Origin: a virus
IMG/VR virus record: IMGVR_UViG_3300047299_000067
Span: 32,001 to 96,000 of that record
DNA: 64,000 nucleotides
Reading direction: 5' to 3' (one strand)
The notes beneath the pieces were generated by a model. The model saw only the letters and a program-made list of their open reading frames with translations. It was not told where the DNA came from and did not search any database. Made by a program: the position numbers and the translations under genes. The stretch's first letter is position 1. Each line of letters begins with the position of its first letter. Of the stretch, positions 1 through 64,000 are shown in pieces.

Positions 1-2
1 AA

Positions 3-134
3 GCATGGTATGCAGCAACCGGTTGCCCCATTCTACTTAATACTAGTTTAAACATCAAAGGTATGCCAATGGTTAATACGCTAGAAGATGCTAAAGACTT
101 TTATGCAAAGTACAATGTCCGCGTTGTATCCTGA
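3..134 (+). CDS. 3' end of NodU/CmcH-family carbamoyltransferase (partial, runs off window start)
   Basis: Manual translation AWYAATGCPILLNTSLNIKGMPMVNTLEDAKDF...*; TGxPxLLNTSxNxxGxPxVxTxEDA is the carbamoyltransferase C-terminal motif. Confidence 0.8.
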   Translation, partial: AWYAATGCPILLNTSLNIKGMPMVNTLEDAKDFYAKYNVRVVS

Positions 135-144
135 TAAGAAATAT

Positions 145-150
145 TAAATA
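145..150 (+). promoter_or_regulatory. putative T4-like late promoter core TAAATA
   Basis: TTAAATA 8 nt before ATG 159; same hexamer recurs just upstream of several other genes. Confidence 0.55.
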
Positions 151-158
151 CTAGCATA

Positions 159-908
159 ATGCTAGATGTATTTTTTCTTAGTTATAACGAACCATACGCC
201 GATGAGAACTACGAACTTTTATTGAAAAAGGTTCCACATGCTCGTCGTGTAAATGGTATTCGAGGCTTTACAGAAGCACATCAAGAATGTGCCAAAAGAA
301 GTTTTACCAATAACTTTTATGTTGTAGATTCTGATGCTATAATAGTTGATGACTTTACTTTTGACTTTACGCCCAGTAAACATTTAACTTGGTGGGGTAT
401 TCCGGAAGCAGAATGTTTGTGTTTATGGAATAGCCAAAATCCAATCAACGGATTAGTTTACGGACACGGCGGTGTTAAGTTATTGCCAAAAGCAAGTTTA
501 TTAACTAAAAATCCGGATACAATTGATTTTACAACCGGATTTGGATTAAGCATTAAAGTGTTCGATACTGTTAGCAACATAACAAAATTTAACTATGACG
601 AGTTTAGCACTTGGCGTAGTGCGTTTCGCGAATGTGTTAAGCTAACAACGAACTTAACTAACGACGAACTTAAATATAAGTTAAATTATAATTTAGTAGA
701 GTTAGAAAAGATACGAAATGAAAGTCGTGCAAGACTCGAAATATGGATGACTAAAGGTGCCAAGAAACCGTTTGGTAAGTATGCATTAAACGGTGCAATC
801 GCTGGCAACCGATACGGAACTGAAAATGCAGCAGACCGAGAAGCATTGAAACAAATTAACAATTTAGACTGGATGAAAGATGAGTTTATTAAATTCTATA
901 ACAACTAA
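159..908 (+). CDS. GT-A-like glycosyltransferase paralog 1
   Basis: FLSYxE, AHxxxA, VVDSD (DxD), NPINGLVYGHGGVKL, AFRE motifs shared with next two ORFs. Confidence 0.55.
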   Translation: MLDVFFLSYNEPYADENYELLLKKVPHARRVNGIRGFTEAHQECAKRSFTNNFYVVDSDAIIVDDFTFDFTPSKHLTWWGIPEAECLCLWNSQNPINGLVYGHGGVKLLPKASLLTKNPDTIDFTTGFGLSIKVFDTVSNITKFNYDEFSTWRSAFRECVKLTTNLTNDELKYKLNYNLVELEKIRNESRARLEIWMTKGAKKPFGKYALNGAIAGNRYGTENAADREALKQINNLDWMKDEFIKFYNN

Positions 909-1899
909 AAACATAGCAGTACCAAAACAAGACGAAGTTATTAAACTTAAAGACATGCCTGTTGTCTTTTTAAGCTACGACGAACCTAATGCAGATGAAA
1001 ATTTTGAATATTTAAAGTCAAAACACCCTAATTATAAAAAAATTAAACGAGTGCATGGCGTTAAGGGATTTGATGCAGCACACAAAGAAGCCGCTCGTGT
1101 AGCAGATTCTGAACGCTTTTTTACTATAGATGCAGATTGTCGTGTCGACCGTGCTATATGGTCTAAAAGCATTAAACTAACCCCGGATATTGCACAAGCA
1201 ACATTGAGTTGGAGCAGCAGAAACATTGTCAATGGCTTAGTATACGGCAACGGCGGAGTTAAGCTATGGTATTCCGAGCATGTTAAAAACATGCAAAGTC
1301 ACGAAGCTGCTGATAAAGAAGATGGCAGAAACAATGTGGATTTTTGTTGGGACCCTGCTAACTATAAACAAATGAACAGCACATATGGCGTGGTGCATAA
1401 CAACTCTACTGCCAAGCAAGCCTTTAGAGCAGGTTATCGCGAAGGCATTAAAATGGGCTTGGACCAAGGCAACTTGGTAGCAGTGGAAGATTTTAATCAT
1501 AAAATGTATCCTGCTAACTATGCTCGTTGGTTGATTTGGATGACTGTTGGCCGCGATGTTGAAAACGGCGATTGGTCCATTTACGGAGCAAGATTAGCTG
1601 CTCGCATGTTATATATCGATCGTGTTGACCATACAACAATTGCAGATTACGATTGGTTTGATAAATTCTGGGAACAACAATGCCAAGAACTTAATCACGG
1701 CGAGTATTTGGAAAGTCATAGCCATAGAATTGCAAACGAACTTAGAACTCAACTTAATTTACCTTTAGTAGAATTAGATGCAGACCAAAGCACATGGTTT
1801 AAGCATGTGCATATCAGCCCGAGCAAAGGTCAAGGATGGCCGGAATTATTAAACCAAAGTGCATTGCCGTTATATGGATTTACTCTCCCAAAATTCTAA
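880..1899 (+). CDS. GT-A-like glycosyltransferase paralog 2
   Basis: FLSYDE, GFDAAHKEAA, TIDAD, NGLVYGNGGVKL, GYREGIK. Confidence 0.55.
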   Translation: MSLLNSITTKNIAVPKQDEVIKLKDMPVVFLSYDEPNADENFEYLKSKHPNYKKIKRVHGVKGFDAAHKEAARVADSERFFTIDADCRVDRAIWSKSIKLTPDIAQATLSWSSRNIVNGLVYGNGGVKLWYSEHVKNMQSHEAADKEDGRNNVDFCWDPANYKQMNSTYGVVHNNSTAKQAFRAGYREGIKMGLDQGNLVAVEDFNHKMYPANYARWLIWMTVGRDVENGDWSIYGARLAARMLYIDRVDHTTIADYDWFDKFWEQQCQELNHGEYLESHSHRIANELRTQLNLPLVELDADQSTWFKHVHISPSKGQGWPELLNQSALPLYGFTLPKF

Positions 1900-2572
1900 T
1901 ATCCCTGTATACTTTTTATACACAGATGAAAAGAACTTAAATGCAAATTGGAACAGACTATTAAAATTCGCCCCTGAAGCTGTGGCAGTTAGTAGCATTG
2001 GTTCTATATTCGAAAGCCACAAGCATATTGCAAAACAATGTGCCTCGGATAGATTTTATGTAGTCGATGCAGATTGTTGGATTGTTGATAGATTTAGTTT
2101 TGATAAAAAGATAGATTTAACACCGCGCAGTGTTGCAGTGTTTAGGGCAAAGAATCCGATCAATGGATTAGTTTACGGTCATGGCGGGATTAAATTGTTC
2201 AGCAAAGATTGTTTTGACGTGGAGCGTCTCAATCGTCCCGACATGACCACCACTCTTGCAGATAGTTATATTAAAGTTAATATACTAGCAAGCGAACACA
2301 GATTTAATTACACTCCGTATGCTACGTGGCGAACAGCGTTTAGAGAAGCTATAAAGTTAAGTGCTGGTATTAATAAAAACAACAACGATCAAGAAAGCCT
2401 CGATCGCCTTAACATGTGGCTTAACGCAGGTAATGAAGCAGAGTATGGATATTTTGCCATACAAGGTGCCCGCGCTGGCGAGCAGTATGCTAGAACAAAA
2501 AATGCAGACTTTACGTTGGTAAACGATTTTGATTGGCTACAAGAACAATTTAATACTTGGGTTGGAATTTAA
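1874..2572 (+). CDS. GT-A-like glycosyltransferase paralog 3
   Basis: VVDAD, NPINGLVYGHGGIKL, AFREAIK; ATG at 1874 preferred. Confidence 0.55.
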   Translation: MDLLSQNSNIPVYFLYTDEKNLNANWNRLLKFAPEAVAVSSIGSIFESHKHIAKQCASDRFYVVDADCWIVDRFSFDKKIDLTPRSVAVFRAKNPINGLVYGHGGIKLFSKDCFDVERLNRPDMTTTLADSYIKVNILASEHRFNYTPYATWRTAFREAIKLSAGINKNNNDQESLDRLNMWLNAGNEAEYGYFAIQGARAGEQYARTKNADFTLVNDFDWLQEQFNTWVGI

Positions 2573-3432
2573 TGTTAGACGATAATTCTATTACCTGGTT
2601 ATTTGGTATTGAAAAATACTTTCACTTTCAGCGTCAATTCGATCAAGAACTGTTTATTCGTTCGTTGATTAATTTAAAATACAGCGACCAAATAAACAAG
2701 CCATGGAAGTTGCGTGATTTAATAACTTTAGATTACTCGCTATATCCTACAGATAGCAGAGAACATCGCACTAATATATACACTAAGTTATGTGTCGAAA
2801 ATAATATAACAACTCAAGAAGTAGTTTACTTGTTAAGTTCGATTTGGCCAACAGACGCATTGATTAGTAAGTTGCATCACATAGTAGCGTTAAACCAGGG
2901 AGAACTGTTAGCAACAGTATTTTCTAAAGGGCAAGTGTTTAGTAAAATATGGATGTCGGAAATACTTTCTAAGTTTGATTTAAAGTTCGATAGTATTTTA
3001 TTAATCGGTGGCTGGCTAGCACATCATACTTTATATTTGAATGATGTTAAGTTTAATGAGCTTTACAGCATTGATCCCGATTCGAGCATAAACGAGTTGA
3101 TTGAAATTGTTAACCCTGGTGCTATAGTTGTTAATAAACAAATAAACGAGTGCTTTGATTTTGCAAATAATATTACAATATATGGTAAAACAATACTACC
3201 AAGTTTAGTTATCAATACTTCTGCAGAGCATATGGACAACGCATGGTACGAAAAACTTGCACCCGGGACAAAAGTCTTTATTGAAAGCAATGATTATGAT
3301 ATACCCGAGCACATTAACTGGTGCACAAATTTAGAAAACTTTGCAGCTAAGTATCCTATGCAAACAGTTTATTATCGCGGAGAATTGGCACTTTCTAAAT
3401 ACAAGCGTTTTGCACTTTACGGAATAAAATAA
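2572..3432 (+). CDS. class I SAM-dependent methyltransferase-like protein
   Basis: ILLIGGW motif I-like, SIDPD, INTSAEHM; TAATG overlap with upstream stop. Confidence 0.55.
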   Translation: MLDDNSITWLFGIEKYFHFQRQFDQELFIRSLINLKYSDQINKPWKLRDLITLDYSLYPTDSREHRTNIYTKLCVENNITTQEVVYLLSSIWPTDALISKLHHIVALNQGELLATVFSKGQVFSKIWMSEILSKFDLKFDSILLIGGWLAHHTLYLNDVKFNELYSIDPDSSINELIEIVNPGAIVVNKQINECFDFANNITIYGKTILPSLVINTSAEHMDNAWYEKLAPGTKVFIESNDYDIPEHINWCTNLENFAAKYPMQTVYYRGELALSKYKRFALYGIK

Positions 3433-4604
3433 TGTATAACTATAGCGAAATAAAAACAGTGCATCTAGAAATGACCGAAGCATGCAATGCTTCTTGTCCT
3501 ATGTGTGCGAGAAATCTAAACGGAGGCGAGGTTAGTCCTTTATTACACGGTGCAGAATTATCTATCGCAGATATCGAAAAAATATTCACAGTAGATTTTA
3601 TTAAACAGTTGGATCGAATTTACATGTGCGGGAACTACGGCGACCCGGCGGTAGCAAGCGACACCCTCGAAGCTTTTGCGTACTTTAGAGAAAACAATCC
3701 TAAAATAAATCTAAGCATGCATACTAACGGCAGTATGAAAAAGCCAGAATGGTGGGCAGAACTTGCGGGAGTTATCGGCAAACGAGGTTATGTTATATTT
3801 GGCATCGACGGACTTGAGGATACTAATCATTTATATAGACAAGGAACTGTTTGGAAAAAGATTATGGAAAATGCCCGAGCGTTTATCGAAGCCGGCGGTA
3901 GAGCACGTTGGGATTATATCGTATTTGCACACAATGAACATCAAGTGGAGCAAGCCGAGCAATTGGCAAAGGATATGAACTTTGAAAAGTTTAATGTTAA
4001 AAAGTCAAACAGATTCTTTAGCAACACCCGCGGCGAAGTTAAACAAGAGCACCAAGCAGGTAATCGCAAAGGTGCTGCAACTACTTTACTTGCCATGCCC
4101 ACCGATCCTAAATATCACAACCAAGCTATTAAAAAATTGAGTGACTTAACCAAAGGACAACAGTCCGATCCGTATCAGCTGATTACAACTGTAGCAGACT
4201 TAGAAGGTAAAGTTGGCAGTCAACGGTTTTCTTCGGACCCTGATAAGAAAAAGCCAATGGAAAAGTATTGGGACGAAGTCCCAATCAAATGTAAAGTAGC
4301 CGAAGAAAAAAGCATTTACATAACAGCAGAAGGATATTTGCAACCATGCTGCTGGACTGCTGGACAAATGTATGTGTGGTACTGGAAAGACCGTGGAGGA
4401 CAAATTTGGAACGCTATAGATCAAGCAGGACTAGATACACTTGATTTAAAACAACATTCTCTAGAACAAGTTATAAGTGGTAAATTCATTCAAGAAGTCA
4501 TTCCCGACAGTTGGAGCAAACCCAGCTGTGCAGAGGGAAAACTGGCAGTATGTGCCAAGACTTGCGGCACTAAATACGATGTATTTACAAGCCAATTTAA
4601 ATGA
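3432..4604 (+). CDS. radical SAM protein with C-terminal Cys (twitch-like) domain
   Basis: CNASCPMC, GNYGDP, HTNG, IDG; C-terminal C...PCC...CxxxC. Confidence 0.9.
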   Translation: MYNYSEIKTVHLEMTEACNASCPMCARNLNGGEVSPLLHGAELSIADIEKIFTVDFIKQLDRIYMCGNYGDPAVASDTLEAFAYFRENNPKINLSMHTNGSMKKPEWWAELAGVIGKRGYVIFGIDGLEDTNHLYRQGTVWKKIMENARAFIEAGGRARWDYIVFAHNEHQVEQAEQLAKDMNFEKFNVKKSNRFFSNTRGEVKQEHQAGNRKGAATTLLAMPTDPKYHNQAIKKLSDLTKGQQSDPYQLITTVADLEGKVGSQRFSSDPDKKKPMEKYWDEVPIKCKVAEEKSIYITAEGYLQPCCWTAGQMYVWYWKDRGGQIWNAIDQAGLDTLDLKQHSLEQVISGKFIQEVIPDSWSKPSCAEGKLAVCAKTCGTKYDVFTSQFK

Positions 4605-5737
4605 ATTTACAACAAATTAAAAAAATAGAACTAGAAATTTCTAGTAATTGCAATGCAGCTTGTCCGGGCTGTGCAAGAACACAATATCAAGGTGATTTTT
4701 CTGTAGAGAATATTACATTAGAGCAAATTAAAAATATCTTTCCTGATAGAGAATCTATTGTTGATAAGAATTTTAAATTGTGCGGGGTGTTAGGCGATCC
4801 AATTATCAACAAGGACTGTTTAGAAATCGTGCGTTATATTGTTGCCAATGACGGATACTGCCAACTTAGCACTAACGCTGGATTACGAGATGCTGAGTTC
4901 TGGACAGAACTTGGTGTGCTGTCTAAATATACCAATCGTGTTGATGTAAATTTTTGTATAGACGGTCACCGAGACACTAATCACATTTATCGTATTGGCA
5001 CAGACTGGGCAGTTATTGAACGCAACCTAGAAGCATATTGTTCGGCAACTGAATATAAACCTGCAGGGACCTGGGTTTATATTGTATTCGATCATAACGA
5101 ACACGAACTAGAAACGGCCCAGAAGCATGCCGAACGCTTGGGATTACAATTTGCAACAAGAACAGGTATGCGAAATAGCTTGCATAACTGGGTAAGCGAC
5201 TTAAAAAGAAAAAACAAAGAAACTAAACAGGTAGAATATTCTACCCAAGTTATAACAACTAGCGGAGCAAAAGAGCATAGTAAAAAGGCAATTGTTGCCG
5301 AGCTAGATAATTTTATTAAACTGGCAGAAGAAAAGAAAAATAGAAAAGCTCCGCCGCCAAATATTACTTTTATGCTAACTGAAGAAGATGCATACGAACA
5401 GAAGAAACAAGAAATAGTTTCATCCATTAAATGCAAATTATATCACGAACGAGAACTGTTTATTGCTAGCAACATGACTGTATGGCCGTGCTGCTTCTTA
5501 TGGGACAATATGTTCAGACGTAAAGAACAAATTGTCGATAAGCTAGGTATATTTGACGAAGAATGGAATAGTTTAAAAAAACATTCTATAGACGAGATAT
5601 TAGAGCACCCGTGGTTTGATCATTTACTTCGTGCTTCCTGGGACCCGGATCACCCGCTACATTTTAATAGATGTATTAGAACATGTGCTTACAATAAGGC
5701 ATATCAAAACGAATTTAATTATAAGGATAAGAAATAA
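4601..5737 (+). CDS. radical SAM protein, paralog of 3432-4604
   Basis: CNAACPGC, GVLGDP, STNAG, IDG; C-terminal PCC and CIRTC. Confidence 0.9.
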   Translation: MNLQQIKKIELEISSNCNAACPGCARTQYQGDFSVENITLEQIKNIFPDRESIVDKNFKLCGVLGDPIINKDCLEIVRYIVANDGYCQLSTNAGLRDAEFWTELGVLSKYTNRVDVNFCIDGHRDTNHIYRIGTDWAVIERNLEAYCSATEYKPAGTWVYIVFDHNEHELETAQKHAERLGLQFATRTGMRNSLHNWVSDLKRKNKETKQVEYSTQVITTSGAKEHSKKAIVAELDNFIKLAEEKKNRKAPPPNITFMLTEEDAYEQKKQEIVSSIKCKLYHERELFIASNMTVWPCCFLWDNMFRRKEQIVDKLGIFDEEWNSLKKHSIDEILEHPWFDHLLRASWDPDHPLHFNRCIRTCAYNKAYQNEFNYKDKK

Positions 5738-7143
5738 TGCAAAAGCTACCAAGTAAAACTTTTTGTATTTTACCGTGGGTGCATTTAAGCACTCGCCCAA
5801 ACGGACATATGCGTGTATGCTGTACGGCAAATGCCAGCAGTGTAGGTCCCACTAACGACAAGGAGCATGGTGGCGAAGTCGGAGTTCTAAAACAAGAAGA
5901 TGGCAAACCGGCTAACTTAAACGTTACGGACTTTCTAAGTAGTTGGAATAATACTTACATGAAAAACACTCGCTTGAAAATGTTGGCAGGCGAAGAACCT
6001 CCGAGTTGTACCAAATGCTATAAAGAAGAACGCGAAGGGCATAAAAGCAAACGTCAATGGGAAACAGCGTATTGGAGCCAACGAGTTGATTTAAACAAGC
6101 TATTAGCAGACACAGACACTGATGGAAGTGTTCCTCCGCAAATTACGTATATCGACATGCGTTTTGGTACTAAGTGCAACTTGGCTTGTGTTATGTGCAG
6201 CCCGCATGACAGTAGTTTATGGATTCCTGAATGGAATAAAATTTATCCAAATATCTCCAACCCGGTGCTTAAAGAAACAATGGGCTGGGATAAAAATGAA
6301 CAAGCTACAAATGGCGCAAGTTACAACTGGCATAAAAACAATCCAGAGTTTTGGACGCAGTTATGGGAACAGATTCCTAACATGAAGCAACTTTATTTTG
6401 CAGGCGGCGAGCCGTTGATTATCGACGAACACTATGAAATTTTGGAGCAGTGTATTAAACAAGGCTATGCCAAAGATATGGAAATACGTTATAACAGCAA
6501 TGGCGTAGAATGGCGTGAAGACTTGTTTGAACTTTGGAGCCATTTTAAGCTAGTACGTTTCCATTATAGCGTAGACGCAGTAGGCGAACGAAACGATTAC
6601 ATTCGTTATCCGAGCAAATGGGACCGCAACTTAGAAGCATTTAAGCAGTTGGATGAATTGACAGGCGATAACGTAGAAGTTACAATAGCATGTGCAGTGC
6701 AGGCTTTAAACATTTATTATATTCCCGAGTTCTTAAAGTGGAAGTTAGAACACGGATTTAAAAAGGTTAACATGTGGCCATTTGGCGCAGGTGGCATCAA
6801 CTATCATTTTGTGTACCATCCACCGCATTTAAACGTTAAAGTATTGCCAATGTGGTTTAAAGACGAAATTGAACGCAAGTACGAAGAATTTATACCATGG
6901 TGGCAAGCCAACTGGCAAAAAGGTGTGCCCGAATGGCATAAAGGAAAAGTCACGCAAGAAATGTTCGATTCTGCGGATTACGGTATTAGCAGATTACGTG
7001 GCATGATTAAGTTTGCCAAGAGCGAAGACTGGAGTAATAGATTGCCGGAGATGAAGCAATATTTAGAAGCATTAGATGCACATCGAGGAACAAACTTTTA
7101 CGAAACATTCCCTGAAATGAAGGATATATTTAAAGATGTTTGA
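5737..7143 (+). CDS. radical SAM protein with N-terminal twitch/SPASM-like domain
   Basis: FCILPW..RVCC..CTKC then CNLACVMC, AGGEP, NSN. Confidence 0.9.
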   Translation: MQKLPSKTFCILPWVHLSTRPNGHMRVCCTANASSVGPTNDKEHGGEVGVLKQEDGKPANLNVTDFLSSWNNTYMKNTRLKMLAGEEPPSCTKCYKEEREGHKSKRQWETAYWSQRVDLNKLLADTDTDGSVPPQITYIDMRFGTKCNLACVMCSPHDSSLWIPEWNKIYPNISNPVLKETMGWDKNEQATNGASYNWHKNNPEFWTQLWEQIPNMKQLYFAGGEPLIIDEHYEILEQCIKQGYAKDMEIRYNSNGVEWREDLFELWSHFKLVRFHYSVDAVGERNDYIRYPSKWDRNLEAFKQLDELTGDNVEVTIACAVQALNIYYIPEFLKWKLEHGFKKVNMWPFGAGGINYHFVYHPPHLNVKVLPMWFKDEIERKYEEFIPWWQANWQKGVPEWHKGKVTQEMFDSADYGISRLRGMIKFAKSEDWSNRLPEMKQYLEALDAHRGTNFYETFPEMKDIFKDV

Positions 7144-8071
7144 ACGAAACACTAATGTAGGTTTTGATTTTAATTGGAGCAGAGTTCCTGACTCTAATAT
7201 AACTAAAAGAAACATAACCGTTATACATGACTTTTTGCAAGAAAATAAAAAGAATGTAGATTGGAATAATATTTACAATATAAATGGTATTCCTATTTAC
7301 TTGAATCGAGAGGAAGAAAACATAGCAATAACATTAAGTGGCGGTGCAGACAGCTCGATGTTATTATTTTTGCTATGCAGTTTGATAGAAGACTTAAAAA
7401 TAAATCCAACTATTCATGCGATTACAATGGTTAGATTTTGGCGAGATAGAATTTATATAGAAGATTTAGTTGCAAACGTTATTGGCTTTATAAATTCTAG
7501 ATTCCCTAATATAAAAATAAAATCTCATTTTGGATTCATTCCTACCGCGTTAGAAACTACTCCTTTAGAAAATTTAAATTTTAGACTAGATCCTGCATGG
7601 TCGGGGAGAAAACCTGACGATTTAAAGGGCCGATTTGCTGATGTTTATGCCGTAGGCGATTATTCTGATTATGTATGCAGCAGAAATAATATCGGTTATT
7701 CTTATACAGGAACAACTACTAACCCCGAGCACCATATTGCATTGGCTCCTGAATTTAGAAATGTTAAGGAAATAGATCCCAACAGATACAGCTATCAATT
7801 TTTTAAGAAAATAGGAAAAAATACTTTTTCAATGGGTCCATTTGAATATATACAAAAAAACTGGGTTATGGCGCAGTACGAAAACTTCGGGTTAGAAGAT
7901 TATATGATGATGACTCGTAGCTGCGAAGGCGGAAAACATAATATGGATTTAACTTTCGGCCCCGGTAAATGGACGGCCGAAGGAAGCAAATATGTCTGCG
8001 GTCGTTGTTTTTTCTGCAATGAAAGATCATGGGCATTAGATTCGAAAATGCCGTTTTTAATTAAGAAATAA
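7136..8071 (+). CDS. QueC-like PP-loop ATP pyrophosphatase
   Basis: LSGGADSS PP-loop; TRSCE...CGRCFFCNER Zn-site resembling QueC. Confidence 0.7.
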   Translation: MFERNTNVGFDFNWSRVPDSNITKRNITVIHDFLQENKKNVDWNNIYNINGIPIYLNREEENIAITLSGGADSSMLLFLLCSLIEDLKINPTIHAITMVRFWRDRIYIEDLVANVIGFINSRFPNIKIKSHFGFIPTALETTPLENLNFRLDPAWSGRKPDDLKGRFADVYAVGDYSDYVCSRNNIGYSYTGTTTNPEHHIALAPEFRNVKEIDPNRYSYQFFKKIGKNTFSMGPFEYIQKNWVMAQYENFGLEDYMMMTRSCEGGKHNMDLTFGPGKWTAEGSKYVCGRCFFCNERSWALDSKMPFLIKK

Positions 8072-8072
8072 C

Positions 8073-9443
8073 ATGACTAATCCGATTACTTGCTATTATA
8101 CATTAGGCGGCATAAACTATAAAAATGGCTTTGTTACAAGCTGCCCGCAACAAAGCGACCAGCTTTACATTATGAAAGAAGGGCAATCTATTAAGCCCAG
8201 TGATATCATTAATTCCGAGGGCTTTAAAAAGCACAGAAAAGAAATGATGTCCGGACAATGGAGCGCAGGTTGTCATTTATGTAAAGAAATTGAAGTAAAT
8301 GGCGCCGGGCATAGTATGAGAAAGGATTACCCTGCAACAACGTTACACTATAATGAAGAAACTGGAGAAATTGATTTTGCTGGCGTAAAGCATTTAGAGT
8401 TGCGTTTTAGTAACGCATGCAATTTTGCATGTTTGCATTGTAGCGATGTGTATAGTAGCGGCTGGATGAGTAAATTAAAATACTACGAACCAGACAAAGA
8501 TGACTTTAGATTTCAGTTGATTCAATTAACCAAAAAGATGCATCGTGTTGGCGCAGAAGATAAACTATCTATTGACATTGATATAGAAAGCATGGAAGTT
8601 ATTGTTAATGACTTAATTGCAAACTTTCCTAACTTAGAAAAAATCGACTTCGCCGGTGGAGAAGTATTATATCAAAAGCAATTCTTGCCATGCTTAGAGT
8701 TATTAGCAACACATCCTAATGCAAAAAACATAGGAATAGTATTTCATTCTAACTTTAATGCTCGCGCAGACCTTCATAGATTATACAATGCATTAAAGAA
8801 TTTTAAATGCACTCCGGAATTGCCAGAATCTATAACGACGACAATTATGTTAAGTTTAGATTCCGGCAAGAATATTTACGACTACTTCAGAACTGGTCAA
8901 TGGGAAGTTCTTAAACAAAATTTGAGTGAGTTCAATTCATATGATATCGACAATAAAATAAAATTAACAATTGTATGTACTACAAGCGCTTACCAAATTA
9001 TGGACATTGAAAACATTTTTAGTTCTTTCTTAGAATTAGACGTGAATGAGATTAGCTCTAGTATCGTATATACACCTAAATACTTAAATCCATCATTGAT
9101 GATGTTAAATTTTAAAGACAGTGTGCTAGCGGATTTGGAATCTACAAAGAAAATAATAGCCAATGCAAATTTTGAAAGATATAAAAATATTGCCGTAACG
9201 TCAAAAAAACGTTCGTGGCATCCGGTTGCAAAAACATTTAAAGATATAATTTCGGCACAAGACGCAATAGAAAATATTAAAACATATATTACTAATACTG
9301 TTCTACCAGACACAGAATATATGGTTATGTCGTTAGAGCATTATATAGGCAAAACAGACAAGATCTGGAAACAAGAATTTAATGAAAGATTTGTTAAGTA
9401 CAAATACATAGACGGAAAGATTATAAGGAACGAACATGATTGA
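8073..9443 (+). CDS. radical SAM protein with N-terminal Cys domain
   Basis: N-terminal C..SC..CHLC; CNFACLHC, AGGE. Confidence 0.88.
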   Translation: MTNPITCYYTLGGINYKNGFVTSCPQQSDQLYIMKEGQSIKPSDIINSEGFKKHRKEMMSGQWSAGCHLCKEIEVNGAGHSMRKDYPATTLHYNEETGEIDFAGVKHLELRFSNACNFACLHCSDVYSSGWMSKLKYYEPDKDDFRFQLIQLTKKMHRVGAEDKLSIDIDIESMEVIVNDLIANFPNLEKIDFAGGEVLYQKQFLPCLELLATHPNAKNIGIVFHSNFNARADLHRLYNALKNFKCTPELPESITTTIMLSLDSGKNIYDYFRTGQWEVLKQNLSEFNSYDIDNKIKLTIVCTTSAYQIMDIENIFSSFLELDVNEISSSIVYTPKYLNPSLMMLNFKDSVLADLESTKKIIANANFERYKNIAVTSKKRSWHPVAKTFKDIISAQDAIENIKTYITNTVLPDTEYMVMSLEHYIGKTDKIWKQEFNERFVKYKYIDGKIIRNEHD

Positions 9444-10278
9444 TTTTAGTGCAAGCAACGATTTATACAAGAATATACCAGAGTCGTACGGGAACATTCG
9501 ACTATTCCGTTTCGACGGATTAGATCTACCATTTAATCCCGATTGGAAGAACATTGGTATTAACTTAAGTGGCGGCGCCGACAGTAGTTGTTTGCTAATG
9601 TTGTTATGCAAAATTATAGAAGAAACTAAATCTGATTGCCGGGTACATGTAATCCAACATCATCGTTGCTGGAATATTCGTCCGTGGCAAGGCCCAGTTG
9701 CATTAGAAGTTTTTAACAAATTTAAAGAATTATTCCCCGCTATAGAATTCATTCGCTATAAAAATTTCATCCCTGTTGAATTAGAATGGGGCGTACTTGG
9801 TCCTATTACAACAGATGCAAAAGGCCGTCCTCGATCCGGCGATCAAATCATTGTAGATTCGTTTAACGAATATGTAATGTACAACGAAAATATTGATGCT
9901 ATGTATAATGGTACTAGCAGAAACCCTGATGTAGATTTGCCTCATAAAATGATGAATAGAGAAAAGTCTGCAGAACAAGGCGAGGTTCGTGACTTAATCT
10001 TTAAGAAAGTAAAGGGCTTAGTAATACTTCCTTTTAAGTTCGTTCGTAAGGATTGGATTGTAGCACAATTTTATCGTCAAGGACGTGCAGACTTGTATAA
10101 TACAACACGTAGTTGCGAAGGCAATGTAGGGCATGCAACTAGTGCAGAATTGATCCCGACATTAGAAGATTACAAACCTGGTATGTATGTTCCGTTGTGT
10201 AAAGAATGTTTTTGGTGCTTAGAGAGAGACTGGGCAGATAGCAAATTAGAAGAAACATTAGCGAAACTAAATGACTAA
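9436..10278 (+). CDS. QueC-like PP-loop ATP pyrophosphatase (paralog of 7136-8071)
   Basis: LSGGADSS; TRSCE...CKECFWCLER. Confidence 0.7.
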   Translation: MIDFSASNDLYKNIPESYGNIRLFRFDGLDLPFNPDWKNIGINLSGGADSSCLLMLLCKIIEETKSDCRVHVIQHHRCWNIRPWQGPVALEVFNKFKELFPAIEFIRYKNFIPVELEWGVLGPITTDAKGRPRSGDQIIVDSFNEYVMYNENIDAMYNGTSRNPDVDLPHKMMNREKSAEQGEVRDLIFKKVKGLVILPFKFVRKDWIVAQFYRQGRADLYNTTRSCEGNVGHATSAELIPTLEDYKPGMYVPLCKECFWCLERDWADSKLEETLAKLND

Positions 10279-11581
10279 TACCTTTTGCCCTATTCCGTGG
10301 AACTTTCAAGCTATTCGCGCAAACGGTGACGTTCGTATTTGCTGTCAAGCCAACGTGACTAAGAACCAAGGTGTTATACGTAAACTAGATGGTACGGCTT
10401 ACAATGCAGGTCGTGATGATTTAGTGGAAGCCCGCAATGCCGAGCTTATGAAAATAGTTCGTAAGAATATGCTAGCAGGCGAATGGAGTGATGAATGTGG
10501 GCGCTGTAAAAGCGAAGAAGAAAACGGCCTAGTAAGTCGTCGCAGTTATGAAAACCAACAGTGGATTATGAACGTTAGTGCGGTTGCATCGGCAACTCAA
10601 GAAGATGGAACCATTGCAGTAGAAGATTTTCCTGTACATTATTATGATTTACGATTTGGTAATTTTTGCAACTTAAAGTGCAGAATGTGTGGCCCTACTG
10701 ATAGTAATGCATGGTACGACGATTGGATAGAATTAACAGGTACAAGCGAGTTTAAAGATACTAGCGGGATCATACAAATAACCAAAACCGACAAAGGATA
10801 TAGTGTGCCGCAATTCGATTGGTGCAATCATGAACCGTTTTGGGAACACTTAGAAAAGAATATGCATAATATAGAGCATGTATATTTTGCAGGTGGCGAA
10901 CCAATGTTGATAGAACGTCATTATGACTTTTTAGAACGTTGCGTAATTAGCGGTGCCGCCAAGAAGATGGTAATCGAATACAATACAAACATGAGCACGT
11001 TGCCAACTAGAGTGTTAAATCTATGGGCAAAGTTTAAACAAGTTCGTATTGGTGCAAGTGTCGATGGCATGGAAGCAGTATTAGAATATCAACGAAATCC
11101 TGCTAAATGGGATAAAGTGCTTGGAAACTTATATAAAGTTGATGCACTACCAAACAATGTTATTAGTTGGTTGGCTTTTACAGTTACGGCATATAATGTA
11201 TTGCATATGATTGACTTTATGAAGTGGAAACTAACTGAAAGCAATTTTAATCGTATTAATTCTAGCACACGCAGACCTATAATAACTTATCATGTTGCAC
11301 ATCATCCTAAACATTTAAACATTCGCGTATTACCTGCAGAATTTAAACAAGAAGTCGCGCACAGGTACGCAGAATTTTTACTTTGGATAGAACAAAGTTC
11401 TTTTAACGAGCACGTAAAACGCCATGCAAAAGAAATAGTAAATGGCGTAGTTAGTTATATGCAAAGTGATGATTACTATGATGAACACTGGCAAACATTT
11501 GTTAAATACACTGTAGAATTAGATGCAATAAGAAACGAATCTATAAAAGAAGTTGAACCGGAATTTAAAAAATACATATGA
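10271..11581 (+). CDS. radical SAM protein with N-terminal twitch/SPASM-like domain
   Basis: FCPIPW..RICC..CGRC; CNLKCRMC, AGGEP, NTN. Confidence 0.9.
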   Translation: MTNTFCPIPWNFQAIRANGDVRICCQANVTKNQGVIRKLDGTAYNAGRDDLVEARNAELMKIVRKNMLAGEWSDECGRCKSEEENGLVSRRSYENQQWIMNVSAVASATQEDGTIAVEDFPVHYYDLRFGNFCNLKCRMCGPTDSNAWYDDWIELTGTSEFKDTSGIIQITKTDKGYSVPQFDWCNHEPFWEHLEKNMHNIEHVYFAGGEPMLIERHYDFLERCVISGAAKKMVIEYNTNMSTLPTRVLNLWAKFKQVRIGASVDGMEAVLEYQRNPAKWDKVLGNLYKVDALPNNVISWLAFTVTAYNVLHMIDFMKWKLTESNFNRINSSTRRPIITYHVAHHPKHLNIRVLPAEFKQEVAHRYAEFLLWIEQSSFNEHVKRHAKEIVNGVVSYMQSDDYYDEHWQTFVKYTVELDAIRNESIKEVEPEFKKYI

Positions 11582-12303
11582 GCAAATTAATATATGAATA
11601 CGATACACTCGATTTATTGACAGGTAGTGTATTTCAAGTGACATGGGACTTGGGACGTCGTTGTAATTACGATTGCAGTTATTGCCCTGTACATAGGCAT
11701 GATAATTTTAGCCCGCATGCAACGTTAGAAGAATTAAAAAAGAACGCAGATTTTGTGTTCAAGTATATCTCGCTGTATATGAAGTATAGAAATTACAAAG
11801 AAGCAAGTATTAGTTTCACTGGTGGAGAACCAACAGTCAATCCTAACTTTATTCCTTTTATAAAATATCTAAACGAAACTTATGAAGCGAATTATAAAGA
11901 TCAATATTTTTGCTCGTTCGCGCTCACTAGTAATGGAGCTATGAGCGAAAAGATGGCCGATGCAATTGTAGATAATTTTAGTCATATTACTATTAGCTAT
12001 CATACAGAAGCAGACGAGACAATTAAAAAGAATGTGTTAGAGCGTATACAACAGATTTACGCAAAAGGCTCTATCAACCCATGTTCTGTTAGTATCAACG
12101 TTATGTTTCATGCACAATACTTCGACGAGTGTGTTAAGGTTTGTGAATTCCTTGATAGTAAGAATATTACATATGTTCCGCGTGTCATTGGCGAAGATCC
12201 TGATAGTCGACCTAGCTTCGCGCACAAATACACCGAAGCTCAAATGCAATGGATGAAAGATCATTGGGATAAGAAAAATAAAAAGGTAAACGAAAATGTC
12301 TGA
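11578..12303 (+). CDS. radical SAM core protein (no C-terminal Cys domain)
   Basis: CNYDCSYC, TGGEP, TSNG, SYH. Confidence 0.9.
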   Translation: MSKLIYEYDTLDLLTGSVFQVTWDLGRRCNYDCSYCPVHRHDNFSPHATLEELKKNADFVFKYISLYMKYRNYKEASISFTGGEPTVNPNFIPFIKYLNETYEANYKDQYFCSFALTSNGAMSEKMADAIVDNFSHITISYHTEADETIKKNVLERIQQIYAKGSINPCSVSINVMFHAQYFDECVKVCEFLDSKNITYVPRVIGEDPDSRPSFAHKYTEAQMQWMKDHWDKKNKKVNENV

Positions 12304-12730
12304 TGAAAAGAAATTAGGAATGAAAATCGGACGCCCGTGCTGTGGCGGACGAACCATGTGCTTTAGTAAGCAAGAAGAAAGCATCAAAGGTATTTTTAGT
12401 GGGCAACGCGAATTTAAAGGTTGGCATTGCAGCGTTAATTGGTTTTTCTTTCACATAGAGCAACAAACAGGTAATGTATTTCATCATCAAACTTGCCAAG
12501 CGCAATTTGGAGAAACACGAGGTCCGATTGGCACATTGCAAGACAGTGATAAGATATTAGAAGAACTAGAACGCAATTTGCAAAACCAAACAATGCCAAC
12601 GATTATCTGCCCTAAGAAAACTTGCGGTTGTGGCATGTGCGCACCAAAGAGTGCAAACAAAGAAGATTACAAGCGTGTATTCTTCCAGCATTTAAATGAT
12701 ACTTCTGTATTTAAAAACTCGGGATTGTGA
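12296..12730 (+). CDS. Cys-rich protein, probable stand-alone auxiliary Fe-S (SPASM-like) domain
   Basis: PCCGG, GWHC, HQTC, CPKKTCGCGMCAPK; overlaps preceding rSAM gene. Confidence 0.6.
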   Translation: MSDEKKLGMKIGRPCCGGRTMCFSKQEESIKGIFSGQREFKGWHCSVNWFFFHIEQQTGNVFHHQTCQAQFGETRGPIGTLQDSDKILEELERNLQNQTMPTIICPKKTCGCGMCAPKSANKEDYKRVFFQHLNDTSVFKNSGL

Positions 12731-13842
12731 TGGCAGGCGAAACAAAACACTATTGCCCTATACCTTTCCATCATATTGCTATACGCCCTGATGGTAATAT
12801 CCAACCATGTTGTTCGTACCGTTGGGAAGAAGTTCCAAAAGACTTTAATTTACAATATAAAGATTTATTTTTATCTCATCCTCATATGATCGAGATTAGA
12901 GATAAACTTCGCAAAGACAAACCTGTAGCAGGCTGCTCTCGTTGTTATGAATCCGAGCAGCTAACAGGTAAAAGTATGCGAACAGAGTACATTCAAGAAT
13001 CGCGACTAGGATTTAGCGAAGTCCCGCCCGCAGAACCCACATTAACTTATATCGACTTGGCATTGAGTAATGCATGTAACAATAGATGCAGAATGTGCAG
13101 TTACGAATTAAGTACAAATTGGTACAGCGATAGCAAAAAACTAGGCATAGAAATCCCAAGAGGTTTAATCGAATTAGACAACAACTTCGACGATATTGAT
13201 TTTTCCAAACTAACATATATCAAGCTCATTGGCGGCGAACCTTTAATGGAGCAAACTAAGTTTATTGAGATTCTAAAAAAATGCAAGCTAGACACATTAA
13301 ATGTATTGATTACAACTAATTCTACTATGCGCCCCGGTGATGAATTGTTATCATTATTGCAAGCATGTAAGAAAGTTCGTTGGAATCTGAGTATTGATGC
13401 ATATGGTGAATTTAATAACTTTCTGCGCAAAGGAAGTAAATGGGACGAAGTCGCTGCTAATCTCGATTGGTATTATAACATGTTTCCTGGGTGCATCAAC
13501 GTTAATGGAGTCGTGAGCATTTACAATTCTAATAATTTCTTCTTGTTAGTAGATTATATAGAAAGCAAGTATAAAAATATTAGAATCGCATTTAACATGA
13601 TAGACGGGCACGATTGGATGCATCCAAAGCACTTGCCCGAGCTGTACAAACAAAAAATAATAGATATTCTTAAACAACAAAGTCACCCTATTGTCAATCG
13701 TGTAATAGATGCGATCAAGCAACAAGGCGATACTAAAGAATTTATTGCGCAAGACACTAAGTTAAATCAACTTAGAACAGAAACGTGGGAAGCATACAAT
13801 CCTGAATTATATGCAATGATATATGAAGCCGGAAGTAAATAA
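12730..13842 (+). CDS. radical SAM protein with N-terminal twitch-like domain
   Basis: YCPIPF..PCC..CSRC; CNNRCRMC, IGGEP, TTN. Confidence 0.9.
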   Translation: MAGETKHYCPIPFHHIAIRPDGNIQPCCSYRWEEVPKDFNLQYKDLFLSHPHMIEIRDKLRKDKPVAGCSRCYESEQLTGKSMRTEYIQESRLGFSEVPPAEPTLTYIDLALSNACNNRCRMCSYELSTNWYSDSKKLGIEIPRGLIELDNNFDDIDFSKLTYIKLIGGEPLMEQTKFIEILKKCKLDTLNVLITTNSTMRPGDELLSLLQACKKVRWNLSIDAYGEFNNFLRKGSKWDEVAANLDWYYNMFPGCINVNGVVSIYNSNNFFLLVDYIESKYKNIRIAFNMIDGHDWMHPKHLPELYKQKIIDILKQQSHPIVNRVIDAIKQQGDTKEFIAQDTKLNQLRTETWEAYNPELYAMIYEAGSK

Positions 13843-15064
13843 TACTTTTTGTTTTTATCCATTTAGACAAATTGCTTTAAAAGATTTCCGAGGCTCGCAA
13901 TTAGAAATGGCATGGCCTTGCTGCATGATGGGCAACAAAACTTCTGTCGGCGATGATTCGGACAAATTAAAAATTCCAAATATAAATTCGATGCAACCGG
14001 ATGAAATTTTTAATCATCCTAGAATGCAACAGCTTAGAACAAATTTACTAAATGGAATTAAAGATTCTGCTTGTGAAATTTGTTGGGGACAAGAATCTAA
14101 GGGTATTAAAACTTTCAGATTCTCTTCCGAATTACACAATACTGTGATTGATTTAAAAAATCCAACACTAACTAGTATAGACATAACCAACTCCAGGGAA
14201 TGTAATTTACGGTGCAGAATGTGTTCTCCTGTTTCTAGCAATCAATTGATGAAGGATTATAAATTCTTCGAAGAACATAGTTTATTAACTAAATTCTATT
14301 CAGCAAACACCGGGCGATGGAAAAGTAATAATTCTCTTTTAAAATATTCTCCCACCGATTCTATTCAATGGGATTGGTTGATGAAAAATACCGACAAAAT
14401 TAAATATATTCAAGTTTCCGGCGGAGAACCTTTTTACGATTCTAAAACAATAAAACTAATAGATAGATATATAGAAACAGGCGCAGCTAAAGACACTACA
14501 TTGTCTTTCATAACCAATGGTACAATGTTTACTTCCGAACTAATGGAAAAACTAAATCAATTTAAAGCAAATGATCATTCAGTAAGCATAGACGGTTATG
14601 GGTTAGCTTATGAATATATACGTTATCCTTCTACATTCTCTGGTTTAGAAAAATCACTAAAAACTTTTTTAGATCTATCTACCACGAATAAAAAATTATT
14701 AACAAGCATAGTAGTAAGTTCGCTAAATGTCGCATCGTTAGTTGACTATGTTAAATGGTTAAGAGAATTTGCGCCGGGATCGACTATAATTTTTACAGAA
14801 ATTTTACCAAGCGAACGCGGGACTAGTTTATTTAGAATGCCAATCTACTTGTTACAACAAGCACTGGATCGACTTGCAATATTTGATAACAACGATAACG
14901 AAATAAACAATTTGCGGAATTTTATAGCCGCAGCCATTAAAAATAACCAAGAAGATAAACAAAAGATGTTAAATGAAATAGAACCTTTTGATTTGTCCCG
15001 AAATCAATATTTTGGCGACTTTCTAGATCCTGCACTAGTCGAATGGCTAGAACGTAAGGATTAA
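13823..15064 (+). CDS. radical SAM protein with N-terminal twitch-like domain
   Basis: FCFYPF..PCC..CEIC; CNLRCRMC, SGGEP, TNG. Confidence 0.9.
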   Translation: MKPEVNNTFCFYPFRQIALKDFRGSQLEMAWPCCMMGNKTSVGDDSDKLKIPNINSMQPDEIFNHPRMQQLRTNLLNGIKDSACEICWGQESKGIKTFRFSSELHNTVIDLKNPTLTSIDITNSRECNLRCRMCSPVSSNQLMKDYKFFEEHSLLTKFYSANTGRWKSNNSLLKYSPTDSIQWDWLMKNTDKIKYIQVSGGEPFYDSKTIKLIDRYIETGAAKDTTLSFITNGTMFTSELMEKLNQFKANDHSVSIDGYGLAYEYIRYPSTFSGLEKSLKTFLDLSTTNKKLLTSIVVSSLNVASLVDYVKWLREFAPGSTIIFTEILPSERGTSLFRMPIYLLQQALDRLAIFDNNDNEINNLRNFIAAAIKNNQEDKQKMLNEIEPFDLSRNQYFGDFLDPALVEWLERKD

Positions 15065-15067
15065 ATA
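15062..15067 (+). promoter_or_regulatory. putative late promoter core TAAATA
   Basis: TAAATA 5 nt before ATG 15073, no SD. Confidence 0.5.
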
Positions 15068-15072
15068 GTTGC

Positions 15073-15303
15073 ATGAATATAAATGATTTGTCTTTGAGAC
15101 AACTACAATTAGAAGCAGCCAGAGTAATAAGCTCTATGCCTGCAACCAACGACAACATATACAAGTTTAATCGAGCTAGCAGGCACAATAGCCAGGGTTG
15201 GTATGTTGCAGCTATTGAATGGTATGTAGCAACATACGGCGGTCTACCTAGCGAAACAGGTCCAGGTAAAGATATAAAAATGGTATACGAACAAGATGAG
15301 TGA
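15073..15303 (+). CDS. small hypothetical protein (76 aa) inside rSAM operon
   Basis: Fills the gap between rSAM genes, overlaps next start, own TAAATA. Confidence 0.7.
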   Translation: MNINDLSLRQLQLEAARVISSMPATNDNIYKFNRASRHNSQGWYVAAIEWYVATYGGLPSETGPGKDIKMVYEQDE

Positions 15304-16477
15304 TTTAAAAACAAGCGAATACGACTTCACGAAAATTCCGTATAAGGATTTAGTTAGAGTCGGACAACGGACAATGCTATACCGCGATATGTTTACCGTT
15401 AGTTGGCTACTAGGTAGATATTGTAACTATCGTTGCAGCTACTGCTGGCCATATGCTCGCAGTGATACAAAGGACCATCGCCCTACTCCTTTAATGTTAA
15501 GCACAGTAGACGAAATTAAACGACAAGCTCGTGAACGCGGTTTTAATAGTTTTCACTTTAGTTTAAGTGGCGGCGAACCAACATTTCATCCTGCTTACAT
15601 CGACATCCTCAATCATTTAAACAACGATGTAGCTAATACAAATTATACCAGTGTTCACATGACCAGTAACATGAGCCGACCGATGAAATGGTTTAAAGAA
15701 CAATATGTTCCTGCCGTTAAAAACTTCCATCGTGCTAGTATAACAGCCAGTTGTCACAGGGAACATGTCGATACGCAAAAGAAAGTAGAACAGTTTGCAG
15801 ACAAGTTAGTGTTATGTCAAGAATACGACACACAAGTGACAGTGAATCAAGTCATGGTGCCCGAACAGTTTTATGAAATATACGACTTAGCTCTTTACTT
15901 TCATGAACGCGGTATCAACGTTACACTAAAGCCGCAAAGCGATCCTACTGCAAGTAGAGTAGTAGATGGTTACACTGATGATATGTTAGAAAAGTTGCAC
16001 AACGGAATGCCGCAACGTGCATTTACTGAACAGAAAGCAGCAGTAGCAGGACTAATAGAACGTCCGAAGCCGACTTTTACTGTTGACAAAGCAGATCCCT
16101 TGCGTAAGCAACAAGCAACAACTCCTGCTCACTACCAAGTAGAGTTTATTGACAAGGATGGCAATCCGTGGTTCATGGATCAAGCAGAACGATTTAATGC
16201 ATTTAACTTTAACAACTTTAACAAGTGGGAATGTAGTAGCGGCTATCGCAGTATTATTATCCGTGAACCAGACGGAACAGTAAAGCGTAGTTATAGCTGT
16301 AGCGAAGTTCCATTGGGGCATATCGAAACCGGCTTTAAGTTATATGACAAACCGATGCCATGCGGCGGAACCAGTTGCGTGAGCAGCGCCGACAGTAAGA
16401 TTCCGAAAAGAGCACCTGGCACTAAGTTGCCTTTATTCCCGGGAGATAAAACATATGAAGATACTAGTAGCAGGTAA
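15296..16477 (+). CDS. radical SAM protein with C-terminal Cys domain
   Basis: CNYRCSYC, SGGEP, TSN; WECSSG..SC..CGGTSC. Confidence 0.9.
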   Translation: MSDLKTSEYDFTKIPYKDLVRVGQRTMLYRDMFTVSWLLGRYCNYRCSYCWPYARSDTKDHRPTPLMLSTVDEIKRQARERGFNSFHFSLSGGEPTFHPAYIDILNHLNNDVANTNYTSVHMTSNMSRPMKWFKEQYVPAVKNFHRASITASCHREHVDTQKKVEQFADKLVLCQEYDTQVTVNQVMVPEQFYEIYDLALYFHERGINVTLKPQSDPTASRVVDGYTDDMLEKLHNGMPQRAFTEQKAAVAGLIERPKPTFTVDKADPLRKQQATTPAHYQVEFIDKDGNPWFMDQAERFNAFNFNNFNKWECSSGYRSIIIREPDGTVKRSYSCSEVPLGHIETGFKLYDKPMPCGGTSCVSSADSKIPKRAPGTKLPLFPGDKTYEDTSSR

Positions 16478-17003
16478 TAGCGAATACGGCCTAGCTGCCG
16501 CAATAAAAACAACATTTGGCGACCACGACATAACTTATCTAAGCAGAGCAAGCGGCTATGATTTAACAAAAGCAGAACACCAGCAAAGGTTTGCGGAAGT
16601 TGCAGTTGACTTTGATGTTATCATTTTATCCAGTGCATTATGGAAGTTTAATCAAACTGTATTGCTAGACGTTGTATATAAGAAACTAAAAGCCGAAAAC
16701 AAAGAGCCATTGATTGTTTGTATAGGTAGCACAACCGATCGAGTAAACAAAGCGACAGACTGGTTATACAATGCCGAAAAGAAAGCGCTTAGAGATTATT
16801 GCAACAGTTTGAGCTTATCCGGCGTATGGAACAAAGGACCACGAGTAAGTTATATTAGTTTTGGCACACTAGATAATATGCAACATAAACATCCTAGCAG
16901 AAAGACTATGCCAATAGAACAGGCTGCTCAATATATCAAATGGATAATCGAGCAGCCTGTTGGGTTGCATGTAAACGAATTAAGTTTAGATCCTATACAG
17001 TGA
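16455..17003 (+). CDS. short-chain dehydrogenase/reductase-like protein (compact)
   Basis: N-terminal Rossmann ILVAGNSEYGLA, IGS, YNAEK (YxxxK). Confidence 0.7.
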   Translation: MKILVAGNSEYGLAAAIKTTFGDHDITYLSRASGYDLTKAEHQQRFAEVAVDFDVIILSSALWKFNQTVLLDVVYKKLKAENKEPLIVCIGSTTDRVNKATDWLYNAEKKALRDYCNSLSLSGVWNKGPRVSYISFGTLDNMQHKHPSRKTMPIEQAAQYIKWIIEQPVGLHVNELSLDPIQ

Positions 17004-17933
17004 TTACACTGCCATTGGTGCTTTAATAGCATCCATGCTAGTATAATCTACTAATGAAATATCGCCCATAGTAAATCCGTCGATAGTTTTTATATTCGGA
17101 TTTAACTGTAGTTTCGGTAAGGCGAGTGGAGTTCTAGAAAGTTGTTCCTTAACTTGCTCTACATGGTTCGAGTATATATGTGCATCTCCGATGGTATGCA
17201 CAAATTCTCCAACACCCAAGCCACATACTTGTGCAATCATATGTGTGAATAAACTATAGCTGGCAATGTTGAACGGGATTCCCAAGAAGAAATCCGCGCT
17301 GCGTTGATACATTTGGCAACTTAGCTTACCATTACGAACATAGAATTGTGCAAAACTATGGCATGGAGGTAATGCCATTTGATCTAACTCTCCTGGATTC
17401 CATGCAGTGAGAATATGCCTGCGATCTTCGGGATTCTTTTTAATGCCTTCGATTAAGTTTGCTAGCTGATCAACTTCTTTACATTGTAATCCACCTTGTA
17501 CACTGTATGTAGTTCCAAAGTCGTCTTTAATCGTAGTTTCTTTTGTATTTTTAATGGCTTTCCATTTGCGCCACTGTACGCCATACACTCGACCTAAATC
17601 GCCATCGTATTCCGCCTTTGGCTTCCAGTAGTCTGCTTGTGCATTAGCAGTCCATATAGTAGGTTTAAGTACTCCGTGATCAGTTCTAGCTTCTCTATTT
17701 CCATAAAGAATTTCTGCTAACCTGCGTTCATCTCCCGAGCCTTCGATGAACCACAGTAGTTCGCTAACCACACCTTTCCACGCTAGTTTTTTTGTTGTTA
17801 CTGCCGGGAATCCTTTGGTCAAATCATAACGACTTTGCATACCAAACACGCTAATAGTGCCAGTGCCAGTTCTATCTTTTGATTCGACTCCGTTGTCTAA
17901 TATAAATTGTAAATCGTGTAAGTATTGTTGCAT
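17004..17933 (-). CDS. thyA: thymidylate synthase
   Basis: DRTGTGT, ELLWF, VYGVQWR, MALPPCH, YQRSAD, GIPFNIASY, HIYSNH. Confidence 0.97.
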   Translation of the reverse strand: MQQYLHDLQFILDNGVESKDRTGTGTISVFGMQSRYDLTKGFPAVTTKKLAWKGVVSELLWFIEGSGDERRLAEILYGNREARTDHGVLKPTIWTANAQADYWKPKAEYDGDLGRVYGVQWRKWKAIKNTKETTIKDDFGTTYSVQGGLQCKEVDQLANLIEGIKKNPEDRRHILTAWNPGELDQMALPPCHSFAQFYVRNGKLSCQMYQRSADFFLGIPFNIASYSLFTHMIAQVCGLGVGEFVHTIGDAHIYSNHVEQVKEQLSRTPLALPKLQLNPNIKTIDGFTMGDISLVDYTSMDAIKAPMAV

Positions 17934-17934
17934 T

Positions 17935-18240
17935 TTATTTTTCGTCGCCGAATTGGCTTACTAACAATGTTTTGACATATTGCACAACCTTGCCTTTAAT
18001 CTTTGCGCTGTCGATAAACACTTCGATGTCTTGGATGTTGTCTTTCAAATGCTCTAGTCCCTGACTTTTAAGAACTTCGCTAGCTGTATTTAGACCAGCG
18101 AGTTCCTCTTGACTAAATTCCAAGCTATCGCCATTTTTTAACTTTAGTTGGATATGTGTAATGTATTCGATAGGAACTTCTTCCATGACCACATCTTTAA
18201 GGATTTCTTCAAACGATCTATCCTTTTTTCTGATTCCCAT
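17935..18240 (-). CDS. hypothetical protein
   Basis: Tightly packed ORF with SD. Confidence 0.7.
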   Translation of the reverse strand: MGIRKKDRSFEEILKDVVMEEVPIEYITHIQLKLKNGDSLEFSQEELAGLNTASEVLKSQGLEHLKDNIQDIEVFIDSAKIKGKVVQYVKTLLVSQFGDEK

Positions 18241-18256
18241 GACTTAACTTCCTCGA

Positions 18257-18862
18257 TTACTTTTTTTTAGGTCTGCCTCGACCTTTTTTCTCTGTAGTTG
18301 CACTAGTAGCAGGCTCTACAATAGCTTTTGTAGTTTGCGGATCTAGTGCTTCTGCTTCTGCATATAAACGCTCTGCTTCTTTACGAAAGAATGCTGCCTG
18401 GCTACGCATTTGATTTGCAATTTGGTCGTCACTTAATACGCCTGCCGGTTTAGATTCTTCTACTAACGGTTGGCTAATGTCTCCGCTTGTAGTTTTACTA
18501 GCATCGCTTACTTGCGCAAGTTGTGCATTTAAGTCGCTGAGACGAATTTGCAAATCTCTAGTAGGCATCATAGTAATACTAGTAGTAGGATACTTTTTCA
18601 ACCAGCCGCTTGCGTGCATAGCTTCTAACATAGGACGCCCGTCATGGAATGTGCTACGGGCAGCATACTTAAAGAAGTCCATGTCTTCTTGTGCGCTATC
18701 ACCTTCGACAGCACTAATAAGTCCGTCATGATAAAGTTGTGGTAAGGTTTCGGTTTCTACAACTAAGCAAGAATTTTGTTCTCCGGGTATCTCTCTAAAT
18801 ACCACAACACACTTCTTGCCAGTTGCGTCTACTTGCCCTACATGTTTAATGAATTGAGGCAT
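18257..18862 (-). CDS. hypothetical protein with C-terminal AT-hook-like RGRP
   Basis: AGGAG SD; ends KKGRGRPKKK. Confidence 0.75.
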   Translation of the reverse strand: MPQFIKHVGQVDATGKKCVVVFREIPGEQNSCLVVETETLPQLYHDGLISAVEGDSAQEDMDFFKYAARSTFHDGRPMLEAMHASGWLKKYPTTSITMMPTRDLQIRLSDLNAQLAQVSDASKTTSGDISQPLVEESKPAGVLSDDQIANQMRSQAAFFRKEAERLYAEAEALDPQTTKAIVEPATSATTEKKGRGRPKKK

Positions 18863-18874
18863 AATAGTCTCCTA

Positions 18875-19084
18875 TTATGCATCCGTTGTAGGAGCAGATT
18901 GCTCGCCGGCAGCTTGCTCTGCTTCGGCATTTGCTTTTGCAGCTTGCTCGTTAGCGTCTTTCAAGAATGATGCTAACTTTTCTGCCACTTGGCCAACAGC
19001 ACCTACTTCAAAAATGCTAAAAGTGCCACGCTTAACAGCCAACTCTACAGCGGCTAATAGTACAGATAAATCGCTAATGTTCAT
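18875..19084 (-). CDS. hypothetical protein
   Basis: AAGGAG SD, downstream of dual promoter. Confidence 0.7.
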   Translation of the reverse strand: MNISDLSVLLAAVELAVKRGTFSIFEVGAVGQVAEKLASFLKDANEQAAKANAEAEQAAGEQSAPTTDA

Positions 19085-19118
19085 AATGGTAAACTCCTTT
19101 TTGTTTTATTACCTAAAA

Positions 19119-19126
19119 TATTTATA
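19119..19126 (-). promoter_or_regulatory. T4-type late promoter TATAAATA
   Basis: Exact T4 late consensus on minus strand upstream of 19084. Confidence 0.65.
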
Positions 19127-19139
19127 GTGCATGCTCTTA

Positions 19140-19168
19140 ATTATACATTTGCATTTGCACAAAGTCAA
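19140..19168 (-). promoter_or_regulatory. sigma70-type promoter
   Basis: TTGACT-N17-TATAAT. Confidence 0.75.
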
Positions 19169-19192
19169 AAAAAAGGACTCCGAAGAGTCCTT
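19167..19192 (-). terminator. intrinsic terminator with cUUCGg tetraloop
   Basis: AAGGACTC-TTCG-GAGTCC-T8 after the vWA gene. Confidence 0.9.
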
Positions 19193-19214
19193 AAAATACT
19201 TAAAGGAGATTTTA

Positions 19215-20420
19215 TTATGCAGTAACTTTGTCGTCGTAATGTGCAGTAACACCAAACGGAGATTGGATAGTGTCGTTGCCATGCACGACAAACAGCGTGT
19301 CGCAGTAGTTTTCGTCGCCCCAGCTACCGCATGGGTAACCGTCTGTAAACATGATAAACTGCTTTGGCACAATGTCGTTAGCCTTCATATACTCGAACGC
19401 ACAATCAAAGTCTGTACCACCACCACCCATAGGTTCGTAGTCGTAAATGTCTTCACCGTTGTCGTCGGAGAATGTAACAGGGTTATACACTTCGGTGTCA
19501 AAGCTATAAACATGGATGCTATAAGTTGCATACATATCCATCATGCCTTTAACTTCGCTCAAAAAGTCTTGTGCCATAGCTTGGCTAATAGAACCCGACA
19601 TGTCAATGGCAATTGCCACATCCAAATGTTCTTGCGGCAACATGCCTGGCAACACTGCACCGGTATGCCAAGCCTTACGGCTTGGACGCATAAAGGAATA
19701 GTTGTTCTTCAAACTAGATTCCAATTGGATACGCAACAGATCTTGCCAACGCATTTTTGGCGCAGTAAATTGTTGGATAAGTCGACGAATGCCTGCAGGA
19801 GTATTACCTGCGCCAGCAGCCTGGGCACTTTGCAAAACAGCTTCTTTCATCTCGTCGCGAATCTTCTTCATAGTTTCTTCGTCGATTTTGATGCCCGAGC
19901 TTTTGCTCTTGCCGTCGCTACTACCTTTTTCGTTGCCGTCTTTATCTTCGCCTTCTTTGCCAGAGCCGTCCATGTGCATGTCCAAAGTAACTTGGATTTT
20001 GACAGCGTTCTTTACCAACTCGTCGTACACTTCTTCGGCAGTCATGTCGCGATATTTTGTATCGTGCAAAATTTGCACAGCGGTGATCTTTTTACCTACG
20101 CTATTTTGGATCAACATGTCGTTGATGAGATAGTCACCTGCCATGTTCCAAATTTGAGGATCACGGTCGCCTCGTCGTCCCATGTGGTTATAAACGCAAT
20201 GACCGACTTCGTGTCCAAACAAGAACACTAGTTCGTCGTCGTCTAGTTTATTGATAAAATCTGTGCAGTAGTAAAAATGGCGACCATCTGTTGCGGCAGT
20301 AGAACACCAATCACTAGCTTCTACTAGCTTCATGCGGGTTGCCAAGTTGCCCCAAAACGGATGCTTGAGTAGCATACGAACACGGGCTTTTGTCAGGCGG
20401 TCTCGAACGTCAAGTTTCAT
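19215..20420 (-). CDS. metallopeptidase + vWA domain protein (DUF2201-like)
   Basis: AATDG, HEVGH zincin motif, DMSGS MIDAS, GGGT, FTDG. Confidence 0.85.
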   Translation of the reverse strand: MKLDVRDRLTKARVRMLLKHPFWGNLATRMKLVEASDWCSTAATDGRHFYYCTDFINKLDDDELVFLFGHEVGHCVYNHMGRRGDRDPQIWNMAGDYLINDMLIQNSVGKKITAVQILHDTKYRDMTAEEVYDELVKNAVKIQVTLDMHMDGSGKEGEDKDGNEKGSSDGKSKSSGIKIDEETMKKIRDEMKEAVLQSAQAAGAGNTPAGIRRLIQQFTAPKMRWQDLLRIQLESSLKNNYSFMRPSRKAWHTGAVLPGMLPQEHLDVAIAIDMSGSISQAMAQDFLSEVKGMMDMYATYSIHVYSFDTEVYNPVTFSDDNGEDIYDYEPMGGGGTDFDCAFEYMKANDIVPKQFIMFTDGYPCGSWGDENYCDTLFVVHGNDTIQSPFGVTAHYDDKVTA

Positions 20421-20442
20421 ATGAATTCCTTAGTAATGCTTT

Positions 20443-20471
20443 ATTATATAGCCAAGTTGAATTTGTGTCAA
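20443..20471 (-). promoter_or_regulatory. sigma70-type early promoter
   Basis: TTGACA(CAAA)-N17-TATAAT, perfect consensus. Confidence 0.85.
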
Positions 20472-20728
20472 TTAAATGTAGATTGCAACATTTTGATAAG
20501 TTTCTCGCAACCTTCTTGATTCATGGTAAGTGTAACATCATAACCATCTCCCAAAACGGTAAGGGTTGTTTTGTTATCATTAGTTAAACCTACTCGGTAA
20601 GGTTCTTGATTTGCAGTTTCTTGATATTTAGGCATAATAGGCACCTTCCACGGCCCAGGTAGTCCATAAGTTTCGTTAGCTTGTTCGATAAGCTCTTTAG
20701 CTGTACGCTTGCGAAAAAAATCAAACAT
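20468..20728 (-). CDS. hypothetical protein
   Basis: GGAG SD, packed ORF. Confidence 0.65.
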   Translation of the reverse strand: MFDFFRKRTAKELIEQANETYGLPGPWKVPIMPKYQETANQEPYRVGLTNDNKTTLTVLGDGYDVTLTMNQEGCEKLIKMLQSTFN

Positions 20729-20885
20729 CTTCGTTACTCCATGTAATAGTTACGCGAAACTCTCCTTGCCGAAATCCATGTTCATCTTTAGGAATCTCTG
20801 CAAAGTCCTTTTCCAATGCCCAACGAATATCTTCGTCGATATCAACAAGGCTTTCGTCAGAATAGTGTCGATCAAAAATAATCAT
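20721..20885 (-). CDS. small hypothetical protein (54 aa, not in ORF track)
   Basis: MIIFDRHYSDESL...WSNEDV*; GGAG SD. Confidence 0.6.
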   Translation of the reverse strand: MIIFDRHYSDESLVDIDEDIRWALEKDFAEIPKDEHGFRQGEFRVTITWSNEDV

Positions 20886-20984
20886 TCTTCAACTCCAAAA
20901 TGTTTCTTAATTACAAATCTTTTGCAATAGCAACACCTACTGCTACCCAAATAAGAATGGCTACGAAAAACACCAATGCTCCCA

Positions 20985-21185
20985 TCATTTAATCCCAAAA
21001 TAATCTTTAATCATAGGTCCAGGGTATTCGCCGCCGTCGTATGCATAGTTACCTACCACAACGCATTTACGAATAATCAATTCCGCAAATAACTCTAAGT
21101 CTGGTTGAGCAAACGGAATTTCATTTCCCAGCCTATCGTATTTTCTAGTAGATTCTTCTAGTAAAGTTTGCAAGTTAGCATTCAT
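20985..21185 (-). CDS. small phage protein, FAELI...FG[IV] family
   Basis: LELFAELIIRKC...IKDYFGIK; paralog of 21730-22101 and 25991-26221. Confidence 0.65.
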   Translation of the reverse strand: MNANLQTLLEESTRKYDRLGNEIPFAQPDLELFAELIIRKCVVVGNYAYDGGEYPGPMIKDYFGIK

Positions 21186-21394
21186 TTGATTGCATTCCAC
21201 ATGCTTTTAACCATGACTATCGCTAGTCCACTAGCAACAATACCCATTGGAATTACCACTAACACCATTGGGATAATTTCTTTCATTTCACACATGTAAA
21301 TCCTTTCGCCATATGAGAGCCAAGTAGTGCAAGAATACCTAGCATACCAAATGCAACAAAACAAACAAATAAAAAATCAATCATTCTTCGATCC

Positions 21395-21730
21395 TCAACT
21401 GTAATGCACAAATGTCATTAATTTAAATGGTTCATACATAAACTTTTCAAACTCAGGAAACTTAGCAATGAATTCTTTCCTGTATTTGAGTTCAAGTTCT
21501 CCGAGCTTTTGAATATCAATCTCAACGAACGTATCTTCCATATCTCCCCAACGAAGATTTCCGCTGTCGTATAGAACATTACCAAAGATCATGTATTCGC
21601 CGCATATGCTTTCAAGTAAGACAAACGGGGTATCATTGTCATCATATACTTCATCATATGCTTGGGCAAAATCATCGTTCCATTCGGTTTTGACACCGTG
21701 CATGGTATAGTAGTGAGTATCGATTCCCAT
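21395..21730 (-). CDS. hypothetical protein
   Basis: TAATG coupling with upstream gene. Confidence 0.7.
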   Translation of the reverse strand: MGIDTHYYTMHGVKTEWNDDFAQAYDEVYDDNDTPFVLLESICGEYMIFGNVLYDSGNLRWGDMEDTFVEIDIQKLGELELKYRKEFIAKFPEFEKFMYEPFKLMTFVHYS

Positions 21731-22101
21731 TATTCTTCAATCCCAAAGTTACGTTTAATCATGGTTGATGATTTTATAGCACCAAGTCTAAACCATTTTG
21801 CACGAATAGCAGTAAAGCTATATTCTGCATTGTTTCCTTGCTCTTGTGCAATATTAGCACACTCTTGGATTAAAAGTTTTGCAAATTCATCTATCGACGT
21901 ACCGACGAGTGCAGGGATTAGTTCATTACCGTCTTCGTCTTGTGCAAGACCGCCTACTTCTTCTAGCAACTTTCGAATCTTAGAATCTCTCAATGATTGG
22001 TTTCGAACTTTAACAAACGCTTTGTAATCTTCTTGGTTACCGATGCTATAACCAAAGTCGCCTGCATGAATCTCTGCTCCTGCTTTAATGTTTTCGTTCA
22101 T
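21730..22101 (-). CDS. small phage protein, FAELI...FG[IV] family
   Basis: IDEFAKLLIQEC...IKRNFGIEE. Confidence 0.65.
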   Translation of the reverse strand: MNENIKAGAEIHAGDFGYSIGNQEDYKAFVKVRNQSLRDSKIRKLLEEVGGLAQDEDGNELIPALVGTSIDEFAKLLIQECANIAQEQGNNAEYSFTAIRAKWFRLGAIKSSTMIKRNFGIEE

Positions 22102-22102
22102 A

Positions 22103-22453
22103 TTAAATACCAAACTTTAATTTAAATGCAAACGCATCCTCGAGATTCTTAAACCAAATAGTATCATACCCTAACGGTGCGTAAAAGTCTAAACCTCTGA
22201 GACAAATTTCTCGTTGCCAAAGACTGAACTCTGTTCTCATAGTCGGTAACAAACGAGCTGTATGCCATTTGCCTTTTGCACGTTGATAATACTGCTCTAA
22301 TTCTTGTCTGGTGATATCTAGCCGGCCGAACACACTTCTAACATACTCGTTATCGCCATATACCACCGACAACACATAAGGACTAAGGGGGACTAAGTTA
22401 TAGTCCCCCAAAGTAGCGTGCTTAGTTGCTGACGTCGACGACAAGGTGTGCAT
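22103..22453 (-). CDS. hypothetical protein (true start probably a GTG near 22376)
   Basis: Ends WFKNLEDAFAFKLKFG, a common phage small-protein ending. Confidence 0.55.
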   Translation of the reverse strand: MHTLSSTSATKHATLGDYNLVPLSPYVLSVVYGDNEYVRSVFGRLDITRQELEQYYQRAKGKWHTARLLPTMRTEFSLWQREICLRGLDFYAPLGYDTIWFKNLEDAFAFKLKFGI

Positions 22454-23531
22454 AACGCTTGAAGAAGTCTGGGAAGTTCTTCAGCTTCTTGTGGTCGAAT
22501 GGCAAGTTGTAGTTCTTCAACGCTGTATGGGCACCCATGATAACCATTTCTGGTTCAAAGTTATCCATCATAAACTGGATGAAGAACTCGCATTGACTAT
22601 GCCATGTGTCCAACTTACCAGCCTTCTTAGCGTTTTCGTAACCGTCTTTGAGCTCATAGCACATACCGGTAGTCAAAGAGTACATAGCGGACACTTCTTT
22701 AACTTTGAGCTCTTTGACTTTACCTGCCAAGATGTCTGCAGGGTTAGGCAAGTCTGCGGCAATCTTACGATGTGCCATAAACTTGATAGCCAAGCCTTCG
22801 CCAATACAACCAGCAACCATATCTGTCTGCTCGTTATCGGTCATCTCGTCATCGATCAAGTCCGATACAAAGCTCCAAGAGCGAGGAGTTGCAAAGCTAC
22901 GGTCATGGACTGTAGGATCAAAATTGTAAAGGTCGCCCTTTGCATAGTTCAAGTAACCAACCACGTCCTGGTGGATACGGTTTTGCAGTGCCCACACGTT
23001 CCAGTCTGCAAAGTCCACGCGAAGTTCAAAGTGAACAAAGCGGTTAGCCAGCGGAGTAGGCATACGATAAGTAACACCTTTGTCTGTCATACGGTTACCT
23101 GCCGCCATAATAACAACGTTATCTGGTAGTTCGTAAGTACCCACCTTGCGGTTAAGAATCAGCTGGTAGGCTGCACTTTGCACGGCAGGAGGAGCACCTG
23201 CCAGTTCGTCCAAGAACAGAACAACAACTGGATGCTGTGCCGCAAATTCTTTAGTAGGCAACTCGCTCGGAGGAGCCCACGACATAGTGTTCTCTTTAGA
23301 GTTGTAATACGGGATACCTTTAATGTCAGTAGGTTCCCACAAGTTCAAACGCACGTCGACAAGTGCGCCGCCCATCTCTTGTGCCAATTGAGCAGCTAGG
23401 TCGGACTTACCGACGCCTGGAGGACCCCACATGAACACGGGGCGCTTGGCTTTCATTGCACGACGAACCAGTCGCTTTGCTTCGCTAATTTTAACTGTGC
23501 GACCTTCGGTCACTGCATCTTTCTTTGCCAT
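22422..23531 (-). CDS. MoxR-like AAA+ ATPase
   Basis: Walker A GPPGVGKS, Walker B LFLDE, AAGN, PLANRF, TPRSW. Confidence 0.9.
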   Translation of the reverse strand: MAKKDAVTEGRTVKISEAKRLVRRAMKAKRPVFMWGPPGVGKSDLAAQLAQEMGGALVDVRLNLWEPTDIKGIPYYNSKENTMSWAPPSELPTKEFAAQHPVVVLFLDELAGAPPAVQSAAYQLILNRKVGTYELPDNVVIMAAGNRMTDKGVTYRMPTPLANRFVHFELRVDFADWNVWALQNRIHQDVVGYLNYAKGDLYNFDPTVHDRSFATPRSWSFVSDLIDDEMTDNEQTDMVAGCIGEGLAIKFMAHRKIAADLPNPADILAGKVKELKVKEVSAMYSLTTGMCYELKDGYENAKKAGKLDTWHSQCEFFIQFMMDNFEPEMVIMGAHTALKNYNLPFDHKKLKNFPDFFKRYAHLVVDVSN

Positions 23532-23568
23532 TGCATTTACTCCTTAAAAATGTTTTTGCAATATGTAT

Positions 23569-23597
23569 ATTATACGAGAACGGGGATTTTGTGTCTA
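23569..23597 (-). promoter_or_regulatory. sigma70-type early promoter
   Basis: TAGACA(CAAA)-N17-TATAAT. Confidence 0.75.
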
Positions 23598-23599
23598 TT

Positions 23600-24019
23600 T
23601 TAGACTGTTAATTCGTAAGCAGTATTCCACTTACCAACATTGATGTCGATGTAATGCGAACGATGGAAATAGTCACTTTGAATGTCGCTGTGATCAAAGA
23701 AATCAGGACCTTTCAATGCAGTAACCATCTCTGCCAAAAATTCTTTGGCGTCACCATCGAACTGCTCTTGAAACCAAGAAGTGTTCACATCGATATGGTC
23801 ACGAGCAGGACGGAAGTCTTGCGGGTTAGCCATATAACGAGTAGATTCGCTCACTACTCGATTGTAGTTGCCGATGAAGTCAATCTTCCCGGATTTGATG
23901 TTCAGGACCAATGTGCTGTGATTGCGAACAGCGATAGAACCTTTGACGCCGTATTTCTTGCAAATAGCTTTGATTTGCGGTGCCAATTTTGCTTTCATTT
24001 CCTGGGAGACATAAGCCAT
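23600..24019 (-). CDS. hypothetical phage protein
   Basis: AGGAG SD; SDIQSDYF motif; ATG 24019. Confidence 0.75.
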   Translation of the reverse strand: MAYVSQEMKAKLAPQIKAICKKYGVKGSIAVRNHSTLVLNIKSGKIDFIGNYNRVVSESTRYMANPQDFRPARDHIDVNTSWFQEQFDGDAKEFLAEMVTALKGPDFFDHSDIQSDYFHRSHYIDINVGKWNTAYELTV

Positions 24020-24051
24020 CTTCAACTCCTGTTTTGTTACGCTATGTATCT

Positions 24052-24080
24052 ATTATAACGTAACTTCTATTTTGTGTCAA
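24052..24080 (-). promoter_or_regulatory. sigma70-type early promoter
   Basis: TTGACA(CAAA)-N17-TATAAT. Confidence 0.85.
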
Positions 24081-24088
24081 TTAATGGT

Positions 24089-24184
24089 TTAACGCTTTGC
24101 CGCCGTATGGATTAAACCAGTGGGCGTAAAAGTAATTAGGCCACCAGTGGAGCTGGGAATGGGTTTAGGCAAGGCAGTTTGCAT
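24089..24184 (-). CDS. 31-aa peptide resembling a module of the 54187-55563 protein
   Basis: MQTALPKPIPSSTGGLITFTPTGLIHTAAKR*; manual translation. Confidence 0.4.
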   Translation of the reverse strand: MQTALPKPIPSSTGGLITFTPTGLIHTAAKR

Positions 24185-24416
24185 GTAATACTTTTTTGTT
24201 AGTTTGTTTGAACGTAAACTCTCGGTCTACGTAATATTTGATTAGTTCGCGTTGAATCATAGTAAGCAAGTCACCTTGATCGTCATTGACGACAAAACGA
24301 ACAGGACAACGTCCCCACGTGCGGTTCTCGTTGAAATCCGCAAACCACTTGCGATGATCTTTATTTTTTGCGTCAAAGATCACATAAGGACGACCGTGTA
24401 TCTGTAGCCTACTCAT
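24165..24416 (-). CDS. hypothetical protein
   Basis: AGGA SD, packed ORF. Confidence 0.7.
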   Translation of the reverse strand: MSRLQIHGRPYVIFDAKNKDHRKWFADFNENRTWGRCPVRFVVNDDQGDLLTMIQRELIKYYVDREFTFKQTNKKVLHANCLA

Positions 24417-24481
24417 GAAGTATCCTAAAATTAAGGTTAGTGTAAAGTGTGCGGGGGAATTTCACCCCCGTAGTGCAGGGG

Positions 24482-24742
24482 TTACTCGCCTTGAGCGGCG
24501 GCAACGACATCTTCTGCGGAAGTGTCGGTATCTGCTGGTACTGCAAACAGGTTGTTTGCGCGGGCATAAGCAATGCCTGCTTCCTTAGTCATAGCCTCGG
24601 GCAGCTCGAACAAGTCGACTGCGGTATGACCGTTCTTGACCAAATTCTTAATTCGGGTTGCAAGGTCGTTTGCAAAACGAACTTTGGTCTTGCCGTTAAG
24701 GGTAGAAATACCGATAACCTTAAAAGTTTTACTAGTAGCCAT
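24482..24742 (-). CDS. hypothetical protein
   Basis: AAGGT SD before MATSKTF; own promoter. Confidence 0.75.
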   Translation of the reverse strand: MATSKTFKVIGISTLNGKTKVRFANDLATRIKNLVKNGHTAVDLFELPEAMTKEAGIAYARANNLFAVPADTDTSAEDVVAAAQGE

Positions 24743-24806
24743 GTTAATTACCTTTTCTCTCTGTGTGTAAAAATGTATGGATTGCACTATTGCTCACCAT
24801 ACCTCT

Positions 24807-24835
24807 ATTATGCAGTCAAAACCAATTTGTGTCAA
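24807..24835 (-). promoter_or_regulatory. sigma70-type early promoter
   Basis: TTGACA(CAAA)-N17-CATAAT. Confidence 0.75.
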
Positions 24836-24974
24836 TATCTTTACGTGCGAACTTTTTACGGTCGTAAACACGTTGATTTTTTTCACTTTTTGGCTTGAAC
24901 TGCCCGTCATGAAACAAGAAGTCAGCACGGCGCTTCTGTTTTGGCAGTTTAGCAGTGATAGTTTCTCGTTTCAT
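24816..24974 (-). CDS. ArfA-like (alternative ribosome rescue factor A) small basic protein, 52 aa, not in ORF track
   Basis: MKRETITAKLPKQKRRADFLFHDGQFKPKSEKNQRVYDRKKFARKDIDTNWF*; LxHDxxF..EKN..YxRK pattern as in ArfA; GGAGA SD and own promoter. Confidence 0.5.
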   Translation of the reverse strand: MKRETITAKLPKQKRRADFLFHDGQFKPKSEKNQRVYDRKKFARKDIDTNWF

Positions 24975-24994
24975 AATTCTCTCCAATTTCAATA

Positions 24995-25023
24995 ATTATA
25001 TTAGATTATTTATTTTGTGTCAA
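24995..25023 (-). promoter_or_regulatory. sigma70-type early promoter
   Basis: TTGACA(CAAA)-N17-TATAAT. Confidence 0.85.
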
Positions 25024-25258
25024 ATTTTGATTGGATCTTTTGGATAACCAAACGTGCATCCTTGTAAGGATCTGCGAGTTCTTCTTGGGCTTCGTCGATC
25101 ATTGCTAGTGCAAGCAACTTCATCAAACCCTGGGCTAACTCAAGTTCATAGTCGTCCAATGTCTCCATCCAATCCAAATATTCATCTTTGGTTTTAAAAT
25201 TCCAAATAATGTCAAGCATATCAACTTGCTCAGCAGTCAGTCCATCAATTTTAATCAT
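25010..25258 (-). CDS. hypothetical protein
   Basis: AAGGA SD. Confidence 0.7.
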   Translation of the reverse strand: MIKIDGLTAEQVDMLDIIWNFKTKDEYLDWMETLDDYELELAQGLMKLLALAMIDEAQEELADPYKDARLVIQKIQSKFDTK

Positions 25259-25267
25259 ATTATTCCT

Positions 25268-25663
25268 TTACCAGAAAAAAGGTTCGTGCGTTGTATCTCC
25301 ACGCAATACCATCATTACATCTTCTTCTTCAGTGTATACCAAATTGTGTTCGACTAAAATTTTTCGACGTTCTGCTTCGCCCATTTTAATCCACAAGTCA
25401 ACGTTCTTAAAACTTCCGCGGGCAACTTCTGGCATTTCGTTGAACATCCAACTTGCCAATTTTTTAAGTTCTGCGACAGAATTGCCGGGGTGCGAATGTA
25501 GCATTGCTCTGAGATAGTCATTGGCCATTACCGCAGTAAAAAAACTACCTGGCTCAAAACCAAACACCAAATAGTTGTAGACAGGATCTAAATAATCTTT
25601 ACAAATTTCATACTTCGCTAAAGATTCTAGAAAACGATTACGGCTATGCGGAGCTAATTTCAT
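25268..25663 (-). CDS. hypothetical protein
   Basis: Start MKLAPHS at 25663 follows upstream stop; GFEPGSF motif. Confidence 0.7.
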   Translation of the reverse strand: MKLAPHSRNRFLESLAKYEICKDYLDPVYNYLVFGFEPGSFFTAVMANDYLRAMLHSHPGNSVAELKKLASWMFNEMPEVARGSFKNVDLWIKMGEAERRKILVEHNLVYTEEEDVMMVLRGDTTHEPFFW

Positions 25664-25664
25664 A

Positions 25665-25994
25665 TTACCACCCAACTTGAATGCCATAGTTTTGATACAA
25701 CGGGCCACTACCATCATCTTCTGCAATTCCGCGAGGAACATACTTGTTGCCGTCGTTGCAAACACGGGCACGATAACCCAACTCTACAAGTTTATCAACG
25801 ACTGCACGATCCAATGGTGTGAGTTTATTCTCGACGTATTCGTAGGGACCCACACTACCAATGCAGATGAATGCAAACCGTTTGCCACCTTTTGCGGCAT
25901 CAATGATTTTTTGTTCAACGTGATGTTTGAGATATTCTGTAACCTCTGCACCAGATTCGTCATACAGTTGTTTGGCTTGTTTTGCATCAATCAT
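25665..25994 (-). CDS. hypothetical protein
   Basis: ATGA overlap, GGAG SD; LVELGY...QVGW. Confidence 0.7.
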   Translation of the reverse strand: MIDAKQAKQLYDESGAEVTEYLKHHVEQKIIDAAKGGKRFAFICIGSVGPYEYVENKLTPLDRAVVDKLVELGYRARVCNDGNKYVPRGIAEDDGSGPLYQNYGIQVGW

Positions 25995-26221
25995 TCTTCA
26001 ACTCCGAAATGTTTCTTAACCTGTTTACACGCAACATATAGCACATCTTCTGGATCTGGTCCTTCCAACTCAGTCATGTCAGCATTAGCCGCAATATTCA
26101 AACATTCCCGTACAATCAACTCGGCGAACTTTTCTACATCAAAACCAAGGGATCTCATAGCTGCCTTGTTTATCATGTCATAGCCAGCAACCTTTGCCAA
26201 TGTTTCAATTCGTTCGTTCAT
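25991..26221 (-). CDS. small phage protein, MNERI...FAELIVREC...HFGVEE family
   Basis: Paralog of 20985 and 21730 ORFs. Confidence 0.7.
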   Translation of the reverse strand: MNERIETLAKVAGYDMINKAAMRSLGFDVEKFAELIVRECLNIAANADMTELEGPDPEDVLYVACKQVKKHFGVEE

Positions 26222-26397
26222 ACTGATTCCTCAAAACTTTCCAAATCACAACCTTTAACTTCACACCACACTTTAGTGGGATTTTCCACCAAAGCAAACT
26301 GATGCCAGTAACCGTTCCCGCTGAGATTGTCACCCAGATAGATCAAACGCTCGGGTTGACCTTTCCAATTATAACGACCACCAATAGTAAATTTCAT
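26218..26397 (-). CDS. small hypothetical protein (59 aa, not in ORF track)
   Basis: MKFTIGGRYNWKGQPERLIYLG...; ATGA overlaps at both ends. Confidence 0.7.
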   Translation of the reverse strand: MKFTIGGRYNWKGQPERLIYLGDNLSGNGYWHQFALVENPTKVWCEVKGCDLESFEESV

Positions 26398-26600
26398 TCC
26401 AATTCTCCTGTTTGATCATTGACCCGACCAAGGTAGACAGCCTTCTTAGCAATGCCAACAAATTCAGCAATGGCGTTGAATTGTTTAACATATTTCTCTG
26501 CTTTTTTCTGCTTATCAAAGACCACAGGAACAACCCACTTCATAGTTGATTCACCGTTCGCCACGGGGTGGACTTGGACGATGTGTTTGTAGGTGGTCAT
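26394..26600 (-). CDS. small hypothetical protein
   Basis: Packed operon. Confidence 0.65.
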   Translation of the reverse strand: MTTYKHIVQVHPVANGESTMKWVVPVVFDKQKKAEKYVKQFNAIAEFVGIAKKAVYLGRVNDQTGELE

Positions 26601-26601
26601 T

Positions 26602-26757
26602 TTACGCTTTCGGTTCTACACTAGAAATCTTAACACCCGGAGTGATGTGATAGTTACGAGCAATGGATTTAGCTTGACGAACAGAGTCCGCAAACACGGT
26701 ACAGCCCAGACGCTCAGAACCATCTGCATCAGTGATATAAACTTTGTATTCTTTCAT
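26602..26757 (-). CDS. small hypothetical protein (51 aa)
   Basis: MKEYKVYITD start right after upstream stop. Confidence 0.6.
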   Translation of the reverse strand: MKEYKVYITDADGSERLGCTVFADSVRQAKSIARNYHITPGVKISSVEPKA

Positions 26758-26758
26758 T

Positions 26759-26923
26759 TCAGTTTTCTTCTGTGTAGATTTCGCAAATTTCGTAATGGTT
26801 GTCAGCAAAGTCCAAAGCTTCGTTCTCAGTATCAAAGCGACCAAGTTCCTGTCCGATCCAACGCTCCGGACCAGTGCCATCAATATCAGCGCCCCACTCT
26901 ACTTGATAAACTACGAATTTCAT
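26759..26923 (-). CDS. small hypothetical protein (54 aa, not in ORF track)
   Basis: MKFVVYQVEWG...RFDTENEALDFAD; ATGA overlap. Confidence 0.65.
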   Translation of the reverse strand: MKFVVYQVEWGADIDGTGPERWIGQELGRFDTENEALDFADNHYEICEIYTEEN

Positions 26924-27102
26924 TGTGCGGCTTCCTTACGAGTTTTGAACGGGCCTGCGATTTTAGTGAAACCTTCTTGTGCGTGGTATTGAGCCAATGT
27001 CAAACGACCTTCGATTTGACTTGCATTTTCGGCCCAACGATGCACCGTCTCTGTGCCATCCTGTTTCTGAACCCGGTACCAAACAAAACGCAGATAGCTC
27101 AT
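26920..27102 (-). CDS. small hypothetical protein (60 aa)
   Basis: GAGGAG SD before MSYLRFVW. Confidence 0.65.
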   Translation of the reverse strand: MSYLRFVWYRVQKQDGTETVHRWAENASQIEGRLTLAQYHAQEGFTKIAGPFKTRKEAAQ

Positions 27103-27119
27103 TTTAAGACTCCTCGCAG

Positions 27120-27263
27120 TTAAACATAGTTCCAGTTCAGCAAATCGTCTTGGACTTGCAGGAAGCCGGCAGTGTATCCTGCACCAACCCAAAACTTTAC
27201 AGAGCGATACGTGCGCCCATCTTGTCCTTGCCATTCATTGCTAACAACTTGGTTTTGGGGCAT
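27120..27263 (-). CDS. small hypothetical protein (47 aa, not in ORF track)
   Basis: MPQNQVVSNEWQG...; AGGAG SD, first gene after promoter. Confidence 0.65.
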   Translation of the reverse strand: MPQNQVVSNEWQGQDGRTYRSVKFWVGAGYTAGFLQVQDDLLNWNYV

Positions 27264-27295
27264 TTCTAACTCCTGTTTTGCTTTGCTATGTATCA

Positions 27296-27324
27296 ATTAT
27301 AACATAGGTGCCAATTTGTGCCAA
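27296..27324 (-). promoter_or_regulatory. sigma70-type early promoter
   Basis: TTGGCA(CAAA)-N17-TATAAT; leader nearly identical to that at 24024-24058. Confidence 0.75.
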
Positions 27325-27325
27325 T

Positions 27326-27547
27326 TTAGGAATTGTAGATACCAAAACCGCAAATAATCATAGCCACTAAATTCACAGCACCTTGCGGGTAGTTTTTAGT
27401 ACGAATTGCCCACGTTAAAAACAATGATCCGCCTGAAAAACCTAATACTAAATTAAGCGGAAACAAGTCTTTTCTAAACGACATGATTGCATACATAGAA
27501 AGTATACATATTGTCCCTGCCCATTGGATTATTTCGTTTGTTTTCAT
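27326..27547 (-). CDS. small membrane protein
   Basis: Three hydrophobic segments. Confidence 0.7.
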   Translation of the reverse strand: MKTNEIIQWAGTICILSMYAIMSFRKDLFPLNLVLGFSGGSLFLTWAIRTKNYPQGAVNLVAMIICGFGIYNS

Positions 27548-27548
27548 A

Positions 27549-27809
27549 TTATTTTCCCAGTGCTGCTATTAGCAACAGCATTTCTAATTCTGTAATACTT
27601 TGATTTACATTTTCTAGCAGTTCGTTGTACTGCATAGTGGGTGCTCTCTTCATTCGCCGCGCATCTACTTCCATATTACCCAACTTCTTTACTTGGTTGT
27701 TAATGTTAGTAAGCACTCGATTAAGCCTGGGATCGGAAGAAGCGTCCTTACCGATTTTTCGTAATTGAGAACTTACATTTGACCAGTCGAGGCTTGATGT
27801 TATATGCAT
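27549..27809 (-). CDS. hypothetical helical protein, probably leaderless
   Basis: ATG at predicted +1 of promoter 27816-27844. Confidence 0.7.
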   Translation of the reverse strand: MHITSSLDWSNVSSQLRKIGKDASSDPRLNRVLTNINNQVKKLGNMEVDARRMKRAPTMQYNELLENVNQSITELEMLLLIAALGK

Positions 27810-27832
27810 ACTGATAGTATAACATCAAGCCT
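27790..27832. repeat. perfect 15-bp inverted repeat around a start codon and -10 box
   Basis: AGGCTTGATGTTATA (27790-27804) / TATAACATCAAGCCT (27818-27832), 13-nt loop. Confidence 0.9.
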
Positions 27833-27844
27833 AATTTGTGCCAA
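27816..27844 (-). promoter_or_regulatory. sigma70-type early promoter
   Basis: TTGGCA(CAAA)-N17-TATACT. Confidence 0.7.
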
Positions 27845-28156
27845 TTAAACGGGCAATCCGACTAGTGCTGCAACCATAATCATTTCAGGATCGCGGACTC
27901 CGATCCAATAAACTCTCGAACCATTTTGTTTTTTTGAATCACTCCAATGCACTGCCCACGCCGGTTGTTTTCGATGGTTGTTATTTTGATATTTCCACAT
28001 CCAATCTTGAGGACCATATCGATCCTTTAGAAATTGTTCGATAGACATAATATCTTTACTGTTATCACTGTAATTAGGAAAACGCCAAGCATGCGAAAAC
28101 TTAAGTTCGCGATATAGTTTATGCCTGCCGTTTAATTTTACTACTTTCTTACTCAT
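27845..28156 (-). CDS. hypothetical protein
   Basis: Packed ORF. Confidence 0.65.
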   Translation of the reverse strand: MSKKVVKLNGRHKLYRELKFSHAWRFPNYSDNSKDIMSIEQFLKDRYGPQDWMWKYQNNNHRKQPAWAVHWSDSKKQNGSRVYWIGVRDPEMIMVAALVGLPV

Positions 28157-28351
28157 TTAACTTACTTTTTCGATAGTTGCACGCCAAAAGCATTCATAGC
28201 TTCCGCCTTCTTCCCAATGTTTTGCATACGCTTCTGCTTCTTCGCGGGTCGTAAAAAACTTAGTGTCATCGGGATCGACTCGTTGACCCCATCCTGCTTC
28301 GTATTCTGTGATAGACACTTTGTATACACTGCCCATTTTAACTTCTGCCAT
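28157..28351 (-). CDS. small hypothetical protein
   Basis: GAGGA SD before MAEVK. Confidence 0.65.
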   Translation of the reverse strand: MAEVKMGSVYKVSITEYEAGWGQRVDPDDTKFFTTREEAEAYAKHWEEGGSYECFWRATIEKVS

Positions 28352-28361
28352 TATTGTCCTC

Positions 28362-28556
28362 TCAATCTTCCGAAATAGGGTAGTCTTCAATTCGAACGCT
28401 ACAGTTGCCACGAGCCACCCTGTATGCTTTGTAATTTTCTGCCAACTCTTTGTCTAAGTAAGTGCGAACTAACTTATACTCGCGATGGTCTTGCCAATCG
28501 CTTGTGAAACCATGTGGTGTAGTGTCTACTACATATACCAAATATACTTTGGACAT
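28362..28556 (-). CDS. small hypothetical protein
   Basis: AAGGA SD, first gene after promoter. Confidence 0.65.
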   Translation of the reverse strand: MSKVYLVYVVDTTPHGFTSDWQDHREYKLVRTYLDKELAENYKAYRVARGNCSVRIEDYPISED

Positions 28557-28588
28557 TTTTGGTTCCTTTCTGCTGGGTTGGTATAGTT

Positions 28589-28617
28589 ATAATAACATTT
28601 TGATATTTTTGTGTCAA
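28589..28617 (-). promoter_or_regulatory. sigma70-type early promoter
   Basis: TTGACA(CAAA)-N17-TATTAT. Confidence 0.75.
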
Positions 28618-28618
28618 T

Positions 28619-28642
28619 AAAAAAGGCTACCTTGGTAGCCTT
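28619..28642 (-). terminator. intrinsic terminator
   Basis: AAGGCTAC-CAAG-GTAGCC-T6. Confidence 0.85.
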
Positions 28643-28661
28643 GTAATGTAATACAAAAGTA

Positions 28662-28859
28662 TTACTTCTTTTCTTCTTTTGCGTCCTTTTTTATTTCTTT
28701 CTTTGCAGGCTTTTCTACCTTTGGCATAGCCTTTGGAGTAGCCGGCACACTGGCTGCACTTGCTGGCTTTTTAACTTCTTCTACTTTTTTAGTAGTGTCT
28801 GCGGCAAATGTTGCAGCGGCAAACATAGCGGCAACGATAAATGTAATAATCTTTTTCAT
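28662..28859 (-). CDS. secreted Lys/Ala/Pro-rich small protein
   Basis: Sec signal peptide MKKIITFIVAAMFAAATFA followed by low-complexity tail. Confidence 0.7.
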   Translation of the reverse strand: MKKIITFIVAAMFAAATFAADTTKKVEEVKKPASAASVPATPKAMPKVEKPAKKEIKKDAKEEKK

Positions 28860-28891
28860 AGTGTATCCTTTTATGCAATCTCTTGCTGTAA

Positions 28892-29623
28892 TTATTTAAC
28901 CTTGTTCAAGTTAATTCTTCGATATTCTTCTTGCCATATCGAATCTTCCATTTGTAGCAATCTCGCCATTTCTCTGCTGGTAATGTGTATTAGCAAGGCT
29001 CGACGAGGAAAGTTGGTGTTATTTGGCATAGTGCTATGAAGTGTACGAGGATGGTAAACTAATACATCTCCCACGGACATCTCCGGCTGCTCTACTCCTG
29101 CTAAAAATTCTTTATTATACTTTCCAGCATAACTATCTTTTACTACCCATCGTGTATTATGACTATTAGGTAGTAATCCGGTTCCTCCGTTTTCTTTCGT
29201 AAAGTTGCAAAGAGGAATAATACACTGCACGCCTAATAGCTCATCACGATCCCACCATTTATCAAACCTATACGGACTATCTATGTGAGGTTTAATAAAA
29301 TTATTTCCCGGCTCGTTAGTTATAATGTCTGCAATATAAGATGCAGGATCGTCAAACATACTGCCTAATAGTTCGATTAATTGTTGTGTTATTGCTTGCA
29401 CTTCTGGCCAGGCGCTCAATTCCTGGCTCCACCAAATGCCCAAGTCTTGGCACTCGTGTACTCGATCGGCAGGATAATATTTATAGTCCATGCCATGAGC
29501 ACGATGCGGGACTAATAAATCTTCTTTCAAGTTTAATTTAGAAATGCTTGTAGTTGATATTACAGAATTGAATACTGTATATCCTTGATTTGTAAATAAA
29601 TCTATTAGTCTTTGTTTGCCCAT
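28892..29623 (-). CDS. PhyH-family Fe(II)/2-oxoglutarate dioxygenase
   Basis: PHID (HxD), FTKENGGT..P.SH, GDVLVYH..LHS..N...RR. Confidence 0.85.
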   Translation of the reverse strand: MGKQRLIDLFTNQGYTVFNSVISTTSISKLNLKEDLLVPHRAHGMDYKYYPADRVHECQDLGIWWSQELSAWPEVQAITQQLIELLGSMFDDPASYIADIITNEPGNNFIKPHIDSPYRFDKWWDRDELLGVQCIIPLCNFTKENGGTGLLPNSHNTRWVVKDSYAGKYNKEFLAGVEQPEMSVGDVLVYHPRTLHSTMPNNTNFPRRALLIHITSREMARLLQMEDSIWQEEYRRINLNKVK

Positions 29624-29940
29624 AAATTGATATCACCTTGATATAAACTAAATTCAAACGCATCCATTTCACTAAACAGAACTAGCTTTTTCTTACTCAA
29701 ATAATAAGGCCATTCCATTTTACTATCTAACATTAATAATGTTTTGTTCGCTACAACATAATTGTCGGGTAGTTTTATGGCATAACTTTTCCATAAAAAA
29801 CTAGCCAAATCGAAACCTAAGCCAGTAAAACGAGTGCCTTTTGCGTTTTTGTATATACCAAAAAATGTCAAAGGTTTATCAACACTTGTTTGTATAGCGT
29901 TGAAAACTTTTTTACTTATTTGTTCTTTTGTTAAGGTCAT
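29605..29940 (-). CDS. hypothetical protein
   Basis: Packed ORF. Confidence 0.7.
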   Translation of the reverse strand: MTLTKEQISKKVFNAIQTSVDKPLTFFGIYKNAKGTRFTGLGFDLASFLWKSYAIKLPDNYVVANKTLLMLDSKMEWPYYLSKKKLVLFSEMDAFEFSLYQGDINLWANKD

Positions 29941-30229
29941 GTTCGTTGACCGCTTGTCCTTGGCGCATTTCCACTACAGAAAAGTCTGCGCATTTAAACA
30001 ACTTGTTTAACTTTTCCATAAGATTAAAGGCGTGCCCTGGATTACTAAAAGAGACTTTTTTGTATTTTGGACCTGGGTAATCTTGTAAGCTATTTAAATG
30101 AGTGCGAAGGTTAAAAGGTTTACCTTGATAAAAAACTGCATAGATGGCATCAGCTTCTAGGATTTCTTCGCTTTTGAATGTTCCTGGATCTACATGAGTT
30201 AAAAGTATAGTTGGTTTTGGTCTTGCCAC
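29912..30229 (-). CDS. hypothetical protein
   Basis: AGGAG SD, TAAATA at 30248-30253 upstream. Confidence 0.75.
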   Translation of the reverse strand: MARPKPTILLTHVDPGTFKSEEILEADAIYAVFYQGKPFNLRTHLNSLQDYPGPKYKKVSFSNPGHAFNLMEKLNKLFKCADFSVVEMRQGQAVNEHDLNKRTNK

Positions 30230-30276
30230 GTTTGCTTCTCCTACTTGTATTTATCCAAGAAGCATGCTATGACAAT

Positions 30277-30744
30277 TTAATCGTCTTCGTAGTCGACTAC
30301 TTTCTGTTGTCCCAAAACTACTCTCAGGTCCATTTTAGTCTTATACGGGCCTACATAAGTATTGGTTTTTACAGTAGATAACCGGGGGCACAAGCTGCAA
30401 ACCCAACCATTTTTAAACTTTAAACCATACCAGCCTGCTACGTGAGTACTTTTACTTGCGGCTTTTTTAGTAAATGTCGGGAACCCGTCTTGTTCCATAA
30501 CGTTATAAACTTCCTCTTGATCTGTAGGATATCCCATAACTTCTAAATGGCCGCCATGCATAAAATCTCTACGAATAAACTCAATACCTAAAGTCTTTAA
30601 CTCTTTATCGTCGTGTGCTACATAGTCTTTGCGGTTTAAATTAATAACATAATTATCATCCTTAAAGTTCATCATACCTACACGCTTGGCATTTTCTTCT
30701 AAAATCCAAAACTTATCTTTAATAACACTTTTTGCTAAAATCAT
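30277..30744 (-). CDS. hypothetical protein
   Basis: ATGA overlap with RNase H stop. Confidence 0.75.
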   Translation of the reverse strand: MILAKSVIKDKFWILEENAKRVGMMNFKDDNYVINLNRKDYVAHDDKELKTLGIEFIRRDFMHGGHLEVMGYPTDQEEVYNVMEQDGFPTFTKKAASKSTHVAGWYGLKFKNGWVCSLCPRLSTVKTNTYVGPYKTKMDLRVVLGQQKVVDYEDD

Positions 30745-31730
30745 TTGTACGATGCTCCTAAGTAATCGCCGTGTTCGGTCATTTGATCGGCGATCTTGAC
30801 CAAGTTCCACTTGCTACAGAACTTAACGAAATGCAATCCTACTTGCGGTACTCGGGATTTATTTCTCGCAGTATCAATAACTTCGTCTAATGCTAATTTA
30901 ATATCATCCGGTTGTTCTGTCAAGTCGATTAATTTCTTGTTATGCAAATATCTATCACGCACACGATGTTCGACGCCATTATGGTCTACCCAACGTTGCA
31001 ACATGAGATTGTTCCAAGAATAGCCCTTATTATCTTTATCGGCAAATGCTTCGCGTAAGCCGACTTTATTCTTTGTACCTTTTTCACGCACACCTGGATA
31101 TGCACTAAAGATGTTATCGGACGTATCGCCTCGCATGCATTTCTCAAATAGCAACCAATTTGGATCGGGTGCAGGGTGAGGTTCTTTAGTTTTCTTATCT
31201 ACAGTACGTTTACCTTTTTCATCGAAGATACCGTCGATAGTAATAAGATGTTTAGTGATGCCGTTAAACTGTCTCACGTTAGGTGCAAGTAATTGGTAAA
31301 AGTCTCCGTCGCTACTTACAATAACATGTTGGTCAGTTGGATGTGTTTGAATCCAACGTGCAATGAAATCGTCGGCTTCGCAACGTTCGTGTCGCAATAC
31401 TGTGCAATTTGATTTAGCATCGAGAAAGGATTTAAGCTCATCAAACGCAGCCCAAAACATTTTATCTTCTTCTGCTTCTTGTGGATTTAATGCAGCACGA
31501 GCCGCAGCTCGATTTGCCTTATAAGTTGTATCAAAATCCTTACGCCAGCTACGACCTTCGAGTGCGAAGATAACATGCGAACCTTTAAAGTCTTTCCATA
31601 CTTTATTGATACTGTTAAACATAATGTGATATGACATACCAACTTTTGTTTCAGCATCCTCACCTCGAACTACATGCCTCGCTCTAAAAAACATATTAGA
31701 CGCGTCGACCAAAATATATGTATTACTCAT
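30741..31730 (-). CDS. rnh: T4 RNase H-like 5'-3' exonuclease (FEN family)
   Basis: ILVD..N, SWRK..YKANR, EADD, SSDGDF.QL, GDTSDNI. Confidence 0.9.
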   Translation of the reverse strand: MSNTYILVDASNMFFRARHVVRGEDAETKVGMSYHIMFNSINKVWKDFKGSHVIFALEGRSWRKDFDTTYKANRAAARAALNPQEAEEDKMFWAAFDELKSFLDAKSNCTVLRHERCEADDFIARWIQTHPTDQHVIVSSDGDFYQLLAPNVRQFNGITKHLITIDGIFDEKGKRTVDKKTKEPHPAPDPNWLLFEKCMRGDTSDNIFSAYPGVREKGTKNKVGLREAFADKDNKGYSWNNLMLQRWVDHNGVEHRVRDRYLHNKKLIDLTEQPDDIKLALDEVIDTARNKSRVPQVGLHFVKFCSKWNLVKIADQMTEHGDYLGASYK

Positions 31731-31932
31731 TGTAATATGACTCTATTAATTTACTATCAATTTGTTCGCGAAATGCAATATTAAATTCTTGCATCAACTG
31801 CATAAATTCTGCATACTCGCGAACCCCCAAGAGCATTTCGCTCCATACATCTTCTTGGCTTTTTTTCATAGAAACAAGTATATGCTCGTTGCCTACGAAA
31901 TTTACCTTAAAGTTCCAGTTAAGTTTAGACAT
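31723..31932 (-). CDS. small hypothetical protein, probably leaderless
   Basis: ATG about 5 nt downstream of -10 box. Confidence 0.6.
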   Translation of the reverse strand: MSKLNWNFKVNFVGNEHILVSMKKSQEDVWSEMLLGVREYAEFMQLMQEFNIAFREQIDSKLIESYYNE

Positions 31933-31937
31933 ACGTT

Positions 31938-31966
31938 ATTATATGCTCAACTTTGATTCTTGTCAA
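31938..31966 (-). promoter_or_regulatory. sigma70-type promoter
   Basis: TTGACA-N17-TATAAT. Confidence 0.8.
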
Positions 31967-32279
31967 TAGATTTTTTGGTACGTTTTTTTGGTAAAATATC
32001 TGCATCTGCAACGAATTTGTTTTCTTCGTCCATTTGAGCGCCGATATTCTTACAAAGAGCAGTGAACCATTGGTCGACTAATTCTTCGTCTGTTTTGCCT
32101 TGGTATCCATTTGTTTTTAAGAATTGGATAAATGCAGCATTCCATTCCAATTCCATAAAACCTTGTGTAGGGCTACCTTCGTCAAAGTTTGTGCTAACAA
32201 CATTAACCCAGGGCTCGTTGCTTTCTTTTGGATTCGCAGGCTGTTTGCCTTTGAATAGGTTTTTAATTAAATCAAACAT
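31947..32279 (-). CDS. hypothetical protein
   Basis: EPWV..GFMELEWN..F...L..NGY..WF; start MFDLIK. Confidence 0.7.
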   Translation of the reverse strand: MFDLIKNLFKGKQPANPKESNEPWVNVVSTNFDEGSPTQGFMELEWNAAFIQFLKTNGYQGKTDEELVDQWFTALCKNIGAQMDEENKFVADADILPKKRTKKSIDKNQS

Positions 32280-32302
32280 TTCAAATATTCCATCCAGATA
32301 CA

Positions 32303-33400
32303 TTAAAATAAATCCAACTTTTCCCATGGTAAGTAATCCTTACCAAAGTGTCCGTAGTTAGTAGTCGAACTGTAAATCGGTTTAAACAAATCAAATCGTT
32401 CAATGATACCTTTGGGTGTTAAGTCAACTGTGTCTTGTATGCGGCTAGCAATTTTACGACTTAACTTATCGTCGTAAGTTTCTACATAAAAGCTCATTGG
32501 ATCTTTCATTCCAATAGCATAGCTAATTTGGCAAGTAGCCCAGGCCAGGCCATACGAAGCTACGATATTCTTAGCAATGTATCGCATCATGTAAGCGGCA
32601 CTACGATCAACCTTTGTGGGATCTTTACCACTAAAAGCACCGCCGCCATGAGGACTATAACCGCCGTAAGTGTCTACAATAATCTTGCGACCGGTAAGCC
32701 CAGTATCACCATCAGGACCACCAATAACAAAACGTCCTGTAGGGTTGATAATGAATTGGGTATTGTGATCGATGTATTCTTTTGGTAAAACACCTTTAAT
32801 AATTTCTGCTACACCAAGTCTTACATTATTAATTTCAATGTCTTGTGAATGTTGAGTAGAACAAACAATTTTTGCAATACGAGCAGGTTTACCGTTGTCG
32901 TCATATTCAAATGTTATTTGACTTTTTGCATCTGGTCCCAACCAAGGCATAGTACCCGACTTTCGCATTCTTGTTAGTTCTTCTACAATACGATGACTAT
33001 AGTAGATAGCACTAGGCATGTAATTATCGGTTTCGTTGCAAGCATATCCAAACATTAAGCCTTGATCGCCTGCACCAAAGTTATCAGTACCCAGTGCAAT
33101 ATCGGCACTTTGCCCATGTAGCAAGTTAGTGATTTCTACAGTGCGCCAATCGAACCCGGCCTGTTCATATCCAATATCTTTAATAACTTTACGAACTGCG
33201 CTTTCTACTTCTTCGTTATGTAAGATACCTTTATATTCTCCTGCTAGCACTACACGATTAGTTGTCACCAATGTTTCGCACGCACAACGTAGTGCAGGAT
33301 CTTCTTTAGCCATAACTAAATCTAACACTGCATCGCTAATAGCATCGGCTACTTTATCTGGGTGCCCTTCGGACACGCTTTCACTCGTAAATAAGTACAT
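32303..33400 (-). CDS. metK: S-adenosylmethionine synthetase
   Basis: FTSESVSEGHPDK, GAGDQG, GGPDGDTGLTGRKIIVDTYGG, GGGAFSGKD. Confidence 0.97.
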   Translation of the reverse strand: MYLFTSESVSEGHPDKVADAISDAVLDLVMAKEDPALRCACETLVTTNRVVLAGEYKGILHNEEVESAVRKVIKDIGYEQAGFDWRTVEITNLLHGQSADIALGTDNFGAGDQGLMFGYACNETDNYMPSAIYYSHRIVEELTRMRKSGTMPWLGPDAKSQITFEYDDNGKPARIAKIVCSTQHSQDIEINNVRLGVAEIIKGVLPKEYIDHNTQFIINPTGRFVIGGPDGDTGLTGRKIIVDTYGGYSPHGGGAFSGKDPTKVDRSAAYMMRYIAKNIVASYGLAWATCQISYAIGMKDPMSFYVETYDDKLSRKIASRIQDTVDLTPKGIIERFDLFKPIYSSTTNYGHFGKDYLPWEKLDLF

Positions 33401-33401
33401 T

Positions 33402-33773
33402 TTATTCCTTTTTAAAATTTTTCTTTTCTTCTAGTTCTTCGACAGTTTTTTTAATTGTCTCTGCAAAATTTAATGCACTTTGCTTGTTGAGCAGCATATG
33501 ATGCTCTTGTTTGTGAACCCCTTTAAATAAGATTTCAAATGCAGCTTTTATGCGATTGTATATTCCTTTGACACCGTCTTCCCATAACGGAGTCCAAGTA
33601 CGAACATAAAAACTAACATCAATCTCTTGGAAATAAGGATCAGTTTCATTCAATTCGATCCACATATAAACTGCATGGTCCTCGCCGGAACAATCGCATT
33701 CGACTTTAAAGTTTTTACTATTGCCATAGTCTCCCTGTAGCAATATGCCTTGTGCAGGAGTTTGTGCTTTCAT
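33402..33773 (-). CDS. hypothetical protein
   Basis: CDC..H motif; TAATG overlap. Confidence 0.7.
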   Translation of the reverse strand: MKAQTPAQGILLQGDYGNSKNFKVECDCSGEDHAVYMWIELNETDPYFQEIDVSFYVRTWTPLWEDGVKGIYNRIKAAFEILFKGVHKQEHHMLLNKQSALNFAETIKKTVEELEEKKNFKKE

Positions 33774-33946
33774 TACCATGATTCAACATCCGTTATATCT
33801 ATTTTTACTTTTGTTGCTGGATCAAATTCTAAATATGTATTTGGTCCGATACCAGAGAGACTCTCTTCTGATAGTACTACTCTGTCTATTTCGTATTCCT
33901 CAAATACTCGCTTGATGTGTTCAAATTGTTCTCTATTGATTATCAT
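33773..33946 (-). CDS. small hypothetical protein
   Basis: SGIG...DITDVESW. Confidence 0.65.
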   Translation of the reverse strand: MIINREQFEHIKRVFEEYEIDRVVLSEESLSGIGPNTYLEFDPATKVKIDITDVESW

Positions 33947-33951
33947 GCTTC

Positions 33952-34155
33952 TCACGGAGTTCTGCCCCACTTGATCTTGAGCCATATGCGTTCATGGATA
34001 TAATAGTCAACGCTTAGTAGAATATGCAACACTGTAGCAAATCCGGTTGCTTCTCCTAAATCTCCCGTGAACAAATATGTCCACAGAATAGTAAATAGCC
34101 ACGCAGTTATACGATAGCTAATCATTCTTGTTATAGTTCTTTTATGTGTTTCCAT
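33952..34155 (-). CDS. DUF2061-like small membrane protein
   Basis: ETHKRT...SYR, YYIHERIW..IKWG. Confidence 0.7.
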   Translation of the reverse strand: METHKRTITRMISYRITAWLFTILWTYLFTGDLGEATGFATVLHILLSVDYYIHERIWLKIKWGRTP

Positions 34156-35015
34156 TATTTCCCCCAACCGTTAGACCAAATGTCTACGTGAAGCCGCGGA
34201 CTATATCGATAGCCACGTGCTAATGCTTCGTCTGCAATATGTTTACTATTTGCAAAATAAGCCGTGTCTGTCCCACCCACTGGCATAACATAAACAGGTC
34301 CAGTAAAGCCAGCAGCTCTATAAGAAACTACGGCACGATCGACTTCGTTAAAATCTTCTGTTTTATCTACTACAAACTTTAAGTATGTAAAGCCCACTTG
34401 CTGGTACTCTCTTACAACGTCCGGACAAATAGCATCAGTCCATGCTTCGCCGGATGCACTTAGTTTAGGGCTTACACTAAACGTAAGATTGTTATGCAAA
34501 ATATGATAACGATCTTTTAAAAAATATTTAAATTCACTGTGCAAATGTTGAGTGCCGTTAGTTTCAAATGTTAAGTTGCGTAAATCGCCCATACGATCAT
34601 TGCTTAACAGTTCTGGATAAAGTTGTTGCCAACCCAATAAAGGTTCTCCGCCAGTAATAACCAAATGAACGTCATTGCCATTTTCTTGCACCCAATGATT
34701 ATTAGGTGTAAGTTTTAACATAGCTTCGACTGCTTCATCGACATTATAGTTTGGACTTAAGTGTTTAAATGCAGGATGCCAGCTTGCATAGCTGTCGCAT
34801 CCGCTAGTAGCCAAAGGTAAATCGTTAAATGTTTTGTACAAATGAACTTGTTTACCTATACTATCTGGCTCTGTAGTTTTTTCTCCTGCTGCTAGTCCAA
34901 AACCTGGACATTTAAAATTACAGCCGAATGTTCTTAAAAAGACACTAGGCACTCCGACGAATCTTCCTTCGCCTTGTGCCGAATAAAATATCTCACTTAC
35001 TTTTAATGTTTGCAA
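34155..35015 (-). CDS. queE: 7-carboxy-7-deazaguanine synthase (radical SAM)
   Basis: EIFYSAQGEG, VFLRTFGCNFKC...CDS, TGGEP, ETNG, SPK, PRLH. Confidence 0.9.
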   Translation of the reverse strand: MQTLKVSEIFYSAQGEGRFVGVPSVFLRTFGCNFKCPGFGLAAGEKTTEPDSIGKQVHLYKTFNDLPLATSGCDSYASWHPAFKHLSPNYNVDEAVEAMLKLTPNNHWVQENGNDVHLVITGGEPLLGWQQLYPELLSNDRMGDLRNLTFETNGTQHLHSEFKYFLKDRYHILHNNLTFSVSPKLSASGEAWTDAICPDVVREYQQVGFTYLKFVVDKTEDFNEVDRAVVSYRAAGFTGPVYVMPVGGTDTAYFANSKHIADEALARGYRYSPRLHVDIWSNGWGK

Positions 35016-35232
35016 ATCTAACTCCGCCTTTTACTTGATCGCCATATCTTAACTTTAAGTAGCAAACTAGATCATCTTCTAAATTGCCTTCTATAGCGTA
35101 TGCGTCTAACTCTTCTGGTTCTTTAAAACTGTCATATAAGCTACGTATTGTACACTCGGGATAGTTGTCTGTCAACCAGTACTCTAGTTGCTTACTTTCC
35201 CAGAAGTTCAAATTAACAATCAGTTGGCTCAT
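34993..35232 (-). CDS. hypothetical protein
   Basis: Packed ORF. Confidence 0.6.
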   Translation of the reverse strand: MSQLIVNLNFWESKQLEYWLTDNYPECTIRSLYDSFKEPEELDAYAIEGNLEDDLVCYLKLRYGDQVKGGVRFANIKSK

Positions 35233-35380
35233 TATTTGACTTGCGGCAATCGCAAGGCATTCGACCTTGGCGACAATTACCGCCGCATCCTTGTATATTT
35301 TTAAACAGTGTTTGGTTTAAAACCCAGCTAACCAATAGCATAGATATTATAAATCCTATTACGGCTAAAAATGTTGGCAT
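35213..35380 (-). CDS. small TM + Cys-rich protein (55 aa, not in ORF track)
   Basis: Hydrophobic N-terminus then GCGGNCRQGRMPCDC; TAATG overlap. Confidence 0.55.
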   Translation of the reverse strand: MPTFLAVIGFIISMLLVSWVLNQTLFKNIQGCGGNCRQGRMPCDCRKSNNEPTDC

Positions 35381-35712
35381 TAAGTGATTGCCTTTTTCTT
35401 ACGTGTTGCTACTTTTGCTTTTACTGCCGGTTTCATTTGGTTTAGCTCTGCTCCAGCAATTGCTTCTCGAACTTCCTTTAACAATTGCTCGTCATCCCAA
35501 ATAAGTTCGGTCTTACCATCTTCGAATGTTTTAACTGTAAGGTGTGTGCCTTGACTAATCTTAGGCCAGCCGCCGCTAGGTACATTCTTTGATTTAGTTT
35601 TCTTTTCTTTTGGTAATACAATCTTAGCACTGCCCATAGTTCCGGGCATGTCCATTTTTACTTTGGACTTTTTTGGTTTTGATTCTGTTGTTTTTGCTTT
35701 TTTCGTTGCCAT
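35380..35712 (-). CDS. Lys-rich hypothetical protein
   Basis: AAGGA SD before MATKK. Confidence 0.7.
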   Translation of the reverse strand: MATKKAKTTESKPKKSKVKMDMPGTMGSAKIVLPKEKKTKSKNVPSGGWPKISQGTHLTVKTFEDGKTELIWDDEQLLKEVREAIAGAELNQMKPAVKAKVATRKKKAIT

Positions 35713-35714
35713 TT

Positions 35715-36017
35715 TTATTTCCTTAATTCTTTCATTAACCATTCCTGTGTAGCGTCCTTTACATAAGGGAACCGCTTGCTTAGTTCGGGATCTAAACTAA
35801 TGTCTAACATGACTCGTTTTAATAGCGTAGTTATTTCTACTAACTCATTTATTTCTACAGAGTTATTAGAAGAGCCAGTCATCATTCCGTCTGTACTAAT
35901 AGTCATTATAGGCAGTTGATTATTATCCCTAATCTCAAAAGCCTTTTCTGCAATTATACTTTTGGGAGAAAGGGTATTCAAACTCGATCCTGGGTGGCAA
36001 TGTGGACATGTTGTCAT
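35715..36017 (-). CDS. hypothetical protein
   Basis: TAATG overlap. Confidence 0.65.
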   Translation of the reverse strand: MTTCPHCHPGSSLNTLSPKSIIAEKAFEIRDNNQLPIMTISTDGMMTGSSNNSVEINELVEITTLLKRVMLDISLDPELSKRFPYVKDATQEWLMKELRK

Positions 36018-36208
36018 TACAAATAACTATTAGTTTCTTCTATTCGCCAAATTGCAATACCTTGATCAATTTCCTTACTCGCATTTTTTTCAATATAAGA
36101 AATTCTAACGTCGACTTGCAAGTCTTGAAGTTCTTTCATCATAACGTTAACTCTATTGATAGTTTCTTTAAGGTACGCAACTTTAGTTTCTATTTGAGGA
36201 TCTTTCAT
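36017..36208 (-). CDS. small hypothetical protein
   Basis: ATGA overlap with folE. Confidence 0.65.
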   Translation of the reverse strand: MKDPQIETKVAYLKETINRVNVMMKELQDLQVDVRISYIEKNASKEIDQGIAIWRIEETNSYL

Positions 36209-36924
36209 CGCGGTGCAAACTCCTGTTGCATTTTAATATTGTCGAAGAATTCTTTCTTTGTTCCCATATCGTCTTTAAACGCACCTTTAAGTACCGTAGT
36301 TTGTGTTAATGACGAATGTGCCATAATTCCCCTATTTTCGCAACATCCGTGTACGGCTTGAATATAAACGCCTAAGTCTTTTGCTCCGGTGGCTTTTTGG
36401 ATTTCCTTAGCAATGTCATTAGCAAGTTCCTCCTGGAGAGTACCTCGTCTTGCACACCACTGGGCGATACGTGTGTACTTAGAGAGTCCGATGAGTTTCT
36501 CGGCAGCAATAATGCCAATATAAGCAACGCCAGTAACGGGTTGGTGATGATGGCTACACATACTGCGAAGCTCGCTACGAACAACCAACATACCTTCATA
36601 GCGGTCCGCCGAGTCGTTTGGAAATGCTGTTGCGTCTGGTGCTGGGTCATATCTACCTGCCATGATTTCATTATAGTACATCTTGGCAAGTCGTCTTGCT
36701 GTACCTTTGGAGTTTGGATCTGTTTCTCGATCAATTAACAAAGTGTCTAGCACTTGTTCGAACGCGACTGTGGCCTCATTGATTAGTTGATCCTTTTCAA
36801 CATCGCTAATGTATTCACTAATGTTGTCGCCAGCCCAAAAACGTTTGTTACCTTGTTTAAGGCGATTGCGGATGACCTGACTTAGTGGTTGTCCGTCTTC
36901 TTCTCTATATTGTAGTTGTGTCAT
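36205..36924 (-). CDS. folE: GTP cyclohydrolase I
   Basis: SMCSHH, IGLSK..R, LQE, H.C..RG, TTVL.G.F. Confidence 0.95.
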   Translation of the reverse strand: MTQLQYREEDGQPLSQVIRNRLKQGNKRFWAGDNISEYISDVEKDQLINEATVAFEQVLDTLLIDRETDPNSKGTARRLAKMYYNEIMAGRYDPAPDATAFPNDSADRYEGMLVVRSELRSMCSHHHQPVTGVAYIGIIAAEKLIGLSKYTRIAQWCARRGTLQEELANDIAKEIQKATGAKDLGVYIQAVHGCCENRGIMAHSSLTQTTVLKGAFKDDMGTKKEFFDNIKMQQEFAPR

Positions 36925-36979
36925 TTATTTTCCTATGTTAAGGCAGAGGTCATTGCCGTGTATATTAAGTATATACTAT

Positions 36980-36985
36980 TATTTA
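36980..36985 (-). promoter_or_regulatory. putative late promoter core TAAATA upstream of folE
   Basis: CTAAATA in intergenic region. Confidence 0.45.
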
Positions 36986-36987
36986 GG

Positions 36988-37785
36988 TTAAGTCAACCTT
37001 AAAAAAAGATTTTTCTTAACTGCTGCGTCCAAAACGGACAAATCAGTTCCTGATTCTTCTGCACATTTGAGCAAAGCACTGGTGTCTTTTGGAAAGCACA
37101 TGCCCCCAAAACCATATTGTCCATCTGGTCCAGGCACTTGCATATGAGTAGCACCGATTCTGTTATCCAATGTAACTGCTTTGCGAATAACTTCCCAGTC
37201 GCAATCTAATTTGCCGGCAAGTCCTGCAATTTCATTCATAAAAATAACCTTTGCGGCTAGAAAGGAATTGATACTATACTTTGCCAATGCCGCTTCTTGG
37301 ATAGTACAATGCAATACGCTATTCAATCCTTCTTGCGACATTCTAATAATGCGTTCTGCTTCATTCCTGTATGCCAAAATGCTTCCGCCAATGATAGCGA
37401 ATCTACCATTACGATAATCTTGTTCGGCATTGGCTGCTGTTAAAAATTCAGGAGCATGTACTAAGTTAGGATACATATCGTTTAAACGTGCGTAAACATT
37501 TGGAGGAGCAGTTACTTTGCTAATGATAACGCCCTTAAAGTTAACTTGTTTAAGATTAGACAATACACTTTCTAATATGCTTGTATCTGCAGTACCATCC
37601 GCACTTTGCGGGCTCGGTACACATACAAACGCTGCGTCATAGTCGGCAATATCTGTATAAGGAGTGTTATGCCCTTTACTAGGATCTATAATATCAAGCA
37701 CATTTCTACTTAGCATGTAATCAAGCGATTTATAAATTGCACTGCCCACAAAGCCCAGCCCTATAATTACTATTTTTGTTTTCAT
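36988..37785 (-). CDS. UDP-glucose/GDP-mannose dehydrogenase family protein (lacks C-terminal domain)
   Basis: GLGFVG, CVPSP, PEFL, KY..N.FLA.K..F.NE, GFGGMCFPKD. Confidence 0.85.
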   Translation of the reverse strand: MKTKIVIIGLGFVGSAIYKSLDYMLSRNVLDIIDPSKGHNTPYTDIADYDAAFVCVPSPQSADGTADTSILESVLSNLKQVNFKGVIISKVTAPPNVYARLNDMYPNLVHAPEFLTAANAEQDYRNGRFAIIGGSILAYRNEAERIIRMSQEGLNSVLHCTIQEAALAKYSINSFLAAKVIFMNEIAGLAGKLDCDWEVIRKAVTLDNRIGATHMQVPGPDGQYGFGGMCFPKDTSALLKCAEESGTDLSVLDAAVKKNLFLRLT

Positions 37786-38870
37786 GGTTTATGTTTATGT
37801 TTTCTATATTTTATGATAACGTCATCTTGTTTGACTTCTTTGCCTAATAGTCCCCAATACAAACTATTTTGTGGTATAGAGTAAGCAGGGATAACATCTA
37901 TGTCGACTGAATTATAATTGTCCGATCTAGACACTTTACTTTTTGCCCATTGCTTTTGAAAAACAGTGTCTATTCTTTTAGAAACAGAATAATAAAATTC
38001 AAAGTAATTATTGGTCTCTGCAAAATCTATACAATGCCTTAATATATCTTCGTAATATGAATCATTAAATGTAAAGTAATTTGACTTATTAGTAGAATAA
38101 AAATTTAAAATAGCCCAATATCTTCCTCTACTTCCGTCATTGTCGACTAATATTATCGACATAAAGGATTGAATCTTATTATCTTTGACAATACCAAATG
38201 CGTGTCTACCGGTAGTATTTACGGTTAGATAATTAATAAATGATTTTTTTATTTTTTCTCTTGCTATGTCGGTTACACTTGTTCCTGATACTTTTTCGTT
38301 AGATAGTATTATATCCATACATTCTTGCAAATGTTCTTCTGTTAATTTAATAACTCCCGGTCTCTTGTCTTCGATTTTAACCAATTCGCCTTGCGGCTTG
38401 ATAATATTAAATTTGTTGTATTCACTATCGTATACTCGTTTTCTTAAGCTACTAGAACTAAACGAATGATCCCTGCCGTTAAAAACAATTTCGATACCTC
38501 TCAGACGACACTCGCTTTTGCCAGTAAACTCTTTATCTGCGTATTCGACTCCTAATATGCGAACATCTACTGGTAGTATTAATAGCAAGTCTACTAACTC
38601 TTGTTCGGTACTATACACTACAACTTCGTCTACATAACTGCAAGAAGCCAGTTGTATTTGTCTTTCTACGATAGATTGTATAGGTTTGTTTTTTGTGTCC
38701 GGTCTGTCGATAGTCGGGTCGGTTTGCAAGCCACATATCAAATAATCGCAATGATTTTTTGCTTCGGCTAGCATAGCCACATGCCCTGCATGAAACAAGT
38801 CAAAAGTCGAAAATGTTATTCCAATTTTCTTGCCTTGTTCTTTTAAAGATCTTACTTTGTTAAAAATCAT
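37782..38870 (-). CDS. glycerol-3-phosphate cytidylyltransferase (TagD-like) fused to a GNAT-like domain
   Basis: FDLFHAGH, ER, VDEV, RDHSFSSSSLR; about 200 aa extra C-terminal region. Confidence 0.75.
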   Translation of the reverse strand: MIFNKVRSLKEQGKKIGITFSTFDLFHAGHVAMLAEAKNHCDYLICGLQTDPTIDRPDTKNKPIQSIVERQIQLASCSYVDEVVVYSTEQELVDLLLILPVDVRILGVEYADKEFTGKSECRLRGIEIVFNGRDHSFSSSSLRKRVYDSEYNKFNIIKPQGELVKIEDKRPGVIKLTEEHLQECMDIILSNEKVSGTSVTDIAREKIKKSFINYLTVNTTGRHAFGIVKDNKIQSFMSIILVDNDGSRGRYWAILNFYSTNKSNYFTFNDSYYEDILRHCIDFAETNNYFEFYYSVSKRIDTVFQKQWAKSKVSRSDNYNSVDIDVIPAYSIPQNSLYWGLLGKEVKQDDVIIKYRKHKHKP

Positions 38871-39223
38871 GTTTGGATTACTTCATTGGAACTACTAGAT
38901 TCGGTTTCGACTAATGCTCTAATCAACTCCATATGTTTATAAGCCTCATCTAGTGCTGGGTATTTACTACGAAGTTCCTTTTCTTTTGTTTGCTGCTTTT
39001 TCTGTTCTTCTATCCAGTTCCACATCGCCCATAGATCTGGTCCTGCTGTACTTACGTTAAACTCGACGGTATTATCTATACGTTGCCATGCATTACCTGT
39101 GCTAACTTCGAAGCATCTACTCGAGCCGTTCCATTGCACTGCACCAGTTACACTTGGTTGGTGGTAACTACGGTCTACTTGATACATGTTTGGACTACTG
39201 CCCGTAAATTGCACTTTTATCAT
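38867..39223 (-). CDS. hypothetical protein
   Basis: ATGA overlaps. Confidence 0.7.
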   Translation of the reverse strand: MIKVQFTGSSPNMYQVDRSYHQPSVTGAVQWNGSSRCFEVSTGNAWQRIDNTVEFNVSTAGPDLWAMWNWIEEQKKQQTKEKELRSKYPALDEAYKHMELIRALVETESSSSNEVIQT

Positions 39224-40128
39224 GATTTCATTTCCTCTAATAATTTATCAAACGGCCTGATATAATAATTACGATACGGTAATCCATTGTATTTAGATTT
39301 TAAAAATACTTCAAATTCATAAGCCAGCGCATCTATGTATTCAAATCCTGTCTTTTTCGTTCGAGTAATCATATCTGGGTATGCTTCTCGATATCCTTGT
39401 AGCTTCGTGGAATTTGTTCCTAATTTACCGTAAAGTCGGTCATTAACTAAATTTTTACACCAGTTTGTATTTACAAATGATGCTACTAGCCCCGGAGTCC
39501 ATTTAAACCATTCTCCTACGGCAGGTTTATTAATTGCCCTGATAAACTTGCTCCAATTTACATCGTGTTCCCAGCATAAGACTCTCCAATCACCGGGCTC
39601 GGTGTATTCTTTATTGATTCGTACAATTGACAAATCGCTCGAGCCGAGTAATGGGACACCGTCTGTATCTTTTATAAACTTGCAATACGGTAGTGCTCTG
39701 GGCCTATCTATTTGAGATAATTCGGACATGTACTCGGCATCATTCAAATAAAAATTTTCTAAATTAAAATCAATTATTCGATAGTCTACGTTAAGTAGTG
39801 AACAAATTGTCACTGCATAGCTTACATCATATATATTGTAATCCTTTTCATATCTGTAAATAAAAACTTTAGGTTTAATACCTATGCTTAAAAAGGATCG
39901 CAGCATTACTTCGCTGTCTGCACCGCCACTAAACAATATGCTTATATTGTTTCCGAAATGATCTACCGTACTAGAAGCGGCCGCTTCTAATTCTTCTTTC
40001 AACGTTTTATTACTTTCGATGTAATTGCAGCTAAACGAGGTGATAAACTTATCATGTCCAGTTTGTCTACCAAACCATTGTCCGTCGCCATACTTCCACT
40101 TATACCAATTATTTTCACTAGTCCACAT
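39220..40128 (-). CDS. PP-loop (asparagine-synthase-like) ATP pyrophosphatase
   Basis: FSGGADSE; K...Y...R.K.TGFE C-terminus. Confidence 0.65.
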   Translation of the reverse strand: MWTSENNWYKWKYGDGQWFGRQTGHDKFITSFSCNYIESNKTLKEELEAAASSTVDHFGNNISILFSGGADSEVMLRSFLSIGIKPKVFIYRYEKDYNIYDVSYAVTICSLLNVDYRIIDFNLENFYLNDAEYMSELSQIDRPRALPYCKFIKDTDGVPLLGSSDLSIVRINKEYTEPGDWRVLCWEHDVNWSKFIRAINKPAVGEWFKWTPGLVASFVNTNWCKNLVNDRLYGKLGTNSTKLQGYREAYPDMITRTKKTGFEYIDALAYEFEVFLKSKYNGLPYRNYYIRPFDKLLEEMKS

Positions 40129-40555
40129 GTTTGTTCGTTCTAAAAATTATATCCCAAATAGGGAAAAATAAACCAAAATTACAATTTGTATTTTTGTGAT
40201 GCAGTAAGTGCCATCTTCCGGACGTAAATGGATACCAATTTATGTTTTTATTATGTTCTAATTGTTCCTGCAAGACGCTAGCCCACAAATAATAAAATAT
40301 AAAAACCCACCATTGTCCTGTTATAGCACTAAACAAAATAGTAGGCATAACTTCGGTTAGCCATAAGTCTATTGTACTATACCAATTGTCGTTAAACAGG
40401 AATAAGTTATTCCAATGCCAACCAGAGTTGCCGTTTTTGACAATAAACACATGATGGTCCCAATGGAACTTTTGCATAAAAGTTAATTGATGACCTATTC
40501 TGTGTGTCCAATATAGTATAAAAGTCCAGGATAAAAAATAAATTATAAAAGTCAT
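40118..40555 (-). CDS. sterol desaturase / fatty-acid hydroxylase family membrane protein
   Basis: His boxes HRIGH, HWDHH, HLLHH; NFG.FFPIWD.IF.T. Confidence 0.85.
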   Translation of the reverse strand: MTFIIYFLSWTFILYWTHRIGHQLTFMQKFHWDHHVFIVKNGNSGWHWNNLFLFNDNWYSTIDLWLTEVMPTILFSAITGQWWVFIFYYLWASVLQEQLEHNKNINWYPFTSGRWHLLHHKNTNCNFGLFFPIWDIIFRTNKHVD

Positions 40556-41625
40556 AGTATATTATTTAATATACCGGAGCCACTAAAAAATTCCGACCTT
40601 AACTTAATTACTTGATCTTTTATAACAGGAATCCTAGATTTATAATTTTCCATGTGCGTTTGCACAGCGCGGCAAATGTCCGGACGATATGTAGTAAAAG
40701 AATTATAGTCTTCTGTCCACTTGCTAGGATATTTAAATACAGGACTGTACATTTCGCTATAACTTAATCTATCCGGCACCATAGGGATAGCATCAACTAA
40801 TGCACCTTCATACATGCTAATGCCTAACGTTTCTTGTAAGTTAGCACTAAACACTAATTTAGATTGACCTAACAATGTATGATATTCGTGCTTAGTAAGC
40901 TGTTGCTCTTGGCAAACAACAAACTCATATTGAGGCAAATGCGTTGCAAGGTCTTTAAAAATCTGCAATTGTTTTTCAGGAGCAATACGATGCGGGAATA
41001 AGATAAGATCCCGCTTGGGTAAATTCTTATAAGGAGTAAGTGTGTCTTCCATATACTCCATAGGCCAACCCGAACGAACAATTTTTTTATCTTGTTTAAA
41101 TTGATACATTGTTCCCATGTTTGTTTTTAATAAGTTATCAACAAACATGTCTATATGAAAATCTGTAGCAAAATAATTGTAGTCGATTGCATGGAAGAAT
41201 GATTGCTCAGCATGTCTAACCCAAGGTGCATCACCGATTAGTCTACCGAGGAAGTCTTGCGGATCATAGCTACCGGCGTGCCATAGTGCGTGAATCTTAA
41301 CAGGAATGTTAAGAAGCTCGCTCATGTACTTTAGGTTAATAATGCCCGGATGCCAAGCGTCAGTAAAAAGAAAATGATCACCATGCTTAACGGATCCATT
41401 GCAAAATAACTCGCCCATTCTCTCAACTTGATTAGCTTTATATATGTTAGTTCCACCAAAATTGAGAAACGCGCCTGGAGTTGTTGCGCTAGGTATATCT
41501 TGGCGTCCAGATATGATTTGAACATTGTGTCCTTCTTTCTCTAGTAAAGCGGGCACGTGAGTTTTCCACTGCCCCGTGTATCGTGTATCTACTGCTTCTA
41601 AATCAACTAAGAAAATATTACTCAT
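40552..41625 (-). CDS. GT-B (GT4-like) glycosyltransferase
   Basis: FPHR...EK, ETLGISMYEG (E-x7-E), P.VPDRLSY.E. Confidence 0.8.
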   Translation of the reverse strand: MSNIFLVDLEAVDTRYTGQWKTHVPALLEKEGHNVQIISGRQDIPSATTPGAFLNFGGTNIYKANQVERMGELFCNGSVKHGDHFLFTDAWHPGIINLKYMSELLNIPVKIHALWHAGSYDPQDFLGRLIGDAPWVRHAEQSFFHAIDYNYFATDFHIDMFVDNLLKTNMGTMYQFKQDKKIVRSGWPMEYMEDTLTPYKNLPKRDLILFPHRIAPEKQLQIFKDLATHLPQYEFVVCQEQQLTKHEYHTLLGQSKLVFSANLQETLGISMYEGALVDAIPMVPDRLSYSEMYSPVFKYPSKWTEDYNSFTTYRPDICRAVQTHMENYKSRIPVIKDQVIKLRSEFFSGSGILNNIL

Positions 41626-42142
41626 CGGTCGGTGTATCCTGTGTATATTGATCCCAGTAAGTGTATTTGTCTTTGCTCATCAAGTCGTGTAAGTGATGAG
41701 TCCATACTCCGGGATTAGTGGCACCCCAAGTTTTATCATCTAACTTAAGAGTAGCGTTATAATTAAGTTGATTGATATATGGCAACTTAACACTAATCAT
41801 GGGGACAAATCGTTCGTGTTCGCAATAGCCAGATTCTAGAACTCCCTCGATATGTTCGACTCCAAAGTCCAATGTGACCCAGTATTTTTCTTTAAGACAA
41901 CCGAATATTACATTATCCCATGCATTATATTCTTCTTGAGAAATATTTGCAGGATTAAAACTTTGGCTAGTTCCGAAATAAATTTGTTTAATGTCGGCAT
42001 CGTTTTTAGCACGTTGCAGAATATCTTCTAAAGGAGGAGTACCGACTACAAACAAAGTCTTCATACCATAGCAAATAGTATGCTCGACTTCGTATCCGGT
42101 AAAATAAATTATGTCTTTGCGTTCTTCTGTGTTTAATCCCAT
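41618..42142 (-). CDS. hypothetical protein in modification cluster
   Basis: FTGYEVEHT, IYFG..QSF, KLDD..W.ATNPGVW. Confidence 0.75.
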   Translation of the reverse strand: MGLNTEERKDIIYFTGYEVEHTICYGMKTLFVVGTPPLEDILQRAKNDADIKQIYFGTSQSFNPANISQEEYNAWDNVIFGCLKEKYWVTLDFGVEHIEGVLESGYCEHERFVPMISVKLPYINQLNYNATLKLDDKTWGATNPGVWTHHLHDLMSKDKYTYWDQYTQDTPTDE

Positions 42143-43047
42143 TTGATGTATCCTCTGCTATAGCCACCGGGTCTGTTTGCACCATCTGCAAATGCCTGTT
42201 GCCATTCTGTTTCTCTATTATAGCATTTTGTCCAAAAAGAATCAACTTGTAGTTCGCCGGATTTGATCCATGCTACCGCAGTTTCCATGCATTCATGAAA
42301 TAATTTTTTTCTGGGACTCGGTCGTACTGTAGATACTGCTTTCCAAAGTAAGTTATCGCTTTCTTTTTTGGTGATAGATCTACCAACTGCGTCGATGACC
42401 AAACCATTTTCATTGATAATGTTATTTGATTCTAAAAAGTTTGTTTCTTTAAGAACAACCACCACATCATAATTGGTTCCGGGATGTTGCAATAATGTTA
42501 CTTCTGCTTGTTCCCAGATATCTTTATTGCTACTACCGACAACGTCGATGCTGAAATCAGTTCCGTGTATAGCAAGAGTTTTGTATGCAACATATGCTAA
42601 AAATCCGGAACCAATAATCAACAAGCGAGGATTGTCGCTAGCATAGCTTCTGCCTTGTAATTCTTCCAAGTCACCCAATATAACATTGATACCGCAAGCG
42701 ACTGGTTCTACTATATACTTTGGATTTGCTTCGGGTACAACTACAAACTCGCCGTCCCTAACCGGGTAGCAATCTGCATACGCGGGCTCTCCTCTAGTTG
42801 CAACGTAGTCGCCTATTTTAACATTTGTAAAAACATTAGCGCCGATGTTGATAACTTGCCCCAAGCCCTCGTGCCCTTGCATATGCAAAGGTAACGGACC
42901 GAAAGATCCTTGCATCATAGCAATATCACTAGTACATACGCCTGTCATGATATTTTTAACGATGATACCATCGTCAATGCTATCGGGACAATCATATTCG
43001 GTTTCAGTAAAGTTACCAGTGCCAGTTGTTTGTAATATTCGTGTCAT
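42133..43047 (-). CDS. MDR-family (Zn-alcohol dehydrogenase-like) oxidoreductase
   Basis: GVCTSD, GHEG.G.V, GD.V, EP.AC, IIGSG. Confidence 0.8.
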   Translation of the reverse strand: MTRILQTTGTGNFTETEYDCPDSIDDGIIVKNIMTGVCTSDIAMMQGSFGPLPLHMQGHEGLGQVINIGANVFTNVKIGDYVATRGEPAYADCYPVRDGEFVVVPEANPKYIVEPVACGINVILGDLEELQGRSYASDNPRLLIIGSGFLAYVAYKTLAIHGTDFSIDVVGSSNKDIWEQAEVTLLQHPGTNYDVVVVLKETNFLESNNIINENGLVIDAVGRSITKKESDNLLWKAVSTVRPSPRKKLFHECMETAVAWIKSGELQVDSFWTKCYNRETEWQQAFADGANRPGGYSRGYIKWD

Positions 43048-43934
43048 AGATTTTCTATCTGTTCGTGAATCCAAATATCCTGTGCAAACTGCTCTTGCCA
43101 GAACTCATTATTATTTAGGTTAGCGATTGCATTTTCTACCATTGCTTTATAAGCGCTTTCCGGACACAAACCTAGTTCATGTCTCACGGCAGAATTTTTC
43201 ATACTAAATGAAATACTACTGTCATCATGATCTAAATTAGTTTTCCAATTAGACGTTAGTATCCACGTAGTATTTCCATGTTTGAATTCGAAGTGACAGA
43301 AGTCATCGACATCGTAAGTGCCATCAGGATTGACACTGCCGTAATCAGTATTATGAATATCCTTGAGTTCATAGTTCTGTGTTGCGTATCCTTTTAGTTT
43401 AACGCCATTTTTGTAGTCAGTCAATGCACAATAATAACTTAGCATATGCGGCATTAAATCTCTACTAACACCGCCAAATGCTAAACTCTTTGTAGTGAAC
43501 CAACTTCCGGGTTGAGGAATGCGATTAGCATTATTCCATCTAATATATATTCTTTCGCTTTGATCTGCAAGTTGCTTAAACTGATTGATCTCTTGCCTAA
43601 ATTGATTATTCTTAACCATCATAAAACGAGTATCAGGATAATCAATACAAAGTTGGCGCCAAGCGTCACTTGATGCTACTCCGGGTTTTTCGATAAAAAC
43701 AATTTTACTAAGGGCGGCAACTTTTCTCGCTAACTTTATATGAGTAAAGTTTGGTGTACAAATATTTACAGTGTCGAATTTACCGTGTACGCGGATAGCA
43801 TCTTCTACAGCTAAAAAATCAGCTTGTTTAGATGCATCCATATCAACGGTAATGACTTCATAACCAAGTTGCGTTAGCACGGGCAGATATACCGCCCGGC
43901 CAAAACCCAATCCAATTATAAGAGCTTTCTTCAT
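43044..43934 (-). CDS. Gfo/Idh/MocA family oxidoreductase
   Basis: IIGLG.G, ICTPN..H, EKP, GG..RD..PH. Confidence 0.85.
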   Translation of the reverse strand: MKKALIIGLGFGRAVYLPVLTQLGYEVITVDMDASKQADFLAVEDAIRVHGKFDTVNICTPNFTHIKLARKVAALSKIVFIEKPGVASSDAWRQLCIDYPDTRFMMVKNNQFRQEINQFKQLADQSERIYIRWNNANRIPQPGSWFTTKSLAFGGVSRDLMPHMLSYYCALTDYKNGVKLKGYATQNYELKDIHNTDYGSVNPDGTYDVDDFCHFEFKHGNTTWILTSNWKTNLDHDDSSISFSMKNSAVRHELGLCPESAYKAMVENAIANLNNNEFWQEQFAQDIWIHEQIENL

Positions 43935-45475
43935 TGGATATTTTTTAGAATGTTGTCGGCTACTTCTTCATCCCAGCTTTCGACAATATCAGAATCGTTG
44001 TTGTTGCCAAAATCTTTCTTTTCGACTACTTCGGGTTGGAAGAAGAGATCGGAAAACGCTGCGTTGGATGATTTCAAACTCTTTTTACCGTTTAAGTCCG
44101 CTAACAAATGTTGAGCTTTATCTAATTCGGTATACGGAGTTTCGCTATTAAACACGCGGTCGACTAACTCCACTGCATAAATCAAGTTGCGAGGAACCCA
44201 GTTGCTAATTTCTCCGCCTTTGGTTTTGTGCCAAAAGCTAGGATCCGGTTTATTCAACCCGCAAGCAGTGTCGCTTAGTGCATTAGCACGTTGCACAGAT
44301 TCGATATGTTGATAAATGTTATGACCCATCATCATAAAGTAACTAAAGCTATCCCAAGATGTTTTGCTTTCTTTGCCTAACTTGTTCAAGTCGCCCGGCT
44401 TGTACCAGCATACATCACCCATGTTCATACGTTCGCCGATTGGACTAGTCCATGGCCACGGAATTTGGCTACCACTCATCTTACGATTGTCGATTGCTTT
44501 ATCCATAATATAACTAAAACGTTTATTAGTATGAACGTGCTGTGTATAGACTTGCCCGTATGCTGTTGCTAAGAATGGACTTGCACAGTCAAACGTCACT
44601 TTCATATTTGGATTGATTGTTTTTTTGATATTACGTTGGATAGCAGTTAAAATAACTGCAAGCTCGAGTTTACTTGTACCCAAGAAGTGAATAACATCAC
44701 GACCAGGTTCGAGTAACTTTTCGTCTCGCAACTTAATCAACCGGCGCAACATCAAGTCAATGTCCTTCATGTTGTTGCCTCCCATCGCCCAGCCTTCGAA
44801 CGGATAATGCTTAACCGCTTCGTACCAAATCTCGGCATCGGCGTTGTTTCCGCCTTGCAAAACGTTTAAGAACTTAGTCTTACCTTGCCGATGTTTTAAG
44901 AAGAAGTCATTGTTAAACAATGTCCCTCTTAAGCAATCATTAAAGTCTTTAAGCCCTGTTCGCGCTTGGTTGATTGGCGCAGCACTCCATGTTGGTAAAT
45001 CGAGTACCATGCTGTAATCAGCAGTATGCTCGAGCCAATTGAGAATAGCCATACGAGTTTTATCTGCTTTACCGATGTAACCCGCATCGCCTTGTTTTTC
45101 CCAAAAATGCTCCCAGTCAAAATTGATAACACCTTTACCAATTTGGAATCCACCAGAGTCACCTAAGATAAAGTTGTTAGCTTTATCTCTGCCCTGGATC
45201 ATAGATTCTTCTACATCACTTTTAGCGATGTCAAGTTGAGCATGTCCTGCAGAATATAGTGCGTCTGGGTAATAGAAATATGCTTCTTCTTTATTTAAAA
45301 AGTTAAAGCCTTCTATACCGTTTTCGCATTCTGCAGGAATTCTGCTGGTTGGTACGAATTCGCTTTGCTGTTGCTTACTAACAAACGTTTGATAAAAACT
45401 ACTAATACTTGGAAGAAATACTGCGTAGTCTTTATTACGTTCTTTAAGATCGACTTTTGTTTTTTTACTTGCCAT
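43931..45475 (-). CDS. tRNA-guanine transglycosylase-like protein (DpdA-type DNA base-exchange candidate)
   Basis: GDSGGFQ, MVLD.P, VLQG, GWAMGG, HFLG, TFD.ASP, late HN; no obvious CxCxxC Zn site. Confidence 0.8.
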   Translation of the reverse strand: MASKKTKVDLKERNKDYAVFLPSISSFYQTFVSKQQQSEFVPTSRIPAECENGIEGFNFLNKEEAYFYYPDALYSAGHAQLDIAKSDVEESMIQGRDKANNFILGDSGGFQIGKGVINFDWEHFWEKQGDAGYIGKADKTRMAILNWLEHTADYSMVLDLPTWSAAPINQARTGLKDFNDCLRGTLFNNDFFLKHRQGKTKFLNVLQGGNNADAEIWYEAVKHYPFEGWAMGGNNMKDIDLMLRRLIKLRDEKLLEPGRDVIHFLGTSKLELAVILTAIQRNIKKTINPNMKVTFDCASPFLATAYGQVYTQHVHTNKRFSYIMDKAIDNRKMSGSQIPWPWTSPIGERMNMGDVCWYKPGDLNKLGKESKTSWDSFSYFMMMGHNIYQHIESVQRANALSDTACGLNKPDPSFWHKTKGGEISNWVPRNLIYAVELVDRVFNSETPYTELDKAQHLLADLNGKKSLKSSNAAFSDLFFQPEVVEKKDFGNNNDSDIVESWDEEVADNILKNIQ

Positions 45476-45499
45476 ACATCACTCCTTTGTCGGAGATAG

Positions 45500-45505
45500 T
45501 ATTTA
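45500..45505 (-). promoter_or_regulatory. putative late promoter core TAAATA upstream of TGT-like gene
   Basis: CTAAATA then AAGGAG SD. Confidence 0.5.
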
Positions 45506-45522
45506 GGTTTATTAAATTAAAA

Positions 45523-45927
45523 TTAAGCACTAACGTATCCGCTACCTGTATATTTCATAGCAGGAGCCAATTCCGGCCACGGGCTTTTGTATAGCCCAAC
45601 GTGAATTTTTAATTTCTTTGGAGTACGATCTCGAGTAATTTGAATACTAACATCGTATGTGTAGCTTTGTTCTTTTAAAACAACTTCTCCGATTTCATAA
45701 TCGTGAATCCAGTTGTCGCCACGCATATCACTTAGATATGCTTGGAACATGTCTGCTGCAAGATGTCCCAATCCATCTTGCAAGATTCCATCATACATTT
45801 CTGCAATCTTTAACAAGTCATACTTGATATCATTGATATTGATCATAGCACGACTAACGGCATTATGATATTGGTTCATTGTACGAACTTTAGCTTTTGT
45901 TGTATTGAATGTGGCATCCATTTTCAT
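45523..45927 (-). CDS. hypothetical protein
   Basis: GAGG SD before 45927; start uncertain. Confidence 0.65.
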   Translation of the reverse strand: MKMDATFNTTKAKVRTMNQYHNAVSRAMININDIKYDLLKIAEMYDGILQDGLGHLAADMFQAYLSDMRGDNWIHDYEIGEVVLKEQSYTYDVSIQITRDRTPKKLKIHVGLYKSPWPELAPAMKYTGSGYVSA

Positions 45928-46264
45928 TATCCTCACTTACATCGATCCAAACATCTCGGTTTGGGTATTTTTTATTGATCTCTGCATAGAGATCATCTGC
46001 AATCATTTCGCAACTTTTATAATCTAACTCAAGTATAGCACCTTCGTATAAATGTTGCAACCAGCGTTTGAATTGAATAAACTCAATATCCCTATCATCG
46101 TGAAAGACTTCGATAGCAACTTTAAAGTGAAAAATATGACGATGCGGATAGCCTAAAAAGCTAACGTCATACTCGTCACCTGTTGCTAATTTAGGATCTG
46201 TTAGTGCCGCCGGATATTTGTGTATGCCTTCCTTTTGAAAGCGAACCCAAATCATTTTACGCAT
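45890..46264 (-). CDS. queD: QueD-like 6-carboxytetrahydropterin synthase (T-fold)
   Basis: GIH, PHRH.FH, DIEF, SCE.IA..L, VSEDNENG. Confidence 0.7.
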   Translation of the reverse strand: MRKMIWVRFQKEGIHKYPAALTDPKLATGDEYDVSFLGYPHRHIFHFKVAIEVFHDDRDIEFIQFKRWLQHLYEGAILELDYKSCEMIADDLYAEINKKYPNRDVWIDVSEDNENGCHIQYNKS

Positions 46265-46266
46265 GC

Positions 46267-46515
46267 TTAACTCCACTTTTCGATACTTGGGTACTTTGGT
46301 GCAGCCGGTTTAGAAGAAACTTTAGGAGTTTCGATAACTGCTGCCAATTCTTCTGTTTCGAATTCTTCTTGAGAGGGTTGAGCTTTTTCTGCTTCAGTGT
46401 CCTCTGACTTGATAATCAATTTATGAAAGTTCCACAACTTCCAGTCAATTGCTTCCATGAAGCTTTCAATTCGTTGCAAGCTCTTTAGCATTGCTTCTGC
46501 TTGTTCTTTATCCAT
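46267..46515 (-). CDS. small protein with DWKLW motif
   Basis: Coiled segment ending IDWKLW. Confidence 0.7.
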   Translation of the reverse strand: MDKEQAEAMLKSLQRIESFMEAIDWKLWNFHKLIIKSEDTEAEKAQPSQEEFETEELAAVIETPKVSSKPAAPKYPSIEKWS

Positions 46516-46520
46516 TTTTA

Positions 46521-46760
46521 TTATCCTTTAAATTGATTTTCATCAAATTCATACCCGTTATCCTCGGCGATATTTTTCATCACGCCCATAATGACCCACA
46601 GCTTCCAATCCATGCGATGCATGTATTCGGATTGCTTTCTAAGTTCATTAAGGATTTCTTCTTGATAGTTGATTTGTGGCGTTGGTTCTGTATCTGCAAC
46701 CACTTCTGGTTTTGCTTTAGCAGAACGCTTTACAGGCGTTAGTTTCTTTTCGGTTGCCAT
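46521..46760 (-). CDS. small protein with DWKLW motif (paralog)
   Basis: Coiled segment ending MDWKLW. Confidence 0.7.
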   Translation of the reverse strand: MATEKKLTPVKRSAKAKPEVVADTEPTPQINYQEEILNELRKQSEYMHRMDWKLWVIMGVMKNIAEDNGYEFDENQFKG

Positions 46761-47497
46761 TATCGTGTGTGTCCTGGAAGGATATAGTTATACACACCAA
46801 CGCCGCTGTCGATGGTAATCATACAAGCTACTTGGCTAAAATGCACACGGCATTCGCCACCCATACCAAGTTTCATAATTGCTAAGAACTTGTCGATAGG
46901 CCATGCATAGCCTTCTTTCATTGTGCCGGATACGTTGGCTGCAAACGTCATACGACCAAAGTGGCTACCGCCAGTATCGCTACCGAAGATAAAAACTAAA
47001 TTGCCGTTTTCTGTTTTAACAATAAACGTTGGCTCAATGCCACTGTAAATGCCGGCTTTTTGTGCCATCTCACTTACTTTGCTTTTCGTAGGTTCAAACT
47101 CTACGTCCCACTTAACACCTTTGAACTTGCTTTGCTGCAACTGCTCGTCGATGATTTCTTTACTCATCAAGCGATACTTGTCGCTGTTGCCATCATTATC
47201 CTTAAACTGAATGTAGTCGGGAATAATAGCACCGTTCTTAGTTGTGGTTAAAACTTCTACTTTGCTGCCTTCTTTATTATAAAGACCGCTTAGTCCGTTT
47301 AGGAAGCCAAGGTTACCTAAACCTACTTCACCGATAAGCTCACCGTTTGGTGTCTTAAGTTTTGCGTCTAATACCACTGTCCGTTTTTCGTCACAGGTCC
47401 AAACTTCTGTGTCTGTGTCTGTTCCTGTAATTTTAGCCAAGTCGAAAAAGCCGAGGCTGGCAGTGTGTCTAACGATGTCAAAGATTGCATCTTTCAT
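46760..47497 (-). CDS. probable DNA polymerase sliding clamp (gp45-like)
   Basis: 245 aa alpha/beta two-domain pattern, ends YNYILP, near polB. Confidence 0.6.
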   Translation of the reverse strand: MKDAIFDIVRHTASLGFFDLAKITGTDTDTEVWTCDEKRTVVLDAKLKTPNGELIGEVGLGNLGFLNGLSGLYNKEGSKVEVLTTTKNGAIIPDYIQFKDNDGNSDKYRLMSKEIIDEQLQQSKFKGVKWDVEFEPTKSKVSEMAQKAGIYSGIEPTFIVKTENGNLVFIFGSDTGGSHFGRMTFAANVSGTMKEGYAWPIDKFLAIMKLGMGGECRVHFSQVACMITIDSGVGVYNYILPGHTR

Positions 47498-47537
47498 TGA
47501 ATATCTCCTTTACTGAGATTATAAGGTAAAAAGTTAG

Positions 47538-47924
47538 TTAAATCAACACGTATCTTGCCAAAATAATCATAACGATAAATGTTTGGTGATGTGCAAATTG
47601 TTCGGCGCCAAGCCATTGCCAATAATTCTTATCCTTGTATGATTGTGCTCCAAATTTCATATGGACCCAATCAATGTGATAATGTAAAATGGCTTCTAAA
47701 ACAACTAACCCTAAAGTGAGGTCTAAATCAAAATCTAATATTAGACCAACCACCAGCGTGCCAAACGCATGGTGTATTATGTGTATGAAACTATTTATAG
47801 ATCCATACCTAATTTTGCTTGCAGAAATCGCGGCAGTTTGTAAAACATACTCGCATATAAAATGCTTTAAGTTTAACAAGACGGCGAAGGTAATAAGAGT
47901 AAAAGCTAAAGGAGATGTTGCCAC
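47538..47924 (-). CDS. DUF3307-like membrane protein
   Basis: KHF..Y.LQ, H..HH, HYHID..K, W.G.EQ..H; GTG start 5 nt after TAAATA (47930-47935). Confidence 0.7.
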   Translation of the reverse strand: MATSPLAFTLITFAVLLNLKHFICEYVLQTAAISASKIRYGSINSFIHIIHHAFGTLVVGLILDFDLDLTLGLVVLEAILHYHIDWVHMKFGAQSYKDKNYWQWLGAEQFAHHQTFIVMIILARYVLI

Positions 47925-47965
47925 ATAATTATTTACTCGCAGAACCTACCAAGTTAAGTTATATT

Positions 47966-50614
47966 TTATCCAAATAGCATATCGAAACTTGTTTTTTGAT
48001 CACTTGCACTAATGTCCCATCCGAGCCCGCCGATCAAGTTATCTACTTTGTTGTCGATAATAGTTGCTTCCATTGCACGATGGTCGAATGGTAAATCTTT
48101 AAACCATTCAGGCAGTCTAAGTTCGTCAATTGGATACGCAATGCTGGTAATACCCATTGGATTAGATTTTAATTTACAAACAATAACTTTCATACCGTCT
48201 GTAATATCCATGCTTCTCTGATCGCTATTTGCTCGTTTGAATCTATTCCAATTGATCGCTGCCATTGCGTGACCAACACCGCACTTACCAGTCTTTTGGA
48301 AAACTTCCGTGTGCTTGGTTAAGTTATTGACTCGCTTTGGAGTACCTTTTTCCCAGCCTGGACGTTCCTTAAAAATAGTCCTAAACTCATTGATAGCATC
48401 GATAACGTCTTGTTTGTCTTGTCCTCTGAGTACCATTAGCAAAATCTTTTCTAAAAACTTTTGCATAAACTCAGGAGTATCTGCACGTTTAAGATCAAGG
48501 CCCATAGCTTTAACTTCGCCATCGGATCCATCTTTATCTTTACGCTTGCCTTCTTTATCATAGATAAGAACTGCATAACGTTTTTTAGTAATAAACAAAC
48601 CTTTACTTGCAACAACTTCTCGACCGGCTGCAATAACCTTACCAAAACTATCAGGGCAGTTAAATGCCATATTCATAAACGGTGCAAAACTTGCATTGAC
48701 ATCTTCTGCCACTGTGTCATACAGTTCTACTACTTTATCTTTAGACCAATCAACTTCACCGTTATTGATTTGTTTCTCAAATACCGGGAACGCACTAAAA
48801 TAACAAGAGTCGGTATCACCATAGATAATAGTTTTACCTACGTGATTGTAATCGCCTGTGAATAGTTCGTTAGTCTTACTTGCCATATGCTTTGCTACAC
48901 AACGACCGGTTAGCGTAGTACTTTGCCCCATGCGTTGATCGAAAAATCTGCTACCTGCATTTAGCAACGCACCGTATAACGAGTTCAGGTTAATCTTTTT
49001 AACTAACTGTCGCTTGTCCCAGAACTCGAACTCTTTTTCATTGTCACTGCATGCTTTTGCTTTTTTCTGTAGCTCTTTTCGTTCGGCATACCAACGTGCA
49101 AGTAATCCGGGAATAACGCCTTGTTTTTCATACGTAAAGATTGTGCCGTTAGCAGTTAGCATCCAAGGATTGCCACTTAGATAAATCAACTCGTATGCTT
49201 CGGCTGCACTCATTTCACTGCTTCGCCCATCTTCCCAATCAATGACTAAATCATAACCTTTATTTTTATTCATGATTTCGTCATACTCGTACACGCAAAA
49301 CTTTCCGTCCCACCAGTCGGCAAACGCTTCGCCTTTGGCTAACCAGGCTTTAAGTTCTGTTTTAGTTTGCACCAAACGAACTTGTCCGATGATTGTTTCT
49401 GGACTCATGTTCAATGCACGAATCAAAGAAGGATACAAACTGTTCAAGTCCATAGATCCAATCCAATCATGAACTCCTTGTTTTGGATATGCAACATACG
49501 CACCAGCAGCTTGTGTTTCTTGTCCGTCACCTCTGGTTCGGTCGGGTACCATTAAACCTCTGCTATGGGCTTCGTTGATAATAGCTTGGTCGGTCATAGC
49601 AACCGCGCCCAGTGTAGTTCTAAGTGTAACAGTGTTAGCATGTGCCAATACATTTACCAAGTCAATGTATTGCAGTTTAGCATCCAATTTAACTAACAGT
49701 GCAGTATCTTGTCTGTTATATTGGATAAACTTTTCAAAGTCATTATTGTAAAGTTGATCCAATGTGCCTTCATAATGCACTTTTGTTTCGCCGATTTCAA
49801 TTTCACCCACATAGTCTAAACGGTAAGTGTGAAGTTCGTGATAAGTGTATTTGCGATACAAGTCTAAGTAGTCGAGATGCACTCGTCCGACAAAGTCAAA
49901 TGTTTCTGAGATTTTGCCATATTTTTCGTATTCTCTACGAACAGGTTTTGTATTCCAAAGACAAAAGCGTCTTGTATGATCTGCGCCCATTAGTCTGGAT
50001 ATACGATTAACGGTATATGGAACGTCATAGCCTTCAGAGTTCCAGCCGCTTATAGTATCTGCATCTTCTAACAAAGATAAAAATGTGTCTAACATTTCTT
50101 CTTCGCTTGCACAAAGTAACGTGTCTTCAAACCTTGCAGCAATAGCTTCTGCTTGTTCCTGAGACATGGCTTTTGGTTTAATGACCAAAGTAAATAGTCT
50201 GTTTATCCAGCTACAATGGATAGAGATGGCAGTAATAGGATTAAACGGATCGCTTGGATCAGCAAACCCTTTAACTTTATCATACGCGACTTCAATGTCG
50301 AAGAAGGCCTTGTTTAATTCGGGAGCTTCTGCGTTTAAGTAGTTTGTTTCTAAACAACGATTAAGCGGCTTGATATCACTTTCGTATAACTTTTTATGTC
50401 CGAAGATTCGTTTTTCTTTATCCAGCGCTTTACGAGTGGCAACTGCTACTTTGGCTAATCTTTGTCCGTCAATACCGGTGTATTGACCTTTACTGTCTGG
50501 ATAGTAAAACAAATAATGTGCAGGGAATTGACGCTCTTTCCTAACACCATCTACTCGCTCGACGACTTTAACTAAGTCTTTTTCTTTTATATAAACTGCG
50601 TCAATATAGCTCAT
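47966..50614 (-). CDS. family B DNA polymerase (gp43-like)
   Basis: Exo FDIE, GWN...YD.PY, YN..D; pol DLNSLYPS, K..LNS.YG, YGDTDS, KKRY. Confidence 0.97.
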   Translation of the reverse strand: MSYIDAVYIKEKDLVKVVERVDGVRKERQFPAHYLFYYPDSKGQYTGIDGQRLAKVAVATRKALDKEKRIFGHKKLYESDIKPLNRCLETNYLNAEAPELNKAFFDIEVAYDKVKGFADPSDPFNPITAISIHCSWINRLFTLVIKPKAMSQEQAEAIAARFEDTLLCASEEEMLDTFLSLLEDADTISGWNSEGYDVPYTVNRISRLMGADHTRRFCLWNTKPVRREYEKYGKISETFDFVGRVHLDYLDLYRKYTYHELHTYRLDYVGEIEIGETKVHYEGTLDQLYNNDFEKFIQYNRQDTALLVKLDAKLQYIDLVNVLAHANTVTLRTTLGAVAMTDQAIINEAHSRGLMVPDRTRGDGQETQAAGAYVAYPKQGVHDWIGSMDLNSLYPSLIRALNMSPETIIGQVRLVQTKTELKAWLAKGEAFADWWDGKFCVYEYDEIMNKNKGYDLVIDWEDGRSSEMSAAEAYELIYLSGNPWMLTANGTIFTYEKQGVIPGLLARWYAERKELQKKAKACSDNEKEFEFWDKRQLVKKINLNSLYGALLNAGSRFFDQRMGQSTTLTGRCVAKHMASKTNELFTGDYNHVGKTIIYGDTDSCYFSAFPVFEKQINNGEVDWSKDKVVELYDTVAEDVNASFAPFMNMAFNCPDSFGKVIAAGREVVASKGLFITKKRYAVLIYDKEGKRKDKDGSDGEVKAMGLDLKRADTPEFMQKFLEKILLMVLRGQDKQDVIDAINEFRTIFKERPGWEKGTPKRVNNLTKHTEVFQKTGKCGVGHAMAAINWNRFKRANSDQRSMDITDGMKVIVCKLKSNPMGITSIAYPIDELRLPEWFKDLPFDHRAMEATIIDNKVDNLIGGLGWDISASDQKTSFDMLFG

Positions 50615-50892
50615 GTAATTATATATTTTGTAAAGCCTACAATGTCAATTGTAGTTAGCATGGCATACATGCTTGTTTGCCCAAAGCTACCTCGGCTCCA
50701 TGCACACACAGCCGCAATACTACATCCACTTAGCCAAAGAGGATATAAGATGTAAAGAGCAGGGTCCGTAACTGTTGCAGCCAATATAATGCTACAAGCA
50801 ATGCTAGCAAACCAGTTGTAACATTCGCCTGCCATTCTCCATGGATGCTCTTGCCAGTCCCGCCGCATCCATTCGATTATATAACTTATCAA
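50611..50892 (-). CDS. small membrane protein
   Basis: Hydrophobic helices; ATGA overlaps. Confidence 0.65.
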   Translation of the reverse strand: MISYIIEWMRRDWQEHPWRMAGECYNWFASIACSIILAATVTDPALYILYPLWLSGCSIAAVCAWSRGSFGQTSMYAMLTTIDIVGFTKYIIT

Positions 50893-51146
50893 CGATGACC
50901 TGCAACTTCGAGTACTTCTTCAACTTCTGTGAATGCTGTTTGCTCTTTTTCAAATTCATTTTTGTAAGCGATTTTAAGAGCTTTTTTAAGGACACCTGGC
51001 TTCATGTCCAATTCTTCTGCAATACCTTTGATGGTATCTGCCAAGCCTTCATTGAGTGCTGCGACTTCACTCATGACTTGCATGCCTTCGGCAAATAGTT
51101 TTTTGATTTTGGCTTTTTCATCGCCACTAAACATACGAGGTTCCAT
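50889..51146 (-). CDS. T4 DsbA-like dsDNA-binding protein
   Basis: Helical 85 aa, ..IK.IAEEL...P..L.K..K.AYK pattern. Confidence 0.6.
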   Translation of the reverse strand: MEPRMFSGDEKAKIKKLFAEGMQVMSEVAALNEGLADTIKGIAEELDMKPGVLKKALKIAYKNEFEKEQTAFTEVEEVLEVAGHR

Positions 51147-51168
51147 AATAACTCCTAAGTAAAATGTT

Positions 51169-51196
51169 ATTATAACAAATTACACGGAAAAGTCAA
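51169..51196 (-). promoter_or_regulatory. sigma70-type promoter driving dsbA-like/polB
   Basis: TTGACT-N16-TATAAT. Confidence 0.65.
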
Positions 51197-51197
51197 A

Positions 51198-51452
51198 CTA
51201 TTTGGTAAAGAGGGCGACTTCTTTTTCTCTGAGGATTTTTAAGTCTTCTGATGGACGACCTGAATCTAAAATCCATTTGCGAAACTCCACTACTGCATTG
51301 GTAGTATCGTTTTTATTGATAGCTTTTAGTAAAGTGCTATTTCTAAATATAGCTATACCACGATCGTTTATAAAAGACTCTATGGCAGCGATTTGGTTTT
51401 TGTTTAGTTCTACTCGAACCAAATCTTTAATTGCTTGTTTAACTGATTGCAT
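51198..51452 (-). CDS. C-terminal half of a GH24 phage lysozyme (no catalytic N-terminus)
   Basis: V.V.LN.NQ..A..SF....G...F..STLLK..N.......EF.KW....G....L...R..E..LF. Confidence 0.65.
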   Translation of the reverse strand: MQSVKQAIKDLVRVELNKNQIAAIESFINDRGIAIFRNSTLLKAINKNDTTNAVVEFRKWILDSGRPSEDLKILREKEVALFTK

Positions 51453-51892
51453 TATCTATTTTTTAGTGTAGCAGATAACATCCATGCATGTTTGGCAAAT
51501 GCATCTTGACGTTCGGCCATCAAATTACTTAGTCCGTGATTACCGCTTTGTTCGGCAATATCATAGCATACTTTAATGCTTGTCTGGATAACCTCAATAT
51601 CACCTAACAATTTTTGCAACATGTCTTGTGCATTTGGGATTTCAACTTGGTCTTCGATTTGACTAAGCTCTGCATAACGACTAAAACTACCCGGCGCATA
51701 TGCTCCGATAGTTCGAATACGCTCGGCAATAGTATCTATAGCACTATAAACTTCGCTGTAGATTTCTTCAAAGAAGCTGTGATATTGTTTAAAATCTCGA
51801 CCTTCTACATTCCAGTGAAAGTTTTGTGCTTTTAAGCTGTATGCATAATGATTTGCTAATACAATTTTAAGTGCTTGTGCTAATTCATCCAT
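51452..51892 (-). CDS. dps: Dps / ferritin-like DNA protection protein
   Basis: FHWNVEG..F...H..FEE.Y......D..AER, KH.WML. Confidence 0.92.
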   Translation of the reverse strand: MDELAQALKIVLANHYAYSLKAQNFHWNVEGRDFKQYHSFFEEIYSEVYSAIDTIAERIRTIGAYAPGSFSRYAELSQIEDQVEIPNAQDMLQKLLGDIEVIQTSIKVCYDIAEQSGNHGLSNLMAERQDAFAKHAWMLSATLKNR

Positions 51893-51896
51893 CGAG

Positions 51897-52013
51897 TTAT
51901 TCCTTGCTTTGTTTATTTACCGTATTTGCATTTATAACAAAATATGGTAAGAAACATAATTTGACGTAAAATTGAGAGTAAAGGTCTAACCAATACTCTA
52001 CAATTTTTGTCAT
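51897..52013 (-). CDS. possible 38-aa hydrophobic peptide
   Basis: MTKIVEYWLDLYSQFYVKLCFLPYFVIN...; ATGA overlap with upstream stop. Confidence 0.35.
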   Translation of the reverse strand: MTKIVEYWLDLYSQFYVKLCFLPYFVINANTVNKQSKE

Positions 52014-54190
52014 ATACTTCCGCCTACTGCACGACCTTTAAAAGGATGCTGCTTTTCTTCTTTGCCTATAACAGGGCTTGTTTTCTTTGGCATTTCGCTA
52101 CTAGGAACTTGTTTGGCTTTCTTTTGGTTAGCATCAACAGATTCCATTGCTTGACGTAATGCACTATGTCCTCGAGATTCTTTAACAGGTTCTGCATCAC
52201 GCGCTGCCTTTAGTTCTGATTGTGTAGCACCTGCACGTCGAGCGGCCGCTGCATCTTCGGAACTTTTGCTTTTTGCAAATTTCGCAAGTAGCTCTGCTCG
52301 TGTGCCTCCTTGACTTTTTGGATTATAGTCTGTTACGCTAGTAGTTTCGCTAACGCGGCCAGTTCGCTTATCGCTTAGTGCTCTGCTTAATCCTGCTGCA
52401 CGTTTCTTTGCACGAGCTTCTTGTTCCTTACTATAATCTTCCAAACCTGGATGGCCTTTGCTTGCACGAGCGGCAAAGTTTGACATTCCGTAATCGTCGC
52501 TTGCTCGTGCAACATAACGGTTACGTAGTTTGTCGCTAACTTCTGTTACACCTTGACCTTTAAGGCCGCGAGTGGCAGAGTTTAAACTGCTTAGTGTTAC
52601 GCTACGAGTAGTATCGGGGTTCATAACTAAGTCAACACTAAATGGCTTACCGTTTTTGTAAAAATGTAATTCGTTAGTTGTTGTTTTAAAGTTATCTGCA
52701 CCATACTGACGCAATAATTTTACAGCATCTCTCATTGGTAATGATGTTGCAACGCCTTCTACTACTTGTTTTAGCGGACCTTTAATGCCATCTCTATGAT
52801 AGAACTTGACATTGCCTTGTTCATCTTTTTTAGCAGTAACTTCTTTGCCACCTTTTCTGCCCACATACTTGCTAGTACCAGGCTTCATTGTGTTTGTTTC
52901 GCTCTTGAATGCTTCTGCGTGTGATTGTGTATTTGGGTCAGTGCCTTCGTCTAGCGTGCCATATTCAACTGCTTCGCCGCCAGCAGATAATGCTAATTCC
53001 TGTACCGCATCCCAAAACTTACGGGGAATAGTCATAGCTTCATCTTGCCAATCGATAAAATTACCGAACTTTTGCATAACGTGATTGTATGCACGTTCGT
53101 TGCTCAATTCAAAGGAAATAACATCGCCGTCGGCTTCGTTCATAGCTCGCCAGTCATCATACTCGATATAAAAGTCAGTTTCAGGATCGTAGTACTTGCC
53201 TTCTACTTTATCATAATAAACAACCTTGCCACTCTTAGTAGAGAATGGACCTTCTAAGCCATCGCGTTCTGTGTAACGTTCGCGATCAATACCTCGAGTT
53301 ACTGTATAGCCTTCGGCCACACCTTGCTTCGGAATCAATTTGTCAATAGTAGTGCGAATTTTTAATCCTGCTTCTGGTTCACTAAAAATAACACCAACAT
53401 CATTGCGGGCTTTGATGAAAGCAATCTTACCCACACCTTGATAACCGCGAACATTCACTGTGTCACCTACTTTATATTTTGGTGTTTCTGGGAACCCTCT
53501 ACCAACACCAAATTCATCCAATTGCGCTTCTGCCACACCTCGGTCTCTACGGCGTAACTCGCTCTTAGCCATCTTGCCTTGCATCTTAGCAACTTTGCTA
53601 TGGAATGGCCCAGTCTTTTTGTCCGCTGTAGACTTAACAAACTCGTCACTTGCACCTTGCATTTGACTTTTGATATCTCGTGGTGTGCGTGTGTCGCCTG
53701 TGCCAAAGCGTGATTTTTCTAATGGCTTGTTTCCAGCTTCCGCCACACCTTGCTCTTTTTGTGCTTTTTCTGCTGCTTGTATTTTACGCCATAAGTTATT
53801 CATTGGACCTTCCATAGAACGTGCTTTACGTTCGTAGTCGCTTAAATTCTGCTCACGATCTGCATACTGCCAATTGCTACCGCCTAATGACTTATACTCG
53901 TCTTTCATTGACTCGTATTCGGCCTTTAACGCAGGTAGTGCTGCAATATCTGCTGCCAATTGCTTTTCTTGTTGCGATTTACGTGCTGCGTCGTCACGAG
54001 CTTTTAAACGATTTAAGCCACGCTCACGCTTGTCAAATGTAGCCGCGTTCTTTTCGCGCTCTTCTGGACTACGAGCAAACATTATATCCATTTGGCTTTG
54101 CGCCTTTTGTTTTAATGCTTTATTGCGATAGTCGCCTAGACTAACTTCGTCTAGGCTTTTTTTGTCGTTGCTAAATTCGTTTAATCTCAT
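52010..54190 (-). CDS. putative capsid-internal polyprotein of about 11 short modules
   Basis: N-terminal MRLNEF; modules separated by QGVAE/RGVAE/QGVTE/[LV]xE sites. Confidence 0.7.
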   Translation of the reverse strand: MRLNEFSNDKKSLDEVSLGDYRNKALKQKAQSQMDIMFARSPEEREKNAATFDKRERGLNRLKARDDAARKSQQEKQLAADIAALPALKAEYESMKDEYKSLGGSNWQYADREQNLSDYERKARSMEGPMNNLWRKIQAAEKAQKEQGVAEAGNKPLEKSRFGTGDTRTPRDIKSQMQGASDEFVKSTADKKTGPFHSKVAKMQGKMAKSELRRRDRGVAEAQLDEFGVGRGFPETPKYKVGDTVNVRGYQGVGKIAFIKARNDVGVIFSEPEAGLKIRTTIDKLIPKQGVAEGYTVTRGIDRERYTERDGLEGPFSTKSGKVVYYDKVEGKYYDPETDFYIEYDDWRAMNEADGDVISFELSNERAYNHVMQKFGNFIDWQDEAMTIPRKFWDAVQELALSAGGEAVEYGTLDEGTDPNTQSHAEAFKSETNTMKPGTSKYVGRKGGKEVTAKKDEQGNVKFYHRDGIKGPLKQVVEGVATSLPMRDAVKLLRQYGADNFKTTTNELHFYKNGKPFSVDLVMNPDTTRSVTLSSLNSATRGLKGQGVTEVSDKLRNRYVARASDDYGMSNFAARASKGHPGLEDYSKEQEARAKKRAAGLSRALSDKRTGRVSETTSVTDYNPKSQGGTRAELLAKFAKSKSSEDAAAARRAGATQSELKAARDAEPVKESRGHSALRQAMESVDANQKKAKQVPSSEMPKKTSPVIGKEEKQHPFKGRAVGGSI

Positions 54191-55563
54191 TTTGCTGCCT
54201 TTTTATGTGCATCATCATAAACGGAACCTGTCGCTCCATCCCACTCGCCAACGCCCTTGCCATCTTTAAGTGCTTGGCAAATATCACGGTCGCCGTCGAA
54301 GCTATTTGCGCCTGCACGTTTGCAAGCCGCGCGCCAGCCGCTGTAAGTGTTATATTCTGTTTCGTCCATGTGATTTTTTGCTTCTACAACATGACGTAGA
54401 TTTTCGATGAACTCACGAACTTTCTTTGGACGGCCTCGGCTGCTCTTGTATGCACTCAATTGTGCCGCTGTAATAGTCTTACCGGCTTTCTTGTCAATGC
54501 TACCAGAACCCGCGTCCCATGAACCAATAATAGAATATTTGTCGCCTTTAGGAACAACTGCAATAGCTTTTTCTGCACTACCGACAATCTTACGCTCTGG
54601 GTGTTGACGCTTAGACTTATGATACCATAGTCTATAATCGGAAATCTTTTCTGCGCCATCGGTAGTAGAAACTGCTGCACTCGGACGTCCTCTGCTTCTT
54701 ACAGGAGCTGCTGCTTTTGCAACTACTTTAGCTTCTGCATCACGCTTTTTGGCTGCTGGCTTTTTGTTACCCCACGAGTCAAAATCGTCCTCGTCTCCGT
54801 CGTCACCTTGGAATTCGCTGCCATACTTGCCTTTATGTACAACCCCTGTATTTGTTTTAGTTACTGTAGTACCCATACTGGTTTTATGACGCTTGTCATT
54901 AAAACCATACCAATCATCATCTTCATCATCGTAACGTTCCATTACGCGAGATTTTTTACCTTCGGTAATCATTTTTCTATAAGCGATTTTAGCTTCTGTA
55001 ATGTAATCATGCACATCACGGTCAAAGCGTTGTGTTACCCATTCGAAAGGATCACCGTCACGAGCTTTTGCTACTCCATAAGGCATTTCGCCATGCATAG
55101 AATAATAATCGTGCAAGCTGTGATATAAGTCTGTATCTAACTCATCGCCTGCCACAAAATCTTTAACTTCTTTAGGAAAGCGTTGTACAATATGCTTTAA
55201 AGTGTTATCATTTTGCGGAACATGTGTAATATCTTCTTGCACACCAGGTTGGCCGATACGAGTTGCTGCTGCTTGGCTCATTTCACCGCTGCGATCTCTG
55301 TATAACATATCGCGCATTGGTTTCATTAAGCTGTCAAACGTAGCAGGGTTAGCTAACATTTGCATAAACTGCTCTTGTTGTCCGTTTTGTAAAGACTTTT
55401 TATATAAGCCGTAGATAAAACGTGCTTCTGGATACTCTAATGTAACAGGCTCGCTACCTAACATAATAGTAGCAGAACTACCGCTTGTTGCAGCGTTGGC
55501 AATATTCTTTAAATTGCTTGCGCCAGTCATTACTGGACTTTCGTATAATTCAAATAATTTCAT
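54187..55563 (-). CDS. putative capsid-internal modular protein with AT-hook-like RGRP motifs
   Basis: MKLFELYE start; PGVQE, ITE, VVE junctions; two RGRP. Confidence 0.7.
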   Translation of the reverse strand: MKLFELYESPVMTGASNLKNIANAATSGSSATIMLGSEPVTLEYPEARFIYGLYKKSLQNGQQEQFMQMLANPATFDSLMKPMRDMLYRDRSGEMSQAAATRIGQPGVQEDITHVPQNDNTLKHIVQRFPKEVKDFVAGDELDTDLYHSLHDYYSMHGEMPYGVAKARDGDPFEWVTQRFDRDVHDYITEAKIAYRKMITEGKKSRVMERYDDEDDDWYGFNDKRHKTSMGTTVTKTNTGVVHKGKYGSEFQGDDGDEDDFDSWGNKKPAAKKRDAEAKVVAKAAAPVRSRGRPSAAVSTTDGAEKISDYRLWYHKSKRQHPERKIVGSAEKAIAVVPKGDKYSIIGSWDAGSGSIDKKAGKTITAAQLSAYKSSRGRPKKVREFIENLRHVVEAKNHMDETEYNTYSGWRAACKRAGANSFDGDRDICQALKDGKGVGEWDGATGSVYDDAHKKAAK

Positions 55564-55566
55564 GGC

Positions 55567-56025
55567 TTAACCTTTATAATCGCTAAAATCAAAAACTCTC
55601 TTAAGTCTGTCGTATGCTCGAGTGTCGGTGGATTCGTCGAATGGAATTCGAGCAGGAGTTTTTCCGCTCCAAATTCTATGGCTCCTATTTTGAGGGTTTG
55701 GACTCACTCTTGGTCCGTGTGTTTTTTGTTCTTTGTCATTAAAATAACCAAGTTCTTCGTCGTCTTCGTCTTCACCGGAACCATAAGCTCTGCCATGTTT
55801 AACTCCACTGTTTCCCGAAGATTGTGCAGCATGCTTGCTGTTGACAGCATTAATCATGTCGTCCCAGCCTTCCGCCACACCTTGCTTCATTTTTACAGCT
55901 TCCGCTTGTAATTGTTCTAACATAGCAGTGTATTCTGCATGCTGCGATTCACTTAAAGATGTGCGATCAACTTGGCTTAAACGATTAGCCAGTTCATACA
56001 TCTTTTGTGCTCTAAGTTTATCCAT
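55567..56025 (-). CDS. putative capsid-internal protein
   Basis: Contains LSE and KQGVAEGW. Confidence 0.65.
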   Translation of the reverse strand: MDKLRAQKMYELANRLSQVDRTSLSESQHAEYTAMLEQLQAEAVKMKQGVAEGWDDMINAVNSKHAAQSSGNSGVKHGRAYGSGEDEDDEELGYFNDKEQKTHGPRVSPNPQNRSHRIWSGKTPARIPFDESTDTRAYDRLKRVFDFSDYKG

Positions 56026-56212
56026 TGTTCTTAGTTCCTTTTTCTTCCGCTATGTTAGCATAAGGCTTGCGGCTAATTATCTCTTGACCGGATTCTTTGC
56101 GCATACCTCGTGTTTTACGACGACGATGTTGACGCATAAAAGGTAACGAAACTGCGGCAAAGCCGCCTGCTCCTATGCCCATCGAGTCTTCGATAAGTTC
56201 TTTAATCTTCAT
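56018..56212 (-). CDS. small basic putative internal protein
   Basis: MKIKELIED; TAAATA (56218-56223) 5 nt upstream. Confidence 0.65.
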   Translation of the reverse strand: MKIKELIEDSMGIGAGGFAAVSLPFMRQHRRRKTRGMRKESGQEIISRKPYANIAEEKGTKNNG

Positions 56213-56238
56213 GCTTGTATTTAGTCAATTTGTTTCGA

Positions 56239-57597
56239 TTATTTCTTTAAACGCTTAAACTTAGTTCCTAGTAGCTCAGTCATCAGCGGACCTTTTTCTA
56301 CATAGTTTCTTCGTTCTTCGCTGGTAATTTTAACACGGAATTTTAAAAACAATTTACCACTTAGTTCATCATAAATCTCAACTTGCGGCAAACCCACTTT
56401 ATAGTTATAACGTGCAGAAAGTTTAACGCTTGCTAATTTATTTTCCATATCGTCGAACTTCATCATTTTGTATCCGCCGCTAACAAAGTCAATAAGAATA
56501 ACGTTTGGATTGTTTAGTGTTGCAAAATAGTTGATACCTTTTGCCAAATCCTTGATAAACATATATTCGTCTTCGTCGTTATTATATGATAATAACGTAG
56601 CCATGACATCTGCTGCAAATTCATAAACAAATTGTATAGCAGGGACTAGACCTTTTTTCTTAAAGATAGAATCAAATTGCTGCTCAGTTTCTTTAATATC
56701 AATACCAAACTTACTCCAAAGTTCCGTTTGCTTTTTAAAGAAATCGTATAGTCTATCGGAGCCGATTCCAACTTGCCCAAATTGGGCAGCGTCTGCTTTC
56801 AAACTAATATCCAATCGTTTTCTATCTACTTTACCCGTTGTTTTGTCGGTGACTACAATTTCAATGTCTACTTTACTAATTTTTTGCTTTTCTGGGTTGC
56901 CGCCATCGCAAATAATATTGATAATATCGGGGCGGCCATTTAAGTAATAATACTTACTAAATTCAGTATTGTCATCGCTGTTGGCAAAACGTGCTGCACT
57001 AGCTGCTTCATCTTTTAATAACTCGCGCTTTGCAGGGTTTATAAAATCTTGGTAAGGTTCTGGGGGTAACACTAATGTAAAAACAATCTTATCATTTACC
57101 ATAGACTTGCCATCTCTTACACTTACTGCGTAAGTATCTGCACTGGTTTGTGTAAGAGAATCTACAACTGCCCAAATATCATCTTCACTAACTTCTGCAA
57201 TTTGTTTATTCACCCTTGCTTTTAATTTGGCAAATAATGCCGCTGCTAAGATACCTTCGGCTACATCGCCTCGGTTAGAAATTTTATCGCTACCATCGCC
57301 GCCTGTGCCTTTAGAATCTTTAAATTCTGGAGTTTTTTGCAAACTACCTAAAGGAATCGTTGTGCCATTAGTTAGTTTTAGTTTAATAGAACCTGCAAAG
57401 CGTCCTGCATCCATTAGTGCTTCTAATCTATCTGCTTCTGCCGGGTCGATTTCTACTTGTTGCCCATTTGTAGTTTCAAACGGAGATCCAGAACGAATTT
57501 TGTTTAAGAAAACGTCCTTGCGTCCAGGACGTTCGAGGATACCTTTAGCAGCTAATCCCACTTCTAATAATGCTTGTTTAAGTTCTAATAGTTTCAT
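56239..57597 (-). CDS. putative PD-(D/E)xK nuclease-fold protein with capsid-targeting-like N-terminus
   Basis: MKLLELKQALLE; G..AE helix, KVDI..., ISLK....QFGQ; TAAATA (57603-57608) 5 nt upstream. Confidence 0.5.
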   Translation of the reverse strand: MKLLELKQALLEVGLAAKGILERPGRKDVFLNKIRSGSPFETTNGQQVEIDPAEADRLEALMDAGRFAGSIKLKLTNGTTIPLGSLQKTPEFKDSKGTGGDGSDKISNRGDVAEGILAAALFAKLKARVNKQIAEVSEDDIWAVVDSLTQTSADTYAVSVRDGKSMVNDKIVFTLVLPPEPYQDFINPAKRELLKDEAASAARFANSDDNTEFSKYYYLNGRPDIINIICDGGNPEKQKISKVDIEIVVTDKTTGKVDRKRLDISLKADAAQFGQVGIGSDRLYDFFKKQTELWSKFGIDIKETEQQFDSIFKKKGLVPAIQFVYEFAADVMATLLSYNNDEDEYMFIKDLAKGINYFATLNNPNVILIDFVSGGYKMMKFDDMENKLASVKLSARYNYKVGLPQVEIYDELSGKLFLKFRVKITSEERRNYVEKGPLMTELLGTKFKRLKK

Positions 57598-57615
57598 AAT
57601 GATATTTATTTATTT

Positions 57616-57816
57616 TTAGTCTCTGTCCAGAATATCTCTGTTTTCTCGTAGCCATGCTCTTGCTGCATTACTGTCATCGAATATTTTACGTGTGACGCCA
57701 TCGCCGTCTAATACGTGATATCTAACTTCTATGCTGTTATCTGCTCGCTTGCGTCTTGTTTGTTTAATAAAGGCACGACCGTCATCTATATCTTCGTGTA
57801 ATTCTTGTAATCTCAT
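57616..57816 (-). CDS. small putative internal protein
   Basis: MRLQELHED start. Confidence 0.65.
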   Translation of the reverse strand: MRLQELHEDIDDGRAFIKQTRRKRADNSIEVRYHVLDGDGVTRKIFDDSNAARAWLRENRDILDRD

Positions 57817-58889
57817 GAGCGTTTTCCTTTAATCAAATTCATAATACCCGCAAACTTAGCGTGTCTGTCTTCTAAACCTTTTAATCCTGCGTTGATCGGT
57901 TTCGTCACTTGGGTAGTGTCATTAAAATTACTAACTTGAGGCTGCACTCGTTGTTGCCAATACCATACTGCTACTTTAGCTGCAACATCAGGACGTTCTA
58001 CTAGTTCAGGTTTTTGTTCTAACGGCAAACCTAACGCTTGCCCTGCACGTTTATAATTGTCGCGGCCTGTTAGTTGTATAAATCCACGTCCGGCATATTT
58101 TGCTCCATCGCCTGCTGCTTTATTTCCCAGTATCTTAGCTTTACGAGGATTGTGTTTTGGATCGTATTTTCTAAAATCCAAACTGCCGCCAAATTCTTTC
58201 ATACGAGTAAAGTTGGCAGACTCGTGTGCGCATTGTGCTAAAAATTGTGCTAACTCTGCTCCTTTAATACCTGCCGCTTGTGCAGTTTGTATAAGGATTT
58301 TAGCTTGGGGATGCAGTATAAGTTTAGTTGTTTTTGTTTGATCTAGTGCTGCACCAGCCTGCGGCGCTGCTGCGGGCGCTGGTTGTGTAAGTTTTGCAGT
58401 TGCTGGCTGTGCTGTTAGTGCAGCCGCGCCTATAGTCGCTCCTGCTACCCAATCTTTCCATCCCTCATCCACTGGCTCCCATTGCATGCTTTTGCCGCCT
58501 TTTTGTATCGGCGTAAATCCTTGACCTTTGTAGAATTTTGTTAGTTTGGCTTGACTAACTTGTCCTTTGTCCCACGGGAATAACGTCAGTGCGATACCAT
58601 CTTCTCGTGCCATTGCCTGTAGCTGTTGCATAGCACGACTACCAATTCCTGCACGTAATGGGTATGCTTGGAACCATTTAACTTCTACTGCTCCGCGTTT
58701 AGAAAAACTCGGAGTTAGTTCAAACATAGCAAATTGCTCTTCACCAAAAGGCATAACGTGATTGTTTTGCCATGTTTGCGGGTATTTTGCATAGATTTTT
58801 TCAATCCATGATTGAGCAGCCGCGCGACCATTATCGCCTAGCTTTATTCTATTAGGTTCGTTTTCGGATATAATATCACGTATTTGCAT
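57813..58889 (-). CDS. GNAT-like acetyltransferase + GH19 chitinase/lysozyme fusion
   Basis: R.GIGS..M..L, L.KFY..QGF; LAQ..HES, Y.GRG.IQLTG..NY, INAG..GL.DR. Confidence 0.8.
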   Translation of the reverse strand: MQIRDIISENEPNRIKLGDNGRAAAQSWIEKIYAKYPQTWQNNHVMPFGEEQFAMFELTPSFSKRGAVEVKWFQAYPLRAGIGSRAMQQLQAMAREDGIALTLFPWDKGQVSQAKLTKFYKGQGFTPIQKGGKSMQWEPVDEGWKDWVAGATIGAAALTAQPATAKLTQPAPAAAPQAGAALDQTKTTKLILHPQAKILIQTAQAAGIKGAELAQFLAQCAHESANFTRMKEFGGSLDFRKYDPKHNPRKAKILGNKAAGDGAKYAGRGFIQLTGRDNYKRAGQALGLPLEQKPELVERPDVAAKVAVWYWQQRVQPQVSNFNDTTQVTKPINAGLKGLEDRHAKFAGIMNLIKGKRS

Positions 58890-58890
58890 A

Positions 58891-61236
58891 TTATGCCATA
58901 ACAGGAACTACGCTAACTTCGCCGGATATGACTACACCGGGGTTATTCCTGATCCATGTTGCCGCTACTCTATTAGCATCCGATTGACTATTACCTACTC
59001 CACTAAACTTATAAAGTTCTTGCCCCAAGCCATCTACAATCTTCCACTCGCCTGTAAATTGAGTAGGTGCCGTTGCTGCGGGCGCAGTGCTAGTAGCTTG
59101 TGCAGCACGTACATCAAATATAAATCTATGCCCGTAGGTATTCATAGCATGAGCATTAGCTTCTTGTCTTGTTCCTCTAAAGCGTTCTACGACTTCACCT
59201 GTTGCATGATTTGCGATTTCCCAGTCTTGAGCAGATGCTGTGTTTGCACTAGGTTGTGCAGTAGTATCAACCGGCCTAGTAGAAGGCGCAACGCCTGCTG
59301 GTCTGTTATAATCTGCAGGGATTTCGCGAACTTCAACATCTGTTCGCATGTTAGGATTTCCTGCACGAGTTGTTGTTAAAAATTCTTCACCTGCTTCGCG
59401 GCTTGGGAATCTACGCAGCTGGTCATAGTTATTACGATCTCTTGCAAAACGTTCAGAGCTACTAATCCAAATGCCCCAATTTCCTTCTTGAGAAGGTATA
59501 GTCGCAGGCGTTTCTCTATAAGGATACATAGGTTTTGCAGTTGCATTACTCATTGCGTCCGCTCTTCCTGCTACACCCCATTCTACCGCTGCTTTCTGCA
59601 ACGCTTCGTCTTTGTTTGCAGCTACAATTTCAATGCTCGCGCCATTACTAGCACCAGCGCCTTCTTTATCTACGCGCCACCAGTATTTTGTGCCTGGGGG
59701 TATTTTGCCTTTTGACATATCTCGTTGTAGCTGTGCGGAACGAACTTGACGGATTAGTGCATCTTTTGGTAAATCGCCTGCAGAGTAGTTGGCAAACAAT
59801 TCTAAAATACCAGGTTCGTTTGTGCTAGGTGCTAATAGCTTGTATAGCTTTTTGGCATACTCTTGTTTGTATTTTGTTTCATCGATTGCGGCATCCAATG
59901 CTACTACAAATCTAAGTAGCGTAGGCTCGATCATTTCAAAATTAGTGTTTAGCCAGTCGCCGCCGGGGCTGCGAAACTCGATATAACCGTCTTTTGTATT
60001 GATGCTGGTAAATTTATTAGTTATACCGCTGTGTATTACTTTAGCAGCCGCAGTGCCTAGATGTTCTTTCATTTTACCCAATAGTGCAGAAGCTTCGTCG
60101 GGACGAGTTTTAATGTTTTGTTTAACAATACTTAAAGCGCTTTTGCAATAAGTATTACCTAGTCGTCCGAATTCATTTAATACTCGCTCGTCGCCTAACA
60201 ATATAGCTAACTTTACATAATCTAATTTTTCTAAACTATAATTAGGAACACTAACGTTGATGTGCAATCCTGTAGAATTGTTTGTATAACAATTATTGTT
60301 GTCTGCCCATTCCTTGACTGCGATTAAATCTGCCAATAAGTCTTTAATAGGCATAGGCGGGCTAACGAATTCTAAACCTTGATCGCCCGCATTGTCTCCC
60401 TCTAAACTACCGTCGGGCTCTACTACATAACCATCTGGAGTTCTTCTTGCACCATGATAGCTAGTGCTGTAATTTATTTTCTTACCTAAATAGTCGCCAA
60501 ATTCTTTTGCAATTCTGGCTACATTTTCTTCACCGTTACCATAGCTGTCATTTTCTGTCCAGTACGGCCATTCGATATCGAAGTTATTAGAAATATCCGC
60601 CATAGAATAGTATCCAGCATCTTGCAACCAATCATCGCGTAAGTTATTGTCGTTGATATACTCATACCAGCCATTATTTTCCCAGTCTTCATATGCTTCG
60701 TCATAATCAGAACCCATGTCTGCTAGTATTTCATCGACCTTTTCATTCATTAGTTCTTGTGCTCGTGCATCCACTCTGCTACTCAATTCTTCTGCGTTAG
60801 TGCCGAATTCCGGAGTATCGTCCAATATTTCCTGTCTTGCCTGGTCTATAAGTTTATCTTCGTAATCACGTTCTACTAATTCTAAAACAAGTTGATAACT
60901 AGAATCGGCCCACGCTTCTAGTTTCTTCTCGCTTAGCCAGTCACTGTCTTGGAATTCTTCTTCTAACGCTTCCATCAAACGGCGCACGGCTCTGCTTGAG
61001 TTATGTTCGCCATCGTCAAAGAAGCGTTCAATTTCGTCGAAGCTATCTGCGCTAGTATCTTGATCGTAATCGGGTTCCGATTCAAAATCGTCGTCATCTA
61101 TACTTCCGACATCAGGTACAATCATTTCAAATTCCATACCTGCACGAGCATCGATCCCTTGAGCTAACTGTTTTAAGCTAGACGGGCTCATGTTGATTTC
61201 GTTTATAAGTTGTTCTAATATTTCTGTATATTTCAT
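58891..61236 (-). CDS. putative amidoligase (COOH-NH2 ligase) with C-terminal repeats
   Basis: GMEFE, PDGSL, EFVSPP, TN.STGLHINVS, K..SIN, IEFR; MKYTEILE start. Confidence 0.75.
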   Translation of the reverse strand: MKYTEILEQLINEINMSPSSLKQLAQGIDARAGMEFEMIVPDVGSIDDDDFESEPDYDQDTSADSFDEIERFFDDGEHNSSRAVRRLMEALEEEFQDSDWLSEKKLEAWADSSYQLVLELVERDYEDKLIDQARQEILDDTPEFGTNAEELSSRVDARAQELMNEKVDEILADMGSDYDEAYEDWENNGWYEYINDNNLRDDWLQDAGYYSMADISNNFDIEWPYWTENDSYGNGEENVARIAKEFGDYLGKKINYSTSYHGARRTPDGYVVEPDGSLEGDNAGDQGLEFVSPPMPIKDLLADLIAVKEWADNNNCYTNNSTGLHINVSVPNYSLEKLDYVKLAILLGDERVLNEFGRLGNTYCKSALSIVKQNIKTRPDEASALLGKMKEHLGTAAAKVIHSGITNKFTSINTKDGYIEFRSPGGDWLNTNFEMIEPTLLRFVVALDAAIDETKYKQEYAKKLYKLLAPSTNEPGILELFANYSAGDLPKDALIRQVRSAQLQRDMSKGKIPPGTKYWWRVDKEGAGASNGASIEIVAANKDEALQKAAVEWGVAGRADAMSNATAKPMYPYRETPATIPSQEGNWGIWISSSERFARDRNNYDQLRRFPSREAGEEFLTTTRAGNPNMRTDVEVREIPADYNRPAGVAPSTRPVDTTAQPSANTASAQDWEIANHATGEVVERFRGTRQEANAHAMNTYGHRFIFDVRAAQATSTAPAATAPTQFTGEWKIVDGLGQELYKFSGVGNSQSDANRVAATWIRNNPGVVISGEVSVVPVMA

Positions 61237-63365
61237 TTTTTGTTCTTAAAAGTATTAATACGACGCTCTTGCTTCTTGACCCATTCTTTACTAGGTTTCC
61301 CTTCGCCTTTAAAATAAACCAACGGTCTGCCTTCTTTTTTACTTACTATTGCCCATCGCTTGTGTATCTTACGTAAGTATTCGAACAAGTCCGTTGCTTT
61401 ATATGCTTCGCTAACCGGTTGGTCGATATCTTTTAATTTTAACCCCATGCGTTTAAGCAATGGTAAAAGTTTATGTTCTTCTTCTTCGCTACCAAATGCT
61501 AAAATAGTTTCAGGAGCACCTTGACCAAATATTGCAGGATCAGCGTCATCTAAGTCACTAATAACTTGTCCTAACTTATACCAGTCGTAAGTGTCGCTTA
61601 CTTTAACTAACGTTGTTCCTTGCGGAAACGGGATTAGATTTTTACTTTTGGTTACATTTTCTATACCCGAATGCTCGTCTTCTTTAATACGATTAGTAAA
61701 CGGAGTAATTTTATTTTTTTCTGCCCATCGAACATAAGAAGCAATGCTGTCGAATTCTTTTGTTTTTACATTTGCTTTATTATCACCGTCTTGCTTGCTA
61801 AAGTAATCACGCATTTGCGATAATTTAGTTTTATCTTTGGCGTTTTTGTCTCCCGCAAAATAATCTCGCATTGTAGCTAAACTTGCTTCTGTTATATTTA
61901 CTGTAGGTAAGTTTAGTTCAAAACGCAATCTAATCATAGTTCTAAACTCATTGTATTCTGTAGCCGTTGAAAAAGTAAACGTATGAGTAAGTGTAATATT
62001 ACTAAAACGTTTTGGCGGATAATTTACTTCTCCTTCGGGTCCTGTAAATAAGAAACCAGTATTATCTTGACTTATAAATTTTAAATATTGCGGTTTTTTG
62101 TCGAACAGTTGTAATTGATCATTTACCAACATTAGCGGAACTGCTATATAGCTTTTACCTTTAATCGGCGCTGGATTAGATTCTATAATTGATTTAAAGT
62201 AATCAACTGTTTGCTCTGTATTAGACTCTGTTAAATTTCCTTTAATAAAAAATTGTTCGAAAAAAGAAATCTTGTCATCAACAGACATACTATTAGGCAA
62301 ATCAGACCAGTATGGTCTTGATTCGTCTACACTTTGCTTGGGTTCGTATACTGTAGGATAACCTGTCTTGCGATTATACACGCCAACTGTTTCACCTTGG
62401 CTGTTTCTAGCAATTACGCTGTCAACAGCACCGCCACCTTCTTTACGATTGGAAAACTTTACATCGGCACCGTGATCCCGGCGAACTTGGTTAGCCCACC
62501 CTCTTACACTAACACCAGTGGAGCCTTCCGCTACACTTTGCTTTTTATAACCTGCACGATATTGGTTGTGATCATAGTTTGCTTCACTACTGGCTTTGGG
62601 ATCAAAAGGATATGGATTGTCGTATGGCTTTCCTTGTGCCGCAATACCTTGTTGATATGCTGTAGGTGGTTTGTGCTGTGGTGAGTTTTTCTGCGGATTG
62701 CGAATGTGGTGAGGAGCCTGTGCTATTACAATAGGAGCGCCTTCCGCTACACCTTGTTCTTTAACTTTCTGTCCACGCTTGACAGGTAATGGATAAGCTG
62801 TACATGCTTCTTTAACTGTATCAAAGTATGTTTTACCTTCTACACGGATCTTTGGATCGGTCCCGCTTGCTTGATAAAATGCAACTTTATCATCAGCACG
62901 GGCAGCATCACGTAGTGCTGTGGCACTACTTACTCGAGGGCTGGGCACATGAACGATTTGTGCAAATTTGTAATATCCGTGTCGGCCTTCGACTCCGTTG
63001 TATTGATTTAATAACTTGCCGGACCATGCCCAGTCTGTTTCGTCTGTGATATAAGCAATAGTAGCATCTTCTTTGTTGCCCAAATCTTTATAAATTCTCG
63101 CTGCTAGCGTAACTACGCTTTGTTCTGGTGCAATATGTCCAGCAATAGCAGGATAAATCGCTTGCATCCACGCAGACTTTTGTTCAAAAGAAAGCGGATC
63201 GTTCGGGCCTATGGTGCTAGGATTGGTTCCGATATACCATTTAACGCCAGCGTTTTGTACTGTTTGCCAAACTGCAATGTGACCTTGGTGTGCAGGATTA
63301 AATCGCCCGAAAGCAAACGCTGCGGTTACACCTGCTGCTTCTTTTAATATATGTCTTATCTTCAT
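61233..63365 (-). CDS. HIGH-motif nucleotidyltransferase fused to repeat-delimited modules
   Basis: FGRFNPAHQGH, NDPLSF..K, SATALR; then EQGVAEG, KQSVAEG, KQSVDE; ATGA overlap gives start 63365 (MKIRHILKE). Confidence 0.8.
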   Translation of the reverse strand: MKIRHILKEAAGVTAAFAFGRFNPAHQGHIAVWQTVQNAGVKWYIGTNPSTIGPNDPLSFEQKSAWMQAIYPAIAGHIAPEQSVVTLAARIYKDLGNKEDATIAYITDETDWAWSGKLLNQYNGVEGRHGYYKFAQIVHVPSPRVSSATALRDAARADDKVAFYQASGTDPKIRVEGKTYFDTVKEACTAYPLPVKRGQKVKEQGVAEGAPIVIAQAPHHIRNPQKNSPQHKPPTAYQQGIAAQGKPYDNPYPFDPKASSEANYDHNQYRAGYKKQSVAEGSTGVSVRGWANQVRRDHGADVKFSNRKEGGGAVDSVIARNSQGETVGVYNRKTGYPTVYEPKQSVDESRPYWSDLPNSMSVDDKISFFEQFFIKGNLTESNTEQTVDYFKSIIESNPAPIKGKSYIAVPLMLVNDQLQLFDKKPQYLKFISQDNTGFLFTGPEGEVNYPPKRFSNITLTHTFTFSTATEYNEFRTMIRLRFELNLPTVNITEASLATMRDYFAGDKNAKDKTKLSQMRDYFSKQDGDNKANVKTKEFDSIASYVRWAEKNKITPFTNRIKEDEHSGIENVTKSKNLIPFPQGTTLVKVSDTYDWYKLGQVISDLDDADPAIFGQGAPETILAFGSEEEEHKLLPLLKRMGLKLKDIDQPVSEAYKATDLFEYLRKIHKRWAIVSKKEGRPLVYFKGEGKPSKEWVKKQERRINTFKNKK

Positions 63366-64000
63366 TGTGGTGTCCAACGCTTTCTCGGCACAAACTTCAC
63401 GTTGCCGAATTGTTTATTTTGATCCGCATAACGTACACGACCTTCACCGTGTGTATCCCAAATTTCTGCTCGAGGTCCCGACTCGATTTGGTCAATTACG
63501 TTATCTTTTAGCAACTGAATTGCTCTTACTATTTTAAATATTTCTTCTAAAATATTATTAGTATTTAACTGTTTTATTTTCTCTTGTTTGCCTGCGCTTA
63601 CCTTTGTCGCTGCCCATGTAAAAAAATGTTCTGTACTTAAACTGTCCAATTGTTTGGCTTTTGCAGATTGATTAACATAAGTGTAAATGATTTGTTTTAA
63701 ATCGCTTATACCTGCGCCGCCTGCTAAAAATGCATCTATTTTAGTACCATACTTTTTAATATGACTCTCGACTTGGTCGATCATAGTAGTATCTACACTA
63801 ACCGGTGCAACGTTATAAATCGGACCTAATACAATTAGTTTAGGGTTTGTATTAAATTGACTAAAATCTTTAATAGGAATTTGTTCGCTATCAGACTGCC
63901 CGTGTGCCGTAAAATATGCGTGACCCACTACCATAACTTCTGCTTGTGCAATACGCTTACCTAATTCACTGTCTGCACGAACATGATAGCATGTTTGACT
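63362..64000 (-). CDS. DUF6267-like protein, 3' part (open to window end)
   Basis: Frame open to 64000 (..YHVRADSELGKRIAQA..); C-terminal GEG...VKFVPR. Confidence 0.55.
   Translation of the reverse strand, partial: SQTCYHVRADSELGKRIAQAEVMVVGHAYFTAHGQSDSEQIPIKDFSQFNTNPKLIVLGPIYNVAPVSVDTTMIDQVESHIKKYGTKIDAFLAGGAGISDLKQIIYTYVNQSAKAKQLDSLSTEHFFTWAATKVSAGKQEKIKQLNTNNILEEIFKIVRAIQLLKDNVIDQIESGPRAEIWDTHGEGRVRYADQNKQFGNVKFVPRKRWTPQ

Follow-up and report, generated by a model that had tools for sequence, protein, structure and literature searches.

The window, i.e., the whole stretch of 64,000 nucleotides analysed here (positions 32,001 to 96,000 of the IMG/VR record IMGVR_UViG_3300047299_000067), belongs to a genome fragment from a giant freshwater phage, a jumbo phage of around 350 kb whose replication and head systems are of the T4 type. 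A block of leader-tagged genes starts at position 52010 and runs past the window end to contig position 104165. Among the 23 block genes, 14 start with M-[KR]-h-x-E-h (h, hydrophobic), and the leaders of the block proteins have the form M-[KR]-h-x-E-h-(x)-x-E. The features are as follows (window coordinates; the bar marks the boundary after Glu):

52010–54190, minus strand: g112, leader-tagged polyprotein of 726 aa (MRLNEF...), its modules set apart by four linkers of canonical or nearly canonical sequence and by additional h-x-E joints
53738–53752, minus strand: linker QGVAE|A in g112 (CAA GGT GTG GCG GAA G), a motif match
53528–53542, minus strand: linker RGVAE|A in g112, a joint end in X3 (53325>53542) and X7 (52755>53527)
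53312–53326, minus strand: linker QGVAE|G in g112, with loose ends at 53311 (X2) and 53314 (X5)
52946–52954, minus strand: variant joint LDE|G in g112 (aa 413–415), bounding a module indel of 405 nt on its upper side
52757–52768, minus strand: variant joint QVVE|G in g112 (aa 475–478), at joint 52755>53527 of X7 contig 24
52541–52555, minus strand: linker variant QGVTE|V in g112, bounding the 405-nt indel of X5 and X7 on its lower side
52142–52156, minus strand: relic internal leader ...LRQAME|S in g112
54187–55563, minus strand: g113, leader-tagged protein of 458 aa (MKLFELYE...), kept in relatives
55567–56025, minus strand: g114, 152 aa, two modules and one linker
55870–55884, minus strand: linker QGVAE|G in g114, with joints or loose ends at 55864–55886 in X3, X5 and X7
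56018–56212, minus strand: g115, small basic leader-tagged protein of 64 aa (MKIKELIE|D...)
56239–57597, minus strand: g116, leader-tagged protein of 452 aa
57616–57816, minus strand: g117, leader-tagged protein of 66 aa (MRLQELHE|D...)
57813–58889, minus strand: g118, leader-tagged, a 139-aa N-module fused to a GH19 module (endolysin/chitinase-like)
58464–58475, minus strand: joint PVDE|G in g118, the counterpart of the leader end (...ELDE|G) in the separate L124 gene
58891–61236, minus strand: g119, leader-tagged protein of 781 aa with an Amidoligase_2 domain
61233–63365, minus strand: g120, leader-tagged polyprotein of 710 aa
62742–62756, minus strand: linker QGVAE|G in g120, at joint 62337>62758
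62526–62540, minus strand: linker variant QSVAE|G in g120
62322–62336, minus strand: linker variant QSVDE|S in g120, lower end of a 420-nt two-module indel
63362–64000, minus strand: 3' part of g121 (DUF6267), its leader MRLLELKE|A lying beyond the window end

Between its linkers, g112 contains modules of 70, 72 and 257 aa, and g120 consists of a cytidylyltransferase-like N-domain, two small modules of 72 and 68 aa and a C-domain of 362 aa. Four modules of around 70 aa (70, 72, 72 and 68) are present, not five as claimed earlier; the 163 internal modules of related contigs range from 22 to 483 aa (median 82), and the similar size is a local trend rather than a general rule. By content, most of the modules, for which the earlier note envisaged a putative anti-defence role, are DUFs and enzymes, and in the related contigs unrelated modules are strung together in free order.

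The linker consensus DNA is [A/G]AG CAA GGT GTG GCG GAA GGC, which reads [K/E]-Q-G-V-A-E|G. With up to three mismatches, CAAGGTGTGGCGGAAG is matched seven times in the window (at 52540, 53311, 53527, 53737, 55869, 62525 and 62741, all on the minus strand), compared with a mean of 0.25 in 100 shuffles. Four of these copies are situated in g112, one in g114 and two in g120, each inside a long ORF and read as Q/R-G/S-V-A/T-E, in agreement with the constant frame described in the earlier note. Together with the variant joint QSVDE of g120, this amounts to eight joints in three genes. The earlier note had counted eight to nine copies in four genes; the number of joints stands, but only g112, g114 and g120 carry them, and the fourth gene was probably g118, the joint of which is PVDE|G rather than the 16-mer. 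The match at 21 of 22 nt between the copies in g112 (53309–53330) and g114 (55867–55888) is exact as claimed. A scan for the repeat, as that note proposed, yielded three more QGVAE copies elsewhere in the contig, beyond the window, and the exact 16-mer in at least 120 IMG/VR contigs.

The linker DNA is kept beyond the need of the peptide, with strongly conserved synonymous positions both in the contig and in relatives ascertained by protein. At the contig sites, GGT is used in 10 of 10 cases (background in the gene block: 0.39 of Gly codons), GTG in 7 of 10 (0.11 of Val codons) and GCG likewise in 7 of 10 (0.12 of Ala codons), such that the earlier observation that these GC-rich codons are retained is upheld. 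In relatives found via protein similarity alone (11 sites), GGT is present at 11/11, GTG at 10/11, GAA at 11/11 and GCG at 7/10 sites, with TCG in the case of Ser; a following Gly is GGC in 6/6. The 115 non-exact sites in the 120 loci exhibit GGT in 107, GTG in 82 and GCG in 78 cases. An unrelated GVAE in a housekeeping-type gene is encoded with GTA GCA. The information content around the linker is limited to positions -5 to +14.

The repeat marks sites at which modules are gained, lost, replaced and moved between genes among relatives. Twenty of 51 internal ends of high-identity matches are situated within 12 nt of the motif core, with 0.5 expected, each pair being counted in both directions (around 13 distinct joints in 11 locus pairs) and the loci having been selected for presence of the motif; the remaining ends lie mostly at variant linkers or leaders. 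Between L002 and L052, an identity of 99.3% over 1838 nt stops at the last base of the motif. Contigs of three other studies skip 420, 405 or 216 nt, bounded by joints, and carry g112 modules within the g114 homologue; g114 homologues in relatives contain modules located in g112 here. Runs X5 and X7 show the 405-nt indel as joint 52539>52945, the two small modules of g120 are missing from the L124 homologue and from X5 and X7 contigs, and the C-terminal side of the linker at 53738–53752 differs in seven X3 contigs (loose ends at 53737). Since the repeat is shorter than the word size (31) of the run-contig assembly, it cannot give rise to misjoins there. The g112 slot, between g113 and a Dps-like gene, is hypervariable: one gene of 726 aa here corresponds to three to six separate leader-tagged genes in relatives, and single g112 modules are homologous to different proteins in other contigs, i.e., the gene is a mosaic.

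Neither a tyrosine nor a serine recombinase is present in the contig, and no tyrosine recombinase was found in five large relatives. RecA/UvsX-family genes occur in four of four large relatives, so general recombination is available. Of the integron-like system without recombinase suggested earlier, the lack of a recombinase in the contig holds, but the likeness to integrons is a loose analogy only, with neither an integrase nor a structured attC-like site. A homology of 18–21 nt is short for efficient homologous recombination, which counts against the microhomology role proposed below. Selection for working chimeras alone would likewise set mosaic boundaries at linkers.

Concerning the protein level, a module preceded by GVAE| in one protein is in many cases preceded in another by a leader ending in h-x-E|, and the boundary lies directly after Glu. 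Worked examples are g118 (the two modules of which are separate genes in L123 and L124), g120, and the C-terminus of g112, where the module after the relic leader begins its own leader-tagged gene in L020 and L123. By analogy, leader ends and linker ends appear to be interchangeable module boundaries. The N-termini of T4 gp24 and Alt, i.e., their propeptides in the T4 record, are similar to the block leaders, which suggests a common capsid-targeting leader. Cutting after Glu at x-X-E is common to the prohead proteases of T4-type phages, phiKZ and SPN3US, and T4 head proteins have targeting propeptides of 10–20 residues, as stated in excerpts of PMC5694885, PMC9958956 and PMC3012670. The linker likewise resembles a cutting site of a phage head protease: P1 is nearly invariantly Glu, P3 hydrophobic and P2 free, and among 321 homologous boundaries other than GVAE, 151 have Glu at P1 and 156 have V/M/L/I at P3. 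Motif-bearing records of large relatives contain a T4-type prohead protease, Peptidase_S77 (G002, G004, G005, G006), and gp23-type capsid genes (G002, G004, G005), and the capsid, scaffold and small core proteins of these records are rich in h-x-E, including VAE|G and VAE|S. Against cleavage by a head protease stands that the 117-kb fragment itself contains no protease or capsid gene; G001, rated 99% complete and with five linkers, has no match to two protease and two capsid families and no recognised capsid gene at all.

The reading that we favour, with somewhat better than even confidence, has two layers, namely cleavage of leaders and linkers in the prohead and use of the linker DNA as shuffling microhomology. 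The leader would carry the whole chain into the prohead core, like the T4 capsid-targeting propeptides; a T4-type prohead protease would cut the leader and every h-x-E linker behind the Glu, and each module would end up inside the head as a protein of its own and probably be ejected along with the DNA. The near-identical 18–21 nt of linker DNA would act as portable microhomology, a proposed mechanism for an observed outcome, through which general recombination, be it inside one genome or between relatives that infect together, could remove, add, exchange or relocate modules. All products of exchange would be in frame and retain the cleavage site. New joints would arise from consensus linkers, by which the consensus would be maintained, whereas old joints would decay at silent and P2/P4 positions and retain V/M/I-x-E.

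It is possible, if unlikely, that the linker is a recombination joint only, within uncut multi-domain chains, and that Glu and Val are kept via the DNA or the linker structure. The evidence at the DNA level (codon conservation, breakpoints) needs no cleavage, and some chains combine enzyme domains able to work fused. However, decayed joints without the DNA consensus retain h-x-E (QSVDE, ESVEE, PVDE, LDE, ESIE), and P1 variants one base away are rare (GVAD 2, GVAQ 1, GVAK 8), while variants at P2, P3 and P4 are common. Furthermore, the swapping of linker ends with leader ends that resemble cleaved T4 propeptides, and the chaining of unrelated modules in free order, argue against this explanation.

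Rather improbable is that the conserved nucleotides constitute a DNA or RNA signal, i.e., a nuclease site starting exchange, a two-tetrad G-quadruplex or a translational pause. The conserved span of 18–21 nt has the size of a homing-endonuclease site, and GIY-YIG genes are found within the block in G000 and adjoining the g120 homologue in L124, but among the 1543 ORFs of the loci only some 8 are of this type. The linker contains a candidate two-tetrad pattern (GG-N3-GG-N-GG-NN-GG), for which precisely the silent G of GTG and GCG are required; its fourth GG run, however, requires a following Gly, present at 162 of 285 sites, and the near-invariant T of GGT is left without explanation. GTG and GCG are rare codons here, yet the other rare codons GTC and GCC are unused at the non-exact linker sites of the 120 loci. 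No local RNA structure is evident at the linker (mean MFE -17.9 versus -17.4 +/- 5.4 in controls), nor any shared pairing.

Still more doubtful is a processing or sorting signal for a destination other than the capsid, be it through another Glu-specific protease, to the envelope or to another compartment. The block adjoins replication genes, not head genes, which counts against the capsid; ordinary enzymes (cytidylyltransferase-like, amidoligase-like, GH19 endolysin-like) are among the leader-tagged proteins, the last with a hydrophobic segment (g118), and these, including GH19, could act in the cytoplasm or periplasm rather than in the capsid. Homologues of g116 in a cyanophage and a Desulfovibrio phage, outside the group, lack the leader. 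DUF6321 and DUF5872 modules are found also in Pelagibacter podoviruses, which equally speaks against the capsid; a T4-type protease would not be expected there. On the other hand, besides the similarity to the gp24 and Alt propeptides, a small gene adjoining the portal or protease genes begins with the same leader type, both in relatives and in Atu_ph07, and no Glu-specific protease family other than the prohead protease was found in these genomes. That the repeat arose by chance or through faulty assembly can practically be dismissed, as none of 100 shuffles reached seven matches, the repeat is found in independent contigs of several studies, and 168 of 171 exact 16-mer copies lie inside a called ORF in the QGVAE frame.

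The organization preferred here, cleaved chains with a shuffling linker, is comparable to the T4 internal proteins and Alt, which share the short N-terminal leader ending in h-x-E and, as described in an excerpt of PMC3012670, highly diverse cargo after a conserved targeting sequence; the counterpart of gp21 is the Peptidase_S77 protease in relatives of this phage. In contrast to T4, many cargoes are chained here as polyproteins with internal sites, as predicted from sequence, cargo genes are far more numerous (14 leader-tagged in around 20 kb), and the internal site is conserved as DNA, whereas packaging and cleavage are proposed by analogy. In the excerpted account of the PeSL cassettes of T4-type phages (Arbiol et al. 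2010, PMC2839356), a short conserved repeat likewise bounds variable segments, and insertions, deletions and replacements among close relatives map to the repeats, with a dedicated recombinase unnecessary; these are, however, intergenic promoter-terminator units moving whole genes, whereas the repeat here is coding, in frame, without stem-loop, and moves protein modules. The glycine-rich motifs of the T-even adhesin gp38 are also short conserved in-frame motifs between interchangeable hypervariable segments but form, according to the excerpt of PMC3157838, the structural core of one domain in one protein, whereas the present linker connects modules that are unrelated and fold independently, does so in many genes and resembles a cleavage site. 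The giant phages SPN3US and phiKZ, whose head and ejection proteins are cleaved multiply, pack many proteins with their DNA, as proposed here, and possess a protease cutting after Glu (x-X-E); they belong to another lineage, with motifs A-X-E and S/A/G-X-E and mostly long propeptides, and the excerpt of PMC5694885 reports neither a conserved DNA linker nor module shuffling. Integron cassettes, finally, resemble the modules in that units of unrelated function lie between copies of a repeated site and become reassorted, whereas here an integrase and a folded attC-like site are lacking and the cassettes are protein modules within an ORF instead of promoterless genes.

At up to three mismatches, the 16-mer that encodes the linker Q-G-V-A-E between protein modules occurs seven times in the window, always on the minus strand (shuffle mean 0.25; none of 100 shuffles reached seven), and every copy reads Q/R-G/S-V-A/T-E within a long ORF. 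The copies are distributed over three genes of the leader-gene block, i.e., the block of genes with short N-terminal leader sequences that starts at window position 52010 and continues beyond the window end (to position 104165 of the contig, the whole record):

52010-54190, minus strand: g112, with four linker copies
55567-56025, minus strand: g114, with one linker copy
61233-63365, minus strand: g120, with two linker copies and the variant QSVDE

Further along the contig, outside the window, two genes contain three more QGVAE copies. The earlier note had described the repeat for four genes; the repeat is indeed present, but three genes carry it, and the fourth (g118) possesses the joint PVDE|G instead (joints are module boundaries including decayed linker variants; the bar marks the proposed cut). 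That two copies match at 21 of 22 nt agrees with the alignment, and modules of strikingly similar size exist as well, although four of them (70, 72, 72, and 68 aa) were counted where five of around 70 aa had been reported. The predicted fold of g112 (AlphaFold2, single sequence; mean pLDDT 47.9, with 470 of 726 residues below 50) is too poor to place the linkers between domains.

The window covers positions 32001-96000 of a single IMG/VR virus record of 117,305 bp, whose completeness rating of 33% points to a full genome near 350 kb. The record encodes a T4-type family-B DNA polymerase, which finds its best tblastn matches in jumbo phages (Phosso 49%, Atu_ph07 46%). Megablast of the region against phage records gave no match, no cultured phage being a near neighbour in nucleotide sequence, and g112 found a single weak match (65 residues) by tblastn. 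A ferritin/Dps-like gene (PF00210, E 2e-24) separates the polymerase gene from the polyprotein block at window 51452-51892, a position kept in four related loci (L124-L127). Around 18 tightly packed genes form a run on the plus strand at window 159-17003, and several of their N-termini, which are Cys-rich with CxxxCxxC-like starts, appear to resemble radical-SAM enzymes.

The exact 16-mer is found in at least 120 IMG/VR contigs, all ascertained with the DNA word itself, many of which contain two to four copies at spacings that are multiples of three. Among the matches listed, 168 of 171 copies fall within called ORFs and are read there as QGVAE, and 151 proteins exhibit between 1 and 7 sites each; the 163 internal modules of these matches range from 22 to 483 aa (median 82) and are crowded at 50-80 aa. 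Since single-linkage had chained 162 modules into one cluster, a strict clustering rule was adopted, which among the matches listed yields 380 clusters, the largest with four members. Five large virus records possess 4-8 linker copies apiece, in clustered arrangement.

Concerning the linker DNA, conservation extends beyond the peptide. On a codon background of the block with GTG at 11% of Val codons, GCG at 12% of Ala codons, and GGT at 39% of Gly codons, the ten [Q/R]GVAE linker sites of the block contain GTG seven times, GCG seven times, and GGT ten times (binomial tails 2e-5, 2.5e-5, and 8e-5, respectively). As the hypothesis arose from these same ten sites, a second sample was taken independently of the DNA word, namely relatives found via the neighbouring protein g113 (65-80% identity), which brings the sites not ascertained through the DNA word to 21 in total. 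In the 11 sites of this second sample, GGT is present in 11 of 11, GTG in 10 of 11, GCG in 7 of 10, and GAA in 11 of 11 cases; the following Gly codon is GGC in 6 of 6, and the lone Ser variant is TCG, with the G retained. Across 285 unique sites among the matches listed, information is limited to about 20 nt, [A/G]AG CAA GGT GTG GCG GAA GGC, with the flanking sequence at background, and a GVAE within an unrelated, conserved-looking gene of the contig is encoded with the common codons GTA GCA. We tentatively propose that selection keeps these silent positions because the linker itself is the unit of exchange.

The related loci L002 and L052 are 99.3% identical across 1838 nt, and this identity stops at the final base of GGTGTGGCGGAAG, beyond which the modules are unrelated; similarity resumes at the next joint, which reads QGVAE|DW in one locus and ESVEE|DW in the other. 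In an all-versus-all comparison of the loci, 20 of 51 internal match ends among the matches listed lie at most 12 nt from the motif core (expected 0.5), where the 51 ends derive from matches of at least 300 nt and at least 88% identity and pairs were counted both ways, such that about 13 distinct joints in 11 pairs are represented. Several of these matches span precisely from one motif to the next, and the other 31 ends are mostly situated at variant linkers (QGMAE, PVAEG, LAE|A, MKE|G) or leaders. When contigs of four metagenome runs from four studies were placed on window 50600-63400, those of runs X5 and X7 exhibited a skip of 420 nt from QSVDE to QGVAE, which drops both small g120 modules, and a skip of 405 nt in g112 from LDE|G to GVTE|V; contigs of run X3 skip 216 nt from one linker to the next. 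A 24.8-kb contig of X7, around 93% identical to the window, carries two g112 modules inside its g114 homologue, directly after the linker of the latter. Of the 24 loose ends listed in this run comparison, about 9 lie at the edge of a linker. The runs found, 18 in number, are represented by contigs throughout, and the habitat labels of those with small shares carry no weight in this analysis. Between g113 and the Dps-like gene, the window has one gene of 726 aa; L124 has one of 775 aa made of different modules, and L125 and L126 have three to six separate small genes. The checks suggested in the earlier note speak for the module-exchange part of its proposal: the 16-mer recurs in relatives, nearly always in frame; GGT, GTG, and GCG lie far above the codon background, also in the protein-ascertained relatives; many breakpoints of module gain and loss fall on joints, in match ends as well as in run-contig skips; and module order varies, two g112 modules being placed inside a g114 homologue.

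The leader pattern M[KRQ]-h-x-[EDHQ]-h (h, hydrophobic) is present in 14 of 23 genes at contig 84010-104165 and in none of the 133 other ORFs of the contig; in most leaders, a further Glu follows at position 8-13 within an h-x-E context. In related loci, among the matches listed, the strict pattern is found in 28 of 111 linker proteins versus 121 of 1326 others, and a looser pattern in 56 of 111 versus 171 of 1326 (odds ratio 6.9). Many modules follow GVAE| in one protein and a leader directly in another, with the projected boundary exactly after the last Glu of the leader.

Boundaries of modules that are headed by a leader in one protein and by a linker in another
Leader ...INE|GW.QKYK; linker GVAE|EWSQKYK
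Leader ...LIE|AKQRLDPKCW; linker GVAE|EKQRLD.KCW
Leader ...LKE|AFDQPY; linker GVAE|AFDQPY

Furthermore, g118 unites two genes that L123 and L124 carry separately, and its joint PVDE|G corresponds to the leader end ELDE|G; g120 possesses two extra modules where L124 has the lone joint ESIE|A, and the last module of g112 is directly preceded by a relic leader (...RQAME|S). These three cases, together with the modules common to leader- and linker-headed proteins, indicate that a leader end and a linker end are equivalent as module boundaries. In a number of small leader-tagged proteins (g115, window 56018-56212; L004 3958-4164; L039 4357-4842; L133 1462-2658), T/S/A/G-rich runs follow the leader Glu (...E|TTTAGSVA), which resemble SSAGTTTAGNIA, the stretch that immediately follows the likely cleavage site in the relatives' capsid protein, and the N-terminus of T4 gp24; judging from this resemblance, these proteins may mimic the capsid N-arm.

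According to the accessible parts of PMC5694885 and PMC9958956, the prohead proteases of T4, phiKZ, 201phi2-1, and SPN3US all cleave after Glu, at x-X-E motifs, and T4 gp24 and the internal proteins of T4 carry targeting propeptides of 10-20 residues. The N-termini of gp24 and Alt in the T4 record NC_000866 are much like the block leaders. It is possible that the chains of modules are never cut; set beside this possibility, the 321 homologous non-GVAE boundaries among the matches listed exhibit Glu at P1, the residue before the proposed cut, in 151 cases and V, M, L, or I at P3 in 156. One-base variants of P1 are rare (GVAD 2, GVAQ 1, GVAK 8), whereas variants elsewhere are common (GMAE 24, GVSE 19, GVEE 18, SVAE 15, GVTE 12), many of them retaining the remaining DNA word.

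Concerning the head genes, Peptidase_S77 (gp21-type) is present in the large motif-bearing records G002, G004, G005, and G006, and the gp23-type capsid protein in the first three of them; Peptidase_S77 was not found in the 117-kb fragment (rated 33% complete), in G001, or in G003. In the head clusters of G002, G004, and G005, h-x-E is abundant in the capsid propeptide, in the scaffold (with VAE|G and VAE|S among its motifs), and in a small leader-tagged core gene, whose counterpart in Atu_ph07 adjoins the portal gene. In G001 (342,865 bp, rated 99% complete, the record that holds L061), which possesses five linker copies at positions 162928-181230, a search for two protease and two capsid families gave no match, which points to either strongly diverged head genes or an inaccurate completeness estimate; with no capsid gene recognised there at all, this negative weighs in neither direction. 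By analogy with the characterised phages, the linker would be a prohead-protease site, and the modules would reach the capsid and be cut there.

The modules are mostly without recognisable family; those recognised are cytidylyltransferase-like, Amidoligase_2, GH19 endolysin-like, GNAT, DUF6267, DUF6321, and DUF5872. DUF6321 and DUF5872 modules also occur in multi-module proteins of T4-like cyanophages, next to the gene for the small or large terminase subunit, where they are joined by other E-ending joints, without the DNA word. In P-SSM2 (L136 922-1737) and P-TIM68 (L135 481-1764), the terminase genes are immediately preceded by the gene for a basic, Cys-rich protein of several modules; it comprises DUF5872, DUF6321, and other module families common to the freshwater polyproteins, and the conserved DNA linker is absent. 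The GH19 endolysin-like module of g118 (window 57813-58889) opens with the hydrophobic stretch WKDWVAGATIGAAALTA right after the joint (aa 143-165), and in L124 it constitutes a leader-tagged gene of its own; possible roles are those of a wall hydrolase that is ejected or of a lysin anchored in the membrane. The leader-tagged DUF6267 protein g121 (L139 63-1196, i.e., contig 95362-96495, its 3' part at window 63362-64000) exhibits a K-W-D-G stretch, which we take to recall the lysine motif of nucleotidyl-transferase ligases.

Exchange by general recombination, with the linker as short homology, is the best reading of the mechanism; in this reading, new joints always arise from consensus linkers, and old ones decay to bare h-x-E. 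RecA/UvsX-family genes are present in four of four large relatives examined; tyrosine recombinases (PF00589) gave no match in the contig or in five large relatives, two of which are rated at least 99% complete, and serine recombinases (PF00239) gave none in the contig. As another possibility, the DNA word might be read by a nuclease, or act via structure or pausing; RNA folding at nine core sites revealed no excess folding energy, no shared pairing, and no hairpin. GIY-YIG nuclease genes are situated inside or beside the leader-gene block (L139 4899-5498, i.e., contig 100198-100797; L124 1293-2114). Such a nuclease was rejected as a general linker partner, the genes being too rare near linkers across loci, and a Chi-like site or Shine-Dalgarno-like pause was dropped since the motif is confined to in-frame positions where modules end; presumably, the word has no good match to either of these motifs. 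The earlier idea of an integron-like system without recombinase holds insofar as the contig contains neither a tyrosine nor a serine recombinase, but the likeness to integrons is a loose one, since neither attC-like folding nor an integrase was found.

We tentatively propose, at a little short of an even chance, that this family of freshwater giant phages possesses an exon-shuffling-like system for capsid-delivered proteins, in which a linker of about 20 nt is both protease site and portable recombination site. Owing to this dual role, any module could move in frame: modules would be gained, lost, or moved between genes and phages, and each would borrow the single targeting leader of its chain, yet be freed as an injected protein of its own. 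If this is true, a virus could by simple means assemble and re-sort a large arsenal of delivered proteins, no dedicated recombinase being required, and the recombination handle would sit within the coding sequence, at the protein's own cut point. Leader and linker together would constitute a finder rule for the capsid-delivered proteins of uncultured giant phages, whose functions are almost all unassigned. The linker would also be a ready-made natural site to load several foreign proteins as one chain into T4-type capsids, and a clean, bench-testable case of silent-site selection in a protein linker.

Compared with known systems, integrons possess a tyrosine-recombinase integrase beside the cassette array, whereas none was found in the contig or the five large relatives; integron attC sites fold as imperfect hairpins, whereas the nine core linker sites exhibit no such folding. 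The literature covered on capsid targeting, prohead proteases, polyproteins, jumbo phages, and modular shuffling describes no coding linker of this kind, and the string QGVAEG appears there in an unrelated context only. As far as the accessible parts of the sources extend, three precedents come nearest: the PeSL cassettes, which are intergenic (PMC2839356); gp38, whose swappable segments are separated by conserved motifs (PMC3157838); and the targeting propeptide of T4, with its diverse cargo (PMC3012670). As in PeSL shuffling, close relatives differ at a short conserved repeat; the PeSL repeat, however, is described in the accessible part of that source as an intergenic promoter plus terminator stem-loop, whereas the linker is coding (168 of 171 copies listed in frame) and without a stem-loop. 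With T4-type head proteins, the block shares the short N-terminal propeptide ending in hydrophobic-x-Glu, the leader pattern being present in 14 of its 23 genes. The combination of these features is new, widespread, and testable.
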